NCBI GenBank assembly: GCA_963697385.1
Contig: CAVONU010000006.1
Location: 213,659 to 277,658, forward strand
DNA from: an uncultured Acidimicrobiales bacterium
GTDB taxonomy: Bacteria; Actinomycetota; Acidimicrobiia; Acidimicrobiales; CAWCAL01
Length of the DNA stretch: 64,000 bases
Direction of reading: 5' to 3'
The position numbers and the translations under genes are program-made. The notes under the pieces are model-generated. The model worked only from the letters and a program-made list of their open reading frames with translations. It was not told the DNA's origin and made no database searches. Shown here piece by piece: positions 1-64,000 of the stretch. The stretch's first letter is position 1. Each line of letters opens with the position of its first letter.

Positions 1-1
1 C

Positions 2-712
2 GAGGCCGTCCGCAACGCCTGCATCGAGGGCGGCACCTCATGTTTCACGACCGGCATCGATCCCGGCTTCGCCAACGACCTGTTCCCCCTGACGGTCATG
101 GGGGTCTGCGGTCGGGTCGACTCGGTCCGGATCCAGGAGATCCTCAACTACGACAGCTACACGGGGAGCTACGAACCCATGGGGTTCGGCAAGCCGCTCG
201 ACCACCGGGCGCTGCTGGAGACCACCGACATCCTGGTCTACGCCTGGGGGCGGACGATCCCGATGATCGCCGACGCGATGGGGATCGAACTCGACGGGAT
301 CGACAGCACCTACGACAAGTGGGAGGCCCCGGCGGACATTCCGACGGCGCAGGGAGCCGTTCCGGCCGGCACCTGCGGTGCGGTGCGGTTCGAGATCCGC
401 GGCATGGTGGCCGGCGAACCCCGGATCGTCATCGAGCACGTCAACCGGATGGGTATCGACGCGGCGCCCGACTGGCCCCGGGGCTCGATGGAGGACGACG
501 ACGTGTACCGCATCGAGATCGCGGGCAGTCCCAACGTGACGCAGGAGACCGCCTTCCGACGCGAGAGCGACGGTGATCCCAACGGAGGCGGCTGTCTCGC
601 CACCGGCATGCGGGCGCTCAACTGCGTCCCCGCGGTGATGGCGGCACCACCAGGGCTGGTCAGTCCCCTGGATCTCCCGATCCAGCCCGGCGTCGGCGTC
701 CTCCGCGCCTAA
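2..712 (+). CDS. Dihydrodipicolinate-reductase-like / NAD(P)-dependent amine dehydrogenase family protein, C-terminal part (5' end outside window)
   Basis: Frame open from the window edge (EAVRNACIEGGTSCFTTGIDPGFANDL...) and continuous with track ORF 98..712. High GC3. Family call from memory of the GI(D/N)PGF motif. Confidence 0.55.
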   Translation, partial: EAVRNACIEGGTSCFTTGIDPGFANDLFPLTVMGVCGRVDSVRIQEILNYDSYTGSYEPMGFGKPLDHRALLETTDILVYAWGRTIPMIADAMGIELDGIDSTYDKWEAPADIPTAQGAVPAGTCGAVRFEIRGMVAGEPRIVIEHVNRMGIDAAPDWPRGSMEDDDVYRIEIAGSPNVTQETAFRRESDGDPNGGGCLATGMRALNCVPAVMAAPPGLVSPLDLPIQPGVGVLRA

Positions 713-747
713 CGAGCAGGATGGGGGTCAGGCCCCCGGTGTGCTCG

Positions 748-2853
748 TCAAGCGTCGATGGCCACGACATGGATCAACCGGGCCGACTCGGGGAGCATGA
801 TCGGGAGAGGGAGACCGGCGGTGGCCAGCATCTGCCCCGTCAGCTCGATCCCATCGCCAACCCAGGACGGATGGTCGTACGCCATCCCCAGCGGCCCCCG
901 CCCCAGGGTGATCAGTTCGACCCGATACCGGGTCTCCGGATCCAGCCCCGGCAGCTGAAGCGGCGCGACGGCGAGGGCGTCGGCGCTCGTCACCTGCACC
1001 ACTGCGAAAAACGCTTCGGCTCGATCGGACGCGATCACGCCGTTGGCCGACACCGCGGGATCGGGGTGATGCACCGCCACGGCCCGGCCGTGGTGCAGCA
1101 GCCCTCGATGCTCCTTGTGCAGCGCGATCGTCCGCGCCAGGTCCTCGAGCTCCTCCGGCGACGCCTCCAGCAGGTTCCACTCCACGCCGAGATGCCCGAA
1201 GAACGCCACCGTGGCCCGCAGGTCGAGGCGATGGGTGCGACCGGTGGTGTGTGCCCGCGGGCCGCCGATGTGAGCGCCGGTCAGCTCGGGGGGCAGGAGC
1301 AGCCCTGCGCCGTACTGGATGCCCACCCGGTCCAGCGCGTCGTTGCAGTCGCTGGTCCACACCCGATCGGTGCGCGCCAGGATGCCGAAGTCCGCTCGGC
1401 CACCACCGGACGCGCACGTTTCGATCTCGACCGTCGGATGGACCGTCCTCAGCCGGTCGATCAGCGAGTAGACCGCCACGGTCTGGCGGTGCACACCGGC
1501 CCGACCCTCGTCACTGGCGTGCACCAGGTCCCGGTTCATGTCCCACTTCACGTAGTCGACGTCGTGGTCGGCCAGCAGCCGGTCGAGATGGGTGAACAGG
1601 TGCTCGCTCACCTCGGGCCGGGCCAGGTTCAGCACCAGTTGGCGGCGGCTCAGCACCGGGTCGTACCGGTCGTCGGCGAGCACCCAGTCGGGGTGCGACC
1701 GGTAGAGGTCGGAGTCGGGGTTGACCATCTCGGGTTCGACCCAGATGCCGAACTCCATGCCATGGTCCTTCACGTGGCCGATCAGCGGCTGCAGCCCGTC
1801 GGGCCATACGTCTCGGTCCACCCACCAGTCGCCCAGCCCGGCCGAGTCGTTGCGCCGACCGTGGAACCAGCCGTCATCGAGGACGAACCGTTCCACCCCG
1901 ATCTCAGCCGCCCGGTCGGCCAACGCCGTGAGCGTGTCGAGATCATGATCGAAGTAGACCGCTTCCCAGGTGTTGAGCAGCACCGGCCGCGGCGTCGAGG
2001 GATGGGACGTGCGCGCTCTGAGCATCTCGTGGAACGACCGCCGTATCCCGTTGAGCCCGGCGCTCGAGCAGGCCGCGTACGACGTCGGTGTCCGGTAGGT
2101 GTCACCAGGCGCCAACTCGACCTCACCCGGGAGCAACAGCTCGCCCGCCTGAACGTACCGCCGCCCGTCGGACAGCACGTCCAGGCGCATCGTCGTGTCG
2201 CCGCTCCATCCCAGGTGGGTCGCCCACACCTGTCCCGACTCCTCTCCGAACCCCGCGCTGCCGGCCGCGACGAACGGGAACCGATCGTGCGAGGTCCGCC
2301 CGCGCCGGTTCTCGACCATCAGCGTGCCGTGGTCCCACCCATGCCGGTCGGCCCGGAACTCCCTGGCCCAGCGTCCCCCCAGGGTCATCGCCTCGGTCGC
2401 AGCACCGGACAGCGGCAGCGAGATCGCCAGCCCGTGCAGCGCATAGGGCTCTGCGCCGCGGTTGGTCACCTGGGCGCTGACGGCGAGCACGCCGCTCGAC
2501 GGGCCGATCTCGAGCGACAGCGACGCCTCGAGCTCGGCCACCTCGTCCACCAACTCGATCGACAGCACGTTGCCCTTCACCCGATGCGCGTGCGCCCGGA
2601 GGCGAGGCGCCCAGTCCGAGCCGTCTGGTCGGGCACCGGCCAGACCCGCCGGACCGGGAAAACCCAGCGACGCCTCGGCCAGGAGCGACACCGGAGCAAG
2701 CCGGTCGAGATCGCCGACGGGAAGGGCCCGCTCGAACAACTCCGGCGGTGGATCGTCGCCCAGCTCGGGCCCCCAGTACCGAACCGCGGGCGGACCGCTG
2801 AGGTCGACCACCACACTCGTGCCGCCGCCGGTCAGATGCACGTGCTGGCTCAT
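748..2853 (-). CDS. Alpha-galactosidase, glycoside hydrolase family 36
   Basis: 701-aa ORF with GH36-type motifs DDGWF and KWDMNRDL. Size and overall layout are typical of this family. Confidence 0.9.
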   Translation of the reverse strand: MSQHVHLTGGGTSVVVDLSGPPAVRYWGPELGDDPPPELFERALPVGDLDRLAPVSLLAEASLGFPGPAGLAGARPDGSDWAPRLRAHAHRVKGNVLSIELVDEVAELEASLSLEIGPSSGVLAVSAQVTNRGAEPYALHGLAISLPLSGAATEAMTLGGRWAREFRADRHGWDHGTLMVENRRGRTSHDRFPFVAAGSAGFGEESGQVWATHLGWSGDTTMRLDVLSDGRRYVQAGELLLPGEVELAPGDTYRTPTSYAACSSAGLNGIRRSFHEMLRARTSHPSTPRPVLLNTWEAVYFDHDLDTLTALADRAAEIGVERFVLDDGWFHGRRNDSAGLGDWWVDRDVWPDGLQPLIGHVKDHGMEFGIWVEPEMVNPDSDLYRSHPDWVLADDRYDPVLSRRQLVLNLARPEVSEHLFTHLDRLLADHDVDYVKWDMNRDLVHASDEGRAGVHRQTVAVYSLIDRLRTVHPTVEIETCASGGGRADFGILARTDRVWTSDCNDALDRVGIQYGAGLLLPPELTGAHIGGPRAHTTGRTHRLDLRATVAFFGHLGVEWNLLEASPEELEDLARTIALHKEHRGLLHHGRAVAVHHPDPAVSANGVIASDRAEAFFAVVQVTSADALAVAPLQLPGLDPETRYRVELITLGRGPLGMAYDHPSWVGDGIELTGQMLATAGLPLPIMLPESARLIHVVAIDA

Positions 2854-2923
2854 CGGCGCAGTCTCTCATCCGGACCCGAGGCGCGCGCAGGTGCGGGCGA
2901 CCCGCTGCTTTCCCCGCCGGTGA

Positions 2924-4117
2924 TCACGCCCAGGGCACGCCGCCCACCGGATCGCGCACCAGCCGCCGGGCAACGACCATTCGGTGCACCTCGTCCGGTC
3001 CGTCGTAGAGCCGCGCGAACCGCGCTTCGCGATACATGAATTCCAACGGGGTGTCCGCAGTGACCCCCAGGGCGCCGTGCACCTGGATCGCCCGGTCCAC
3101 GACGTTGTGCAGCATGCGAGCCCCCCAGAACTTGATCAGACTCACCTCGGTGCGGGCATCTCCCCCCGCGTCGAGGGCGCGCGCCGCGTCCAGGGTCATC
3201 AGGCGTGCGGCCTGGATCTCGGCCGCCGATTCGGCGATCATCGCCTGGATCTCGCCCTTCTCGGACAGGTAGGAGCCGTGAGCCCACCGAGACGTGGCGC
3301 GACCACACATCAGTTCGAAGGCCCGCTGAGCCTGACCCAACCAGCGCATGCAGTGGAAGATTCGCCCTGGACCGAGCCGAGCCTGGGCGATGGAGAATCC
3401 TTTCCCGCGCTCGCCCAGCAGGTTCGTCGCGGGAACCCGCACCTCGGTGAGCCGTACCTCGCAGTGCCCGCCACCGGTGTGCCCCATCGTCGGGACGACG
3501 CGCACGATCTCGTAGCCCGGCGTCTCGGTCGGCACCAGGATGGCGCTGAAGCGGGCATGCCGATCGGCGTCGGGTTCGGTGATCGCGAACACGGTCGTGA
3601 ACGCGGCCCGGTTCGCGCCGGTGGTGAACCACTTGTGACCGTCGATCACCCACTCGTCGCCGTCCAACGACGCGGTCGCCTCCATCAGGGTCGGATCCGA
3701 TCCCGCCACCTCCGGTTCCGTCATGGCCACCGACGGGGAGATGTCACCGGCCACGAGTGGCTCGAGGAACGCCCGGCGCTGAGCGTCGCTTGCGAACCGA
3801 TGCAGCATGATCGAGTCCTGCATCGAGAGGGAGCCGACCGCGACCTGACCCCAGTGCGACCGCCCGATCACCTCGTTCAGGTACACGAAGTCCATGAAGG
3901 GCAACCCGCCGCCCCCCAGTTCGACCGGGTGCCCCAGGGCCCACAACCCCTCGTCCTTCGCCTCCTGCTTGAGCTGCGCCATCACCTCGACCGCATCACC
4001 GTCGTCGCCGTCGTCGCCCGACAACGACGGCTCAGCCGGCATGACCCGGTCATCGATGAACGTGCGCATCCGGGCGCGCAGATCCTGGAGACGGGAGGAG
4101 AGCTCGGAATCGACCAT
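2924..4117 (-). CDS. Acyl-CoA dehydrogenase family protein
   Basis: 397-aa ORF with typical ACAD N-terminal, middle and C-terminal organisation (..TEPEVAGSDPT.., ..YDGPDEVH..). Confidence 0.9.
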   Translation of the reverse strand: MVDSELSSRLQDLRARMRTFIDDRVMPAEPSLSGDDGDDGDAVEVMAQLKQEAKDEGLWALGHPVELGGGGLPFMDFVYLNEVIGRSHWGQVAVGSLSMQDSIMLHRFASDAQRRAFLEPLVAGDISPSVAMTEPEVAGSDPTLMEATASLDGDEWVIDGHKWFTTGANRAAFTTVFAITEPDADRHARFSAILVPTETPGYEIVRVVPTMGHTGGGHCEVRLTEVRVPATNLLGERGKGFSIAQARLGPGRIFHCMRWLGQAQRAFELMCGRATSRWAHGSYLSEKGEIQAMIAESAAEIQAARLMTLDAARALDAGGDARTEVSLIKFWGARMLHNVVDRAIQVHGALGVTADTPLEFMYREARFARLYDGPDEVHRMVVARRLVRDPVGGVPWA

Positions 4118-4297
4118 GAGCCGAGGCTAGTGAGGCGGCTTCCGGCACGATCGGGAACACCGGCCACCCGCTGTGGCGTTCGGCGCCGCGGAGATCGCCC
4201 CGACCTGACGCCGGACCCGCGCGCGACCGTCGCCCCATCATCCGATCCGCGTCCTCGGTCGACCATCCACACCGGGTTCCCGTACCGTAGGACTGAC

Positions 4298-5266
4298 GTG
4301 CGTCATCGCCCTCTCGTCCGCCGCTTGATCTCGATCCCCACCGTGACGGTGCTGGCCGTCCTGACCTGGGTGCTCCTGCCCGCGGCGGTGGTCGCCGACC
4401 TGCTCACCGCTCCACGCCGGATGCCGGCCACCCGCTTGACCTTCATGGCGTGGGGATACGCGATCTACGAGGTCATCGGCGTGGTGCGTTCGTTCGGGCT
4501 CTGGTTGCGGTTCGGTGGTCGGACCGCCACGCCGCGCGCCCGTCAGCGTCACCACCGGCTGCAACGCTGGTGGGCGGCCCGCATCGTCGGTGTGGCGGAA
4601 CGAACCGTGGGCCTCCGGTTCACCGGGCCCGTCCCCGACCTTCCCGACGGTCCCCTCGTCGTGCTCGCCCGCCACAGCTCGATGGGTGACGCCATCCTCC
4701 CGGCGTATCTCATCGGCGTGCAGGCCGACCGACCGATCCGGTACGTCCTCAAGCGGGAGCTCCTGGCCGATCCGTGTCTGGACATCGTCGGAAACCGGCT
4801 CCCCAATCACTTCATCGATCGAACCGACACCGACGACCACCAGCTGGCCGCCCTCCGCGACCTCGCCGCCGGCGCCGGCGACGATGCGCTGGTGATCTTC
4901 CCGGAAGGCACCTTCGCCCTTCCCGAGAAGCGGGCTCGCGCCATCCACCACCTCGAACGCCACGATCCCGGACGGGCGGTGCGGGCCAAAGCGCTGCGCC
5001 ACACCCTCCTCCCCCGGCCGGCGGGCACGCTGGCCCTGCTCGAGGCCGCTCCCGACGCCGACGTCCTCGTCCTGGCCCACACCGGGCTCGAGGGTGCCGC
5101 CTATGCACGCGGCCTGTGGCGGTCCGTCCCGCTCCGCTCCCCGGTCGTCGTGCGGCCGGAGCTCCACAGGCGACACACCCTCCCCCAGGGGCGAGACGAT
5201 CTGATCGAGTGGCTCGACCGGACCTGGGCCGACGTCGACGACTGGATCGACGAGCAGCAGCCATGA
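4298..5266 (+). CDS. Lysophospholipid (1-acylglycerol-3-phosphate-type) acyltransferase, PlsC family, N-terminal TM segment
   Basis: C-terminal part of over-long track ORF 2984..5266. GTG 4298 has AGGA 5 nt upstream. HX4D motif (HSSMGD) and FPEGT motif are present. Confidence 0.75.
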   Translation: MRHRPLVRRLISIPTVTVLAVLTWVLLPAAVVADLLTAPRRMPATRLTFMAWGYAIYEVIGVVRSFGLWLRFGGRTATPRARQRHHRLQRWWAARIVGVAERTVGLRFTGPVPDLPDGPLVVLARHSSMGDAILPAYLIGVQADRPIRYVLKRELLADPCLDIVGNRLPNHFIDRTDTDDHQLAALRDLAAGAGDDALVIFPEGTFALPEKRARAIHHLERHDPGRAVRAKALRHTLLPRPAGTLALLEAAPDADVLVLAHTGLEGAAYARGLWRSVPLRSPVVVRPELHRRHTLPQGRDDLIEWLDRTWADVDDWIDEQQP

Positions 5267-6081
5267 CCGAGGTTCTGCTCACCGCCGCCGTCGTCGTCGC
5301 CGTCTTCCAGCTGACCTCGTGGCTGCTCAGCCTCCCTCTGCGCAACGCGAGCATCGTCGACATCGGCTGGGGCCTCGGCTTCGTCGCCGTCGCCTGGGCC
5401 TCGCGGTTCGTGGCCGACGGCGTCGATGCTCGACAGAACCTCCTCGTCCTCCTCACCACCATCTGGGGCGTGCGACTGGCCGCATATCTCGCCTGGCGCA
5501 ACGGCATCCGCGACGAGGACTTCCGCTACGTCGCCATGCGCAAGCGACGTTCCAACTTCGCCCTCTCCAGTCTGTGGGTCGTCTTCGGCCTGCAGGGAGT
5601 CGTCATGTGGATCGTCTCCCTGCCGGTCCAAGCCGGCCAGGTACCCGATACACCCGGCCTGGGCCTGATCGACGGGCTGGGCGTGGCGCTCTGGATCGTG
5701 GGATTCGGGTTCGAGTCGATCGGGGACCTCCAGCTGGCGCGGTTCAAGGCCGATCCGTCCAACCAGGGTCGGGTCATGGATCGCGGCCTCTGGCGCTACA
5801 CCCGCCACCCCAACTACTTCGGCGATTTCTGCGTCTGGTGGGGTCTCGGACTGATCGCCGCCGCCACCGGTACCGCCGCCTGGTCGTTGGTCGGACCGGC
5901 GTTGATCTCCTTCATGCTCCTGCGGGTCTCGGGGGTGACCATGCTGGAACGCAGCCTGAAGAAGCGTCGTCCCGGGTACGAGGACTACGTACGCCGCACC
6001 AGTGCCTTCTTCCCCCGGCCCCCTCGCCCGGCGGAGGACGCACGCCGGTCGCCCGACCCCAGCTCAACCGACGGTCGCTGA
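5263..6081 (+). CDS. DUF1295 / steroid-5-alpha-reductase-like membrane protein
   Basis: ATG 5263 overlaps the upstream stop (ATGA). Multi-TM protein with WRYTRHPNYFGDF near the C-terminus, typical of DUF1295 and isoprenylcysteine-methyltransferase-like proteins. Confidence 0.8.
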   Translation: MTEVLLTAAVVVAVFQLTSWLLSLPLRNASIVDIGWGLGFVAVAWASRFVADGVDARQNLLVLLTTIWGVRLAAYLAWRNGIRDEDFRYVAMRKRRSNFALSSLWVVFGLQGVVMWIVSLPVQAGQVPDTPGLGLIDGLGVALWIVGFGFESIGDLQLARFKADPSNQGRVMDRGLWRYTRHPNYFGDFCVWWGLGLIAAATGTAAWSLVGPALISFMLLRVSGVTMLERSLKKRRPGYEDYVRRTSAFFPRPPRPAEDARRSPDPSSTDGR

Positions 6082-6088
6082 GGGCCGG

Positions 6089-6901
6089 ATGGCCTCGGCG
6101 ACCCGCTGGTGGCAGGATGCACCGGTGACCGACGCCACCGTCCCGACCGCCTCTCCCGACCTGGTCGACGACGTCGCCGACCTGGTGAGAGCCGCCGGCG
6201 CCATCACGCTCGAGTGGTTCCGACACGAGGGGCTGACCGTCGATCGCAAGGGAGACGGCACCCCGGTCACCGCCGCCGACCGCGCCGCCGAACGATTCCT
6301 GCGCGAAGAGATCGAGAACCGCTGGCCCGACGACAGCATCATCGGCGAGGAAGAAGGTGACCGGCGCGGCACCTCCGATCGCACCTGGGTGATCGACCCG
6401 ATCGACGGCACCAAGGCCTTCACCCACGGAGTCCCCCTCTACACCAACCTGCTCGCCCTCGAGGATTCACACGGGCCCCTGGTCGGCGTCATCAACGTCC
6501 CGGCCCTCGGCGAGACCGTGGCGGCCGGGCGGGGCGCCGGCTGCACGTTGAACGGCCAGCCCTGTCACGTCTCCGACACGTCGGAGCTCAGCGGTGCGTA
6601 CATCACCACGAGCGGGTTCGACGTGTGGCCGGCCGAAGGGCTGATGTCGATCTACGAGAGTGAGATGCATCTTCGCACCTGGGGCGATGGCTACGGCTAC
6701 GTCCTGGTCGCCACCGGACGGGTCGAAGCCATGTTCGATCCCATCGCCAACCACTGGGACCTCGCTCCGATGCCGGTCATCATCAGCGAAGCCGGCGGCC
6801 GTTTCAGCGACCTGAAGGGCCGCCCGTCCGCCATCGGTGGGAGCGGGCTGGCCACCAATGGGCGGCTGCATGACGACGTCCTCGATCTGCTGCACCCGTG
6901 A
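6089..6901 (+). CDS. Inositol monophosphatase family protein (possibly histidinol-phosphatase type)
   Basis: Motifs EE.G... and WVIDPIDGTKAF are present. Start set at ATG 6089, after the upstream stop at 6079-6081. GTG 6125 is an alternative start. Confidence 0.8.
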   Translation: MASATRWWQDAPVTDATVPTASPDLVDDVADLVRAAGAITLEWFRHEGLTVDRKGDGTPVTAADRAAERFLREEIENRWPDDSIIGEEEGDRRGTSDRTWVIDPIDGTKAFTHGVPLYTNLLALEDSHGPLVGVINVPALGETVAAGRGAGCTLNGQPCHVSDTSELSGAYITTSGFDVWPAEGLMSIYESEMHLRTWGDGYGYVLVATGRVEAMFDPIANHWDLAPMPVIISEAGGRFSDLKGRPSAIGGSGLATNGRLHDDVLDLLHP

Positions 6902-7797
6902 TTCGTCGGGTACTCATCGTCGTGCTCGGCGTGGCCCTGGCGGCCACCGGCTGCGGAACCGATGAGGAACCGGTTCAGCCCGATGCCGAAGGGGATCGTC
7001 CCTTCATCATCGCCACCACCTCGCTGCTGGGTGACATCGTCGAGAACGTGGTCGGTGACTTCGCCGATGTCGAGGTGATCATCCCCGTCGGCGAGGACCC
7101 CACCACCTACCAGCTCACCAGTCGCCAGCGGGCTCGACTCCGCGAGGCGGCGCTGATCGTGTCGATCGGCGGTGAATTCGAGGCCGCAGCCGAGGAGGAC
7201 CTGGATCGGGCGACAGCGGCCGGCGCGGAACGGTTCGAACTGGCCGCCGCCACCGAGGATCCGCTCCCGGGCCGTGACGACGGCACGATCGATCCGTACG
7301 TGTGGACCGATCCGGAGCGAACGGCCGACATCGTGTTGTCGCTGGGCAATCGACTCGGCGAGGCCAGCGCGGTGCTCGCGACCGCCGAGGTCACCGATGC
7401 GGCCGCCGCCTACGCCCGAACGCTCCGTGAGACGTCCCAGGAGATGGACGGGACGCTCGCCGAGATCGGGACGAGAGCCGTGGCGACCGGACGGCGCTCG
7501 CTCGCCTACTTCGCCGAGCGGTTCGACATCGAGATCGTCGGCGTCATCGATGCGGAAGGTCCGCCCCGATTCACCACCCAGACGGTCCGAGCCATGGACG
7601 ACGGCGGGACCCAGGTCGTCCTCGCGTCCACGTTCGAGGCCGACGCCGTGGCCACCGCACTGGCCGGCCAGTCCGAGCAGATCCTCGAGGTCCAGGCGCT
7701 GCACCTCGACGATCTCGGCGAACCCACGTCGGCCGAGGGCACCTACGTCGGTCTCCTCGATGAGCTGGCTCGACAGGTGCGCTCCGAGCTGGCGTGA
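6898..7797 (+). CDS. ZnuA/TroA/PsaA-like (cluster A-I) substrate-binding lipoprotein with degenerate metal site
   Basis: GTG start overlaps the upstream stop (GTGA). Lipobox LAATGC. Collinear with PsaA/ZnuA from memory, but the ligand positions read T, Y and R instead of H, H and E. No ABC permease or ATPase is adjacent. Confidence 0.7.
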   Translation: MIRRVLIVVLGVALAATGCGTDEEPVQPDAEGDRPFIIATTSLLGDIVENVVGDFADVEVIIPVGEDPTTYQLTSRQRARLREAALIVSIGGEFEAAAEEDLDRATAAGAERFELAAATEDPLPGRDDGTIDPYVWTDPERTADIVLSLGNRLGEASAVLATAEVTDAAAAYARTLRETSQEMDGTLAEIGTRAVATGRRSLAYFAERFDIEIVGVIDAEGPPRFTTQTVRAMDDGGTQVVLASTFEADAVATALAGQSEQILEVQALHLDDLGEPTSAEGTYVGLLDELARQVRSELA

Positions 7798-9404
7798 CCG
7801 TGCGCCGACCCCGGACGCGGGCCCGACTCCTGTTGCTGGGCGTGGTGATGCTCTGGTTCCTCGCCGTCGCCACCCCCGCCGATGCCCACGCCATCCTGGT
7901 CGCCACATCACCCGGCGACGCCACCCGGATCGACGACGCGCCCGACCAGGTCGACTTCGAGTTCTCCGAACCGGTCGAGCTCGAGCTCGGCGGTCTCGCG
8001 GTGTTCGACAGCAGCGGCACCCGGGTCGACGACGCCGCCCCGGTCACCGACGGGACGACCGTCTCGATCGACCTCGCCGACGACCTCGCCGACGACACCT
8101 ACATCGCCACGTATCGGGTGGTCTCCGAAGACGGACACCCGATCAACGGCGCCATCGTCTTCACGGTCGGCGAGGCGGCCGCGACGGCGACCTTCGACAT
8201 CGATCGGGTCCTCGGCGACGATGACCAGGAGTGGGAGGCGCTCGCCGCCCTCGCCCGCTTCGTCACCTACAGCGTGGCGCTGGTCATCGGTGGCATGGCC
8301 ATGTACCGGCTGGTCGATCCCGCCGCGGTCGACTCGACCGGCACCGGTTCGGGTACGCGAGCCGCCAGTGCCATCGGCGCCATCACCGCACTCCTGGCCA
8401 TCCCGCTCCAGGCCATCATCGCCTCGGGACGGGGCGCCGAGGCCGCATGGGATCTCGAGCTCCTCGGCCGGGTGGTCGAAGACGACGTCGGGATCGCCGC
8501 GCTGGTGACGGCCGCCGGCCTGGCGGCCCTCGCGTGGCGGCCCGGAGCTTCGTGGTCGTGGGTGGCCGGTGCCGTCGCCGTCCTGGGCTTCGCCGTCACC
8601 GGGCATCCACGTGCCTCGTCACCGATCCTGGTGACCACCGTCGCCAACGTCATCCACCTCATCGCCGTCGCGCTCTGGATCGGCGGTCTCATCGTGGTCT
8701 TCCTGTCCTTCAGGAATCGGCCGCCCGACGCGGTCGCTCGCATCGTGGAGCGGTTCTCGTGGGCGGCCTTCTTCACGTTCGCTGGTGCAGCCGTCGTGGG
8801 AATGGTGATGGCGTGGGCCGAGGTACGAGCGCTCAGCGCCCTCACCTCGACCACCTACGGGTGGCTCCTGATCGCCAAGGTCGTCGCCGTCGGCGCCGTG
8901 GGCGCGATCGCGCTGTACAACCGCCGGCGGTTGGTCCCCCGGATCGACGAATCGGGATCGCGCGCCGCGCTGGCCCGGACCACGACGATCGAGATCATCG
9001 GCTTCCTGATCATCATCGGCCTCACCACGATGCTGGTCACCACGACGCCGGCTCGCGCCGAGGCGGGCGTGGGCGGGCTCTTCGTCGAACGGCTCGCACT
9101 GAACGAGGACCTCCGGGTCGAAATGGTCGTCGATCCGAACCGGGCCGGAGATCTCAACGAGGTCCACCTCTACTTCACCGATCCGACCGGCCGGCCGGCC
9201 GAGCTCACCGACGTCGAGGTCGCCATGGCCTTGCCGGCCAAGGACATCCAGCCGGTGCGCCGAACCCCGTTCCGAGCCGGACCCGGGCACATGTTGATGT
9301 CCGGGCGGGAGCTGACGATCCCCGGCGACTGGGAGATCACGATCACCACCCAGCTCGACGAGTTCACCCAGGCAGCCGCTACGTTCGATGTTCCCGTCTC
9401 GTGA
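7794..9404 (+). CDS. Copper resistance/uptake protein, CopC-CopD fusion (YcnJ-like) with C-terminal YtkA/FixH-like domain
   Basis: GTGA overlap with the upstream gene. Predicted signal peptide cleavage ADA|HAILV leaves an N-terminal His. CopC motif VVSEDGHPINGAIVF, followed by a multi-TM CopD region. Confidence 0.85.
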   Translation: MTVRRPRTRARLLLLGVVMLWFLAVATPADAHAILVATSPGDATRIDDAPDQVDFEFSEPVELELGGLAVFDSSGTRVDDAAPVTDGTTVSIDLADDLADDTYIATYRVVSEDGHPINGAIVFTVGEAAATATFDIDRVLGDDDQEWEALAALARFVTYSVALVIGGMAMYRLVDPAAVDSTGTGSGTRAASAIGAITALLAIPLQAIIASGRGAEAAWDLELLGRVVEDDVGIAALVTAAGLAALAWRPGASWSWVAGAVAVLGFAVTGHPRASSPILVTTVANVIHLIAVALWIGGLIVVFLSFRNRPPDAVARIVERFSWAAFFTFAGAAVVGMVMAWAEVRALSALTSTTYGWLLIAKVVAVGAVGAIALYNRRRLVPRIDESGSRAALARTTTIEIIGFLIIIGLTTMLVTTTPARAEAGVGGLFVERLALNEDLRVEMVVDPNRAGDLNEVHLYFTDPTGRPAELTDVEVAMALPAKDIQPVRRTPFRAGPGHMLMSGRELTIPGDWEITITTQLDEFTQAAATFDVPVS

Positions 9405-9412
9405 GGCCTCCG

Positions 9413-10171
9413 ATGCGATCCACTCCCCTGGGCTCCCACCTCACCATCGGCGGTGCCGTTCTCGTCGTCCTCCTTCTCGCGTTCGGTCCGGCCGCTCCCG
9501 CCAGCTCCCACGTCGAGCCCACGACCCCGACCGGGGAGGCGGGCCGACGGGCGGATGTCGGATTCGTGCCGACCCACGGCTGCGGTACCGCCCCGACCGT
9601 GGGGATCGACATCCAGTTGCCCGAGGGCGTGCTCGACCCCCTGCCCGCCGAGCTCGACGGTTGGACCGCATCGGTCGACGACCGTGTCGTGACCTGGGAC
9701 GGTGGCCCCCTCCCCGACGGGGACGAGGCCACGTTCTCCGTCGACGTCCTGCTGCCCGACACGTCGGGCACCACGCTGTACTTCCCCACCATCCAACGCT
9801 GCCCCGACGGCGAATCGCTGGCGTGGATCCAGCAACCCGACGACGGGACCGATCAGTCCTTCCCCGCCCCGGCGTTGACCATCGTCGAGTCGACCGGTCC
9901 GCCGGGCACCACCAGTCCCCCGCCCAGCACCACCAGCGCGCCGAAGACAGCGGCAGACCAGGGCGTGCCGCCGACCACCGTGCCGCCGACCACCGCACCA
10001 CCGGTCACCGGCGTGGCCTCGACAGGCACCACGGTGCCGGAGGCGACGCTGGTCGAGAGCGAGTCTGACTCGGGCGGCGACTCGCTACTGCCCACCCTGC
10101 TGGCGCTGGGCGGTGTGATCGTCGTCGCAGCCGTCGCAATCGTCCTCTTCCGCCGTCGCTCGGGTCGCTGA
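9413..10171 (+). CDS. ycnI: YcnI family (DUF1775) copper-binding protein with Pro/Thr-rich linker and C-terminal TM anchor
   Basis: C-terminal part of track ORF 8231..10171. ATG 9413 has GAGG 6 nt upstream. Signal peptide ...ASS|HVEP leaves an N-terminal His. Confidence 0.8.
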   Translation: MRSTPLGSHLTIGGAVLVVLLLAFGPAAPASSHVEPTTPTGEAGRRADVGFVPTHGCGTAPTVGIDIQLPEGVLDPLPAELDGWTASVDDRVVTWDGGPLPDGDEATFSVDVLLPDTSGTTLYFPTIQRCPDGESLAWIQQPDDGTDQSFPAPALTIVESTGPPGTTSPPPSTTSAPKTAADQGVPPTTVPPTTAPPVTGVASTGTTVPEATLVESESDSGGDSLLPTLLALGGVIVVAAVAIVLFRRRSGR

Positions 10172-10267
10172 TCACCCGACGACGGGACGTTGGTCCCTAC
10201 CACCTCCGGTCCTGACGTGGTTGTCTGCAGATGTGGCCTCCACGAGCGGCGGGGTGACGTCGGGTAG

Positions 10268-11947
10268 GTGGAGAAGGGATCTCGTCTCGTGACCACGCGC
10301 ACCCACCCGCAGACCGGGAGCGAAACAGACCGGGCGCACGACGGCATCACCGTCGTGGCCGAGGGCTCGCCGCCACCGGCCGAGCCGAGCCCGGATCGCC
10401 CCTTCACGCTCACGACGGCCGATCGGGCGCGCGCCATCCTCCGCCCGCTCTGGGGTGACCGCCGACTCGCCCTCGCGGCCGCAGCGGTCCTCGCCGCATC
10501 GTGGGGCGCCATCGCCGCATGGTGGACCCCGCGGGGTCCCCTCACGGCGAGCGAGGCGCTCTGGTCCATCGCACTCAGCCTCCTCGTCGGCGGTGGTGCG
10601 GGTCTCGCCATGAAGTCGCGATGGGCGCTGCTGGTGGCCCCGACCACGTTCGTCGTCGTACTCGAGCTGGTTCGGATCGGGACCGAGGGTCCGACCGTCG
10701 ACGGCCCGCGGTTCAGCACGTACGGTCTCATGGCGCTCGTCCTGGGACGGGGGGTGCACGGACTGCTGTCGCTGCTCCCCATGCTGCTCGGTGCCGCGCT
10801 GGGAGCCGGCGCCGCCCGCCGGCTGGATGCGATGCCGGACGGGCTCACGGCGACGCGCACCATCGCCACGGCGCTCCGCCGCACGGTGGCCGTACTGACC
10901 GCGGTCGCGCTCGTCGCCCTCACCGTCGCCCTGGCTCGGCCGGCCCGTACCGACGCCATCGTCGACGCCGACGGCCAGAGGATTCCGGGCAGCATCGCCG
11001 AGCTCACCAGGGTCGACATCAACGGACGCGACCTGGGGATGATGATTCGTGGCCACCGCGCCGACAACCCGGTCCTGCTCTTCCTCGCCGGGGGCCCGGG
11101 TGGCTCCGAGCTGGGCGCCATGCGCCGCCACCTCCCCCCACTCGAGGAGCACTTCACGGTCGTCACCTGGGACCAGCGCGGGAGTGGCACGTCCTATCCC
11201 CAGCTCGACCCGAGTGGCACCATGACCCTCGACGGATCCATCGACGACACCCTCGCCGTCACCGACTACCTACGCGATCGGTTCGATCAGGACCGGATCT
11301 ACCTGCTGGGACAGTCCTGGGGATCGACGCTGGGCGTGCTCGCCGTCCAGGCGCAGCCCGAGGCGTACCGAGCGTTCATCGGGACCGGCCAGATGGTCAG
11401 CCAGGTGGCAACCGACCGTCAGTTCTACGACGACACCCTGGCCTGGGCCCGCGACACCGGACGCGAGGGGCTGGTCGACACACTCACCGACATCGGTTCA
11501 CCACCGTACGACGACATTCTCGACTACGAGACGGCCCTGTCCTACGAGCAGGACGTCTACCCCTATGACCACACCGTGAACTCCGAAGGTGAGGGTCAGA
11601 TGTCGGAGAACCTGCTGGTCGAGGAGTACTCCCTCCTCGACCAGCTCCACGTGCTGGCCGCGTTTCTCGACACGTTCGCGTTGCTCTACCCGCAGCTCCA
11701 GGAGATCGACTTCCGCGCCACGGCGACGGAGTTCGACGTTCCCCTGTTCTTCGTGCAGGGCGCCCACGAAGCGGACGGCCGGGCCGACCTCTTCGACGAG
11801 TGGTACCCCGCGGTCGAGGCCCCACAGAAGGACGTCACCGTGCTCACCACCTCGGGCCATCGGCCCCTGTTCGAGCAGCCGGACGAGTTCGTCGACTACA
11901 TGGTCGACACCGTGCTCGCCCGGACCGGGACCGGAGCCGTGGACTGA
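10268..11947 (+). CDS. Alpha/beta hydrolase (S33 prolyl aminopeptidase-like) fused to an N-terminal multi-TM region
   Basis: 559-aa ORF. Oxyanion region LLFLAGGPGGS and nucleophile elbow GQSWGS are present. Hydrophobic N-terminal ~200 aa. Confidence 0.8.
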   Translation: MEKGSRLVTTRTHPQTGSETDRAHDGITVVAEGSPPPAEPSPDRPFTLTTADRARAILRPLWGDRRLALAAAAVLAASWGAIAAWWTPRGPLTASEALWSIALSLLVGGGAGLAMKSRWALLVAPTTFVVVLELVRIGTEGPTVDGPRFSTYGLMALVLGRGVHGLLSLLPMLLGAALGAGAARRLDAMPDGLTATRTIATALRRTVAVLTAVALVALTVALARPARTDAIVDADGQRIPGSIAELTRVDINGRDLGMMIRGHRADNPVLLFLAGGPGGSELGAMRRHLPPLEEHFTVVTWDQRGSGTSYPQLDPSGTMTLDGSIDDTLAVTDYLRDRFDQDRIYLLGQSWGSTLGVLAVQAQPEAYRAFIGTGQMVSQVATDRQFYDDTLAWARDTGREGLVDTLTDIGSPPYDDILDYETALSYEQDVYPYDHTVNSEGEGQMSENLLVEEYSLLDQLHVLAAFLDTFALLYPQLQEIDFRATATEFDVPLFFVQGAHEADGRADLFDEWYPAVEAPQKDVTVLTTSGHRPLFEQPDEFVDYMVDTVLARTGTGAVD

Positions 11948-11954
11948 CCCCGTC

Positions 11955-12845
11955 CTAGTAGACGCCGGCGGCGACCTCGCCCACGCTACGGATGTCGTCG
12001 AGCCGATTCTTCCAGACGCTGGCCTGCCCGACGTTGCGGGCGAAGTTCGCCTTGCGCACGGCGACCCGACCCGAGACGTCCTCGGGCTGGACCTGGCGTG
12101 GGTCGTACTGGGCCTGGATGCCCTCCTTGAGGGCCGCGAGCGCCTCGGACCGCAGCTGCGAAATCCGTGACTCCGTCACATCGAGGAAGTCGGCGAGCTC
12201 CTGCGAGGTCCGGTTCTCCAGGAAGTAGCCGACGATCACCAGCCGCTGCCGCTCGGGCAGCAGGCTCACCGCGTCGCGCAGGTAGGCCTGCAGTTCGCGG
12301 TTCTCGAGCTCTTCCAACGGTTCGACGGCGGTGTGGTCGACGAGCACGTCGACCAGGGTCATGTCCTCGTCCTGGCCATCGTTGATCTCGTGTTCCAACG
12401 CCAGCACGACCGACCGGAACATCCGGTCCTGGAGTCGGTTCAGCTCGGCCTTGGTCATGCCCAGCTCTTCGGCGGTCTCCGAGATCGACGGCACCCGACC
12501 CAATCGGGTGGCCAATCGCTGCTCGGCGTTCTCCAGGCGGCGCGCCAGGTTGCGAACCGAGCGCGGCGCCCAGTCGGCGGCTCGGACCGCGTCGAGGATC
12601 GCTCCCCGGATCCGCTGCGCCGCGAAGCGCTCGAACGGAACGCCGCGATCGGCGTCGTAGCGCTGGGCGGCTTCCACCAGACCCAATGCGCCGGCTCGGG
12701 CCAGCTCGTCGCGGTCCACGTGGCGGGGGAAATGCACCGCCACCTGGAACACGATGTGCTTCACGAGTGGGAGATTCGCCTCGATCATCCCGTGAAGTTC
12801 TGCCTGGGTTTCAACCTTCGTCTTCAATGAACCACTCCTCGTCAT
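11955..12845 (-). CDS. RNA polymerase sigma factor, FliA/WhiG (sigma-28) family
   Basis: 296 aa. Region 2 (LPLVKHIV..., ..AAQRIRGAILD) and region 4 HTH (TSQELADFLDVTESRISQLRSEAL). C-terminal ~50-aa extension. Confidence 0.85.
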   Translation of the reverse strand: MTRSGSLKTKVETQAELHGMIEANLPLVKHIVFQVAVHFPRHVDRDELARAGALGLVEAAQRYDADRGVPFERFAAQRIRGAILDAVRAADWAPRSVRNLARRLENAEQRLATRLGRVPSISETAEELGMTKAELNRLQDRMFRSVVLALEHEINDGQDEDMTLVDVLVDHTAVEPLEELENRELQAYLRDAVSLLPERQRLVIVGYFLENRTSQELADFLDVTESRISQLRSEALAALKEGIQAQYDPRQVQPEDVSGRVAVRKANFARNVGQASVWKNRLDDIRSVGEVAAGVY

Positions 12846-12970
12846 CAGCCGAGGGAGGTTTCGTCACGATCGGCGTCGACCTTGAGCGATTTGTCGAAGA
12901 AATCTCCGCTCCCCCTCCTTCGGCACGTTGCGTGACGGTATTGAGTGGTATTCGTCACTCTTCGTGCGAA

Positions 12971-13960
12971 TCAGGCGTCGGCGCCGGCCCCTTCGAAGAC
13001 CGCGGCCCTCACGCCGCGCCGGGCCAGAGCGGTCAGGAACGGGACCGGCTCGACCATGCCGGCCAGTCCGGCCACCCCCGTGCCTCGGAGCTGGTCCTGC
13101 ACCGCCATCTCGGCGGTGAGGGCAGCCACCGCCGCGGCGGCGGTGGCGGGGCGATCCATGGCACCCAGCACACGCACGACCGATTCGTCCCCTCGCCACC
13201 CCCGCAATTCGACCCGTACGCCGCCCGGACCGCCGTCCTGGTGCGGCGGTCGCAGCATCGGCAGGCGAGCTGTCAGCCGGTTCCGTCGATTGGCCGCCAC
13301 TCGGGCGGTGATTCGCTTGATCCCGTCGAATTCCGGCAACAAGAGCAGCGGATCGGGCAGCGCCGCCCGGTAGCAGTCCATGGCACCGATCGGGTCCGGA
13401 AACCAGTTGAGCTCGCGCCCGGAGGCCGACGGTCGCTCCATCCAGGCGCCGTCGCGCCAGTCGAGCGAGGTCTGTCCCAAGGCCCGATGATGCTGACGAG
13501 CGCAGGCCGGGCCCCCCGTCCCGCTCCGCGAGACGTGGATCTCGTCGACCCGATCCATCGTGGCCGCGCCGTGACGAGCCAGGACACAACTCAATCCAGG
13601 AGAGAACCCACATCCCAGCACCACCGGCACGCCCCGGGCCCGGGCGAGCTCGTCCAACTCGAAGAACCGTCTCGTCTCGGCCAGATCGTCCCCCACCGAG
13701 ACCAGCGCGATCCCCCGATCGATCAGCTCGCGCGCCCGCGTCGACTGCGTGCCCGCCGGGCCACACAGGACGGCGACCTGGGTGGTGTCGGGCAATCCGG
13801 CCGTGAACGGTGCCACCGCAGCTCGATCGCCCAGCGATGCGACCACCGCTTCGGCGCGCCCTTCGTTGGTGTCCTGGATCAGGACCTCGGCCCCGTCGGC
13901 GATCAGCTGGCGGCCGACGCGTACGCCCACCGCTCCGGCCCCGATGACTGCCGCGAGCAC
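12971..13960 (-). CDS. Saccharopine dehydrogenase-like NAD(P)-binding protein
   Basis: 329 aa. GTG start. N-terminal Rossmann motif VIGAGAVG. High GC3. Confidence 0.65.
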   Translation of the reverse strand: MLAAVIGAGAVGVRVGRQLIADGAEVLIQDTNEGRAEAVVASLGDRAAVAPFTAGLPDTTQVAVLCGPAGTQSTRARELIDRGIALVSVGDDLAETRRFFELDELARARGVPVVLGCGFSPGLSCVLARHGAATMDRVDEIHVSRSGTGGPACARQHHRALGQTSLDWRDGAWMERPSASGRELNWFPDPIGAMDCYRAALPDPLLLLPEFDGIKRITARVAANRRNRLTARLPMLRPPHQDGGPGGVRVELRGWRGDESVVRVLGAMDRPATAAAAVAALTAEMAVQDQLRGTGVAGLAGMVEPVPFLTALARRGVRAAVFEGAGADA

Positions 13961-13961
13961 G

Positions 13962-14126
13962 TCAGCGCAGGTCCGGGCCGGTCAGCTCGCGCCAGCCTCC
14001 TTGTTGCGGGGGCGTTCCGCCGGCTCCTCGCAGTCGAAGGACCGATGCCACGAACCCCGCGATGCCGATGGCCACCGCTGCTCGCCGGATCAGCCGTCCA
14101 ATCGTCACGCTGTGCCACTCTTCCAT
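13962..14126 (-). CDS. Small single-TM membrane protein (54 aa), hypothetical
   Basis: Below the ORF-track size cutoff. Sequence MEEWHSVTIGRLIRRAAVAIGIAGFVASVLRLRGAGGTPPQQGGWRELTGPDLR. Its TGA lies 1 nt before the GTG of the downstream gene. Confidence 0.35.
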   Translation of the reverse strand: MEEWHSVTIGRLIRRAAVAIGIAGFVASVLRLRGAGGTPPQQGGWRELTGPDLR

Positions 14127-14205
14127 CGGTCGCCATCGCCGGCCGCTCGGGTCCGGCCGGGAATGGTGTCGCCTGGCCGGCCCATCTGCCGACCAGGTGT
14201 TCCAG

Positions 14206-14279
14206 TGGGGCTAGCAGGAATTGAACCTGCGACCTCACCCTTATCAGGGGTGCGCTCTGACCGTCTGAGCTATAGCCCC
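14206..14279 (-). tRNA. tRNA-Ile (anticodon GAU)
   Basis: The reverse complement GGGGCTATAGCTCAGACGGTCAGAGCGCACCCCTGATAAGGGTGAGGTCGCAGGTTCAATTCCTGCTAGCCCCA folds as a cloverleaf. The anticodon loop is CTGATAA. The CCA end is not encoded. Confidence 0.95.
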
Positions 14280-14305
14280 GGGTCGCCGAATGGCGAGCGG
14301 TCAGG

Positions 14306-14995
14306 TTACTCCACGATCCGTCGAGCGGTCTCCTCTTCTATGACCGAGACCCGGATTCCCCCGAGCAGATCACTCAGAAGGTTGAACAACACGGCCAGGA
14401 CGCCCATGAACAGCGCCCCACCGAGCGCCATGGCCCCGCCGACCATGACCGAGACCCGGAACATCAGGCTGGGGTCGATCGAGAACGAAGTCAGGTCGAA
14501 GAGCTCGATCACCAGATCCTCGAAGTCGGTGACCAGGCCGCTGTTGACCGCGAGTGACCACAGGACCACGCCGGCCAAGATCACGACCATCCAAGCCAGA
14601 GCGAAGAAGAAGACCGAGAACTTGAGGACCGACCAGGGATCGATGTGCCGGATGGTCCGGCGTACCTTCCGGGCTCGCAGCTGCCGGGCCCGGAGCCGCT
14701 GCCGGACCGACCGGTGCGACGACGGGCTCGCGACGACCTGATCCGTCGTCTCGGTCGACGTGTCGTCCAATGGATTCTCGTCCGGATCGACGACCGCCGC
14801 CGCGTCACCGTCGTCCGACACCGGCGGAACCACAGCGGTGTCGGGAGCGAAGGGCTCCGATGGGTCGGAATCCGTTCCGTCGGCGACGGGCGGCGGCAAG
14901 GACGATGCGTCCAGCGGCGCGGCGTCGTCCGGGATGTCGTCACCGACATTCGTCCCGGTCGCGACCTGTGGTGGCATGGCTCTCCCGTCGGCCAC
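14306..14995 (-). CDS. DUF3566 domain membrane protein (Rv0007-type, conserved next to gyrA)
   Basis: 229 aa. Acidic/Pro-rich N-terminus, then IRHIDPWSVLKFSVFFF...LFNLLSDLLGGIRV. Sits between gyrA and tRNA-Ile, as in other actinobacteria. Confidence 0.85.
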   Translation of the reverse strand: MADGRAMPPQVATGTNVGDDIPDDAAPLDASSLPPPVADGTDSDPSEPFAPDTAVVPPVSDDGDAAAVVDPDENPLDDTSTETTDQVVASPSSHRSVRQRLRARQLRARKVRRTIRHIDPWSVLKFSVFFFALAWMVVILAGVVLWSLAVNSGLVTDFEDLVIELFDLTSFSIDPSLMFRVSVMVGGAMALGGALFMGVLAVLFNLLSDLLGGIRVSVIEEETARRIVE

Positions 14996-15067
14996 GGATC
15001 ACGCAACGTGACCTCTCCTGCCGAACTGCTGTGGCGCAAGTCTAAGGGCGTCCGAGCCGCTGCAACA

Positions 15068-15412
15068 TCATGGCGGCCCCACTCGCCCGGCGCGAGCCCG
15101 GGCGGACCCCCAACCGAGCGTGACCTCGACGACCACCTCGGACGCTGATTCGGTCACCTGGACCAGGTCGGCGCCGTTGCTCCGTGCGATCGCCGCCGCC
15201 GCGTCGGGACCATCAGCCGCCGCGGCCAGCGCGGCGGCATCGGCAGCCGCCTGCGCCGCCGATCGATCGACCAGCACGCGGCCCAGGACGAAGAGCGTCC
15301 CGCTGGCCACCACGACCACGGACAGTGTCAACAGCACCATCGGAAGTGCGACCTGACCCCGGTCGCGGCGAAGAGCCCGAGCTCTTCGAGGGATGTTCGG
15401 ACCCGTCGTCAT
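15068..15412 (-). CDS. TadE-like (Rv3654c-family) small membrane-anchored protein
   Basis: 114 aa. N-terminal TM segment, then AAQAAADAAALAAA...ARSNGADLVQV...VVVEVTL, the pattern of the helicase/secretion-neighbourhood TadE-like family (from memory). Confidence 0.65.
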   Translation of the reverse strand: MTTGPNIPRRARALRRDRGQVALPMVLLTLSVVVVASGTLFVLGRVLVDRSAAQAAADAAALAAAADGPDAAAAIARSNGADLVQVTESASEVVVEVTLGWGSARARAGRVGPP

Positions 15413-15476
15413 CGACGCGCCTCCTCACTCGAGGTACGACCGGGGGAACGGGGAGGGGAGCCGGGGCTCCCGAGGG

Positions 15477-18047
15477 TCAGGCCTCGTCGGCCTCGGATGC
15501 GGGCTGGGCGCCAGTGTCGTCAGGACCGGCCTCGACATCGTCGGAACCGGGCTGGGCCGCGGCATCGTCCGACTCGGTCGGGTCGTCCTCACTGGCCGGG
15601 GCCGGAGCGATGGCGGCCACCACCTCACCCTCGTCCAGGTTCATGACACGCACGCCCGTGGCATCACGACCCTGGATCGACACTTCGGCCACCCTCGTCC
15701 TGATGACCACGCCGCTGGAGTTGATCACGAAGATGTCGTCACCCTCGTCCACCATCAGCGCGCCGACCACATCGCCCCGCTCGTCGTTGACCTTCATGCT
15801 CCGCATGCCGAGCCCGCCGCGGCCCTTGGCCGCGAAATGGTGCGGTTCGGTCCGCTTGCCGTAGCCCCGCTCGGACATCACGAGGAGGAACCCTTCCTCG
15901 CGCACCACGTCACAGCCCACCACCTGGTCCCCGTCGCGAAGCTTCAGGCCCCGGACGCCGGCGGCCGTCCGACCCATGGGGCGCACCGCGTCTTCGGCGA
16001 ACCGAATGGTCTGACCCCGAGCCGAGGTGACGAAGATGTCGTCACCGGTGTTGGTCGGGATCACCCGGACCAGCTCGTCGCCTTCCTTGAGACCCAGAGC
16101 GATGAAGCCGCCCTTCAGGTTCTTGTCGTACTCGGTGAAGTTGGTCTTCTTGACCGTCCCGCCCTTGGTGCAGAAGAACAGGTACCGGTTGGTCTCGTAG
16201 TCGCGGGTGTCGATGATGGCCTCGACCTCCTCGTCGGCATCGAGCTCGAGGAGGTTCACGATGGCCGTTCCCCGCGCGGTGCGGTCCAGCATGGGCACCC
16301 GGTGCGCCCGCAGTCGATAGACGCGGCCGCGATTGGTGAAGAACAAGAGGTACGCGTGCGCCGACGTCTGCACGAGGTGGGTCAACACGTCCTCGTCCTT
16401 CAGGCGCGCGCCGGCGACCCCGCGCCCGCCGCGCCCCTGGCTGCGGAACGTGTCGATCGACATCGCCTTGATGTAGCCCTGCGCGCTGAGCGTGACGACG
16501 ACGTCCTCGTCGTCGATGAGATCCTCGATGTCCAGATCACCCTCGTCGTGGGTGATCTGAGAGACGCGGGCATCGGCGAACTCGTCGCGTACCTCGATCA
16601 GCTCGGTCTTGATGACCTCGCGCACCTTGGCATCGGATCCCAGGATGGCCTCCAGCTCGGCGATCTGGGCCACCAGCTTGTCCATCTCGTTCTGGAGCTC
16701 CTCACGACCCAGGCGGGTGAGGCGGCCCAGCGTCATCTGGAGGATGGCTTCGGCCTGACGCTCGGTGAACTCGAACGGCTCGGCCTGGAGGGCTTCGTCG
16801 GCGGCCGCCCGGTTCGCGCTCCCCCGAATGGTGGCGATGATCTCGTCGATCAGATCCAGCGCCTTCAGCAGACCCTCGACGATGTGCGCACGGTCGCGGG
16901 CCTTGGCCAGCCGGAATTCGGACCGGCGGCGGACGACCTCGACCTGATGGCCCAGATACGCGCTGAGCGCCTCCCGCAGATCGAGCGTCCGCGGCACCCC
17001 GTCGACCAGGGCCACCATGTTCACCGAGAAACTGGTCTGCAGCGGGCTCAGCTTGAACAGCTGGTTGAGGATGACATGGGCCGAGGCGCCCTTCTTCAGG
17101 TCGATCACCAGCTGGGTCTTCCCCTTGGCCGAGTAGTTCTCGACCCGCGAGATGCCCTCGATCTCCCGCTTGTTGACCAGCTCGCCGATCTTCTCGGAGA
17201 TGGACTCGACGCTGGTCTGGAACGGAACCGCGGAGACGACGATCTGGTCCCGCTTGTCCCCTTCGATGATCTCGGTGACGGCCCGGAGCTTCATCGAGCC
17301 CCGACCGGTCCGGTACGCCTCGCGGATCCCGGCGCGGCCCATGATGATGCAGCCGGTAGGGAAGTCGGGACCCTTCACGAAGGTGCACAGGTCGTCGATG
17401 TCGGCCTCGGGGTTCTCCAGCAGGTGCACGGTGGCGTCGATGATCTCGCCCAGGTTGTGGGGCGGGATGTTGGTGGCCATGCCGACCGCAATGCCCTGAC
17501 CGCCGTTGACCAGAAGGTTGGGGAAACGGGCCGGCAGGACCACCGGCTCACGCTCGCTGTTGTCGAAGTTGCCGACGAAGTCGACCGTGTCCTCGTCGAT
17601 GCTCTCGAGCAGGCGCATGGCCAGCGGCGCCAGACGACTCTCGGTGTAGCGCATGGCCGCCGGCGGGTCGGCCGGGGACCCGAAGTTGCCGTGCGGGTCG
17701 ATCAACGGGTGACGCACGCTGAAGGGCTGACCCAGCCGCACCAATGCGTCGTAGATGGCGGTGTCGCCGTGGGGGTGATACCGACCCATCACGTCGCCCA
17801 CCACACGGGCACATTTGACGTGGGAGCGGTCGGGTCGGAATCCGCCCTCGTGCATCCCCCACAGGATCCGGCGGTGCACCGGCTTGAGACCGTCGCGGGC
17901 ATCGGGAAGGGCCCGGGTGACGATCACCGACATGGCGTAGTCCAGGAAGGACTGCTCCATCTCCTCCTGGATCTCGATCGGCTCGATCGACCCGGCGGCG
18001 ATCCCGCCGTACTCGTCGCCCTCGTCGGGCGGTGTTGTGTCACTCAT
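15477..18047 (-). CDS. gyrA: DNA gyrase subunit A
   Basis: 856 aa. Active-site region AAMRYTE, QRDR-like HPHGD, and a C-terminal beta-pinwheel with an acidic tail. Confidence 0.98.
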
Positions 18048-18083
18048 GGCTGCCTCTGCATCGCGGTGGAACCGGTACGAAGG

Positions 18084-20051
<1,968 letters not shown>

Positions 20052-20124
20052 TCATCTCGGCCGCCATACGGGGCCTGCCACGTTGATGAACAGGCGAGTC
20101 CTGGGGGAAGATCACGCGGGTGTC

Positions 20125-20133
20125 ATTCTACCA
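20125..20133 (-). promoter_or_regulatory. Candidate extended -10 element (TGGTAGAAT) of the gyrB promoter
   Basis: Reverse complement of attctacca. It lies ~85-115 nt upstream of the candidate gyrB starts in the spacer after the DUF721 gene. No convincing -35 element. Confidence 0.3.
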
Positions 20134-20178
20134 GTTCGAGGCCCCTCAGGGCGCCACCGCCGCTCGGCCGCCGACCAC

Positions 20179-20538
20179 CTACGCGGGCCGTTGGACGGTC
20201 ACATCGAGCCGGGTCGGTTGGTCGCTGTCCAACAGGGCCCGCACCGCGTCCAACAGGGAAGATTCCTGCCACGCGAGATGACGGACCAACGACGGATCTT
20301 CGGCGGCGACGAACAGGGTCTCGGCCTCGAGACGGCGGGGATGACACCGTTGCGCGATTTCGGGACCGACCAGCTCGGGCCAGGCATCGATGACCTGCAC
20401 CATCGACGACGCCGGCGCCGCGCCCAGGCGACGGAGCACCGCATCCAGACCGGCCTGCAGCGGTAGCGGTGGCCGACCCTGGTGCTCGCCGGGGAGGGGA
20501 TCAACCATCGGAGCGACACAACCCCGCGGACGTCGCAT
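20179..20538 (-). CDS. dciA: DUF721 domain protein (DciA-type, Rv0004-like)
   Basis: 119 aa between recF and gyrB, the conserved actinobacterial position. Sequence ..VIDAWPELVGPEIAQRCHPRRLEAETLFVAAEDP. The alternative start ATG 20508 would reduce the overlap with recF. Confidence 0.75.
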   Translation of the reverse strand: MRRPRGCVAPMVDPLPGEHQGRPPLPLQAGLDAVLRRLGAAPASSMVQVIDAWPELVGPEIAQRCHPRRLEAETLFVAAEDPSLVRHLAWQESSLLDAVRALLDSDQPTRLDVTVQRPA

Positions 20539-21586
20539 CCAGCGTCTGTTCCACCTCGACGGAGGCAGGAACCTCTCCGGCCGTCGTCAGCACCACCTGA
20601 CCGGGCGGGAGCGAGTGGACCAGCGCGTCGGCTCGGGCGTGATCCAACTCACTGAACACATCGTCGAGCAGCAACACCGGTGCCTGGCCCACCGCGCTGG
20701 TGACGGCGAGGTGACCGCCGAGTTTCAACGCGAGCGCCAGCGATCGTTGCTCCCCCTGCGACGCATGGGTTCGGCCGGGAAGTCCGTTGAGCTGCACCTC
20801 GAGATCGTCGCGGTGGGGACCGACCAGGGTCACGCCGCGACGAAGCTCGTCGTCGCGCCCGGCCTCGAGGGCCGAGACCAGATCGCCCTGCTTCCAGGTC
20901 GACCGGTAGTGCAGGTCGACACGCTGATCGGACCCACTCACGTCCGCGTACAAGGCCTGCACCTGGGGTGCGATCGCGGCGAGCAACGATCGGCGCTCGG
21001 CGGCCAGCTCCTCACCGCGTGCCCCGAGCTTGTCGTTCCAGACCGCCAGGGTCATGCCCACGTCATCGGTCAGTCGACCCCGCGCCTGCTTCAACAGCGC
21101 GTTGCGCTGCCGCAGGATCTTCTCGACGTCGGATCGCAGCGCATCGAGCTTCGGTTTCCGCGCCACCATCACCTCGTCCAGGAACCGTCGGCGCAACGCC
21201 GGTCCCGCCTTGACGATCGCCAGGTCGTCGGGAGCGAACACCGTCGTGCGGAGCACCTCGACGAGATCCCGACCGCGCGTCACCTTCTGGCCGTTGATCT
21301 GGGCCCGTGAGCGACCCCGGGTCGAAATCTCGCACTCGACCAGCAGGGTGCGCTCGTCGTGTTGCACCCGCCCGCGAATGACACCGCTCTCGCGACCCTC
21401 GCGGACCATCGTGTCCGCGGTGACGCCCCGGAAGGAACGCTGGCTCCCGAGATATCCCATCGCTTCGATGAGGTTGGTCTTGCCGATCCCGTTGGCGCCG
21501 CGGATCACTGTCAGACCCGAACCGAACGTCGCGTGAACGGATTCGTAGGACCGGATGTCGGTCAGCCAGAGTTCGGCGACGTGCAC
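20501..21586 (-). CDS. recF: DNA replication/repair protein RecF
   Basis: 361 aa. Walker A GANGIGKTN, SMC-like signature, Walker B LLLDDVFSELD. Confidence 0.95.
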   Translation of the reverse strand: MHVAELWLTDIRSYESVHATFGSGLTVIRGANGIGKTNLIEAMGYLGSQRSFRGVTADTMVREGRESGVIRGRVQHDERTLLVECEISTRGRSRAQINGQKVTRGRDLVEVLRTTVFAPDDLAIVKAGPALRRRFLDEVMVARKPKLDALRSDVEKILRQRNALLKQARGRLTDDVGMTLAVWNDKLGARGEELAAERRSLLAAIAPQVQALYADVSGSDQRVDLHYRSTWKQGDLVSALEAGRDDELRRGVTLVGPHRDDLEVQLNGLPGRTHASQGEQRSLALALKLGGHLAVTSAVGQAPVLLLDDVFSELDHARADALVHSLPPGQVVLTTAGEVPASVEVEQTLDATSAGLCRSDG

Positions 21587-21596
21587 GGGCCGCCGC

Positions 21597-22688
21597 TCAG
21601 CTGACGCGAACCGGCATCAACAGGTAGAGGAAGTCCTCACGCTCCACCGATCGGAGCACGGCCGGCTTCAGGGCGTCCACGGTCTCCAGCGTGATCTCAT
21701 CACCCGGGGTGACCTCGATGCCGTCCATCAGGTATTCGGGATTGAAGGCCACGGTGAGCTCGCTGCCCTCGTACCCGGCGTCGATCTGTTCGTGCGCCTG
21801 TCCCACGTCCTGGGTGACCGCCAGCAGCTCGAGTCCACCCTCGCTCATGACCAGACGCACGGGAGTGGCTTCGCGGGCCAGCAGGCGGACGCGGCGGAGG
21901 GCATCGGCGATCGCGCTGCGCCCGACGGTGACGCGATTGGGTTGCGTGGTGGGGATCAGACCCTTGTAGTTCGGGAAATCGCCTTCGATCAGCCGGGTAC
22001 TGACCTGGATGTCATCCAGCTCGAACGTCGCGTCGCGCTCACCCAACCGAAGGGTCACGTCGCCGTCGTCCAGGAGGCGGGCCAACTCGCTCAGCGCCCG
22101 CGACGGCACCAGGACGCTCTGACCGGCCGACAACACACTGGCGCCCGGAAGATCTCGTACCGCCAGCCGGTAGGAGTCGGTGGCGACCAGGCGCAGACCG
22201 CCCTCCTCGGCGGTGAACAACACCCCGGTCAGGATCGGGCGGCTGTCATCGGACGAGGCGGCCGGAACCACCTGATGCAGCGCTTCGGCGAGCGCCGCGG
22301 CGTCGAAGGTGACGGCATCATCCGGCGGGTCGGCCAGAACGGGGAACTCCTCGGCGGGGATCAATCGAATCGAGAAATCCGATCGGCCCGAGGTGATCTC
22401 GGCCTGATCTTCGGTGGTGGTCACCTCGACGGCACCCTCGTCCAGGGCTCGCACGATGTCCGAGGCGAGCTTGGCCGGAACGACCACCGTCCCGTCCTCC
22501 TGGCCGGCGACGGTCACCGACACGACGATGGTGAGATCCAGATCACTTCCCGTGAGCTGCAGACGGTCGCCGGTGAGCTCGGCCCGGAGACCGGACAACA
22601 CCGGAAGAGAAGCTCCGCGGCTGGACACCGCTCGGCTCGCGGTGGCCAAAGCATCGGCAAGTACGTCACGCTCACAGCGGAACTTCAC
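21597..22688 (-). CDS. dnaN: DNA polymerase III subunit beta (sliding clamp)
   Basis: 363 aa with three-domain clamp pattern. GTG start with GAGGAG upstream. Lies downstream of dnaA. Confidence 0.97.
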   Translation of the reverse strand: MKFRCERDVLADALATASRAVSSRGASLPVLSGLRAELTGDRLQLTGSDLDLTIVVSVTVAGQEDGTVVVPAKLASDIVRALDEGAVEVTTTEDQAEITSGRSDFSIRLIPAEEFPVLADPPDDAVTFDAAALAEALHQVVPAASSDDSRPILTGVLFTAEEGGLRLVATDSYRLAVRDLPGASVLSAGQSVLVPSRALSELARLLDDGDVTLRLGERDATFELDDIQVSTRLIEGDFPNYKGLIPTTQPNRVTVGRSAIADALRRVRLLAREATPVRLVMSEGGLELLAVTQDVGQAHEQIDAGYEGSELTVAFNPEYLMDGIEVTPGDEITLETVDALKPAVLRSVEREDFLYLLMPVRVS

Positions 22689-22979
22689 AGTCTGCTTACT
22701 CCTCTTCCCTGTCTGATTGGGTAACCGTAGTCAGTAGTAGGTAGGTCCTGTGGGTTGTGGACGGACCGGCGCGATCGTTGTGGTACGAACGATGTCGCGT
22801 CCACCGGTCGATGCACAGCCATCAACATCTCACAATCGTGTGATTCGCGGGCCTGGGGGTGACGGGTACGTTGTCCAGCGCGGAGGCCCGGTTACCAACA
22901 CCCCTCACGTCGCTTATCCACCGTGCTGTCCACGACCCCGTCCACAGTGTGCGCCGTCGTGGGCCGGCCTCCGGTGTGG
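22689..22979. other. Candidate oriC (dnaA-dnaN spacer): AT-richer stretch plus DnaA-box cluster
   Basis: 291-bp spacer. Locally AT-rich 22689-22746 with TAG/GTAG repeats. DnaA-box-like 9-mers at 22756, 22871, 22914, 22926 and 22938. This is the usual actinobacterial oriC position. Confidence 0.5.
22914..22946 (+). promoter_or_regulatory. Three co-oriented DnaA-box-like 9-mers spaced exactly 12 bp apart
   Basis: TTATCCACC (22914), CTGTCCACG (22926), CCGTCCACA (22938). Each matches TT(A/G)TCCACA at 7-8 of 9 positions. Confidence 0.55.
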
Positions 22980-24446
22980 TCATGCCTGCTTGACTCGTTG
23001 GGTGAGCTCGGTCACCTGGTCGTAGGTCTGGCGTCGTTCGCCCAGTTGGTTGCGGATCTTCTCGCAGGCGTGGATGACCGTGGTGTGATCGCGACCGCCG
23101 AATTCCCGAGCGATGGCCGGATAACTGAGGTCGGTGAGCTCGCGTACGACGTACATGGCGGTCTGGCGGGCCGCGACCAGCGGCCGGCGTCGGCTCTTGC
23201 CGCAGATCTCCTCGACGCTGAAGTCGAACATCTCGGAGGTCTCGTCCAGGATGAGCTTCGGGGTGATGGGCCGGGGTTCGGCCGCCGACAGGACGTCGGA
23301 CAGGATCCGCGCCGCCAGCTGGGGCGTGGCCTGTTCCTGGTTGAGACTCGCGTAGGCGTTGACGCGGGTCAGCGCTCCCTCGAGCTCACGGATGTTGTTG
23401 GTGATGTGTTGGGCGATGTACTCGAGGACATCGTCGGGGAGGGAGTTGTTGTGGAGCTCGGCCTTCTTGCGGAGGATGGCGAGTCGGGTTTCCAGGTCGG
23501 GTGGCTGGATGTCGGTGATCAGGCCCATCTTGAACCGACTGCGCAAGCGGTCTTCGAGTGTCGGGATGGAGTCCGGCGGCCGGTCCGAGGACAGCACGAT
23601 CTGCCGGTTCGACTGATGCAGGGAATTGAAGGTGTGGAAGAACTCTTCCTGAAGCCCCTCTTTGCCTTCCATGAACTGGATGTCATCGACGAGCAGCACG
23701 TCGATCTCGCGATACTTGCGTTTGAAGTTGGGCTGGGTGTTGCGGCGGATCGATTCGACGAACTCGTTCAGGAAGGTCTCGGTCGAGAGGTACGAGACGC
23801 GGTAGGTGGGGTAGTTGTCGGAGACGTAGTTGGCGATGGCCTGGAGGAGATGGGTCTTGCCCAGCCCGGCGCTGCCGTAGATGAACAGGGGGTTGTAGGA
23901 CTTGGCCGGCGTCTCGGCCACCGACAGCGCTGCAGCGTGGGCGAACCGGTTCGATGCGCCCTGGACGAAGGACTCGAACGTGTACCGCGCGTCGGTGGGC
24001 GAACTGGACGGTCCCGATGCCGACGCCAGCACCGGAGAGGTGTCGCCACCGGAGAGCCGCCCGATGCCCGTGCTCTGGTGTTGCTCGCGTTGGTGAGGCG
24101 GTGACGTGGCGGCGCCGAGCGTCGGATCCGACGTCCGCGTGAGATCGATCGTCATTTCACCATCTGTTTCGACGATGATGGTCACCTCTTCGGCCGGTGA
24201 GGACACCTGACCCAGGGCGGAGCGAACCAGATCGACGTATCGGGTCTCGATTCGCTCCTTCATCAAGACGCTGGGTACCCCCAGGGTGAGGACGACATCC
24301 TCGACTCCCACGGCGGTGACGTGCTCGAACGTGCTGTGCCACACACCGTCGGGAACCTGGGGCCGAATCAGGTCCCGGCACGCGGTCCAGACCTGGCTTG
24401 CTTCTTGCACGCTGCGCCCTCCGGCTTCTTCCACAACACTCTCCAC
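22980..24446 (-). CDS. dnaA: Chromosomal replication initiator protein DnaA
   Basis: 488 aa. AAA+ Walker A GSAGLGKTHLL, box VII/sensor motifs, C-terminal DNA-binding domain (..HTTVIHACEKI..). GTG start. Confidence 0.98.
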   Translation of the reverse strand: MESVVEEAGGRSVQEASQVWTACRDLIRPQVPDGVWHSTFEHVTAVGVEDVVLTLGVPSVLMKERIETRYVDLVRSALGQVSSPAEEVTIIVETDGEMTIDLTRTSDPTLGAATSPPHQREQHQSTGIGRLSGGDTSPVLASASGPSSSPTDARYTFESFVQGASNRFAHAAALSVAETPAKSYNPLFIYGSAGLGKTHLLQAIANYVSDNYPTYRVSYLSTETFLNEFVESIRRNTQPNFKRKYREIDVLLVDDIQFMEGKEGLQEEFFHTFNSLHQSNRQIVLSSDRPPDSIPTLEDRLRSRFKMGLITDIQPPDLETRLAILRKKAELHNNSLPDDVLEYIAQHITNNIRELEGALTRVNAYASLNQEQATPQLAARILSDVLSAAEPRPITPKLILDETSEMFDFSVEEICGKSRRRPLVAARQTAMYVVRELTDLSYPAIAREFGGRDHTTVIHACEKIRNQLGERRQTYDQVTELTQRVKQA

Positions 24447-24449
24447 ATC

Positions 24450-24458
24450 TGTGGATAA
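24450..24458 (-). promoter_or_regulatory. Perfect consensus DnaA box TTATCCACA
   Basis: The plus strand reads TGTGGATAA. The box lies 3 nt upstream of the dnaA GTG (24446), consistent with autoregulation. Confidence 0.7.
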
Positions 24459-24787
24459 GGGGGGTCAACCACCGAAAGGCGTCGCAGGGACGAACCCTGC
24501 GAACGTTCGGTGCCCACCATGGAACCGTCCGATCCGATGAGACGGGACCAGGCAACCTAGCACTGCCGTTAGCATGACGCATCACGTTGGTGGTGGATGG
24601 TCCGGCACCAGCCGACTTTTGCGGATCGACTGATGTCGACCTATGGTCGCAGCAGATCTGTGCCCATCTATGGCTGTGCAATTCTCGGTTGCCATCGGGT
24701 GCACGGAGCGTTGTTCATCCGGTCAGCCGGCCGGGTCGTCCTGATGGTGGTGGCGCGGCACGAGTCGCCCACACGAGGAGTCTCCCG

Positions 24788-24922
24788 TTGAAGCGTACCT
24801 ACCAACCCAACGTCCGGAAGCGGTCCAAACGACACGGCTTCCGCAAACGGATGTCCTCCCGAGGCGGCCGGGCCGTGATTCGGTCTCGCCGTCGCAAGGG
24901 ACGACACCGGTTGTCGGCCTGA
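24788..24922 (+). CDS. rpmH: 50S ribosomal protein L34
   Basis: TTG start. Sequence (M)[43 protein letters not shown], 44 aa, the canonical L34 sequence. Confidence 0.92.
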
Positions 24923-25263
24923 TCTGGCGTCTTCGTGACCGTCGCACCTTCGGGCAACTCCATGCAGTCGGCCTCCGGGCCACGCGAGGGAGTGTGACCG
25001 CCATCTGGCTCCCCGGTGAAGCGCCGCCGCGCGTGGCGTTCGCGGTCGGGCGCCCGGTGGGCAACGCCGTCACCCGGAATCGGGTGAAACGCCGGCTTCG
25101 CGCCGCGGTGACAGCCGTCGACCTGGCCGCCCAACAGGGGTCCCACCCCGGGATCGGTGGCGGCGCATGGCTGTTCCGGGCCCGGCCCGATGCGGCCGAG
25201 CGGTCGTATGATCGGCTTCGAGACGATCTCGACCAGGCCGTGCAGGCGGCCCAGCGCCGATGA
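24919..25263 (+). CDS. rnpA: Ribonuclease P protein component
   Basis: RNR motif [12 protein letters not shown]. The track ORF starts at GTG 24994. An RnpA-like N-terminal segment ([15 protein letters not shown]..) is in frame upstream with no ATG/GTG/TTG. Start placed at CTG 24919, which overlaps the rpmH stop. 24994 is the alternative. Confidence 0.75.
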
Positions 25264-25535
25264 GTTCGGACACGATCACCCCGGCGCCACCGGCAGAGGA
25301 CTCCCGCCCCGGCCCGGTCGCCCGCGTGGTGATGGTCCTGATTCGTACCTACCAACACGCCCGCGCCGGCCGCCTGTCCCCGTGCCGGTTCCAACCCACC
25401 TGCTCGACCTACGCCCTCGAGGCCGTCCAGACCCACGGAGCGCTCCGCGGTGGGATCTTGGCCGTGCGTCGCATCGGGCGCTGCCACCCGTGGGGTGGCT
25501 CGGGATGGGACCCCGTTCCCGAACGGAGATCGTGA
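25260..25535 (+). CDS. yidD: Membrane protein insertion efficiency factor YidD
   Basis: 91 aa. ATGA overlap with rnpA. Motif [14 protein letters not shown]...[19 protein letters not shown]. Confidence 0.88.
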
Positions 25536-25541
25536 GAACCC

Positions 25542-26618
25542 ATGTTTGATGCCATCGCCACCGTCCTCGCCTGGTGTTACGACATCGTGCATTCGTACGC
25601 CGGCGCCATCGTCCTGCTGACCCTGGGCGTCATGGTCCTGTTGACCCCGTTGACCCTCAAGGGCACACGGTCGATGATCAAAATGCAGGAAATGCAACCG
25701 GAGTTGAAGAAACTTCAGGAGAAGTACAAGGACGACCGGGAAAAGCTCAACGAAGAGATGATGGCGTTCTACAAGGACAACGGCATCAATCCGGTGGCCG
25801 GGTGTCTCCCCACGTTGATTCAGATCCCGGTCTTCATCGTGCTCTATCAGGTGATCCGGGGGCTCACGAGTCGGGTCGGCGGCCTGGGCTCGGAGACCGG
25901 TGCTGCCATGGTCGGCCAGGAGTTCCCGGCCAAGCCCCCCTTCGATCCCAAGTACATCAATCACGACACCCCGCTGTATCAGGATCTCTCGGGAACCAAC
26001 GAGATGTTGTCCTGGGGCCTCGACCTCTCCATCACGCCGGCGCAGGCGCTGTCCGAAGGGGTCGTCACCGCGCTGCCGTACCTGGCGCTGATCGTGGTGG
26101 TGGCCGTCTCCAGTTGGTACCAGCAGAAGCAGATCCAGGGCCGGCGCAAGCCGGGCCAGGCCGAGGTCAACCCGCAGCAGCAGGCCATCATGAAGGTGCT
26201 GCCCTTCATGCTGCCGGTGATCTCGTTCTCGATGCCCACGGCGCTGGTGATCTACTTCGTCTTCTCCAACCTCTACCGGGTGGCCCAGCAGTACTGGATC
26301 ACCCGCACCCTCTACGGCGACGAGGGTGAGCTGCACGATGTCGCCGAAGCGCACGCCGCCGCCGCCAAGGCGGGGAAGACCGGGGCCAAGGGAGGCACCG
26401 GCAAGGGTGGGGCGAAGAAGAGCGGTACCGGCGGCAAGAAGTCGGGAGGCTCGGGTGGCGGCCGTGCCGCGGCCAAGAGCGGCACCGCCACCAAGACCCG
26501 GGCCTCGGCTCGGAGCAAGAACGGAACGTCCGGATCTTCCGGAGGACGCAAGAAGCCGCCGCCCGCTGCGGCGGCACCGACGCCGCGTCCGCGGAAGAAG
26601 AAACGAAAGAGGAATTGA
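25542..26618 (+). CDS. yidC: Membrane protein insertase YidC (short Gram-positive type) with long basic C-terminal tail
   Basis: 358 aa. Motifs ..MQEMQPELKKLQEKYKDDREKLNEEMMAFYKDNGINP..GCLPTLIQIPVF.. The Lys/Gly-rich tail ends KKKRKRN. Confidence 0.95.
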   Translation: MFDAIATVLAWCYDIVHSYAGAIVLLTLGVMVLLTPLTLKGTRSMIKMQEMQPELKKLQEKYKDDREKLNEEMMAFYKDNGINPVAGCLPTLIQIPVFIVLYQVIRGLTSRVGGLGSETGAAMVGQEFPAKPPFDPKYINHDTPLYQDLSGTNEMLSWGLDLSITPAQALSEGVVTALPYLALIVVVAVSSWYQQKQIQGRRKPGQAEVNPQQQAIMKVLPFMLPVISFSMPTALVIYFVFSNLYRVAQQYWITRTLYGDEGELHDVAEAHAAAAKAGKTGAKGGTGKGGAKKSGTGGKKSGGSGGGRAAAKSGTATKTRASARSKNGTSGSSGGRKKPPPAAAAPTPRPRKKKRKRN

Positions 26619-26624
26619 TTCACT

Positions 26625-27539
26625 GTGGAATGGGTAGTTACCACCGGTAAGACGGTCGAGCAGGCCAAGGAACGCGCCCTCGACCAACTCGGGATCGCCG
26701 CCGACGAGGCCGAGTTCGAGACGATCACGAGCCCGAAGAAGGGCTTGTTCGGCATGGTCCGGGGTGAGGCACAGATTCGTGCCCGCGTGCGTCCGGTCCA
26801 GCCTCGAGCGAAGAAGGAGGCCCGGCGAGGGCGCGACGGTGGTGGCAACAAGCGCAGTGGCGGCAACAAGCGCGGCGGCGGTCAGGGCCGAGCCAAGTCC
26901 GGCGGCGGCGGCGGGGGTCGCCAGGGCGGATCGAACAAGAAGTCCGAGTCGCGTGCCGAGGGGGAGGAGCCCCGAGCGACGGTGCCGGCCAAGAAGAAGC
27001 CGTCCGGTCGGAAGGATGCGCCCGCCAGGAACAAGCCCGAGAAGGATCAGGAGGCCATAGTGAACATGAGTGTTCAAGAACAGTCCGAGGTGGTCGAGGA
27101 ATTCCTGGGCGGTCTGGTCGAGGCGTTCGGCTTCTCGGCCGACGTGTCGACGACCGAGATCGAAGAGGACACGGTGCTGGTCCGCGTGGATGGTGACGGG
27201 TTGGGACTGATGGTCGGGCGGAAGGGCCGAACGCTGTCGGCGATTCACGAGATCAGTCGTGCCGTCCTGCACCGCGAGGCCGACGGCCCGCTGCGGGGTC
27301 GGATCCGGCTGGACGTAGCCGGCTATCGCGAGCGGCGCCAGATCGCCCTCGAAGGGTTCGTTCGTGAGGCCGCGGCCAAGGTCATCGAGGACGGGGTGGA
27401 CCTGGCGCTCGAGCCGATGTCCGCTCCCGATCGGAAGATCGTGCACGACACCGCGGCTGAGATCGAGGGAATCCGCACCCTGTCCGAGGGCGAGGAACCG
27501 AATCGTCGCGTGGTCCTGGTCGTCGAGGGCGACGACTGA
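26625..27539 (+). CDS. jag: Jag/KhpB-type RNA-binding protein (Jag_N, KH, R3H) with internal Arg/Gly/Lys-rich disordered linker
   Basis: 304 aa. GTG start. The N-terminal Jag domain is TGKTVEQAKERALDQLG. C-terminal KH/R3H region (..IGRKGRTLSAI.., ..DRKIVHDT..). Conserved position after yidC. Confidence 0.9.
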   Translation: MEWVVTTGKTVEQAKERALDQLGIAADEAEFETITSPKKGLFGMVRGEAQIRARVRPVQPRAKKEARRGRDGGGNKRSGGNKRGGGQGRAKSGGGGGGRQGGSNKKSESRAEGEEPRATVPAKKKPSGRKDAPARNKPEKDQEAIVNMSVQEQSEVVEEFLGGLVEAFGFSADVSTTEIEEDTVLVRVDGDGLGLMVGRKGRTLSAIHEISRAVLHREADGPLRGRIRLDVAGYRERRQIALEGFVREAAAKVIEDGVDLALEPMSAPDRKIVHDTAAEIEGIRTLSEGEEPNRRVVLVVEGDD

Positions 27540-28219
27540 GCGCAGCCGGTCTCCTGCTCGAGGAGGCGGCCCGGCGTGGCCTCCTCGGTGGTCGGGTGGC
27601 GGACCACCGTACCCACTCCGAGGCGTTCGCTGGGGTGGTCCGGAGCCTCATCGGCGCCGGCCGGCTCGCCGGGGCGGCGCAGGCGGGTGACGACGCACCC
27701 GGCGGGGCATCGTCCCCACGACCGGAACTGGCCGACATCGGCTCGGGTGCGGGGGTGCCCGGACTGATCTTGGCCGAACTGCTCCCGGAGGTCGCGGTGA
27801 CCCTGATCGATCGTCGCGCCGGTCGGGCGGCCTGGCTGGAGGAAGCCGCGGCGGCGCTGGCCCGCGAGGGGATCGGAATTCGGGTGCGATGCGGCGACGT
27901 GTACGACCTGGCCCGGGGCGAGGACCGAGGTCGATACGATTTGGTCACGGCTCGAGCGTTCGGGAGCCCGGTCGTCACGGCGGAGCTGGGCGGTGCCCTG
28001 CTCAGGACGGGGGGTCTCCTGGTGGTCAGTGAGCCCCCGGATCAGCCCGACCGCTGGAACGACGTCGATCTCGAGGGGCTCGGATTGACCGACAGCGGTC
28101 CCGCCGGGGCCATCCCGCGGGTAGGGGCGGAAGCGACGCGGCGGGCCCGATTTCGGGTCCTGGTTCGGCGGGCCCCGCTGGCCCCCCATCGGCCTCGTCG
28201 GACACCGCGTCCGGCGTAA
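27536..28219 (+). CDS. rsmG: 16S rRNA (guanine527-N7)-methyltransferase RsmG (GidB)
   Basis: SAM motif DIGSGAGVPGL and ..VTARAF.. The track ORF starts at GTG 27596. An in-frame upstream segment (LLLEEAARRGLLGG) resembles RsmG N-termini but has no canonical start. CTG 27536 overlaps the jag stop (CTGA). 27596 is the alternative start. Confidence 0.8.
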   Translation: MSAAGLLLEEAARRGLLGGRVADHRTHSEAFAGVVRSLIGAGRLAGAAQAGDDAPGGASSPRPELADIGSGAGVPGLILAELLPEVAVTLIDRRAGRAAWLEEAAAALAREGIGIRVRCGDVYDLARGEDRGRYDLVTARAFGSPVVTAELGGALLRTGGLLVVSEPPDQPDRWNDVDLEGLGLTDSGPAGAIPRVGAEATRRARFRVLVRRAPLAPHRPRRTPRPA

Positions 28220-28246
28220 CGGCGGACGACGCCCGGGCGGGGCCCA

Positions 28247-28262
28247 GGTTTCACGTGAAACG
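28247..28262. other. parS centromere-like site 1
   Basis: GGTTTCACGTGAAACG. The inner 14 bp are identical to the consensus tGTTTCACGTGAAACa. Confidence 0.85.
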
Positions 28263-28317
28263 GTGGCCGTCCCCGTCGGACGGGTACGCGCGCCGCCTCC
28301 GGATCCGGCGTCACGCC

Positions 28318-28333
28318 CGTTTCACGTGAAACC
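28318..28333. other. parS centromere-like site 2
   Basis: CGTTTCACGTGAAACC. With flanks it is the reverse complement of site 1 over 20 bp. It ends 12 nt upstream of the annotated parA start. Confidence 0.85.
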
Positions 28334-28345
28334 TGGCGCTCGGCC

Positions 28346-29185
28346 TTGACCGCCGGCCGGCCGAGCGACGAGGATAGCGGTCGCTTGTGGCCCGACCAGA
28401 GGAGCCGGACATTGATCGCTCGCCCCCTGCCGCGCGTCATCGCGGTGGCGAATCAGAAAGGTGGGGTCGGAAAGACCACCACGTCGGTCAACCTCGGGGC
28501 GGCGCTGGCCGACCTCGAGTTCCGGACCCTGGTGGTGGATCTCGACCCCCAGGGGAATGCCAGCACCGGACTCGGGATCAGCCCCCGCAATATCGAGCAC
28601 ACCATGTACGACGTCATCATCCACGGCGTCGCGATGGAAGATTGCCTCGAGGCCACCGCGGTGAAGCACCTGTTCGTGGCCCCGGCGAATCTCGATCTGG
28701 CCGGGGCCGAGATCGAGCTGGTGCCGGCCTTCAGTCGAGAGATGAAACTGAAGCAGGCCATCGACGAGGTGCGCGACGACTTCGACTACATCATCATCGA
28801 TTGTCCCCCGTCTCTGGGCTTGCTGACGGTGAACGCGCTCGCCGCGGCCTCGGAGGTGATGGTGCCGATCCAGTGCGAGTACTACGCCTTGGAGGGACTG
28901 GGCCAGCTCTTGCGCAACGTGGACCTGGTCCAGCGCAATCTGAACACCGATCTCGAGGTCAGTGCCATCGTGCTTGTCATGTACGACGCTCGGACGAAGT
29001 TGGCCGAGCACGTGGCGCTCGAGGTGCGGCAGCACTTCGGTGACACCGTGTGCCGGAATGTGATCCCGCGTTCGGTTCGCCTGTCCGAGGCACCGTCGTT
29101 CGGCCAACCCATCACCGTGTTCGATCCATCGTCTCGGGGGGCCATCGCCTACCGCGAACTGGCTCGGGAGGTAAGTGGAAAATGA
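28346..29185 (+). CDS. parA: Chromosome partitioning ATPase ParA (Soj)
   Basis: Deviant Walker A NQKGGVGKTTT and ..VDLDPQGN.. motif. The start is uncertain: TTG 28346, or an in-frame TTG further downstream. Confidence 0.95.
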   Translation: MTAGRPSDEDSGRLWPDQRSRTLIARPLPRVIAVANQKGGVGKTTTSVNLGAALADLEFRTLVVDLDPQGNASTGLGISPRNIEHTMYDVIIHGVAMEDCLEATAVKHLFVAPANLDLAGAEIELVPAFSREMKLKQAIDEVRDDFDYIIIDCPPSLGLLTVNALAAASEVMVPIQCEYYALEGLGQLLRNVDLVQRNLNTDLEVSAIVLVMYDARTKLAEHVALEVRQHFGDTVCRNVIPRSVRLSEAPSFGQPITVFDPSSRGAIAYRELAREVSGK

Positions 29186-30078
29186 CCGACGCACGAAAGG
29201 GCGGTCTGGGACGAGGCCTGGGCGCGTTGATCCCGACCGACGCCACCAGCGGGACCGCGTCGGAGGGGGCGCTGCGTGACGTTCCCATCGACGAGATCGA
29301 AGCCAACCGGTTCCAGCCCCGCGAGCGGTTCGAGGAGGCCTCGCTGATGGCGCTGGCGGACTCGATCCGCGAGCTCGGCGTGTTGCAACCGGTGCTGGTG
29401 CGCGAGGCGGATGAGGGGTACGAACTGATCGCAGGGGAGCGGCGATGGCGGGCCGCGAAACGGGCCGGGCTCACCACCATCCCCGCGCTGGTGCGCACCG
29501 CCGACGATCTGGCCTCGCTGGAACAAGCGGTGGTGGAGAACCTGCACCGCGCCGATCTGAATCCGTTGGAGGAGGCCGCTGCCTACCAACAACTGCTCGA
29601 GGACTTCGAGCTGACGCAGACCACCCTGGCCACCCGGGTGGGAAAGAGTCGGTCCGCGATCAGCAACCTGCTCCGGTTGTTCCAGCTGCCCGGATCGATC
29701 CAGAAGTTGGTGATGGACGGTCGCTTGGCCGAGGGTCACGCTCGAGCGCTCCTGGGGACCCCCGATCGTCAACAGCAGGAACGACTGGCGCAGCGCGCCG
29801 TTCGTCAGGGGCTGAGCGTGCGGGAGGTGGAGGAGGCGGTCCGTGCCCTCGACGACGACGAGGCCGGCGATGCGCCGGCGCCGAAGCCGGCGGCGCTCCG
29901 ACCGCCGGGTCTGTTGGAGTTGGAGAACCTGTTGTCCGACCACCTGGCCACCAAGGTGACCGTCACGATGGGCACGCGGCGGGGCCGGGTGCAGATCGAT
30001 TTTGCCGATCTCTCCGACCTGGAGCGCATCTACCGGGCCATGACCGAACCGGCCTCCGACGAAGACGGGCCCGGCTGA
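29182..30078 (+). CDS. parB: Chromosome partitioning protein ParB (Spo0J)
   Basis: ATG 29182 overlaps the parA stop (ATGA). Motifs GLGRGLGALIP, ..QPRE.F.., LIAGERRWRAA (CTP-binding GERR box) and an HTH. Confidence 0.95.
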   Translation: MTDARKGGLGRGLGALIPTDATSGTASEGALRDVPIDEIEANRFQPRERFEEASLMALADSIRELGVLQPVLVREADEGYELIAGERRWRAAKRAGLTTIPALVRTADDLASLEQAVVENLHRADLNPLEEAAAYQQLLEDFELTQTTLATRVGKSRSAISNLLRLFQLPGSIQKLVMDGRLAEGHARALLGTPDRQQQERLAQRAVRQGLSVREVEEAVRALDDDEAGDAPAPKPAALRPPGLLELENLLSDHLATKVTVTMGTRRGRVQIDFADLSDLERIYRAMTEPASDEDGPG

Positions 30079-30086
30079 GGGTTTTT

Positions 30087-30111
30087 CCACAGCCTGTGCG
30101 AAAGGCTGTGG
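30087..30111. terminator. Hairpin between convergent parB and cwlM-like genes (candidate bidirectional terminator)
   Basis: CCACAGCCT-gtgcgaa-AGGCTGTGG, a 9-bp perfect stem starting 9 nt after the parB stop. No clear U-tract. The left arm is embedded in TTTTCCACA (30083-30091). Confidence 0.45.
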
Positions 30112-30148
30112 TCAATGTCGCGTCGAGCCTCAGAGTCGAGCGGCGAAT

Positions 30149-31129
30149 TCAGCCCTCGAGCGGGGTGGAGCACCACACGGTGACCGCGGTGAGCAGCGCG
30201 TCAGCGATCGTGGGAGCGTGGCGAACCAGCGTCACCGGGGGACCGATCCGGCTCTCCACGGCCGTCATCCGGGTCTCCTTCAGGAGCGGTACCTGACGCC
30301 CGACGCAGTGCCCGGACTGGGGTAGGACGGCGTCGAGCGCCTCGCACACCAGCGAGGCGAGGTGGCGACCCCCCACCGATTCGAAGGTGGGACCCTCGTA
30401 GTACGCGTGCGCCACCCCGTCGGGGACCTGGCTGCGGAGGGAGTAGACGAGGGTGGCGTCGAAGCGGTTGGCCATGGCCGCGCAGGCCGAGGGGTCGGGG
30501 TCGTGCACCACGATGACGCGAGCGCCGGCCTGGAGCAGTCGACGGGCGATCGCCTCGGTCACGGGGGCGGCGCCCCCCGGGTCGGCGACGACGATGCGCT
30601 GGTCGGCGACGGTGGGGGCGCCGGCGGCCAACCGTTCGAGCTCTCGGACCGAGGCCACGGTGTGGGCCGGCCCGGTGCGGCCGGTGAGCCGACCCACGGC
30701 ACGGAGCGACTCGGGGCCGAAGATGCCGTCGCCGTTGAGTCCGATGTTGATCTGGAACTCGGTCAGGGCGGCCGCGGTATCGGGGCCGAACAATCCATCG
30801 ACCCATCCCGCATCGAATCCGAGCGAGCCCAGGGCGGTCTGGAGCTCCAGGACATCGTCGCCACGTAGGAGGGGCGCGGTCAGGTAGAGGAGCCGATCGC
30901 CGAGGTGCCGGCCCGCGTCTTCGAGCGCCGTCCACGTCTGGCGCCCACAGCGACCGTCCACCTCGAGGCCGCGCGCGTCCTGGAACGAGCGCACGGCCGC
31001 CTCGGTCGCCGGGCCGAACTGGCCGACCGGGTCGTCGTCACAGGGGTGGGTCAGGGCCGCCAGCCGACGCTGGAGATCGGCGACGGCGGGACTGGATTGA
31101 CCCGACTGGAGGGGCAGCCCGGGGGTCAA
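30149..31129 (-). CDS. cwlM: CwlM-like protein: two peptidoglycan-binding (PG_binding_1) repeats plus a degenerate amidase_3-like domain
   Basis: 326 aa. Repeats ..VADLQRRLAAL...GQFGPATEAAVRSFQ.. and ..VLELQTALGSLGF..GLFGPDTAAALTEFQ.. Sits next to trxA/trxB, as in mycobacteria. Confidence 0.7.
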   Translation of the reverse strand: MTPGLPLQSGQSSPAVADLQRRLAALTHPCDDDPVGQFGPATEAAVRSFQDARGLEVDGRCGRQTWTALEDAGRHLGDRLLYLTAPLLRGDDVLELQTALGSLGFDAGWVDGLFGPDTAAALTEFQINIGLNGDGIFGPESLRAVGRLTGRTGPAHTVASVRELERLAAGAPTVADQRIVVADPGGAAPVTEAIARRLLQAGARVIVVHDPDPSACAAMANRFDATLVYSLRSQVPDGVAHAYYEGPTFESVGGRHLASLVCEALDAVLPQSGHCVGRQVPLLKETRMTAVESRIGPPVTLVRHAPTIADALLTAVTVWCSTPLEG

Positions 31130-31156
31130 CGGATCACGGTCGTGACACGGGTGAGC

Positions 31157-31480
31157 TCAGAGTGCGGCGTCGATGCGGGCCAGCAGGTCCGGCTTGGGCA
31201 TGGCGCCGACGATGGTCTCGACCGGCGTGCCGTCCTTGAACACCATGAGCGTCGGAATACTGCGCACCCCGTAGCGATGACCGACCTGAACGTTCGAGCC
31301 GGCATCGATGTCGACCTTGCCGATGCTGATCGAGTCGGCTCGCTCGTCGGCGATCTCCTCGAGAATCGGTGCGATCATCTTGCACGGGCCACACCACTCG
31401 GCCCAGAAATCGACGACGGCGACCTCGTTGCCGGCGATGAACTCGTCGAAGCTGCCTTCGGTGAGTGTCGTAATTGCCAT
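31157..31480 (-). CDS. trxA: Thioredoxin
   Basis: Internal ATG 31480 of track ORF 31157..31582, with GAAGGA upstream. MAITTLTEGSFDEFI...WAEWCGPCKM. 107 aa. Confidence 0.95.
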   Translation of the reverse strand: MAITTLTEGSFDEFIAGNEVAVVDFWAEWCGPCKMIAPILEEIADERADSISIGKVDIDAGSNVQVGHRYGVRSIPTLMVFKDGTPVETIVGAMPKPDLLARIDAAL

Positions 31481-31552
31481 GTGGATTCGATCCTTCTGTG
31501 GTCGAGCGGCGCCGGTTGGACCGCCGCCCCTGGTGAGCAGTTCCCCATGGGA

Positions 31553-31578
31553 AACGGTGACCGATGGCCAATCATTCC
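31553..31578 (-). promoter_or_regulatory. SigR/SigH-type ECF promoter motif GGAAT-N18-GTT upstream of trxA
   Basis: The minus strand reads GGAATgattggccatcggtcaccGTT. It sits ~70 nt upstream of the trxA ATG, within a 228-bp trxB-trxA spacer. Confidence 0.45.
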
Positions 31579-31708
31579 ACATGGCGGCTCCGGAATTCGA
31601 TGCCGGCTTCGCCTTTCCGGTGGCACACCATCGATGGAGGGCCAGATGTGTGCAACGCTACTGTAAAGAGATTGATGGGGCTCGGGGACGCACGCGAGCG
31701 GGTCCGGG

Positions 31709-32677
31709 TCAGACCGGTGCGTGCACGTTGGCTTCGAGCCAGCGCTCGGCGTCGATGGCCGCCATACATCCCGACCCGGCCGAGGTGACGGCCTGCCGAT
31801 AGATGTCGTCCTGGACGTCGCCGCACACGAACACGCCGTCGACGTTGCTGGCCGATCGACCCGGTTCGGTGAGCAGATATCCGCTGTCCTTCATGTCAAG
31901 GTGACCCTTGAACAGGTCGGTATTGGGGCGGTGGCCGATCGCCACGAAGAGCCCGGACACCGGCAGCGTCTCGGTGTGGTCGGTGTGGACGTCGCGGACG
32001 ACGATCCCCTCGACCGAGGTGTCACCCACGATGGCATCGACCACCGCGTTCCAGCGGAAGATGATCTTCGGGTTGGCCATGGCCCGGTCCTGCATGATCT
32101 TCGAGGCGCGCAGTTCATCGCGCCGGTGGATCAGGGTGACCGACCGGGCGAACTTGGTGAGGAAGGTGGCCTCCTCGAGGGCCGAATCGCCCCCGCCCAC
32201 CACGGCGATGTCCTGGTCCCGGAAGAAGAACCCGTCACAGGTGGCACAGGTCGAGACGCCGTGTCCGATCAGCTCCTGCTCCTTGTCGATTCCCAGCATC
32301 AGGGAACGGGCACCGGTCGAGACGATCACCGCGTCCGCCGTGTAGGAGGGCTCCGGCGCGTCGGGATCGCCCACCCACAGCGCGAACGGACGCTGGGAGA
32401 AGTCGACGCGGGTGACCTTGTCGGTCAGGAAGTCGGTACCGAACCGCGCCGCCTGCTCGCGGAACTTGGCCATGAGCTCGGGGCCCATCACCCCATCGGG
32501 AAATCCGGGGTAGTTCTCGACGTCGGTGGTCAGCATGAGCTGCCCCCCGGGCTGGTCGCTGGTGGAGGACGGCGCACCCTCGATCACCAGCGGCTCGAGG
32601 TTGGCGCGGGCGGCGTAGATGGCGGCCGTGAGCCCGGCCGGACCCGATCCGATGATCACGACAGTGCGGGATGACAC
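31709..32677 (-). CDS. trxB: Thioredoxin-disulfide reductase
   Basis: Motifs GSGPAG, the redox CATCDG, and GGGDSA. Start set at GTG 32677, which has AAGGAG 6 nt upstream. The track ORF extends to 32713. Confidence 0.95.
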   Translation of the reverse strand: MSSRTVVIIGSGPAGLTAAIYAARANLEPLVIEGAPSSTSDQPGGQLMLTTDVENYPGFPDGVMGPELMAKFREQAARFGTDFLTDKVTRVDFSQRPFALWVGDPDAPEPSYTADAVIVSTGARSLMLGIDKEQELIGHGVSTCATCDGFFFRDQDIAVVGGGDSALEEATFLTKFARSVTLIHRRDELRASKIMQDRAMANPKIIFRWNAVVDAIVGDTSVEGIVVRDVHTDHTETLPVSGLFVAIGHRPNTDLFKGHLDMKDSGYLLTEPGRSASNVDGVFVCGDVQDDIYRQAVTSAGSGCMAAIDAERWLEANVHAPV

Positions 32678-32708
32678 GGTGAACTCCTTGATAGCGATCT
32701 CGTTCTGC

Positions 32709-32735
32709 AACACCCCGTGATCGACGGGCTATTCC
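32709..32735 (-). promoter_or_regulatory. SigR/SigH-type ECF promoter motif GGAAT-N19-GTT upstream of trxB
   Basis: The minus strand reads GGAATagcccgtcgatcacggggtGTT. The -35 element overlaps the stop of the upstream small membrane gene. The predicted TSS lies ~25 nt before GTG 32677. Confidence 0.4.
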
Positions 32736-33091
32736 CCGTGCGCGTGCCGAGCCGGTTCAGGCGTCGTAGGGAACCGTTTGGTCCACACGAACAGCCCGAT
32801 CGCCACGAAGAGGACGCCGAGCGTCAGGTAGCTCACCCAGATCGGCGCGGTCGAGGCGATGCCGAGCTTGTCGAAGACGAAGCCCCAGAACTTGTCGAGC
32901 AGGCGGATCAGGCCGATTACCAGCCCGGCCACCGTCGGGACGATGATGAACAGCATGGCCACGCCGTAGACGACCGCTCGTCCGGCCTTGAGTGCCGGTC
33001 CCGTCGTCTTCTCCCGGACGAGATCGACCACGTCGACGACGCGGTCCGCCGCCTCGACGGCCCAGTCCCTGGTGGGTTCCACGTCACTCAT
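32729..33091 (-). CDS. Small membrane protein (2 TM), hypothetical
   Basis: 120-aa ORF with high GC3. Two hydrophobic helices (VVYGVAMLFIIVPTVAGLVIGLI and IWVSYLTLGVLFVAIGLFVW). Confidence 0.6.
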   Translation of the reverse strand: MSDVEPTRDWAVEAADRVVDVVDLVREKTTGPALKAGRAVVYGVAMLFIIVPTVAGLVIGLIRLLDKFWGFVFDKLGIASTAPIWVSYLTLGVLFVAIGLFVWTKRFPTTPEPARHAHGE

Positions 33092-33237
33092 GGCGCAACC
33101 CTAGTAGGACGACACCGCGGGCTCATCCGGGGTGCCGGTGCGGTGCAGGAGTTCGACGCGTCGGCACCGCGCCACGCCCGGGTTCGCCGAACTGCCAAGG
33201 CGCCCGCTCGGCGCGACGCGCCTCCCGACGAGCTCCC

Positions 33238-34185
33238 TCAGTTGGCGCTGACCTGGGCCAGGATCTCGCAGGTCGGGCTCAGGACGGTCACCGCCAGCAC
33301 CGCCGAACCGTCCACATCGACGACGAACAGGGCGACCTGGGACTGGTACGACCCCTCGACCACCAGGTCGGCGGGGTGGCGGACCAGATCGCCGCACATC
33401 GCCCGGAGCAGCTGGCGTCCGACGGCCGGATCGGCGGGCGGCGACGAGGACCGGAACCGGATGATGGCATCGAGCAGTTCGTCGTCAGAGGTCTCCCCAT
33501 CGGCGAACGACTCGGACTCTTCGCTGCCGACCGCCAGCGAGGGGAGGCTCAGGGCGGGCGCATCCTCGGCTTCGGCGGTCTGGGGTTCGGCGGCGGCGGT
33601 GTCGGCGGCCCGGTCGGCGTTGGTGATGCCCTCCTCCGAGACTCCGGTCTCGTCGGCCATCGCATCGGCTCCGGCGGAGCTGGTCGCAGGGGCGGTGGCC
33701 GCCTCGGCTTCGCCGCCGGCGGTGTCGGCCGGGTCGGCCCCTTCGTCGTCGAAGGACGAAGCGAGATCGTCCTGACCCCCGTCGAGCACCGACGGCAGGA
33801 CGATCGCGCCGAGCAGGAGCACGGCCGCAGCCACGGCGACGGGAGCCAGGCGACGAAGCCGCGCCGAGCGGCGGACACGATGCTGGTCCAGTGACCGCAC
33901 CGGGGCCACGGCGGCGGAGGGCACCGGTGCCGGGGCCTCGTGGTCGGCCGTGCCGACCGAGATCGCACGGGCGATCATCCGATCGCGGATCTCCTCGGAC
34001 GGGGGATCGGGCCGAACTGCCACCCGATCACGGAGGTGGCTGAGATCGCGGATGCGGTCGTCCAGGTCGGCCCGGGTGGCGTCGTCGAGGGCGTTGGTCG
34101 CGGCGGCGCGATCGATCTCACCGTCGAGCAGGGCGGAGGCGAGGTCGTCGAGGTGATCGAGAGGTTCGGGGTCGGAGTCGGTCAT
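33238..34185 (-). CDS. Membrane-spanning anti-sigma factor (anti-SigM-like, no zinc motif)
   Basis: ATGA overlap with the upstream ECF sigma gene. N-terminal LDDLASALLDGEID.. segment, a single TM (LAPVAVAAAVLLLGAIVL), and an acidic Ala-rich ectodomain. Confidence 0.65.
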   Translation of the reverse strand: MTDSDPEPLDHLDDLASALLDGEIDRAAATNALDDATRADLDDRIRDLSHLRDRVAVRPDPPSEEIRDRMIARAISVGTADHEAPAPVPSAAVAPVRSLDQHRVRRSARLRRLAPVAVAAAVLLLGAIVLPSVLDGGQDDLASSFDDEGADPADTAGGEAEAATAPATSSAGADAMADETGVSEEGITNADRAADTAAAEPQTAEAEDAPALSLPSLAVGSEESESFADGETSDDELLDAIIRFRSSSPPADPAVGRQLLRAMCGDLVRHPADLVVEGSYQSQVALFVVDVDGSAVLAVTVLSPTCEILAQVSAN

Positions 34186-34802
34186 GGTTGCATTCTTGGA
34201 CGATCGCCGGGCGGGTTCTGGTTCCCGGAACCCGCGTGGGGTCGATCGGGCTGGTCGGCTCCGAGCAGCTCGGCGAGATGGCGCCTGCCCCGGGCGATGC
34301 GGGAACGAACCGTACCGGGCGGAATCCCCAATTGGTCCGCGATCTCGGCGTAGTCGAGTCCCCCGATGTCACGCAGGACGACGGGTTCACGCCACTCCGG
34401 ACGGAGGCGGCAGAGGGCCTGATCGAGGGCCAGGCGGTCGCTGATCTGTTGGTCGAGCAGGGGAGCGCCGTCCTCGGGGGCTTCCTCGACCTCGGGGAGT
34501 CCGGGGTCGGCTCGGCGTTTGCGTCGGCGGAGCTCGTCGAGGCACGCGTTGCTGGCCACGCGGTAGGCCCACGTCCCGAACCTGGCGCGCCCGTCGAATC
34601 GGGGGAGGCCGCGCACGATGGCGATCAGGGCGTCCTGGGTGGCGTCGAGGGCGTCGGCGTCGTTGCCGGCGATCCGGCGGCACACCGCGTAGATCCGGTC
34701 GTAGTGGGTGCGCAACAGGGTGTCGAGCGCGAGTTCATCCCCGTTCTGGGCCCGCTCGATCAGGTCACGCTCGTCGTCCGGAAGCAGGTCAGCCGAAGAC
34801 AT
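34182..34802 (-). CDS. ECF (group 4) RNA polymerase sigma factor, SigM-like by position
   Basis: Internal ATG 34802 of over-long track ORF 34182..35330. Sequence MSSADLLPDDERDLIERAQNGDELALDTLL... with region 2 (..FGTWAYRVASNACLDELRR) and region 4 (..LDYAEIADQLGIPPGTVRSRIARGR). Confidence 0.9.
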   Translation of the reverse strand: MSSADLLPDDERDLIERAQNGDELALDTLLRTHYDRIYAVCRRIAGNDADALDATQDALIAIVRGLPRFDGRARFGTWAYRVASNACLDELRRRKRRADPGLPEVEEAPEDGAPLLDQQISDRLALDQALCRLRPEWREPVVLRDIGGLDYAEIADQLGIPPGTVRSRIARGRRHLAELLGADQPDRPHAGSGNQNPPGDRPRMQP

Positions 34803-36333
34803 CGATCTCCGCGATCCGCACTCGGAAGCGGTCCTCGTCGGGCGCGAGCCGGGTGAACCAGATGAGGACATGACCGGCCTCGACCGGGTCGATCTCGAAG
34901 GTCGTGGTGCCGGCCTCGACGCCCGAGATGCTGGTGCGGGGCTCCCCCCACGACTCGAGGGTGTCGCCCGGGTCGGTCGCCGCATAGACCGTCGCGTCCC
35001 ATCCTGCGCTGGGGCTCGCGATCTGGATCGCCTCGACGGTCGTGGGGGTGTCGAGCACGACGTGGTACCCCACGCCGGCCTTCGGGTCCATCGTCGGCGA
35101 GCGGTAGCCCTCGGATCTCCACGCCGTCTCCGGATCGCCGTCCAGTGCCTGCGGCACGAGGGAGTTGTTCTCGCCCGGCGTCCCGGTGCCGAGCGGATCG
35201 AAGGCCCGTCCTTCGGCGATTGCGACGCCGACCGGGGGAAGGGTTTCGCTGGAGCCATCGGGGCTCCCGCTGGGCCCGGCGACGGGATCCTCGTCCTCGT
35301 CGAACAGCATCCAGGCGACCGTCGCCGCAATGGCGCAGACGATCAGCAGGACCACCACCGGGAGGAATCGGCGGGGAGGGGGATCGACCGACGGGTCCGG
35401 GTCGTCGTCCACGGCGGCGCGCGGCGCAGCGAGCTCCAGCACGGTGGTGGAGTCGTCGGGCTGGACCAGCGGCGCACCCGGATCGACCGCAGTGCCGTGG
35501 CGGAGGGCCTCGGCCATGGCACCCGCATCGGAGAAGCGGTGGTCGGGCCGCCGTTCCAGGGCCTTGGTGACGACCGTGTCGAGCCACAGCGGTACGGCGG
35601 TGTCCCGGTCGGCGAGCGCCGGCGGATCCTGGTGGAGACGAGCCAGAGCGGTGGCGGCTTCGGTATCGGAGTCGAACGGTGGGGCTCCGGCCAGCATCTC
35701 GTAGAGCACGGCCCCGAGCGAGTAGACGTCGGTGCGGGGGTCTGCGGTGTCGCCCCGGAGTTGTTCGGGCGCGACGTACTTGGCGGTGCCGAGGACCGAG
35801 CCGGTATCGGTGAGATCCCTCCCGCCCTCCGCCTTGGCGATGCCGAAGTCGGCCACGAGGACGCGACCGTCATCGGCCAGCATGATGTTGGCGGGTTTGA
35901 CGTCTCGGTGGACGATGCCCGAGAGGTGCGCCGCGTGCAGCGCGTCGGCGACATCGGCCGTGATCTCGACCGCGCGCGCTGGTCTGAGCGCTCCGTGGTC
36001 CTCCAGGTGCTCCCGAAGGGTCTTCCCCTTGACCAGCTCCATCACGATCGCGTCGACGCCCGCGCTGGACACCGTGTCGTAGACCGACACGATGCACCGA
36101 TGATTCAGCCGCGCCGCCGCACGGGCCTCATGACGGAATCGGGCGACGAATCCGGCGTCGTCGGCCAGGTGACCATGCAGGATCTTGACGGCCACCCACC
36201 GATCCAGGGTCAGGTCCAGGGCGCGCCAGACCTGTGCCATCCCCCCGGTGGCCAGGAGATCATGGAGTTCGTACCGTTCGGCGAGCCGAGCACCGGGCGC
36301 GACGGTACGGCCCTCTGATGACGATGTGTCCAC
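34789..36333 (-). CDS. Transmembrane Ser/Thr protein kinase with discoidin/CBM-like extracellular domain
   Basis: 514 aa. Motifs GGMAQVW..VAVK, HRDVKPANIM, DFGIAK, APE. One TM (VVVLLIVCAIAATVAWML). The ectodomain contains ALDGDPETAWRSEGY. The 3' end overlaps the sigma gene start by 14 nt. Confidence 0.9.
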   Translation of the reverse strand: MDTSSSEGRTVAPGARLAERYELHDLLATGGMAQVWRALDLTLDRWVAVKILHGHLADDAGFVARFRHEARAAARLNHRCIVSVYDTVSSAGVDAIVMELVKGKTLREHLEDHGALRPARAVEITADVADALHAAHLSGIVHRDVKPANIMLADDGRVLVADFGIAKAEGGRDLTDTGSVLGTAKYVAPEQLRGDTADPRTDVYSLGAVLYEMLAGAPPFDSDTEAATALARLHQDPPALADRDTAVPLWLDTVVTKALERRPDHRFSDAGAMAEALRHGTAVDPGAPLVQPDDSTTVLELAAPRAAVDDDPDPSVDPPPRRFLPVVVLLIVCAIAATVAWMLFDEDEDPVAGPSGSPDGSSETLPPVGVAIAEGRAFDPLGTGTPGENNSLVPQALDGDPETAWRSEGYRSPTMDPKAGVGYHVVLDTPTTVEAIQIASPSAGWDATVYAATDPGDTLESWGEPRTSISGVEAGTTTFEIDPVEAGHVLIWFTRLAPDEDRFRVRIAEIDVFG

Positions 36334-36344
36334 CGAGGGTCACG

Positions 36345-38297
36345 CTAGTGGTCCACGCCGGTCGACTCGTGGCGTCGGACCGGCTCGTCGCGCTCGACCA
36401 GGCGGCGGTCACGACGGCCGTCCCGGAAGTGGCGGGCCCACCAGACGAGCAGGACCAGCAACGACCCGGCGGTGAGGGCGATACCGACACCGTTGAGCAC
36501 GGTGGTACGCACCGAGAAGCGGCCCTCGGCCAGGACCCGGGCTCCCCGGGGTGTCGAGACGGTCACATCCAGGGGAAACGAGCCCGCCGCTCTGGCCCGC
36601 ACCGGGATGCGAAGATCGTTGGCACCGGTCGCGAGACGGACGGCGATGCCGTTGCGGCCCTGTTGAGGAACCTCCAATCGGGTGCTGTCGAGCTTGACCA
36701 CAACGTTGGCTTCGTAGCCCAGATCGTTGTTGATCCGGATGGGCAGCTCCGCCTCGCGTTCGGTGAGCGTGACGGTCTGCCGGTCCGGGATCGTGATCCC
36801 GGACAGCTGCGCATCGACGATGGCGCGCGCCCGAGCGAACCATTCGTCGGCATCGTCGACGACGTCCATGGCCGCGGTGGCATCCAGCGTGGCCTCGAGC
36901 TCGGTCGCTCGATCATCGGTGTTCACGAGCACCGAGTCCCACACCCGGGTGGCGTCGATCGCGGCCGCCAGGCCCTCTGCGTAGCCGCCGAGCGACGGCG
37001 GTGGGCGTCGGGCCATCGAGAACGTGCCCTCGACATCGGTGGAGAAGAGCGCGTCGGCCGCGTCGGTGGCCCGGAGGATGCGGCCCAACCCGTCGGTCGC
37101 GTCCAACAGGACGGCGAGCACCTCGGCTCCCAATGCGGCGGGATCCTCGATCCAGAGCAGCACGCTCCTCTGGTCGTTCGGTCGGTCGAAGAACAACACG
37201 GCCAGGTCGGCCAGCATGTGGTGCACCCCGAGCAGGGGGTCGCCGTCGGCTCCCGAGAGGTGATCCTGGAGCCGCTCGTCCACCACCAGGGCCTCCAGCT
37301 CGCTGCCATCCAGCCGGGCCGGGTGGAGTCGCCCGACGGTGGGCGGCTCGAGACCGACGGCGAGATCGGAGGACGTGATGAGCAGGTCGGCCCCGGCGAA
37401 GGTGAGCACGTCGCGTTTGAGCGCGGTCACCGGTCCCTGCTGGATGGCGGCGGTCGCCCGGTCGATTCCGGCTGCGTCGATCGCGGCGCGACCGCGCTCG
37501 ATCTGATGGTCGAGCTGGTCGCCGAGGTCGGGCTCGGACAGCCACGCCCCCAGATCGAGCCCAGCCCACGGGCCGTCCGGAACCGCGACCGAGGACCGGC
37601 TGAGACGGTCGCGATCCACTTCGTCGAGCGCGTCGATCGTCTCGGGCGTGAGGTCGTACAGAAACGGCACGCCGGGCTCCCGATCGGCGGCGGAGGCGAC
37701 CGCGATGGTGTTGGCGAGGGCAGCATCGTCCAGTCGGACGGACCCGTCGGGTCGCGTCGCGGTCGTGGTCGGCCCGGCGACCGCCAGGACCGATGCCAGC
37801 GCCGGAAACGCTCCCTCGGCCGGACTCAGGACGATGTGGGTCAGGAGGGAACCCGTTCTGTTTCCGTCGCCGTCGAAACTCCTGATTTCCAGCGGGTAGA
37901 CCCCGGCGCTGGGGAGATCGAGCGGCTCACCATCCGATTCCGGGGGGGCGGGCTGGATCGGGATCTCGAGCCTCCAGCGGCCGGATCCATCGTCGGCCAG
38001 CGGGCGCGTCGGACCGATCTGCGGGCCGAGGTCGCCCCCGGCCAACTGGGTGCGGAAGCGGGAGCGGCCACCGGATCCGACCAGTTCGTCGTGGACCGAT
38101 GCCTCGACGGTGGCGGCGCCCGGCGCGTGCACCAGCACCTCGAACGTCCCGCCCTCATCGACCCACGGGGTCCGACGCAGCAGGACGATCGCCGCCGACG
38201 AAGCCTCCTGCGCGGCGACGGTCGGTGCCCCGGTCGCGCCGATGCTGATCACCAGGCTGAGCACGAGGATCAGCCCTCCCGCACGGGGCCGGGGCAC
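36345..38297 (-). CDS. Large secreted, C-terminally anchored protein (position of Rv3909/DUF6049-type proteins)
   Basis: 650 aa. Signal peptide, Ala/Asp-rich body, C-terminal TM (GIALTAGSLLVLLVWW) and a basic tail. The family name is recalled from synteny only. Confidence 0.6.
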   Translation of the reverse strand: MPRPRAGGLILVLSLVISIGATGAPTVAAQEASSAAIVLLRRTPWVDEGGTFEVLVHAPGAATVEASVHDELVGSGGRSRFRTQLAGGDLGPQIGPTRPLADDGSGRWRLEIPIQPAPPESDGEPLDLPSAGVYPLEIRSFDGDGNRTGSLLTHIVLSPAEGAFPALASVLAVAGPTTTATRPDGSVRLDDAALANTIAVASAADREPGVPFLYDLTPETIDALDEVDRDRLSRSSVAVPDGPWAGLDLGAWLSEPDLGDQLDHQIERGRAAIDAAGIDRATAAIQQGPVTALKRDVLTFAGADLLITSSDLAVGLEPPTVGRLHPARLDGSELEALVVDERLQDHLSGADGDPLLGVHHMLADLAVLFFDRPNDQRSVLLWIEDPAALGAEVLAVLLDATDGLGRILRATDAADALFSTDVEGTFSMARRPPPSLGGYAEGLAAAIDATRVWDSVLVNTDDRATELEATLDATAAMDVVDDADEWFARARAIVDAQLSGITIPDRQTVTLTEREAELPIRINNDLGYEANVVVKLDSTRLEVPQQGRNGIAVRLATGANDLRIPVRARAAGSFPLDVTVSTPRGARVLAEGRFSVRTTVLNGVGIALTAGSLLVLLVWWARHFRDGRRDRRLVERDEPVRRHESTGVDH

Positions 38298-39007
38298 TAC
38301 GTCGTCGCCTCGTGGACCAGCACACTCAGCCCATGGGGCTGGAGGTCGAAGCCCATCCCCTCGTAGAGCGCGATCGCACGATGGTTCCCGATCTGGGTGT
38401 TGACCAGGACGGAGGCGGCCCGGCGTCGTTCCAGCCAGCCCAGCGCGTCGACCAGCAGTCGTCGGGCGAGGCCCGAACCCTGGTGCCCGGGATCGACCGC
38501 CAGTCGCTGGATGTAGCCCCGGCGGGCCGCACTGCCGCAGATGGCGTATCCCTGCACCGGGCGCCCGACGACGCGGAACCGACTCTGCGGGGTGGCCGCC
38601 ACCGCTTCCTCGATGCCGTCGCGGCCCAGCCGCCAGAACGGTTCGAAGGCGGCGTGGTCGACCTGGAGGACATCGTCGAGATCAGAGCGTCGGGCCCGGC
38701 GCGTTCCGGGTCGCGGGCCCGGTGGAGGTGGTGGACGCAGGTTCCGCCGCAGGAGGTGGAGTCGCTCGTGCACGGCGAACCCTGCGGCGAGGAACGGCGC
38801 GCAGTCCTGCTCCGCCAGCGCCGGCGTGAGGACCCGGCGTACGCCGTCGCGATGGAGCGCTGCGGTGACGTCGTCGATCTCGTCGACCGAGAGCAGTCCG
38901 ACGGGATGGGGGACGAGCTGACTGGTGTGTTCGTCACCGTGCCACGGCGCAACGCGCAGGCGGCTCCGAGGAGCGCCGTGACGTGATCGGGGGCTGGTCG
39001 ACGACAC
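38297..39007 (-). CDS. GNAT family N-acetyltransferase
   Basis: 236 aa. Acetyl-CoA motif region RLAVDPGHQGSGLARRLL. Its stop overlaps the start of the downstream gene by 1 nt. Confidence 0.75.
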   Translation of the reverse strand: MSSTSPRSRHGAPRSRLRVAPWHGDEHTSQLVPHPVGLLSVDEIDDVTAALHRDGVRRVLTPALAEQDCAPFLAAGFAVHERLHLLRRNLRPPPPPGPRPGTRRARRSDLDDVLQVDHAAFEPFWRLGRDGIEEAVAATPQSRFRVVGRPVQGYAICGSAARRGYIQRLAVDPGHQGSGLARRLLVDALGWLERRRAASVLVNTQIGNHRAIALYEGMGFDLQPHGLSVLVHEATT

Positions 39008-39054
39008 GGAGGGAGGTTAGATGCGCGAGCGGGGCAGCGCAGTACGCTCGGAAC

Positions 39055-40071
39055 GTGACCGTCCTGTTCCTGTCGCACGACCTCTTCTCGCAGCACGAGA
39101 CGCCGACGAGCCATCCCGAACGGCCGGCGCGACTCCAAGCGGTCCAGCGCGCCATCGAACGCTTCGATCTGACCGAGGCGCTCACCCGGATCACCCCGCG
39201 CCGTGCCGGCCAGGACGAGATGGAACGGGTCCACCGACGAGGGCTCGTCGAGGGTCTGGCCCGTCTCGCCGAAGGCGGAGGAGGCCCCATCGACGCGGAC
39301 ACATCGGCGTCGGCCGACTCCTACGATGCCGCTGCCCACGCCGCGGGGGCGGGGCTCGACGCGATCGAGCGCATCACCGCCGGTGAGGCCCGACGGGCCT
39401 TCTGCGCCGTGCGCCCACCCGGGCACCACGCCACTCCCAGCCGTTCGATGGGGTTCTGCCTGCTCAACAACGTGGGGATCACGGCGGCCAGCCTGGCCGA
39501 GCGCGGCGAGCGCGTGGCGATCGTCGACATCGACGCCCACCACGGCAACGGGACCCAGGACGCGTTCTACGAGGACGACCGTGTGCTCTTCTGCTCGCTC
39601 CACCAGTGGCCGCTCTATCCCGGGACCGGCGCGGCCGACGAGATCGGCGAGGGACCGGGACGGGGCAGCAACCTCAACATCCCGCTGCCGGCGGGTGCCA
39701 CCGGTGACACCTACCGGTTCGCGATCGAGGCCATCGTCGCCCCGGCGGTCGAGGCGTTCGGTGCCACCTGGCTCCTGGTCTCCGCCGGGTTCGACGGTCA
39801 TCGTGACGATCCGCTGACCGGGCTGGGTCTCACCTCCGGCGACATCGCTTCGATCAGCCAGGACCTGCTTCTGCTCGCGGGCGAGCGCCCGTCGATCTGG
39901 TTCCTCGAGGGCGGCTACGACCTCGACGCCCTGACGGCGTCCGCCGGAGCGTGTCTCGGCGCTCTTGTCGGTGAGCGGGTCGTTCCCGAGTCCGAGACGG
40001 CCGAGGGGCCGGGACGCGACGTGGTGACCGCGGTGCGGGCCGTCCACCACGCGGCCATCGATGACGCCTGA
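39055..40071 (+). CDS. Histone deacetylase family (class II HDAC/AcuC-like) amidohydrolase
   Basis: Motifs ..HPERPARL.., ..RPPGHHA.., DIDAHHGNGTQ and ..GFDGH.. Start set at GTG 39055. The track ORF begins at 38983. Confidence 0.85.
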   Translation: MTVLFLSHDLFSQHETPTSHPERPARLQAVQRAIERFDLTEALTRITPRRAGQDEMERVHRRGLVEGLARLAEGGGGPIDADTSASADSYDAAAHAAGAGLDAIERITAGEARRAFCAVRPPGHHATPSRSMGFCLLNNVGITAASLAERGERVAIVDIDAHHGNGTQDAFYEDDRVLFCSLHQWPLYPGTGAADEIGEGPGRGSNLNIPLPAGATGDTYRFAIEAIVAPAVEAFGATWLLVSAGFDGHRDDPLTGLGLTSGDIASISQDLLLLAGERPSIWFLEGGYDLDALTASAGACLGALVGERVVPESETAEGPGRDVVTAVRAVHHAAIDDA

Positions 40072-41365
40072 TCTCGAGGCGCTCCGCCCGATCGTCGACG
40101 AGCTTGATCCCGTCGTCGACGCGTTCGTGGCGGGCGGCTTCGAGTTGTTCGTGGTGGGTGGGCTGGTACGCGATCTGGCCGGGCGCCGACCGGTCGAGCT
40201 GGTCGACATCGATCTCGCCACCGATGCCGAGCCCGATCGGGTGCGGTCGCTTCTGCGTGGCCGGGTCGATTCGCTCTGGCGGCAGGGGGAGCGGTTCGGC
40301 ACCATCGGCGTGGCGGTCGGCACGCGCAAGGTCGAGATCACCACCTACCGGGCCGAGGTGTATCACCCCGACAGCAGGAAGCCGGCGGTTCGGTTCTCGC
40401 AGGACCTCGGCACGGATCTGAGTCGCCGGGACTTCACCATCAATGCGATGGCGGCGACGCTCCCCGACCTGCAGCTGGTCGATCCGTTCGATGGGATGGG
40501 TGACCTCCGCGCCGGCATCCTGCGGACACCGTTGGACCCGGCGATCTCGTTCGATGACGATCCGCTCCGGATGCTGCGCGGCGCCCGCTTCGTGGCGACA
40601 CTGAACCTGGTGCCCGTCGGGGGGCTCGTCGATGCCATGGCGCAGCGCCGCGATCGGCTCGAGATCGTCTCGGCGGAGCGGATCGGCGACGAGGTGCTGA
40701 AGCTCCTGAGCGTTTCGACCCCCGGCCGCGGGTTGGGTCTTCTCGACCGGGCCGGTCTTCTCGAGGCGGTCGTGCCCGAATACGCGGGCATCGCCGAGGG
40801 CCATCGCGTCGTCGACACGGCCATGGTCGACGCGGTGGGGCCCGATCCTCTGTGGCGGCTCGCTGCGATCTACGCCTTCCTCGACCCCGGCGCGGTCGGA
40901 CGGGCGGGTGATCGACTGCGCATGCCCCGCACCGATCGACGTCGGCTGCGAGCGATCACGGACGCCATCGTGATCGGCGCCGACATGGATGCGGTCGATC
41001 TGCCCAGGTCTCGACAGCTGGCCGCCATGGTCGGCGCCGAGCGCGGCCACCTGGCCGGCGTGCTGCGGGCGCGTGCGAACGCGATCGAAACGTTCGCCAC
41101 CGACGGCGAGTCGGCTCGGCTCCGTCGCGCCGCCGCGTCGGTCGATGCGGGCTGGACCGACCTCGCCGACGAGGATCTCTTCGATCTCGGACCGGGGTTG
41201 TCGGGCGAGCAGGTCATGCAGGAACTCGGTCTCGAACCGGGTCCCGAGGTGGGTCGAGCCCTCGGCTGGCTCGAGCGGCTGCGCTTCCGGGAGGGTGCGC
41301 AGTCCGAGGCCCAGCTGCGGGACCGACTTCGCACCTGGTGGGGACGCGGGGAAAGCGACCAGTAG
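40061..41365 (+). CDS. CCA tRNA nucleotidyltransferase / poly(A) polymerase family (PcnA-like)
   Basis: 434 aa. Motifs VVGGLVRDL...DIDLAT and RRDFTINAMA. Overlaps the HDAC gene end by 11 nt. Confidence 0.9.
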   Translation: MTPDLEALRPIVDELDPVVDAFVAGGFELFVVGGLVRDLAGRRPVELVDIDLATDAEPDRVRSLLRGRVDSLWRQGERFGTIGVAVGTRKVEITTYRAEVYHPDSRKPAVRFSQDLGTDLSRRDFTINAMAATLPDLQLVDPFDGMGDLRAGILRTPLDPAISFDDDPLRMLRGARFVATLNLVPVGGLVDAMAQRRDRLEIVSAERIGDEVLKLLSVSTPGRGLGLLDRAGLLEAVVPEYAGIAEGHRVVDTAMVDAVGPDPLWRLAAIYAFLDPGAVGRAGDRLRMPRTDRRRLRAITDAIVIGADMDAVDLPRSRQLAAMVGAERGHLAGVLRARANAIETFATDGESARLRRAAASVDAGWTDLADEDLFDLGPGLSGEQVMQELGLEPGPEVGRALGWLERLRFREGAQSEAQLRDRLRTWWGRGESDQ

Positions 41366-41374
41366 CCTCTCGTC

Positions 41375-41779
41375 GTGGCCATCGACTTCCACGCCGCGCA
41401 GGCGACCGCCAACGGTTCCGGCACCGTCGACTACCGGCTCGCTCGCGCGTCGGTGCTCCGTCAGTACGAGGCCGGCGAGGTCAGCGCCATCGACATCTGC
41501 GACATCCATCCGGAACTGCGCCGAGCCGCCATCAACGTGGCCGATCCGATCGACGAGCTCTGCCCGGTCTGCGAGGACGACGATCTCCGGTTGGTCTCGT
41601 ACGTGTTCGGGCCCCGCTTGCCGAAGAGCGGCCGATGCATCTCGCGGGAGACCGAGCTGGAGCGCATCGATCAGCGCAAGGGTGTGTTCACGCAGTACGT
41701 GGTGGAGGTGTGTCCGAGTTGCTCGTGGAACCACCTTCGGCGGGCCCACCGCCTGGGCCAGGGGTCACGGACGGGCTGA
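41375..41779 (+). CDS. DUF5318-like 4-Cys protein
   Basis: 134 aa. Motifs ..DYRLARASVLRQYEAG.., CPVC...CPSC. Conserved actinobacterial neighbour of pcnA (from memory). Confidence 0.7.
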   Translation: MAIDFHAAQATANGSGTVDYRLARASVLRQYEAGEVSAIDICDIHPELRRAAINVADPIDELCPVCEDDDLRLVSYVFGPRLPKSGRCISRETELERIDQRKGVFTQYVVEVCPSCSWNHLRRAHRLGQGSRTG

Positions 41780-41963
41780 TCTGGCCGTCGGGCACCACTT
41801 CGTGCGGGTAGTGATCGAGGCAGACCACGCACCACCACTCGATCTCGGCGACGACCGTGACCTTCGGATCCGCGTCCCACGCCTCGGGTTGGACGTAGAC
41901 GCGTCGGACGGCATGGAGTGGCTCGCCGTCGCGGGCACACGACTGACAGGGGCCGGGAGTCAC
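41688..41963 (-). CDS. Small 4-Cys (CxxC...CxxC) hypothetical protein
   Basis: GTG start. MTPGPCQSCARDGEPLHAVRRVYVQPEAWDADPKVTVVAEIEWWCVVCLDHYPHE.. has high GC3. The low-complexity tail overlaps the 3' end of the convergent DUF5318 gene by 92 nt. Confidence 0.4.
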   Translation of the reverse strand: MTPGPCQSCARDGEPLHAVRRVYVQPEAWDADPKVTVVAEIEWWCVVCLDHYPHEVVPDGQISPSVTPGPGGGPAEGGSTSNSDTPPPRTA

Positions 41964-42086
41964 GGTTCGAGACTACCGGCGCCCAGCCGGGGCCGGTCTC
42001 CCTCTGGGCTCGGGGGTTCCGAACCGGTATACTCACGCTCACGGCCGGCAGCCATGTGGCGCTGGACTGACAGAGGAGGCCTCCCG

Positions 42087-42944
42087 ATGGCTTCGACCAA
42101 GATCACCGCGCCGGCGATCGCCGAGCGGAAAGTGGCCAAGGGTCACGACCCGCTCGTGATGCTCACCGCCTACGACGCGCCCAGCGGCCGTCTCGCCGAC
42201 GAGGCGGGCGCCGACATGCTCCTCGTGGGGGACTCGGTGGCGATGGTCGTGCTCGGCTACGACGACACCCTGTCGGTGACCGTGGACGATCTCGCCCATC
42301 ACACGGCGGCGGTGGCCCGGACCCGACCCAATGCCCTGATCGTGGGGGACCTCCCCTGGATGAGCTACCACGTGTCCGAGGCCGAGACGGTGCAGAACGC
42401 CGCGAAGCTGATTCGCGCCGGGGCCGAATCGGTGAAGCTCGAGGGCGGCCGCAAGCGCCTGCCCATGATCGAGTGCATCATCGATGCGGAGATCCCGGTG
42501 ATGGGCCATCTGGGTCTCACGCCGCAGTCCATCCACGCGATGGGTGGGTTCAAGGTGCAGGGTCGCGAGCACGAGGCGGCGCTGGCCATGGTCGACGATG
42601 CGAAAGCCCTCGCCGCGGCCGGTTGTTTCGCCGTCGTTCTCGAGGGCATCCCCACCGAGGTGGCCGCATTGGTGACCAGCGCGATCGACGTGCCGACCAT
42701 CGGGATCGGCGCCGGACCCGACTGCGACGGTCAGGTGCTGGTGTACCACGACGTGTTGGGCATCGAGGACCGGATTCACCCCAAGTTCGTGCGGCGTTAC
42801 GCGGACCTGAAATCGGCGTCGGTCGAGGCGCTGGGGCACTTCGTGGCCGACGTGCGGTCGGGCGATTTCCCCGGTCCCGACGAGTCGTATCACCTGCCGG
42901 CTGATCAGGCCGAGTCCCTGGCTCTGTACGGCGCCGGCTCGTAG
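42087..42944 (+). CDS. panB: 3-methyl-2-oxobutanoate hydroxymethyltransferase
   Basis: ATG 42087 with GAGGAGG upstream. Motifs MLTAYD, LLVGDS, VKLEGG and GHLGLTPQ. Confidence 0.95.
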   Translation: MASTKITAPAIAERKVAKGHDPLVMLTAYDAPSGRLADEAGADMLLVGDSVAMVVLGYDDTLSVTVDDLAHHTAAVARTRPNALIVGDLPWMSYHVSEAETVQNAAKLIRAGAESVKLEGGRKRLPMIECIIDAEIPVMGHLGLTPQSIHAMGGFKVQGREHEAALAMVDDAKALAAAGCFAVVLEGIPTEVAALVTSAIDVPTIGIGAGPDCDGQVLVYHDVLGIEDRIHPKFVRRYADLKSASVEALGHFVADVRSGDFPGPDESYHLPADQAESLALYGAGS

Positions 42945-42981
42945 CGCACCATCCACCCGGTGAGGGTGGACCGCTTCCGGC

Positions 42982-43782
42982 TCAGGTCAGTTCGACGAAC
43001 TCGACCTCGTAGGCGGCCGGCCAGTTCTTGCCGGTCAGGCGGAATCGATCCGTCTCGGGATCGTGGGCGATGCCGTTGAGGACCCCCGCTGAGGCCGGCC
43101 GATCCAAGGAGCCCGCGTCGATCACCGCGTCGACCCGTCCGGTCGACGGATCGATCCGGACGATCTGATCGGTACGCCAGATGTTGGCGTAGACCGCCCC
43201 GTCGACGCACTCCAGCTCGTTGAGGGCGGAGATCGGGGTGCCGCCATTCGTGACCTCGACCGTCCCGTTCACGTCGAACGTCGCGGCGTCGCGGAACGTG
43301 AGTCGAGAGGATCCGTCGCTCATCACCAGGCGGTCACCGTCGTGGCAGAGCCCCCATCCTTCGCCCTCGTAGGTGAGCTCGTCGACGACCGTGAGGGTGG
43401 CGAGGTCGTAGACGAGGGCGCGACCGGCCTTCCAGGTCAGTTGGATGAGGCGGCCATCGACGTGGGCCAGGCCTTCGCCGAAGAGCTCGGCATCCAGGTC
43501 GGTCGAGCGGAGGACGTCGCCGCTTTCGGGCGCGACTTGGAGGAGCTGGGAACGTCCGTAACGGCCGGTGCTCTCGTAGAGATCACCGTCGGCGAAGACC
43601 AGTCCCTGGGTGAAGGCCCCTGCTTCATGTGCAATCGTGGTGTGAATCTCGACGGTCAGCTGTGCGACCCCCGGCGCGGGCGGGACGGTCTCGATCGGCG
43701 TTGCGTCGTTCGGGGAGCGGCACGCGGTGCCGGTGAGCAGCAAGGCGACCGTGACACCCAGGATTCTGTGGGGGAGTGGCAT
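42982..43782 (-). CDS. Glutaminyl-peptide cyclotransferase (beta-propeller type), lipoprotein
   Basis: Internal ATG 43782 of the track ORF. Lipobox LLTGTAC. Motifs ..AFTQGLVF..LYESTG.YG.S.., ..GEGL.., ..EGWGL.., ..LNELE...G.VYANIW. Confidence 0.85.
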   Translation of the reverse strand: MPLPHRILGVTVALLLTGTACRSPNDATPIETVPPAPGVAQLTVEIHTTIAHEAGAFTQGLVFADGDLYESTGRYGRSQLLQVAPESGDVLRSTDLDAELFGEGLAHVDGRLIQLTWKAGRALVYDLATLTVVDELTYEGEGWGLCHDGDRLVMSDGSSRLTFRDAATFDVNGTVEVTNGGTPISALNELECVDGAVYANIWRTDQIVRIDPSTGRVDAVIDAGSLDRPASAGVLNGIAHDPETDRFRLTGKNWPAAYEVEFVELT

Positions 43783-43925
43783 CGAGTCGATAGCCTTGCA
43801 CGGCTGGGCAATAGTCCCCACGCATCTAGATGGCGGCGTATCGGTTCGGTATCGTCGGAAGTAGAAGGCAAGGACGGGACTATTTTCCCGTGGGCGAGGC
43901 GGCAGTGGAAACCAGGGAGACGACA

Positions 43926-44534
43926 GTGACGGCATCGGTCCCCGGTGCGCGCATGCATCGTTGGCACGTGCCGCGGGTGGTGGTGTCGGGTCGACGGGTG
44001 TCGGTCATGGTCTCCCTCACCGTGCTGGCAGCGACCGCGCTGTCGGCCGGGATCGCCGGCCTGACCAGCGGCGTCGGTGTGGCTCTTCTGGTGGTCGCCC
44101 TGTTGCTGGTCTACCTCATCGCCACCCAGATGACCGTGGTGCCACTGATCGACGACCATGTCCTCGCCACCGTCGGATTGGCAGAGATCGATCGCGAGCT
44201 CGCACGGGCCCGGCGATTCGAACGCCCGTTCGCCGTCGCCCGCATCTCGTTCGGCCCGGGCGTCAGCTCCGTGGGTGTCGGCGAGACGATCGAACAGATT
44301 GCTCGGCGGTTCGATCGGTACTTCTTCGACGGACGCGAGGAAGTGCTGCTCCTCATGCCCGAGACCCCGGTCGATCTGGCCCAACGGGTCACCGAACGGG
44401 TCGCTGCCGGTGTCCTCTCGATGGGAGCCGACCACGTCGCGGTCGGGGTGGCTGGGTTTCCCGGCCCGTGCACGTCAGCGTCGGACCTGCTCGATGCGGC
44501 CGCTCCCGCTCGGCCCATGGCGGGGCAGGCGTGA
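43926..44534 (+). CDS. Membrane-anchored protein with degenerate GGDEF-like domain (GREEV in place of GGDEF, RxxD retained)
   Basis: Start set at GTG 43926 (GGGAG 6 nt upstream). The track ORF starts at 43830. Two TM helices, then ...ELARARRFERPFAVARISF...IARRFDRYFFDGREEVLLLMPET...VGVAGFP. Confidence 0.6.
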   Translation: MTASVPGARMHRWHVPRVVVSGRRVSVMVSLTVLAATALSAGIAGLTSGVGVALLVVALLLVYLIATQMTVVPLIDDHVLATVGLAEIDRELARARRFERPFAVARISFGPGVSSVGVGETIEQIARRFDRYFFDGREEVLLLMPETPVDLAQRVTERVAAGVLSMGADHVAVGVAGFPGPCTSASDLLDAAAPARPMAGQA

Positions 44535-45304
44535 CCATCGCCCTCGACCGCGCCGCGCTCCTCGAGCCCCGGAAGGTCGACGAGTTCCGGTCGGATGTGG
44601 GCGTCTCCGGCGCCGTCGACGAGATGGACCCGTCCGTGGTACCGGCCCTGGAGCTCAGTCCCGAGATTCAACGGTTCCCCATGGTGGTCCGGGGTCGCAA
44701 GATGACCGGCTACGGGGTCGCCAAGCGGGCGCTCGATCTCCTCGCCGTGCTCGTGATGGCCCCCGTGGCGTTGGTCGTCGTCGGCGTGGCCATCGCCGTC
44801 AACAAGCTCCAGGACCGGTCGGCGCCAGCGTTCCACGCGCAGGAACGCACCGGTGCCGGGGGCCGGCGCTTCCGCTTGTTCAAGATCCGCACCATGGTGG
44901 CCAACGCGGAAGCGATGAAGGCCGAACTGATGCACCTCAACACGCGGACCTACCCCGACTTCAAGGTCGACGACGATCCGCGGATCACCGGGATCGGGCG
45001 GATCCTTCGGGCCACCAGCCTGGACGAGCTCCCGCAGCTGTGGAACGTGCTTCGGGGCGACATGACCCTGGTCGGCCCCCGGCCCACGACCCTCCCGCCC
45101 GAGGCGTACGCGTCGTGGCAGACCGAGCGGTTCGAGGTGCGGCCGGGACTGACGGGGCTGTGGCAGCTCGACGGGCGCGATTCCCCATCGTTCGTCGAAC
45201 GGGCCCGGCTGGACATCGCCTACGTGCGGCGCCGATCGCTGCGGCTCGACCTCTACATTCTCCTGAGGACCATCCCAGCCGTCCTCGGAGGACGAGGTGA
45301 ATGA
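44531..45304 (+). CDS. Polyprenyl-phosphate sugar-1-phosphate transferase (WbaP/EpsL-type bacterial sugar transferase)
   Basis: GTGA overlap with the upstream gene. Motifs KRALDLL.., FKIRTM, DPRIT..GR.LR..SLDELPQL.NVL.G.M.LVGPRP. Confidence 0.85.
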   Translation: MTIALDRAALLEPRKVDEFRSDVGVSGAVDEMDPSVVPALELSPEIQRFPMVVRGRKMTGYGVAKRALDLLAVLVMAPVALVVVGVAIAVNKLQDRSAPAFHAQERTGAGGRRFRLFKIRTMVANAEAMKAELMHLNTRTYPDFKVDDDPRITGIGRILRATSLDELPQLWNVLRGDMTLVGPRPTTLPPEAYASWQTERFEVRPGLTGLWQLDGRDSPSFVERARLDIAYVRRRSLRLDLYILLRTIPAVLGGRGE

Positions 45305-46559
45305 CGAACGACCTCGGATCGCATACCTGGTGTCCCGGTTTCCTCACTTCACCGAGACCTTCATCGTCCGGGAGATCCACGAGGTCCTGAGCGCCGGTCC
45401 CGAGGTGTCGATCTACGCGCTCCGGGATTTCGAACAAGATGCGGTGCAACCGGCGGCACGAGCACTGCTTCCCCGGGTGACCTGGGGCAACCGGCTCCCC
45501 GTGAGCGAGATGATCTGGGCCATCGCCGGATGGCTGGTCCGCCGACCGATCCGCACCCTCGGTGTGTGGGCGTCGGCCATCGCCGGGAACCTTCGGTCAC
45601 CGAAGTTCCTGGGTCGGACCATCGTGGCGCTGCCCGCCGCCATGACGTTCGCCCGGCGGATGGAACGCGACGGCGTCCAGCACATCCACGCCCACTGGGC
45701 GACCCACCCGGCGCTGGCCGCGTGGGCGATCCGCCGCCTGACGGGGATTCCCTACTCGGTGACCGTGCACGCGCACGACCTCTACGTCGAGCGGCCCATG
45801 ATCGAGCGGAAGCTGGGCGAGGCCGAGACCGTGGTCACCATCTCGGAGTTCAACCGGCGGATGCTCACCGAGATCCATCCGCCCCTGGCGGGAACGCTCC
45901 ACGTGATCCCCTGCGGGGTCCGGCTCGACGACTTCGCTTCCGGTGCACGAGCCGCCGGCCGGGTGGTCTGCGTCGGGAGCCTCCAGGAGTACAAGGGTCA
46001 GCGCTATCTGATCGAGGCGGCGCGGATGCTCCGCGACGAAGGTCGGGAGCTGTCGGTGGTGCTCGTGGGAGACGGCGAACTCCGGCCCGAGTTGGAAGCT
46101 CAGGTGGCCGGTCTCGGTCTCGGTTCGGTCGTGGAGTTCGCCGGCCACCAACCGACCGAGCGCATCACCGAGCTCCTGGCCACCGCCACCGTGGTCGTTC
46201 AGCCCAGCGTCGTGACGGCCAGCGGGAAGATGGAGGGGGTGCCCGTGGCGCTGATGGAGGCCCTGGCGAGCGAGGCCGCGGTGGTGGCGACCGACATCTC
46301 GGGGATCTCCGAGCTGGTGATCGACGGCGAGACCGGGCGGCTGGTGCCACCGCGGGACGCCGCTGCGCTCGCCGAGGCAATGGCCGGTCTGCTCGACGAC
46401 GAGGCGCTGCGCGGCCGGCTGGGAGCCGCGGGGCGCGGCCACGTCGCGTCCTCCTACGATCTCCAGCACAACGCGGCCCGGCTCGTCCGATTGCTCACAG
46501 CGAGTCCGATCCCTGCCGACGGAGCGAACGAGGCCGTGATCGAAGGAGCTACCTCGTGA
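45297..46559 (+). CDS. Glycosyltransferase family 4
   Basis: 420 aa. Motifs IAYLVSRFP..TETF and the C-terminal EGVPVALMEALA (E-x7-E). Overlaps the upstream gene by 8 nt. Confidence 0.85.
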   Translation: MNDERPRIAYLVSRFPHFTETFIVREIHEVLSAGPEVSIYALRDFEQDAVQPAARALLPRVTWGNRLPVSEMIWAIAGWLVRRPIRTLGVWASAIAGNLRSPKFLGRTIVALPAAMTFARRMERDGVQHIHAHWATHPALAAWAIRRLTGIPYSVTVHAHDLYVERPMIERKLGEAETVVTISEFNRRMLTEIHPPLAGTLHVIPCGVRLDDFASGARAAGRVVCVGSLQEYKGQRYLIEAARMLRDEGRELSVVLVGDGELRPELEAQVAGLGLGSVVEFAGHQPTERITELLATATVVVQPSVVTASGKMEGVPVALMEALASEAAVVATDISGISELVIDGETGRLVPPRDAAALAEAMAGLLDDEALRGRLGAAGRGHVASSYDLQHNAARLVRLLTASPIPADGANEAVIEGATS

Positions 46560-47227
46560 CCCTCGGGAGCGCGCTGCGCGCCGTCAAGCACAACTGGCAC
46601 ATCGTGGCGGTCTGCATCGTGGCCGCACTGGTCGCGGCGACGGTCCTCGACCTGACCAGCGACGATCAGTACACGAGTGAGCAGCGATTGATCATCGGAC
46701 CGTCGTCCGCCCTCTCCATCGAGGAGGCGCTCAACAGCCTGGACGTGCTCAGCCGGCGGTCGATCCCCAACGATCTGGCCGAGATCGTCACCAGTGTCGA
46801 CGTCGTGACCGAAGCCGCTCGCGCCGCGGACGTCGACGGCGACCTCTCGCGCTACGAGACCGACGCCCGGGTCGCGATCGACGCCAACGTCGTGATCGTC
46901 TCGGTGTCGGGTCCCGATCCGAACGTGACGACCGCGCTGGCCGACGCCCTCAGCGTGGCCAGTGCGGCTTCGTTCGAACGGCTGTATCGACCCTACGAGG
47001 TCGAGGTACTCGACGGCGCCGAGGTGCCGTCGGAGCCGGGCGGTCTCTCGCTGTTCACCACCCTGCTCGCCGCGGCGATCGCCGGAGCGCTGCTCGGGAT
47101 GGTGATCGCCGTGGGACGCGCTGCAGCCGAGGACGCCGACGCACCGATGGGCGACGGTGATCTCCTCTGGGACCCCGAGCCGGTCCAGCCCGACCCGGAG
47201 ATGCGGCCGACGACGCGACAGCGATGA
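46556..47227 (+). CDS. Short Wzz-like polysaccharide co-polymerase / chain-length determinant (two TM, no kinase domain)
   Basis: GTG 46556 overlaps the upstream stop (GTGA), with GAAGGAG 7 nt upstream. N- and C-terminal TM helices flank a ~150-aa loop. The assignment is tentative. Confidence 0.55.
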   Translation: MTLGSALRAVKHNWHIVAVCIVAALVAATVLDLTSDDQYTSEQRLIIGPSSALSIEEALNSLDVLSRRSIPNDLAEIVTSVDVVTEAARAADVDGDLSRYETDARVAIDANVVIVSVSGPDPNVTTALADALSVASAASFERLYRPYEVEVLDGAEVPSEPGGLSLFTTLLAAAIAGALLGMVIAVGRAAAEDADAPMGDGDLLWDPEPVQPDPEMRPTTRQR

Positions 47228-48744
47228 CCTCGGTCTCGGCGTCGGAAGGCGTCTGGGCCCGCCGCCTCCTCGGACCGGTCGGTGCCGTTGCGCTGGCGCT
47301 GGTCGGTGGGTTCGTCATCGGGAGCGTCGTCACGGTGGGTCTCGAACAGCCCCTCGTCCTCGGCGCTCTGGCCGTGTTCGTCATCGCCGTGGCGGTTCTG
47401 CTGTCTCCGACCCTCGCCGTCGCACTCCTGGTCGGTGTCGTGTACACCCGCGCCTCCGATCTGGCCGAGACCCAGTTCGGTGTGCCGAGCTTCGTGGTCC
47501 CCGCCGCTCTGGCCACCGCCGGACTCATGTACTTCCGGCGCCTACTGGGCGGCGATCCGGACCGCCGCCTCGTCCACGACGAGACGGTTCCCGCGCTGCT
47601 GCTGGTGCTGGCCTGGCTCGGCGTGGTCGTGGTGGGGGTCGTCTATGCGGTCGAACCCGACCGGACCTGGTCCCGGGTGCTCGAGCTCGTGCGGGTGCTC
47701 GTCGTGTTCTTCGCGGTCGTGATCTCGATCCGCCGCCCCGACACGTTTCGTGCGGCCGCATGGGCCCTGATCCTCTCGGGTGGGTTCATGGCGGCGGTGA
47801 ACGTCTACCAGTTCGTCTCGGGCACGTTCGACAACGACTACCTCGGCCTGGCGCAGGCCGAGATCGCGCAGATCGTCACCGGAGAAGCCGATGCGCCCAG
47901 GATCGGCGGCCCGCTGGCGTCGCCGAACTTCTTCGCGCTGGTGTTGGTCCCGGTCGTGGCCATGGCATGGAGTCGGGTGGTCTCGGTCACCGAGTCGTCG
48001 GCCGGACGTGCCGTGGCGGCCGGGTGCGGCCTGCTCTCGCTGGTGGCGATGGTGCTGACCTTCTCCCGGGGCGCGTTGGTGGGGCTGGCGCTGATCGGCC
48101 TGATCCTGGTGTGGCGGGCCCGCCCGAGCCCCCGACAGTGGGGGGTGCTGGCCCTGATCGCGCTCCTCGCGTTTCTCGTGCTCCCGGCGAACTACAAGGA
48201 GCGTGCCGGCGCGGTACTCGAGTTCCTCCCCGGTGCGAGTCAGAGCGAGGAGTCCGACCCGTCGCTTCGGGGCCGGACCAGCGAGGTCACCGCGGCGTGG
48301 CAGATGTTCCTGGATCACCCGGTGGTGGGCGTGGGGGCAGGCAACTACGAGGGTCGCTACCAGGAGTATGCCGAGGACATCGGCCTCGAATCGCGTCGGG
48401 TCGAACGGCAGCCCCACAGCCTTCCCCTGGAGATCGCGGCGGAGCACGGTCTGATCGGCCTGATGGTCTTCGGGCTCCTGCTGTGGGTCGGCCTGAGCCG
48501 CTTGGCCGAGTCGGCGTGCCGGCTGCGCCGGTGCGGTCGGGATGACACCGCATCGATGATGGACGCCCTGTGGCTGGGCCTGGTGGGGTGGTTGGCGTCA
48601 TCGGTGTTCCTCCAGCTCGCCTACCCCCGGATCTTCTGGGTCCTGCTGGCGCTGGTGATCGCGGCGCCGGCCGTCGCCGCCGAGGCCGAGGCCGAGGCTC
48701 GGGCTCGTGCCTTGCCGCGGCGACGGGTCAGGATGGCGACGTGA
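47224..48744 (+). CDS. O-antigen ligase/polymerase family (Wzy-type) membrane protein
   Basis: 506 aa, 10 or more TM. Motif ..LTFSRGALVGLAL.. and a large loop with PHSLPLEIAAEHG. ATGA overlap with the upstream gene. Confidence 0.8.
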   Translation: MTSVSASEGVWARRLLGPVGAVALALVGGFVIGSVVTVGLEQPLVLGALAVFVIAVAVLLSPTLAVALLVGVVYTRASDLAETQFGVPSFVVPAALATAGLMYFRRLLGGDPDRRLVHDETVPALLLVLAWLGVVVVGVVYAVEPDRTWSRVLELVRVLVVFFAVVISIRRPDTFRAAAWALILSGGFMAAVNVYQFVSGTFDNDYLGLAQAEIAQIVTGEADAPRIGGPLASPNFFALVLVPVVAMAWSRVVSVTESSAGRAVAAGCGLLSLVAMVLTFSRGALVGLALIGLILVWRARPSPRQWGVLALIALLAFLVLPANYKERAGAVLEFLPGASQSEESDPSLRGRTSEVTAAWQMFLDHPVVGVGAGNYEGRYQEYAEDIGLESRRVERQPHSLPLEIAAEHGLIGLMVFGLLLWVGLSRLAESACRLRRCGRDDTASMMDALWLGLVGWLASSVFLQLAYPRIFWVLLALVIAAPAVAAEAEAEARARALPRRRVRMAT

Positions 48745-49883
48745 TGCGCACCGAGGTCGACACGGTCCGCGTGGCCCACGTCATCGACACGTTCAACGTC
48801 GGTGGGGCCGAGACGCTGTTGGTCGAGCAGGTTCGCCAGGGCGCCCTCGCCGGCATCGACTCCACGGTGATCGGCCTGCGCCCGGGTACCTCGACCCAGC
48901 TCTCCGACGACCTTCGGGCGGTGGGGGCCGATGTCCGGCTGATCGGGAGCAACCACCGTCGGCAACTCCTCGATCTGAAGCGGCTGAGCCGTCTGACCTC
49001 GGAGATCAGCACCGGCGGCTTCGACCTGGTCCACACCCATTTGCGGGTGTCGACCATCGTCGGGTCGTTGGCGGCGCGCCGCGCCGGAGTCCCCGTGGTG
49101 TCGACGTTGCACAACGTGCGGACCGATGCCGGTGCCGGCCTCGAAGATCGGGTGAAGGACCTGCTCGAGACGACGGCGCTGCGTCGTTGGGTCGACGTGG
49201 TCATCGGGTGCGGTCCGGCCGTCGCCGAGTCGAACCGGGGCCGAGTGGGCGGAAGCCCGATGGTGGTCGTACCGAACCCGGTGCGCGAGCTCCCGATGCC
49301 CACGAGCGCAGACCGCGAACGGCTGCGTCGCGAGCTTCCGGGCGACGGTGACGAGCTGCTGGTGGCGGTGGGCCGACTCACCGGACAGAAGGACTACCCC
49401 AATCTCCTGCGGGCGATGGTCGAACTCGACGCCCGTCGAGACTCGATCCGACTGGTCGTGGTGGGCGAGGGTGAGGATCGGGCCGCCCTCGACGCAGAGA
49501 TCGCACGACAAGGTCTGGCCGATCGCGTGTTCCTCGTGGGGAACCGCCCGGACGTTCCGGCGATCCTGAGCGCCGCCGACGTCTTCGTGCTGTCGTCAGC
49601 GTGGGAAGGGCTGCCGCTGGTCCTGCTCGAAGCCATGGCCGTCGGCGCTCCCATCGTGGCGACCGACGTCGGCGACGTCCGCGGTGTCGTGGGGGAGACG
49701 GCCGCGGTGGTGGCACCAGCGGATCATCGGGCGTTGGCCGGAGCGATCGCAGCGCTGCTCGACGACCGGGGGAAGGCGACCGGGTTGGGATCGGCCGCCC
49801 GCGAGCGCGTCAGGGAGCGCCACAGCAGCCGGGCGTGGGTCGATCAACTGCGGTCCGTGTACGATCGGGCGCTGCAGCGATGA
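48741..49883 (+). CDS. Glycosyltransferase family 4
   Basis: GTGATG sits at the Wzy stop. Motifs VAHVIDTFNVGGAE and EGLPLVLLEAMA. Confidence 0.85.
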   Translation: MMRTEVDTVRVAHVIDTFNVGGAETLLVEQVRQGALAGIDSTVIGLRPGTSTQLSDDLRAVGADVRLIGSNHRRQLLDLKRLSRLTSEISTGGFDLVHTHLRVSTIVGSLAARRAGVPVVSTLHNVRTDAGAGLEDRVKDLLETTALRRWVDVVIGCGPAVAESNRGRVGGSPMVVVPNPVRELPMPTSADRERLRRELPGDGDELLVAVGRLTGQKDYPNLLRAMVELDARRDSIRLVVVGEGEDRAALDAEIARQGLADRVFLVGNRPDVPAILSAADVFVLSSAWEGLPLVLLEAMAVGAPIVATDVGDVRGVVGETAAVVAPADHRALAGAIAALLDDRGKATGLGSAARERVRERHSSRAWVDQLRSVYDRALQR

Positions 49884-51040
49884 GTACCGCACTGATCGCC
49901 GGCGGACTGGCCGTGATCGGGTACGTCTACGTGGGCTACCCGGCGCTCGTCATCATGGCCGCACGCGTCGGTCGATCCCGATCCGGTCCCGTGCCGGTTC
50001 CGGTACTGCCGACCGTCACCCTGGTGATCGCCGCGCACAACGAGGAGCGGGTCCTCGAGAAGAAGCTGGCCAACTCGCTCGCGCTCGACTACCCGGCCGA
50101 TCGGCTCGAGATCCTCGTGGCGGCCGACGGTTCCGACGACGGGACCGTCGATGTCGCCCGGCGCTTCCAGGACGCCGGGGTCGCCGTGCTCCACCGGCCC
50201 GAGCGACGGGGCAAGTCGTCGGCGATCAACCGGGCGGTCGCCGCCGCTCGGAACGAGATCGTCGTGTTCTCGGACGCCAACAACCACTACGAGACCCAGA
50301 CACTGCGGCGGATCGTCGAGCCCTTCGCCGACCCGGCGGTGGGGGTCGTCACCGGAGCGAAGGAGGTCGGCGAAGGCGACAGGCATGTGTCCGGTGAGGG
50401 CGTCTACTGGCGCTACGAGGACGCCATCAAGCGAGCCGAGAGCGCTCTGGGCTGTTGTACCGCCGTCGCCGGTGAGGTCACGGCGATCCGCCGGGGTCTC
50501 ATCGAGCCGATACCGCCCGAGATCATCAACGACGACTTCTGGCTGGCCATGCGTGCGATCGTGCAGGGCGCGCGCGTCGTCTACGCGCCCGAGGCGCGCT
50601 CGATCGAGCCGCCGTCGGGGGATCTCGGCGCGGAGCGCATTCGCCGGACCCGGATGGTGGCGGGACGCTTCCAGGCGATGGCGCGATCGAAGGATCTCCT
50701 GCCGGCCGACCAGCCCCGCGTGGTGTGGCAGGTCGTGTCGCACAAGTTCCTCAGGCCGTTGGTTCCCGCCGCGATGTTGGCGGTCCTCGTCGGCACGGCG
50801 ACCGGCCTGCGCGGCCGCCGCCGGCGCGTCGCCGTCGCCGCGGCGGCGGGTCAGGCGCTCTTCTACGGCATGGCGGCGGCCGGTGGACGTTCCACGGGAC
50901 GTCGCGGTCTCGACCGGTTGCTCACCATTCCACGGTTCCTGGTCTCGTCCAACTGGGCGGCCGTGCGGGGGTTTCACGCCTACGCCACCGGTCGGGCCAC
51001 GAGCGTGTGGACGCGCGTCGATCGCGCGCCCCACGATTGA
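49880..51040 (+). CDS. Glycosyltransferase family 2 (membrane-embedded, synthase-like)
   Basis: ATGA overlap with the upstream gene. N-terminal TM, VTLVIAAHNEE, DGSDDGT, FSDAN. C-terminal TM helices. Confidence 0.85.
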   Translation: MSTALIAGGLAVIGYVYVGYPALVIMAARVGRSRSGPVPVPVLPTVTLVIAAHNEERVLEKKLANSLALDYPADRLEILVAADGSDDGTVDVARRFQDAGVAVLHRPERRGKSSAINRAVAAARNEIVVFSDANNHYETQTLRRIVEPFADPAVGVVTGAKEVGEGDRHVSGEGVYWRYEDAIKRAESALGCCTAVAGEVTAIRRGLIEPIPPEIINDDFWLAMRAIVQGARVVYAPEARSIEPPSGDLGAERIRRTRMVAGRFQAMARSKDLLPADQPRVVWQVVSHKFLRPLVPAAMLAVLVGTATGLRGRRRRVAVAAAAGQALFYGMAAAGGRSTGRRGLDRLLTIPRFLVSSNWAAVRGFHAYATGRATSVWTRVDRAPHD

Positions 51041-51047
51041 GGGGCCC

Positions 51048-52571
51048 ATGAGCGACGAGCCCTCGAGCCCCCCTGATGCCGCGGCATCGGGGCCCGGAGC
51101 CCCTGACGACGCGCTGCCGGGAGTCCGCGGCGACGCCGGCCTCGGGACCAGAGCGCTGCGCGGTTCCCTCTGGAACCTGGTGGCCTTCGGGTTGAACAAG
51201 GGTGCGGTGCTGGTCACCACCGTGGTGGTCACCCGACTGCTCACCACCGAAGAGATGGGTCTCTGGTCGCTGGCGCTCGTCGTCCTGAGTTACGTCGACC
51301 TCTTCAACGAATTCGGCCTCGGCACCGCCGTCATCCACCACCGGGACCGATCGTTCCGACCGGCCGATGTCGCCTTCGGGCTGAGCATCGTGATCGGGGC
51401 CGCGTTCAGCGTCGTCGGGTTCGTGACCGCACCGCTGGTGGCCGACCTGCTGGGCGCCCCCGAGCTGACCGGGGTGCTGCAACTGCTGAGCGTCGTGTAC
51501 GTCCTGGCCAGCCTCTACCAGGTCCAGCACGGGCTGCTCGCCCGGGAGCTCCAGTTCCAGCGCCGGGTCGGGCCCGAGTTGGCGAGGTCGATCGTCAAGG
51601 CCGTCGTCGCGATCTGGCTGGCGGCGGAGGGGTTGGGCGCCTACGCATTGGTCTGGGCGCAGATCGCCGCCACCGTCGTCGGGGTCGTCGGCTACTGGAT
51701 CGTGACGCCGTGGCGCCCCCGACGCGTGGTCGACCTCCGGATGAGTCGATCGCTCCTGGGGTACGGGGGCCAGATCGTCCTGATCGGCCTGATGGGTCAG
51801 GCGGCTCAGAACGTCGACTACATCTTCATCAGCCGCGAGATCGGTACCGCCGCGGTCGGGATCTACACGGTCGCGTTCCGGCTGCCCGAGCTCGCCGTGC
51901 TGACCGTGCCGGTCGTCGTGGGCCAAGTGTTGCTGTCCGCCTACGTCAGACTTCGCGACCAACCCCAGGCGTTGGCTGCGGCGCTGTCGCGGACGATGCG
52001 GTCGGTGGCGACGGTGACCATTCCCCTGGGGGTCGGTCTGGCGCTGGTGGCGGATCCCCTGATCGAGGTGTTGTTCGGATCCCGTTGGGCCGAGGCGGGA
52101 CCGCTGCTCGAAGTGCTCGCCCCGGCAACGGTGCTGATGGCACTCGCCTTCCCGGTCGGTGATCTTCTCAAGGCGATCGGTCGGCCGGGGACGCTCAATC
52201 TCATGGTGTTCGCGCGATTCGTCGTGGCCGTCGTTGCGCTCTGGTGGGCGGCGCGTCAGTCGCTCCAGGCCGTGGCCTGGACCCAGCTCGGCATCGCCGC
52301 CGGATGGTTCGTGCTCAACCTGGGCGTGGCGCGGTCCGCCGCCCACCTGCCGCTCGGCGGGGCCCTCCGGTCGCTCGTCCCCGCGTCGGCGGGCGCGGCG
52401 GTGATGGCCGCGGTCGTGGTGGTCGTCCGGAGCGGCGTGCATGCATCCGCCTGGGTCGAGCTGGCGGCCGCAGGCATCACGGGCATCCTCGTCTACGGTG
52501 CCGTCATCTGGGTCCTCGATCGAGCCTGGCTGGTCGAGATGAGCCGCCGGCTGGTCAACCGCTCGGGCTGA
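51048..52571 (+). CDS. Wzx-type oligosaccharide flippase (polysaccharide biosynthesis protein, MOP superfamily)
   Basis: ATG 51048 lies within over-long track ORF 50151..52571. About 12-14 TM. The N-terminal pattern ..LRGSLWNLVAFGLNKGAVLVTTVVVTRLL.. is typical of the family. Confidence 0.8.
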   Translation: MSDEPSSPPDAAASGPGAPDDALPGVRGDAGLGTRALRGSLWNLVAFGLNKGAVLVTTVVVTRLLTTEEMGLWSLALVVLSYVDLFNEFGLGTAVIHHRDRSFRPADVAFGLSIVIGAAFSVVGFVTAPLVADLLGAPELTGVLQLLSVVYVLASLYQVQHGLLARELQFQRRVGPELARSIVKAVVAIWLAAEGLGAYALVWAQIAATVVGVVGYWIVTPWRPRRVVDLRMSRSLLGYGGQIVLIGLMGQAAQNVDYIFISREIGTAAVGIYTVAFRLPELAVLTVPVVVGQVLLSAYVRLRDQPQALAAALSRTMRSVATVTIPLGVGLALVADPLIEVLFGSRWAEAGPLLEVLAPATVLMALAFPVGDLLKAIGRPGTLNLMVFARFVVAVVALWWAARQSLQAVAWTQLGIAAGWFVLNLGVARSAAHLPLGGALRSLVPASAGAAVMAAVVVVVRSGVHASAWVELAAAGITGILVYGAVIWVLDRAWLVEMSRRLVNRSG

Positions 52572-53610
52572 GCCCCCGCCACTCGCGGTACCAGGCGCAG
52601 AACCGTGCGACACCTTGGTCGAACGCCACCGACGGCCTGCTCCCGGTCATGTGATGGAGCCGTTCCACATCGGCGTGGGTTACCGGAGCCTCACCCGGTT
52701 GCAGCGTCGCGACCTCACGTACGGCCGACCGGCCCAGGTGCTGCTCGAGACGGGTGATCAGCTGATCGACGGTGACCTGCTGGCCGTGACCGATGTTGAG
52801 GACGCGCCAGGGGGCGATGGGACTCACGCTGAGATCGTCGCCGCTCCCGCCCGGATCGGTCGGCCCGACCGGCGGCCGCAGGGCGGTGGCGATCACGCCG
52901 TCGACGATGTCGTCCACATAGGTGAAATCCCGAGCGGCGCTGCCATCACCGAAGACCCGAATCGGTCTCCCCTCGGTGATCGCCTCGGCGAACAGCAGAT
53001 AGGCCATGTCGGGACGACCCCAGGGCCCGTAGACGGTGAAGAACCGCAGACCGGTGCAGGGCAGGTCGAAGAGCTGACTGTAGGCGTGGGCCATGAGCTC
53101 GTTGGAGCGCTTCGAAGCGGCGTACAGGTTGAGCGGGTGGTCGGCCGCATGGTCGACCGCGAACGGTGTGGGACTGGTCGATCCGTAGACCGAGCTTGAG
53201 CTGGCGTACACCAGGTGGTCCGGCGGGGTGATCCGGCACGCCTCGAGGACCGAGGTGAACCCGACCAGATTGCTCGCCACGTAGCTGCGGGGGTTGTCCA
53301 GTGAGTTGCGGACGCCGGCTTGGGCGGCGAGGTTCACCACGACGCCGGGCCGCTCCGCGGCGACCAGGTCGACGACGGCGTCGTGGTCGGCCAGGTCCAG
53401 GTCGTGGATGGGTACCGTCGGGGCCACCGCCGCCACCCGATCCCGCTTGTAGTCGGGGTCGTAGTAGGGATCGAAGTTGTCGAGACCGACGACCGACGCA
53501 CCACGCTCGAGCAGGGAGCGACACAGGTGCGCACCGATGAACCCGGCCGCACCGGTCACCAGCCAGTGCCGGTCGGCAACGTCGTATCGTGCTGGTTCGG
53601 TGGCGGTCAC
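52555..53610 (-). CDS. NAD-dependent epimerase/dehydratase (UDP-glucuronate 4-epimerase-like)
   Basis: GTG 53610 lies within over-long track ORF 52555..54624. Motifs VTGAAGFIG and YAASK. Convergent 17-nt overlap with the flippase gene. Confidence 0.9.
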   Translation of the reverse strand: MTATEPARYDVADRHWLVTGAAGFIGAHLCRSLLERGASVVGLDNFDPYYDPDYKRDRVAAVAPTVPIHDLDLADHDAVVDLVAAERPGVVVNLAAQAGVRNSLDNPRSYVASNLVGFTSVLEACRITPPDHLVYASSSSVYGSTSPTPFAVDHAADHPLNLYAASKRSNELMAHAYSQLFDLPCTGLRFFTVYGPWGRPDMAYLLFAEAITEGRPIRVFGDGSAARDFTYVDDIVDGVIATALRPPVGPTDPGGSGDDLSVSPIAPWRVLNIGHGQQVTVDQLITRLEQHLGRSAVREVATLQPGEAPVTHADVERLHHMTGSRPSVAFDQGVARFCAWYREWRGLSPSG

Positions 53611-53799
53611 GGGCGGGTCGATGGGTGGGCATCCACCGGACCCGAGAGTACCCGGCCGGCGAACGACCGTCACACCCCCGTGCCACGATGGGTCAATGCC
53701 CGGTTGCCAGCGCACGGCGTCTACACTCGGCGGGTCCAACATGACCCTGCCCCGACCGTCGGGGCTCCGGGCAACCGGGTCCACAGGGAGGAAGTGCTC

Positions 53800-54132
53800 G
53801 TGAAACGAGCGTATGAGTTGATGGTCATCTTCGTGACCGACCTCGATGATGCCGGTGTGACGGCCGAGCTCGACCGGGTCGGTGAGATGGTGACCTCGGG
53901 CGGTGGCACGGTGGTCTCCACCGACCTCTGGGGGAAGCGCCGCTTCGCCTACGAGATCAATCACCAGTACGAAGGCATCTACGTGGTGCTGGAGATCGTG
54001 ACCGAGCAGGCCCTCGACGACGTCGACCGGTACCTGCGCCTCGCGGATCCCACGGTCCGCCACAAGATCGTCCGCCTCCCCGACCACGAAGCGGAGCGGC
54101 GCGGCCTGCTCGGTGAGACGGCGTCGGCCTGA
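53800..54132 (+). CDS. rpsF: 30S ribosomal protein S6
   Basis: GTG 53800 with GGGAGGAA upstream. (M)KRAYELMVIF...LWGKRRFAYEI..Q.EGIYVV. Confidence 0.92.
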   Translation: MKRAYELMVIFVTDLDDAGVTAELDRVGEMVTSGGGTVVSTDLWGKRRFAYEINHQYEGIYVVLEIVTEQALDDVDRYLRLADPTVRHKIVRLPDHEAERRGLLGETASA

Positions 54133-54156
54133 GCCGACCGACCAACGGAGAACAAC

Positions 54157-54642
54157 ATGGCACAGGACAACACGGTGACCATCACCGGCAATGCGACTCG
54201 GGATCCCGAGCTGCGCTTCACCCCCAGCGGCCAGGCCGTCACCAGCTTCGGTGTCGCGGTCAATCGTCGGTGGCAGAACCGACAGACCCAGGAGTGGGAA
54301 GAGGCCACCTCGTTCATCGACGTGACCTGCTGGGCCCAGTTGGCGGAGAACGTGGCCGAATCGGTCGGCCGCGGTGCCCGGGTGACGGTGCACGGTCGCC
54401 TGGAGCAGCGGTCGTGGGAGACCCCCGACGGTGACAAGCGCAGCAAGGTCGAGATCGTGGCCGACGACGTGGCGGCCAGCCTGCGGTGGGCCACGGTGCA
54501 GATCACGAAGAACGAGCGATCCAATGCCGCTGGCGGAGGATCCGGTGGCGGTGGCGGCGGTGGTGGTGGCGCCGGCGCCGGCGGCAGCCGTCCCGTGGCC
54601 AATCAACCGCCCGACTACGACCACGACGAGGAGCCGTTCTGA
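54157..54642 (+). CDS. ssb: Single-stranded DNA-binding protein
   Basis: OB-fold [21 protein letters not shown], a Gly-rich linker, and the acidic tip DYDHDEEPF. Confidence 0.96.
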
Positions 54643-55055
54643 TGGCGAAGAACGTCAAACGCGGCAAGAACAAGGACAACGCTCGACGGAGCAAGAAGAA
54701 GATCAGCATCCTCACCCAGGAGAAGATCGAGTACGTCGACTGGAAGGACGTGAACCTGCTGCGGCGGTTCATGTCGGATCGGGCCAAGATCCGCGCTCGC
54801 CGGGTCACCGGGAACGACGCGCAGCAGCAGGCCGAGGTCGCCCGGGCCATCAAGAACGCCCGCGAGATGGCGCTGCTGCCCTACACCAACCGCGTCACCA
54901 CCCAGCGCAGCGGAGGCCGCGACCGCGGCGGCGCCCGGGCCGACGGCCCCCCGCCCAAGCCCACCGCGCCGCCCCCTTCGGCTGACGCCGAAGGAGCCGA
55001 GGACGCGCCGATGGAGGAGATCGTCGAGAGTCGTCGAAGTCGTCGAGACGGTTGA
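54642..55055 (+). CDS. rpsR: 30S ribosomal protein S18 with ~55-aa C-terminal extension
   Basis: The ATG shares one nt with the ssb stop (TGATG). S18 core [49 protein letters not shown]. Confidence 0.9.
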
Positions 55056-55064
55056 GGAGCAGGC

Positions 55065-55511
55065 ATGAAGGTCCTGTTGCGCGACGACGTCAGTGGCGTG
55101 GGCCACAAAGGCGACCTCTGCGAGGTCAGCGACGGCTACGCCCGCAACTTCCTGTTGCCCCGCGGTCTGGCCATGCGGGCCACCGAGGGCGTCGACGCCC
55201 AGGCCGAGGGAATGCGCCGGGCCCGGGCCATCCGCGACGCGCAGGACCGCGAGGCGGCCGAGGAGATCGCCAAGACGCTGGTGTCCAAGGTGCTCACCAT
55301 CACCGCTCGGGCCTCTGACGAGGGTCGGCTGTTCGGTTCGATCGCGTCGGCCGACGTCGCCCAGGCCGTGGTCGACCAGACCGGGGTCGAGCTCGATCGC
55401 CGTCAGATCGTGCTCGACGAGCACCTGAAGGATGTCGGGACACACACGGTCACGGTCCGGTTGCACACCGACGTGGAGTTCCCGCTCACCGTTGAGGTCA
55501 ACGCCGAATAG
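55065..55511 (+). CDS. rplI: 50S ribosomal protein L9
   Basis: MKVLLRDDVSGVGHKGDLCEVSDGYARNFLLPRGLA... 148 aa. Confidence 0.96.
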   Translation: MKVLLRDDVSGVGHKGDLCEVSDGYARNFLLPRGLAMRATEGVDAQAEGMRRARAIRDAQDREAAEEIAKTLVSKVLTITARASDEGRLFGSIASADVAQAVVDQTGVELDRRQIVLDEHLKDVGTHTVTVRLHTDVEFPLTVEVNAE

Positions 55512-55512
55512 C

Positions 55513-55541
55513 GGATCGGGCCCCACGCCCGGTCCCGATCC
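55513..55541 (+). terminator. Hairpin just after rplI (candidate terminator or processing structure)
   Basis: GGATCGGGCC...GG(t)CCCGATCC, a ~10-bp stem with one bulge, starting 2 nt after the rplI stop. No U-tract. Confidence 0.35.
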
Positions 55542-55604
55542 TGTCCACAACCCCATCCACAGGCTTCCCCGCCTCTATCCACCAAACTTTCGTGGTTGTC
55601 CTCT
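55541..55604 (+). promoter_or_regulatory. Cluster of four co-oriented DnaA-box-like 9-mers upstream of dnaB
   Basis: CTGTCCACA (55541), CCATCCACA (55553), CTATCCACC (55575), TTGTCCTCT (55596). Each matches TT(A/G)TCCACA at 7-8 of 9 positions. The first two are 12 bp apart. Confidence 0.45.
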
Positions 55605-55640
55605 AGCGATCAACAGGGCAGACCGAGCAAGGTGGTCCCG

Positions 55641-57005
55641 ATGAGCACCCTTGACGCGCCCATGGTCGGCGCCCGCATCCCACCCCACAATCTGGATGCC
55701 GAGCAATCGGTGTTGGGAGCGATGCTGTTGTCCCGCGATGCCATCGCGGCGGTGGCCGAGACCATCGCGGCGGACGACTTCTACAAGCCGGCCCACGGTC
55801 ACGTCTACGAGGCCGTGACCGCACTGTACGGATCGGGTCATCCGGTCGATCCGGTGACCGTGGCCGAAGAGCTCGAGCGAAGCGGCCTCCTCGAGTCGGT
55901 GGGCGGGGCCGCCACGCTCATCTCCATCCAGGACCGCACCCCGGCCACCACCAACGCCAGCCGGTACGCCCAGATCGTCAGCGAGCTGGCCCTGCTTCGC
56001 CGGATGATCAGTGTCGCCAACGAGATCGCCGAGCTCGGCTACCAACGACCCGACGACGTGATCAAGGCCGTCGACGAGGCCGAGGCCCGCATCTACGACG
56101 TGGCCCAGCGTCGGCTCACCACCAGCACGGCAGCCATCCGCGACCTCCTGTCGGCCAGTCTGGACCGGCTCGAGCACCTCTACGAGCAAGGTGACGCGCT
56201 CACCGGGACACCGACGGGGTTTCTCGACCTCGACGAGCTCCTCTCGGGTCTCCAACCCAGTGCACTGGTGGTCGTCGGGGCCCGGCCCGCCATGGGCAAG
56301 ACGGCCTTCGCCCTCGGTCTGGCCGCGAACGCCGCGCTCTCCGCCGCATCGCCCCGCCCCACCCTGGTGTTCTCGCTCGAGATGAGCCAGATCGAGATCA
56401 CCCAGCGACTGTTGTGCTCTCAGGCCAAGGTCGATGCCACCCGTATCCGCAACGGCAAGCTCAGCGCCGACGACTGGACCAAGATCTCCCACACCGTCGG
56501 ACGCCTGGCCGAAGCGCCCATCTGGATCGACGACAACCCCAACGTCTCGGTCATGGAGATCCGCTCGAAGGCCCGCCGGCTCAAGAGCAAGATCGGCGAT
56601 CTCGGGTTGATCGTCGTCGACTACATCCAGCTCATGTCCGGCCGGTCGGGGGCCGAGAGTCGCCAGGTCGAAGTGGCCGAGATCAGTCGGGGGCTCAAGA
56701 TCCTGGCTCGGGAGCTCGAGGTGCCGGTGGTGGCGTTGGCCCAGCTCAACCGCGGGTTGGAGGCCCGGACCGAGAAGCGGCCGATGCTGTCGGATCTGCG
56801 CGAGTCCGGCTCGCTCGAGCAGGACGCCGACGTGGTGATGTTCCTCTACCGTGACGAGGTGTACAACCCTGAGTCGGCCGACGCGGGCATGGCCGAAGTG
56901 CTGGTGGCCAAACACCGCGCCGGTCCCACCGGGCTCATCCGTCTGGCGTTCAACGGCAAGTACACGCTGTTCGAGAACATGGCGAAGAGCTCCACCCCTC
57001 GCTGA
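55641..57005 (+). CDS. dnaB: Replicative DNA helicase DnaB (no intein)
   Basis: Start set at ATG 55641 (AAGGTGG 5 nt upstream). The track ORF begins at TTG 55596. Motifs PPHNLDAEQSVLGAML, Walker A GARPAMGKT, and LSDLRESGSLEQDAD. Confidence 0.95.
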   Translation: MSTLDAPMVGARIPPHNLDAEQSVLGAMLLSRDAIAAVAETIAADDFYKPAHGHVYEAVTALYGSGHPVDPVTVAEELERSGLLESVGGAATLISIQDRTPATTNASRYAQIVSELALLRRMISVANEIAELGYQRPDDVIKAVDEAEARIYDVAQRRLTTSTAAIRDLLSASLDRLEHLYEQGDALTGTPTGFLDLDELLSGLQPSALVVVGARPAMGKTAFALGLAANAALSAASPRPTLVFSLEMSQIEITQRLLCSQAKVDATRIRNGKLSADDWTKISHTVGRLAEAPIWIDDNPNVSVMEIRSKARRLKSKIGDLGLIVVDYIQLMSGRSGAESRQVEVAEISRGLKILARELEVPVVALAQLNRGLEARTEKRPMLSDLRESGSLEQDADVVMFLYRDEVYNPESADAGMAEVLVAKHRAGPTGLIRLAFNGKYTLFENMAKSSTPR

Positions 57006-57017
57006 CGCTCGGCTCGC

Positions 57018-58199
57018 TCAGGGTCCCTCAGCGGCCGTCGGGGGGAGGGCCGGGAGGCCGATCCAGCGGGGGGCCAGGCGACGGCCCAGGAGGACCATGC
57101 CGGCCAGGACCGCCGCCGGGCCCATGACCCAGACGGGCCGGGTGATCCACCAGGCGGCGCTGGGTTCGGTGATCAGGTCGGGCCCGAGTCCGGTCCAGAG
57201 CCCGATGAACAGCACGAGTGCCGTCATGTGCCAGGTGAAGATGGTCATGGCGCCGACGTTGGCGGCCACCACGGTCTTCCAGACCCTGCGCCGGGCGAGG
57301 ATCCGCCGGAGGAGCGGCGTGGCCAGGATCGTGAGTCCCAGCTGAAGCACGGCCACGACGGCGATCGGAGCCGTCGTGGGGTTCATGTTGGAGATCGCCG
57401 TCGACTCGGTGGCCACCATGGAGCCCGGGTAGGGGCCGAGGCCGGTCACCGCCGCAAGGGTGAGCAGCGAACCGATGACCAGGAGGGGAGCGTGGCGGGT
57501 CAACCGCCCGTCACGCCAGTGGTACCCGAGCTGGTGAGCGAAGGTGAAGACCAGGAGGACGTTGATCCAACCGATGGCGGACCAGCCGCTGGCGAAGCGC
57601 ACGATGTCGACCGTCACGATCGCGCCGGCGAGCGCCGCCAGGGTGGCGAACGGCGCTCGTCGGTGGAGCCGGGCCGTGCGCGGTGCCAGCACACTGACCG
57701 CGGCGAACACGCCGATGAACCAGAGCGGCACGAACACGACGGATCCCCACTCGAGGACCGACCGGTGGGCTCCACCTCGCAGGAGGAGTCCGATGGCATC
57801 CACGACCGCCCAGACCCCGAGCATCGGGAGGAGGGGCAGGAGGAGCCGCCGGGCTCGCTCCCGGGCGAAGGCGGGGAGCGATCGAGATCGATGACGGAGC
57901 GACGTGAGGTTGGCGTAGCCGCCGACGACGAAGAAGAGCGGCATGACCTGCAGAATCCAGGTCAGCAGCCAACCTCCGGGGATGGCGTCGATCGGGTTCG
58001 GCATGCTCAGCGTGCCGGCATCGCTCCACCGGAGCACGGACATGGACCAGTGCCAGAGGACGACCACGAGGATGGAACCGGCTCGCATGGCGTCGACGAC
58101 GCGATCCCGGTCGGTCGGCGTGGCGCCGACAAGATGGTCGAGTGCGGTGGTGGGAAGGGCCATGGCCCGATGATCGCCCGATCCGAGCCTCCTCCCCAT
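57018..58199 (-). CDS. Acyltransferase family 3 (OafA-like) membrane protein
   Basis: Multi-TM protein. The N-terminal ..DRVVDAMRAGSILVVVLWHW.. is typical of acyltransferase_3. Start is ATG 58199 (GAAGGA 4 nt upstream) or ATG 58163. The track ORF is over-long. Confidence 0.8.
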   Translation of the reverse strand: MGRRLGSGDHRAMALPTTALDHLVGATPTDRDRVVDAMRAGSILVVVLWHWSMSVLRWSDAGTLSMPNPIDAIPGGWLLTWILQVMPLFFVVGGYANLTSLRHRSRSLPAFARERARRLLLPLLPMLGVWAVVDAIGLLLRGGAHRSVLEWGSVVFVPLWFIGVFAAVSVLAPRTARLHRRAPFATLAALAGAIVTVDIVRFASGWSAIGWINVLLVFTFAHQLGYHWRDGRLTRHAPLLVIGSLLTLAAVTGLGPYPGSMVATESTAISNMNPTTAPIAVVAVLQLGLTILATPLLRRILARRRVWKTVVAANVGAMTIFTWHMTALVLFIGLWTGLGPDLITEPSAAWWITRPVWVMGPAAVLAGMVLLGRRLAPRWIGLPALPPTAAEGP

Positions 58200-58260
58200 C
58201 GGGTCCTTCCCCCAACGGCGCCTGGGGGGTGCCCAGACCCGCGCGTCGTCGGCCTGGACG

Positions 58261-58294
58261 CGAAAGCGGCGGCCCCGGGGGGCCGCCGGTTTCG
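58261..58294. other. Long GC-rich hairpin in the 365-bp spacer
   Basis: CGAAAGCGGCGGCCC-cggg-GGGCCGCCGGTTTCG. A 9-bp GC stem is extended by 5 more pairs across one G-G mismatch. Function unknown. Confidence 0.4.
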
Positions 58295-58564
58295 TTCTGG
58301 GGGGAGAGGGGGGGGTGGAGTAGAGGCCACGAAGGCGCCAACACATTGCTGTGTTGGTGGCGATGCGATTGGAGGGAGTGCGACCTCCACCCCGAATCCC
58401 CATTTCACCGGTGAGGGCGAAGTTCACCGGCACTAGATTCATCGGCGTTCCGGCGAGAAGCTTGAGAGGGAATTCTGGATGTGACGCGAATTCTTCGCCC
58501 GGCCCCGGCGGGTGCGACGATGTGATCAGCGGGATCTCGCCCGTGACGGAGCCGGGAGGCTGCT

Positions 58565-58771
58565 GTGTTTCTGCTCGGTGACGACCTGCTCCCGTGGCTG
58601 TTGCTCGCCCTGGGAGGTGCGCTCTTGGTGGGCAACGTCCTGGCGCTGGTCCGACCACCGGCACACCGCGAAGAGGGGGATCTCGAACGCCCACCGTTCG
58701 CCCGGAGCGTCACGATGGCCGTGGTCGGCGGTGTGGCGGCGGTCTGGGCCCTCGCCAGCCTGTTGGCGTGA
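58565..58771 (+). CDS. Small two-TM membrane protein (68 aa), hypothetical
   Basis: GTG start with GGGAGG 8 nt upstream. Helices LLPWLLLALGGALLVGNVLALV and VTMAVVGGVAAVWALASLLA. Sits just upstream of the ATPase pair. Confidence 0.4.
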   Translation: MFLLGDDLLPWLLLALGGALLVGNVLALVRPPAHREEGDLERPPFARSVTMAVVGGVAAVWALASLLA

Positions 58772-58805
58772 GACCCGTCGGCAGCGGTCCCGCTACGGTG
58801 CGGTG

Positions 58806-59591
58806 ATGACGGACGCGGCGCCGACGCACCCTCCCGTGCTGGAGACGCGCGGGCTGAGCGTTCGGTTCGGCGGAGTCACCGCATTGGCCGATGTCTCGAT
58901 CGACCTGAGCCGGGGTGAGCTCGTGGGGCTGATCGGGCCCAACGGAGCGGGGAAGACCACGGCGGTCAATGCGATGTGCGGGTTCGTGCCCCACGAGGGC
59001 AGCGTGCTCCTCGACGGCCGCGATCTGTCCGCCCGCAGCCCGCACGCCCGCGCCCGCGCCGGACTGGCTCGCACCTGGCAGTCACTCGAGTTGTTCGATG
59101 ACCTGACGGTCGCGGAGAACTGTCAGGTCGCCAGCGAGCCACAGAACCTCGCGACCCTCCTCCGGGACGCGGTCGGGATCAGGAGCCGGACCCTGCCGAC
59201 CTCGGTCGAGCGTGCGCTCGAGGCCCTCGGCCTGACCGACGACGCACATCGTCGACCGGCCGAACTGTCGTTGGGTCAACGCAAGCGGGTGGGCGTCGCC
59301 CGCGCCCTGGCCGCCGACCCCGAGGTCGTCCTGCTCGACGAGCCCGCGGCGGGACTGGACTCGGACGAGAGTCGACGGTTCGGGGGGTTGCTGGAGCGGC
59401 TCGTGGCCGAATCGGGTCGGTCGATCCTGCTCATCGACCATGACATGGGGCTGGTGCTGTCGACGTGCACCCGGGTGTACGTCCTGGAATCCGGTGGGCT
59501 GCTGGCCAGCGGGACGCCGACCGAGGTTCGTCATGATCCGCAGGTGATCAGCGCGTATCTCGGTGCTGATGCCGAGGTCGAGTCGCCGTGA
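58806..59591 (+). CDS. ABC transporter ATP-binding protein, LivG/UrtD type
   Basis: ATG 58806. Walker A GPNGAGKTT, signature LSLGQRKRV, Walker B LLDEPAAG, and a LivG-type C-terminal ..VISAYLG. Confidence 0.9.
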   Translation: MTDAAPTHPPVLETRGLSVRFGGVTALADVSIDLSRGELVGLIGPNGAGKTTAVNAMCGFVPHEGSVLLDGRDLSARSPHARARAGLARTWQSLELFDDLTVAENCQVASEPQNLATLLRDAVGIRSRTLPTSVERALEALGLTDDAHRRPAELSLGQRKRVGVARALAADPEVVLLDEPAAGLDSDESRRFGGLLERLVAESGRSILLIDHDMGLVLSTCTRVYVLESGGLLASGTPTEVRHDPQVISAYLGADAEVESP

Positions 59592-60298
59592 GCCCGGTCT
59601 TGGAACTGCGGGATCTGCGCGCCGGATACGAACGGGTGGCCGTCGTGCGCGATCTGTCGCTGGAGGTGGCGGCCGGCGAGGTCGTGGCGCTCCTGGGACC
59701 GAGTGGCGCCGGAAAGACCACCACGCTGCTCACGGTGTCGCAGCTCCTCGACCCCTTGGCCGGCGAGGTGATGTTCCTCGGATCGTCGATCGTCGGAAAA
59801 CGGCCGAGTGCCGTGGCTCGCCTCGGACTCGCCCATGTTCCTGAGGAACGGGGTGTCTTCGTCGGGCTCACCACGCGGGAGAACCTCACCGTCGGCGTGC
59901 GCGGACGCAAGACCGATCTCGATCCGATCGTCGACCTCTTTCCGGCGCTGGGTCGGCTGATGGACCGGCAGGCCGGATTGCTCTCGGGCGGCGAACAACA
60001 GATGCTCGCCATCGGTCGTGCCCTCGTGCAGCAACCGCTGCTGCTGATGGTGGACGAGTTGTCGCTCGGACTGGCTCCGGTGATCGTCGACCGGCTTTTA
60101 CCGGTGCTGCACCGAGTGGCACGCGAACGGGACACGGCGGTCCTCATCGTGGAGCAACAGGTCCAGGCGGCGCTGCGCCACGCGGACCGCGCCTACGTGC
60201 TCAATCACGGCGAGTTGGTGGTCAGCGGCACGGCGGCCGACTTGGCGGCTGACGATCGGCTTCTCGCGTCCAGCTATCTGGGAGACCTCGACGGCTGA
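59588..60298 (+). CDS. ABC transporter ATP-binding protein, LivF/UrtE type
   Basis: GTGA overlap with the upstream gene. Walker A GPSGAGKTT, signature LSGGEQQML, Walker B MVDELSLGLAP. Confidence 0.9.
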   Translation: MSPVLELRDLRAGYERVAVVRDLSLEVAAGEVVALLGPSGAGKTTTLLTVSQLLDPLAGEVMFLGSSIVGKRPSAVARLGLAHVPEERGVFVGLTTRENLTVGVRGRKTDLDPIVDLFPALGRLMDRQAGLLSGGEQQMLAIGRALVQQPLLLMVDELSLGLAPVIVDRLLPVLHRVARERDTAVLIVEQQVQAALRHADRAYVLNHGELVVSGTAADLAADDRLLASSYLGDLDG

Positions 60299-60308
60299 GA
60301 CCGGCGCG

Positions 60309-60791
60309 TCAGATCACCAGCGGATCGTCGGGGAGGACGCCGAGGACCTTCGTGAGCCGTCCGAGACCGAGGAAACTGGCGACACACACCATCAGGTCGA
60401 GGATCTCCGCATCGGAGAACTCGTCCTTCATCCGACCGAGGAGATCGTCGTCGATACGGTGATGCTCGAGAGCGAAGCGCTCGGCGAACTCGATGGCCAG
60501 CTTCTCACGGACGGTGAAATCGTCTCGATCGCGCCACTCGTGGACGTGGCGGTAGTGCTCTTCGCTCTCGGGGAGCTGCATCAACGATGCAGCGCGGGTA
60601 TCCAGTCAGACGGGGCAGTCGTTGATCTGGGCGATACGCATGCGGGCCATCTCGCGTTCGTTGACCGGAAGTTCGCTGCGCTCGTACACCATGGCCGAGA
60701 ACTTCGCCGCCGCGTGGCCCATGGCGGGGTTGATGGACCACACCCGGATGAGCTCGTCGCCTTCACCGTCCGGCACGTCGAGGGTTGCCAC
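60309..60791 (-). CDS. Carboxymuconolactone decarboxylase/AhpD-like protein with one in-frame TGA (60606-60608): candidate selenoprotein (C-P-V-U), or a pseudogene
   Basis: GTG 60791 (GAGGAG 7 nt upstream) to the stop at 60309 is one frame of 161 codons with a single internal TGA, in ..RIAQINDCPV*LDTRAAS.. An 8-bp hairpin starts 12 nt downstream of the TGA. The track shows the two halves as 60606.. and 60309..60584. Confidence 0.55.
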
Positions 60792-60805
60792 GGTCGATCT
60801 CCTCT

Positions 60806-62242
60806 TCACGATGTTGTGCCGAGTGTAGAAGGAACTCGGCCGGCCGATCGCGTGTGCCACAGACGGATGGCGGCGTACGCACGCCAGGGCTGCCAGGCGT
60901 CGAAGGCGGCGTCGACCTCGGCCGACGACGGTCGGCGCCCCGCCTGCTCCAGCGCGGCCCGGAGCGCGATGTCGCCGGACGGAAACGCGTTGCGATCGCC
61001 CAGGGAGCGCATGGCGATGGAGGACGCGGTCCAGGGTCCGATCCCCGGCAGCGCGAGCAGTTGATGCACGATCTCGTCGGCCGGTCGCCGGTCGTCCATC
61101 ACGAGGTCCTCGTTGGCAACCGCCCGGCTGAGCGCGAGGATCGAGCGGGCGCGCGCCAGCGGCATGCCGAACGAACCGGGATCTGCGCCGGCCAGCACCT
61201 CGGGCGCGGGCCAGACCCGGCGGACGGTCCCGTCCGGTGCCGTCACGGTCGTCCCGTGGGATTCGACCAGCCGCCCCGCCAACGTCGTGGCGGCGGTCAC
61301 GGTCACCTGCTGACCGAGGATCGCTCGCACGGCGATCTCGAAGGGATCCCAGGCGCCGGGGACACGCATCCCCGGGTGGGCCCGGACCGACGGAGCCAGG
61401 ATCGGGTCCGAGCCGAGGTCGTGGTCGACCGCCTCGATGGGCGCATCGAGGTCGAAGAGCCGTCGAGCCCGTTCGACGAGGTGATGCAGCGAGCGGTAGC
61501 TGGGGAGGAGCACCCGCATGCGGACGTCGGGCGAGTCGGGCAACGCTTCGACGTGCACGATGCCCGGGGCCCCGTGGGTCGTGATCGTGCGCTGGTAGGA
61601 CGTGGCGGTCACGATCTCCACGCCGGGGACCGCTCGAGCGCCGAGGAAGTCGAAGAGCGCGCCGAACGCCATCGGCGCGCGCCCGGGCAGGCGCAGGACC
61701 AGGGCGCCGTCGGCCGCCGGTTCCGACCGGACGGGGGCGCGGCGTCGCATGTCGGTCGGGGTGCGACGGAAGACCGATCGGACGACCCGGTTCATCTGGC
61801 GGACGCTGTTGAACCCCGCCGCGAAGGCGACGTCGCAGACGGGCAGCTCCGATTCGTCGAGCAGCCGCTTCGCCAGGTGGGCTCGGCGCGAGCGAGCGAC
61901 CTGATCGGGGCTCGCCCCGACGTGCTGATGGAAGAGCCGCCGCAGATGTCGATCGCTGACCCCGAGCTCCCGGGCGAGCGCATCGGTGGGTGCCGCGTCG
62001 AGCGCTCCGGCTGCGATCATGCGGAGCGCTCGGCACACCAGGTCCGGCGCGTCGTCGCCACCGGTCGGTTGCGGCGCGTGCTCAGGTCGGCAGCGACGGC
62101 ATGGCCGATAGCCGTCGGCCTCGGCCGCTGCGGGGTAGACGTAGTCCCGCACGTTGCGAGCGAGCGGCGACGCCGGGCAGCCGTCACGGCAGTAGATCCC
62201 GGTGGTGACCACGGCGTGGAAACCGGCAGCGGACTGTTCCAT
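60806..62242 (-). CDS. alkA: Ada-AlkA fusion: Ada Zn methyl-acceptor domain, AraC-type HTH, and DNA-3-methyladenine glycosylase II (HhH-GPD)
   Basis: 478 aa. Four-Cys Ada motif (IYCRDGCP...YRPCRRCRP), an HTH (..VAFAAGFNSVRQMNRV..), and C-terminal AlkA-like LPGIGPWTA. Confidence 0.9.
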   Translation of the reverse strand: MEQSAAGFHAVVTTGIYCRDGCPASPLARNVRDYVYPAAAEADGYRPCRRCRPEHAPQPTGGDDAPDLVCRALRMIAAGALDAAPTDALARELGVSDRHLRRLFHQHVGASPDQVARSRRAHLAKRLLDESELPVCDVAFAAGFNSVRQMNRVVRSVFRRTPTDMRRRAPVRSEPAADGALVLRLPGRAPMAFGALFDFLGARAVPGVEIVTATSYQRTITTHGAPGIVHVEALPDSPDVRMRVLLPSYRSLHHLVERARRLFDLDAPIEAVDHDLGSDPILAPSVRAHPGMRVPGAWDPFEIAVRAILGQQVTVTAATTLAGRLVESHGTTVTAPDGTVRRVWPAPEVLAGADPGSFGMPLARARSILALSRAVANEDLVMDDRRPADEIVHQLLALPGIGPWTASSIAMRSLGDRNAFPSGDIALRAALEQAGRRPSSAEVDAAFDAWQPWRAYAAIRLWHTRSAGRVPSTLGTTS

Positions 62243-62297
62243 GGCTGAGTTCTAACCCGTCGTACTGCGTCGCGCTGGTCAGATCCGGACAGACCGG

Positions 62298-62309
62298 CGG
62301 ACCGGTCCG
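62298..62309. promoter_or_regulatory. 12-bp perfect palindrome in the divergent ada-alkA / ogt spacer (candidate operator)
   Basis: CGGACCGGTCCG, flanked by GATCCGG direct repeats (62282 and 62310). Confidence 0.25.
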
Positions 62310-62389
62310 GATCCGGCCAGCGGCGTGCGGATGGATCGGTCAGGATGGCGGTGGTTCCGAAGAGACCGACAGCCCAAGGAGCGACGCCG

Positions 62390-62947
62390 ATGCAGCAACT
62401 CGAGGTCACGACGATGGCGAGCCCCGTGGGCCCACTCGTGGTGGGAGCCCGATCGGGTCGTGTGTGCCTCGTGGCGTTCGGCTCGGATGCCGACACCGTC
62501 ATCAGCCGTCTGGAACGCCATGTCGGGTCGATGGAACGGGTCGAGCATCCCGACCCTGGCGGGGCGGTATCGGTCCTGGACCGGTACTTCGCCGGCGATA
62601 TCGAGGCGATCGACGACCTCGAACTCGATTCCATCGGGACCGAGTTCCAGCGGTCGGTCTGGAGCGCGCTGCGGGCCGTCCCCGCCGGTCGGACGACGTC
62701 GTATCGGGAGATCGCGGCGGCGATCGACACACCCGGGGCGGTGCGGGCCGTCGGATCGGCCAACGGTGCCAACCCGATCGTCGTGATCGTCCCGTGTCAC
62801 CGGGTGGTGCGGAGCGACGGTTCGCTGGGCGGCTACGGGGGAGGTCTGGACCGGAAGCGGTGGCTCCTGGCCCACGAGGATGCGGGTGCCTCCAGCCTGT
62901 GGCCTCCCGCACCCGTCGAGGAGTCGACGGCGGCGATCCACCGCTAG
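62390..62947 (+). CDS. ogt: Methylated-DNA--protein-cysteine methyltransferase
   Basis: ATG 62390 with AAGGAG 8 nt upstream. Active site IVVPCHRVV. Motifs ..TEFQRSVWSAL..VPAGRTTSY.EIA. Confidence 0.92.
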   Translation: MQQLEVTTMASPVGPLVVGARSGRVCLVAFGSDADTVISRLERHVGSMERVEHPDPGGAVSVLDRYFAGDIEAIDDLELDSIGTEFQRSVWSALRAVPAGRTTSYREIAAAIDTPGAVRAVGSANGANPIVVIVPCHRVVRSDGSLGGYGGGLDRKRWLLAHEDAGASSLWPPAPVEESTAAIHR

Positions 62948-62956
62948 CCTCCCCCG

Positions 62957-63427
62957 ATGGCAGCGCAGGGCACGCAGGGGTTCCGGACCCCGCCGCGATG
63001 GATGATTCCGTGGATCACGCGTGTCACGATCCCGCTGTATCGCGGGACCCAGGGGCGCATCGGCGGCACCCAGCGAGGGATGGATCACGTCCTGCTGACG
63101 ACCGTCGGGCGGCGGTCAGGACAGCCGCACACGGTCTGCCTTCCGATCTGGCGCGATGGTGACGGTGCGCCGATCGTGGTGGCATCGTACGCAGGAGCCG
63201 AGCGGCACCCGGCGTGGTATCACAACCTCAGGGACCGGGACGCCAATCCGACGGTCTCGGTGGTGAATCGGGCCGATCGCTACGACGCTCGGGCCGAGGT
63301 GCTGGAGGGCGGCGCCCGGAGCCGGACCTGGGAAGCGCTGGTCGCCGACAGGCCGTTCTACGCCGACTACCAGTCCGCCGTCGACCGCACGATTCCGCTC
63401 GTCAGGCTGGTCAGAACCCAGGGCTGA
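62957..63427 (+). CDS. Deazaflavin (F420)-dependent nitroreductase family protein (DDN/PNPOx-like)
   Basis: 156 aa. Motifs ..LLTTVGRRSGQPHT..L......G...VVAS.AGA..HPAWYHNL. Confidence 0.85.
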   Translation: MAAQGTQGFRTPPRWMIPWITRVTIPLYRGTQGRIGGTQRGMDHVLLTTVGRRSGQPHTVCLPIWRDGDGAPIVVASYAGAERHPAWYHNLRDRDANPTVSVVNRADRYDARAEVLEGGARSRTWEALVADRPFYADYQSAVDRTIPLVRLVRTQG

Positions 63428-63555
63428 GGTCGACCTGGGTCCACCCCGGTGTGGTGGTTGGGCAAAACGACCCCACCGGCAAGGGTTCGGCCCCCGGACG
63501 GCCGATACCACGGGTCGAGGAGCAGTCTCCTCCCCGTGTCGGAAGACCGAGCCAG

Positions 63556-64000
63556 ATGTCGCACGCGAAGACCGCGAACACACAGAACGAATCGGACTCC
63601 TCCTGCTCGGCCACCGGTGACTCGGCGAGCAGCCAGGCGGTGGATCTCGACGAGCGATCGTGGCGCCCTCGACCGATCCTGGGCGGCGGCCTCAGGGTGA
63701 TGGCTGCGGTCGGGCCCTTCATCGTGACGTATCCGATCATCCGCCTGGCCATCCGGGTGGTGCCGCGCCCCGTCGACGATCTCGGTCTGCTGTTGGCCTG
63801 GTTCGTGAGTCTCGGCGTCTTTGCCACCGCCGTCCTGCGGATCGTGGGCGTAGGATTCCGCCGCATCGTTCCGGTGACGATGCTGATGCGGGCGTCGTTG
63901 TTGTTCCCCGACAAGGCTCCGTTGCGCTTTCGACTCGCGCTGCGCGCCGCCACCGGTCGTCAGCTTGCGGTCGCCGTCGAGTCGGGCACCTCCGCCGATC
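63556..64000 (+). CDS. Membrane protein, N-terminal part (3' end outside window). Possibly the N-terminus of an HD-domain phosphohydrolase
   Basis: ATG 63556, frame open to the window end. Sequence MSHAKTANTQNE...ILGGGLRVMAAVGPFIVTYPIIRLAI...LLFPDKAPLRFRLALRAA. Not in the ORF track because no stop is reached. The family guess is from memory only. Confidence 0.45.
   Translation, partial: MSHAKTANTQNESDSSCSATGDSASSQAVDLDERSWRPRPILGGGLRVMAAVGPFIVTYPIIRLAIRVVPRPVDDLGLLLAWFVSLGVFATAVLRIVGVGFRRIVPVTMLMRASLLFPDKAPLRFRLALRAATGRQLAVAVESGTSAD

Follow-up and report, generated by a model that had tools for sequence, protein, structure and literature searches.

Does the TGA codon that interrupts an AhpD/CMD-like gene on the minus strand of this DNA end a truncated protein, or is it translated, and if so as what? 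The question was addressed on a 64-kb stretch from an uncultured Acidimicrobiales bacterium, which is called the window throughout, and on orthologous loci from other assemblies. Our analysis strongly favours translation as selenocysteine (Sec). The gene at 60791-60309 very probably encodes an AhpD/CMD-like selenoprotein in which the UGA at 60608-60606 is recoded as Sec62, giving the motif C59-P-V-U62. A selenoprotein had been proposed at this position in an earlier note made from the letters of the window, and the proposal is now supported by a Sec/Cys pair among homologues, a conserved TGA, selection on the codons downstream of it and a conserved hairpin.

The gene, its protein family and the predicted fold

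Direct translation of the minus strand gives a single frame from 60791 to 60309, of which the TGA at 60608-60606 is the sole interruption. The earlier note had described the same continuous frame with one TGA, and the positions it gave for the start, the GAGGAG, the ada-alkA stop, the TGA and the hairpin were all borne out by direct reading. The features of the locus are the following.

60309..60791, minus strand: complete candidate selenoprotein gene, 160 codons (159 standard and one Sec), with the stop codon at 60309-60311
60789..60791, minus strand: start codon GTG, placed by alignment of orthologues
60799..60804, minus strand: Shine-Dalgarno-like GAGGAG, 7 nt upstream of the start, read from the sequence
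60615..60617, minus strand: TGC codon of Cys59, with which the C-P-V-U redox motif begins, in a column that is invariant in 50 sequences
60606..60608, minus strand: in-frame TGA, predicted to be read as Sec (residue 62), always followed by C (UGA-C); from orthologue DNA and the homologue alignment
60594..60605, minus strand: spacer of 12 nt from the UGA to the hairpin, codons L-D-T-R, with variation at third codon positions only
60575..60593, minus strand: candidate bacterial SECIS hairpin, from the local minimum free energy (MFE) hairpin and comparative pairing
60593-60586, 60585-60583 and 60582-60575, minus strand: 5' arm, GUU loop and 3' arm of this hairpin
60806..62242, minus strand (the same as the gene): ada-alkA fusion gene, directly upstream, with the Pfam domains Ada_Zn_binding, HTH_18 and AlkA_N

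The stop codon of ada-alkA (TGA, 60808-60806) lies 14 nt before the GTG start. This start position is occupied by ATG in the orthologous loci L005, L006, L008-L010, L016 and L018, and homologue N-termini of the form MARIDIPDG align with VATLDVPDG of the window gene. Around the internal TGA the translation reads IAQINDCPV-stop-LDTRAASLMQL. A mechanical ORF listing of this frame shows only a C-terminal piece of 91 aa.

With Cys put in place of the stop, the protein matches the Pfam CMD family PF02627 at 36.3 bits (threshold 23, E = 5.7e-9), over profile positions 1-83 of 84 and across the TGA. This is the only family whose curated threshold is passed. The best NCBIfam match is TIGR01926 ('peroxidase-related enzyme'), which covers residues 27-156 and remains below its threshold with 51.4 bits for a cut-off of 81.8. 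Below their cut-offs, too, are TIGR00778 (AhpD core domain; 19.5 for 27.8 bits) and the AhpD-like models that NCBIfam labels '(seleno)protein', namely NF053654 (YciW-related; 42.8 for 310 bits), NF041238 (AhpD_rel_CFYUT; 14.2 for 175 bits) and NF041047 (GSU3128; 13.2 for 110 bits).

The family profile also matches AhpD-like proteins with solved structures in the PDB, which are PA0269, Atu0492, Mlr4105 and the AhpD of D. radiodurans. The fold was judged on a proxy, the AlphaFold model of the Cys homologue P0007 (51% identical, motif NDCPVCL). This model (pLDDT 91.7, pTM 0.87) shows a single all-helical domain whose CxxC sits where helix 43-57 meets helix 60-64, and Foldseek gives it TM scores of 0.77-0.87 to 2gmy, 2ijc, 2o4d and 2prr. 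Since the P0007 model is a single helical domain that superposes on AhpD-like structures, the two apparent halves of the window protein are predicted to be one AhpD/CMD-like domain with the TGA at its centre. That they form a single domain of this kind had been suggested from their combined size and look; the Pfam match, the model and the Cys homologues of 159-168 aa, which align over their full length with the window protein, all agree with this.

The proton relay of AhpD consists of Glu118, Cys130, His132, Cys133 and His137 in M. tuberculosis, and of Glu36, Cys48, Tyr50, Cys51 and His55 in PA0269 (PMC3141380). The corresponding residues of the window protein are Glu47, Cys59, Val61, Sec62 and Arg66, and the E-x11-C-x-x-C spacing is intact. 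The +4 position of the relay is Arg66, not His, and the alignments show Arg to be invariant there across the whole subfamily. The conservation of C-x-x-C/U in these alignments points to redox chemistry. As to a decarboxylase of the PcaC type, no pca genes were found near the locus, whose neighbours are ada-alkA, ogt and ABC ATPases.

Conservation of the TGA, the downstream frame and the hairpin

A total of 317 relatives were obtained by database search, and the full-length ones among them were aligned, 23 at first and later 49 (39-55% identity). The TGA column holds Cys in all 49, within N-x-C-x-x-C, and both C59 and C62 are invariant. The TGA therefore stands at the second Cys of the CxxC, where it had been placed from the window alone. 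The four closest clusters (86-98% identity) consist entirely of 90-aa C-terminal fragments, which gave the earliest indication of a shared stop. The contigs behind these fragments carry the same 61-aa ORF, the same 24-nt gap and the same 90-aa ORF in the same neighbourhood. The N-terminal piece is represented in the database clusters by 24 variants, 23 of them exactly 61 aa long. The window locus itself is identical in sequence to contig_19182 (1.18 Mb) of ENA ERZ25039514.

The TGA is kept in 12 distinct orthologous DNA sequences with 76-98% protein identity, which come from independent ENA, Logan, JGI and GTDB assemblies. The TGA, the C that follows it and the reading frame are invariant among these sequences, and there are no indels. 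Comparison of the column in homologues, as the earlier note had advised, thus finds TGA in the orthologues and Cys in every full-length relative. Four loci were found in a scan of species genomes, three of them with TGA (L014 and L015 at 93-94%, L016 at 76%) and one, L017 from an Acidimicrobiaceae genome (54%), with Cys. A scan of metagenomes gave three more loci, two of them Cys forms and one, L018 (90%), with TGA. No Sec form falls below 76% identity, and the closest Cys form has ~55%. Because a second homology search seeded with L016, the most divergent Sec form, gave no further Sec-type lineages, the Sec clade appears to be small and nested among Cys forms.

The codons on both sides of the TGA were compared by pairwise Nei-Gojobori estimates among the TGA-type sequences. 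The dN/dS ratios range from 0.03 to 0.12 upstream of the TGA (dS 0.28-1.03) and from 0.05 to 0.25 downstream of it (codons 63-160; dS 0.42-0.98). No extra stops or frameshifts beyond the single TGA were found in the alignment of TGA-type orthologues. These ratios indicate that purifying selection maintains the reading frame beyond the TGA, and this copy shows no further decay.

The hairpin, GCUGCAUC-GUU-GAUGCAGC, is a perfect 8-bp stem closed by a triloop, and the stem starts 12 nt after the TGA. When numbered from the U of the UGA, the stem occupies +16 to +23 and +27 to +34, and the loop is G24-U25-U26. RNA folding returned it as the local MFE hairpin, in identical register and with an invariant GUU loop, in 12/12 TGA-type sequences, and gave unrelated structures at this position in five Cys-type genes (L017, L019-L022). 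The energy of the 73-nt fold is unexceptional when compared with shuffled sequences (z = -0.49), the sequence being GC-rich. The folding check proposed in the earlier note therefore yielded the local hairpin in every TGA copy and no exceptional stability of the longer fold.

Pairing was counted on the nine distinct rows of the TGA-type alignment. Paired cells make up 95.8%, and sliding the 3' partner lowers this to 24-64%; five stem pairs are without any variation. At pair 19-31, five rows have G-C and four have U.G; neither one-step intermediate would pair, and the double change costs two amino acid replacements (A to S and Q to E). Isolated mismatches in the stem occur at pair 3 in L004 and L015 and at pair 6 in L014. 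The covariation score was reached by only 8/500 shuffles. Note that the double change at pair 19-31 is probably one evolutionary event, as judged from the alignment, so the covariation is supportive and not conclusive. Synonymous sites are free to vary in the spacer, whereas the loop, and most such sites of the stem, are fixed.

Perfect 8-bp stems with loops of 3-10 nt occur 98 times in the 128,000 strand positions of the window, so that a given TGA would be followed at 8-16 nt by a stem of this kind with P ~0.007. Rfam searches, with gathering thresholds on the whole window and with E <= 10 at the locus, returned only a tRNA-Ile and a chance match to Actino-pnp. Rfam covers bacterial SECIS elements poorly, and this blank says little. 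A position of the 12-nt type and a small G-containing loop are recognition features of bacterial SECIS elements (PMC1088965). The position and loop of the hairpin had been called compatible with such an element; the common register in the TGA copies, the invariant GUU, the one double change that keeps a pair and the absence of the structure from the Cys-type homologues all strengthen this view. We therefore treat the hairpin as a putative bacterial SECIS element, which SelB would bind.

Probable Sec insertion and the competing readings of the TGA

In the mechanism that we propose, the hairpin 12 nt downstream would recruit SelB.GTP.Sec-tRNA(Sec) while the UGA is in the ribosomal A site, and the invariant UGA-C context, being a weak terminator, would favour recoding over termination. 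With the help of Glu47 from the AhpD-type relay, the protein would alternate between a selenol/thiol state and a selenenylsulfide to Cys59. The Sec form would descend from a Cys form, the change having taken place in a single clade of uncultured soil Acidimicrobiales.

The reading that comes next, though it is distinctly improbable, accepts translation through the UGA and assigns a residue other than Sec. Either a near-cognate tRNA would insert Cys or Trp at the leaky UGA-C context, or Cys would be delivered by a SelB-like factor together with a Cys-charged selC-like tRNA, and the hairpin would act by stimulating read-through. All of the evidence for translation beyond the TGA fits this reading equally well, the invariance of the UGA-C context is in keeping with it, and so is the failure to find Sec machinery in the window and its flanks. 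However, a near-cognate read-through of low efficiency, or Trp in place of a catalytic Cys, would be an odd state to keep over a dS of ~1 when the change of one base gives TGC or TGT and with it Cys. The hairpin, moreover, has the position and the small G-containing loop of SelB-dependent elements, and CxxU is a documented Sec motif of the AhpD/CMD superfamily.

As to the machinery, no selA, selB, selD or tRNA-Sec was found in the 64-kb window or in ~100 kb of flanks. Since these regions cover <5% of a genome, the missing sel genes do not imply their absence from the genome. According to ARAGORN, neither the window nor any of six long loci contains a tRNA-Sec, and no sel gene came up when ~45 ORFs of the window were surveyed with Pfam. 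The window is an origin region (dnaA-dnaN-recF-gyrBA / yidC-parAB) that also carries trxB, glycosyltransferases and rpsF-dnaB. A second TGA-interrupted gene was not found in two scans of the window and the loci, which returned only the ordinary same-frame junctions rpsF/ssb and gyrB/gyrA. By analogy, a Sec-decoding trait is plausible in this phylum, because the machinery is reported both for Actinomarinales, a marine order of Acidimicrobiia distinct from the present one, with ~5 selenoproteins per genome (bioRxiv 10.64898/2026.04.03.716425), and for mycobacteria, in ~40% of 244 genomes (PMC13449736).

Still less probable is a split gene, in which the TGA would be a true stop and a 61-aa protein and a second one of ~90 aa, restarted at the TTG or ATG at 60584/60581, would assemble into one CMD-like domain. 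Public gene calls do give ORFs of 61 aa and 90 aa in every assembly, and a TTG or ATG is available 8-9 codons beyond the TGA. TGA is also a common stop in GC-rich genomes, where its conservation alone is not decisive. However, the two ORFs are always in one frame, separated by a 24-nt gap without any indel, and the changes in this gap are almost only synonymous. The 7 codons from the TGA to the first possible restart (TTG, then ATG) contain five variable columns, four of which are synonymous third positions (of Asp, Thr, Arg and Ala), and the fifth is an Ala/Ser change that forms part of the covarying stem pair. The L-D-T-R encoded in the gap contains the invariant R66 and recurs in Cys homologues, P0024 and P0026 (CPVCLDTR) among them. 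No Shine-Dalgarno-like sequence precedes the internal ATG in the window, and this ATG is ACG in L014. According to the P0007 model, a break at the TGA would cut through the centre of a compact helical domain and would take away the second catalytic Cys, and none of the Cys-type relatives is split.

A pseudogene or assembly error has a negligible probability. On this reading a dead CMD gene would have gained the TGA from TGC/TGT by nonsense mutation, or would show it through a sequencing artefact; TGA is indeed one base from TGC/TGT, and the closest database entries are fragments. However, 12 distinct sequences that stem from independent projects and platforms all carry this TGA, strong purifying selection acts on both halves (dN/dS 0.03-0.25), there are no frameshifts or extra stops, and the gene is better conserved between the window and L016 (76% identical) than the adjoining ada-alkA (59%). 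A simple nonsense mutation, which the earlier note had kept as its alternative, is thus excluded by the conserved TGA and the purifying selection downstream. Because the downstream codons are under selection, the gap changes are synonymous and the restart ATG is not kept, a dead gene is excluded and a split gene strongly disfavoured.

Genomic context and relation to known selenoproteins

By tblastn synteny, all Sec-type loci have ada-alkA 14-84 nt before the gene and on its strand, with ogt upstream in divergent orientation. The ada-alkA/ogt arrangement is kept in L016, though the pair of ABC ATPases downstream is missing there. No promoter-like or terminator-like site was found by a scan of 60200-62500, and ada-alkA and the selenoprotein gene are probably co-transcribed, as judged from this layout. 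The Cys-type loci L017, L021 and L022 have different neighbours. With Sec at residue 62, the protein would by analogy with its family act as a thiol/selenol oxidoreductase through a Cys59-Sec62 selenenylsulfide. A different role, as a dedicated part of the adaptive response to alkylation damage and not as a peroxidase adaptor, is suggested by the adjacency to ada-alkA and ogt, which occurs in every Sec-type lineage and in no Cys-type homologue examined; we consider it unlikely. The selenolate, as a very strong nucleophile, would in that case intercept or reductively remove alkyl or halo-alkyl groups, and the switch from Cys to Sec would have been selected for alkyl/halo-alkyl chemistry. The structural relatives that Foldseek found for the P0007 model include the CMD-fold debrominase Bmp8.

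Because gene callers take the in-frame TGA as a stop, the gene is split into ORFs of 61 aa and 90 aa, and it is entered as two unrelated fragments in every public record examined. At NCBI the two pieces are MFA9563499.1, a 'hypothetical protein', and MFA9563500.1, a 'CMD family protein'. The present reading corrects this annotation and marks a clade of soil Acidimicrobiales as a probable user of Sec. The only report of Sec machinery that we found for Acidimicrobiia is the preprint on Actinomarinales (bioRxiv 10.64898/2026.04.03.716425). The locus would offer a compact case of recent Cys-to-Sec conversion, with a minimal SECIS (8 bp and a triloop) that visibly constrains the protein sequence it overlaps. 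It may also be of use in training selenoprotein predictors for GC-rich genomes, where UGA is the commonest stop. The mechanism of Sec decoding and the list of protein families that use Sec are unchanged by the finding, its kind, motif and mechanism being established.

Selenoproteins of the AhpD/CMD superfamily with CxxU have already been catalogued (PMC1088965, PMC2398784, PMC13188914), so the statement in the earlier note that Sec-containing families of this kind had been reported was correct, down to the same motif. The catalogued groups comprise the 'AhpD-like protein' (COG2128) with 27 sequences from the Sargasso Sea and, under the name 'AhpD-like 1', 299 sequences in GOS, where it is the fourth most abundant family, and the 'CMD domain-containing protein' or 'AhpD-like 2' (PF02627), also with CxxU and commoner in non-marine samples (PMC1088965, PMC2398784, PMC13188914). 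NF041238 and NF041047 are likewise among the catalogued CxxU selenoproteins (PMC1088965, PMC2398784, PMC13188914), and a 2026 review places an AhpD-like CxxU selenoprotein under TIGR01926. To be called a new bacterial selenoprotein by the published rules, a gene needs two or more Cys homologues, two or more different sequences that keep the TGA, and a stem-loop after it whose apical loop is small and contains G (PMC1088965); in the sequences compared here, the window gene has each of these.

The window protein resembles the marine AhpD-like selenoproteins in its superfamily, in the C-x-x-U motif with Sec in place of the second Cys, in having Cys homologues that are far commoner, in the stem-loop with a small G-containing apical loop soon after the UGA, and in having TIGR01926 as its best NCBIfam match. 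By the curated threshold, however, it stands outside TIGR01926 (51.4 against 81.8 bits). It further differs from them in its host, a soil Acidimicrobiales instead of marine plankton, in the replacement of the +4 His by an invariant Arg, and in the linkage to ada-alkA. The Cys homologues bear the JGI label 'alkylhydroperoxidase family enzyme', which we take to be the product name of COG2128. With the CMD selenoprotein 'AhpD-like 2' the window protein has in common PF02627, the domain family whose threshold it passes, and the CxxU motif; PF02627 is a broad domain family and not an orthologous group, so this likeness is one of domain and motif only.

The structural family of AhpD (PA0269 in 2ijc, 2o4d and 7xw1; Atu0492 in 2gmy; M. 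tuberculosis AhpD in 1knc and 1gu9) has the same all-helical fold as that predicted here, with TM scores of 0.77-0.87 between PA0269 or Atu0492 and the P0007 model. The similarity of this model to the M. tuberculosis protein is weak (Foldseek E ~0.5). The counterparts of Glu47/Cys59/Sec62 are Glu36/Cys48/Cys51 in PA0269 and Glu118/Cys130/Cys133 in M. tuberculosis AhpD. PA0269, Atu0492 and M. tuberculosis AhpD use Cys where the window protein would use Sec. The relay His of PA0269 (His55) and of M. tuberculosis AhpD (His137) is replaced by Arg66, and the His or Tyr at the x position by Val61. No gene for an AhpC partner was found near the locus. Because the protein is below the cut-offs of TIGR01926, TIGR00778 and the '(seleno)protein' models and the relay His is missing, the gene, which would be a new and unannotated selenoprotein of an established kind, possibly represents a new subfamily.

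The SECIS of E. coli fdhF has an essential loop G23-U24 and a UGA-C context. By the numbering of that element, the hairpin of the window gene is similar in being located inside the coding sequence, in starting 11-12 nt after the UGA, in the UGA-C context and in having a small apical loop that carries G-U ~23-25 nt from the UGA. It differs from the fdhF element in being shorter and simpler (8 bp and a 3-nt loop), in lacking the bulged U and in having no sequence similarity to it.

Genes flanking the TGA-containing gene

The TGA-containing gene is preceded by ada-alkA, and many long ORFs overlap around the locus.

60806-62947, ada-alkA fusion gene (same strand as the TGA-containing gene) and divergent ogt
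60459-61064 (+), 60606-62036 (-) and others, long overlapping ORFs near the locus

In the window and in the homologous loci L001, L006, L008, L011 and L014-L016, ada-alkA is always found immediately 5' of the TGA-containing gene on the same strand, at a distance of 14-84 nt, and the pair is accompanied by the divergent ogt. This adjacency is kept in L016 despite its rearranged other flank, and was absent from the Cys-type homologues examined. It suggests a possible functional link of the TGA-containing gene to the alkylation-damage response. The many long overlapping ORFs lie in wrong frames, have low third-position GC and are artefacts of the kind usual in GC-rich DNA, not genes; an example is a 476-aa ORF, in another register of the ORF listing, that ends at the same TGA.

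Chromosomal setting and a block present twice in one MAG

15477-30078, both strands, chromosomal origin block: gyrA, gyrB, recF, dnaN and dnaA (-); yidC, jag, rsmG, parA and parB (+)
46058-46142, +, tRNA-Ser(GGA) called by ARAGORN

The origin block lies inside the window, and the selenoprotein gene is therefore located about 36 kb from dnaA. The tRNA-Ser(GGA) call is probably a false positive, as it falls within a group-1 glycosyltransferase ORF (45297-46559; Pfam domain at aa 223-380) and was not reported by Rfam at the gathering threshold.

The whole ogt/ada-alkA/selenoprotein/ABC/dnaB block is present twice in the MAG MFD03804.bin.2.67, on two contigs (L014, GenBank CAWCAL010000002.1; L015, CAWCAL010000011.1). 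The two copies differ in their divergence from the window, and two related genomes appear to have been binned together in this MAG. In L015, tblastn matches dnaB in four separate pieces, pointing to frameshifts or indel errors.

Candidate reductants and active-site residues

31709-32713, minus, thioredoxin-reductase-like pyridine nucleotide-disulphide oxidoreductase, 334 aa
L011 1852-3189, just past the window end, second Pyr_redox_2/Pyr_redox_dim protein, 445 aa
60594-60596, minus, Arg, residue 66 of the selenoprotein

Either oxidoreductase could serve as a reductant for the AhpD-like protein; neither gene adjoins that of the AhpD-like protein. Arg66 is invariant throughout the subfamily, in Cys and Sec forms alike (50 sequences). 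AhpD and the Pseudomonas aeruginosa AhpD-like protein PA0269 instead carry their proton-relay His at this place, four residues past the second Cys; the His or Tyr that they have between their two cysteines is replaced by Val here. The active-site chemistry may be unlike that of canonical AhpD.
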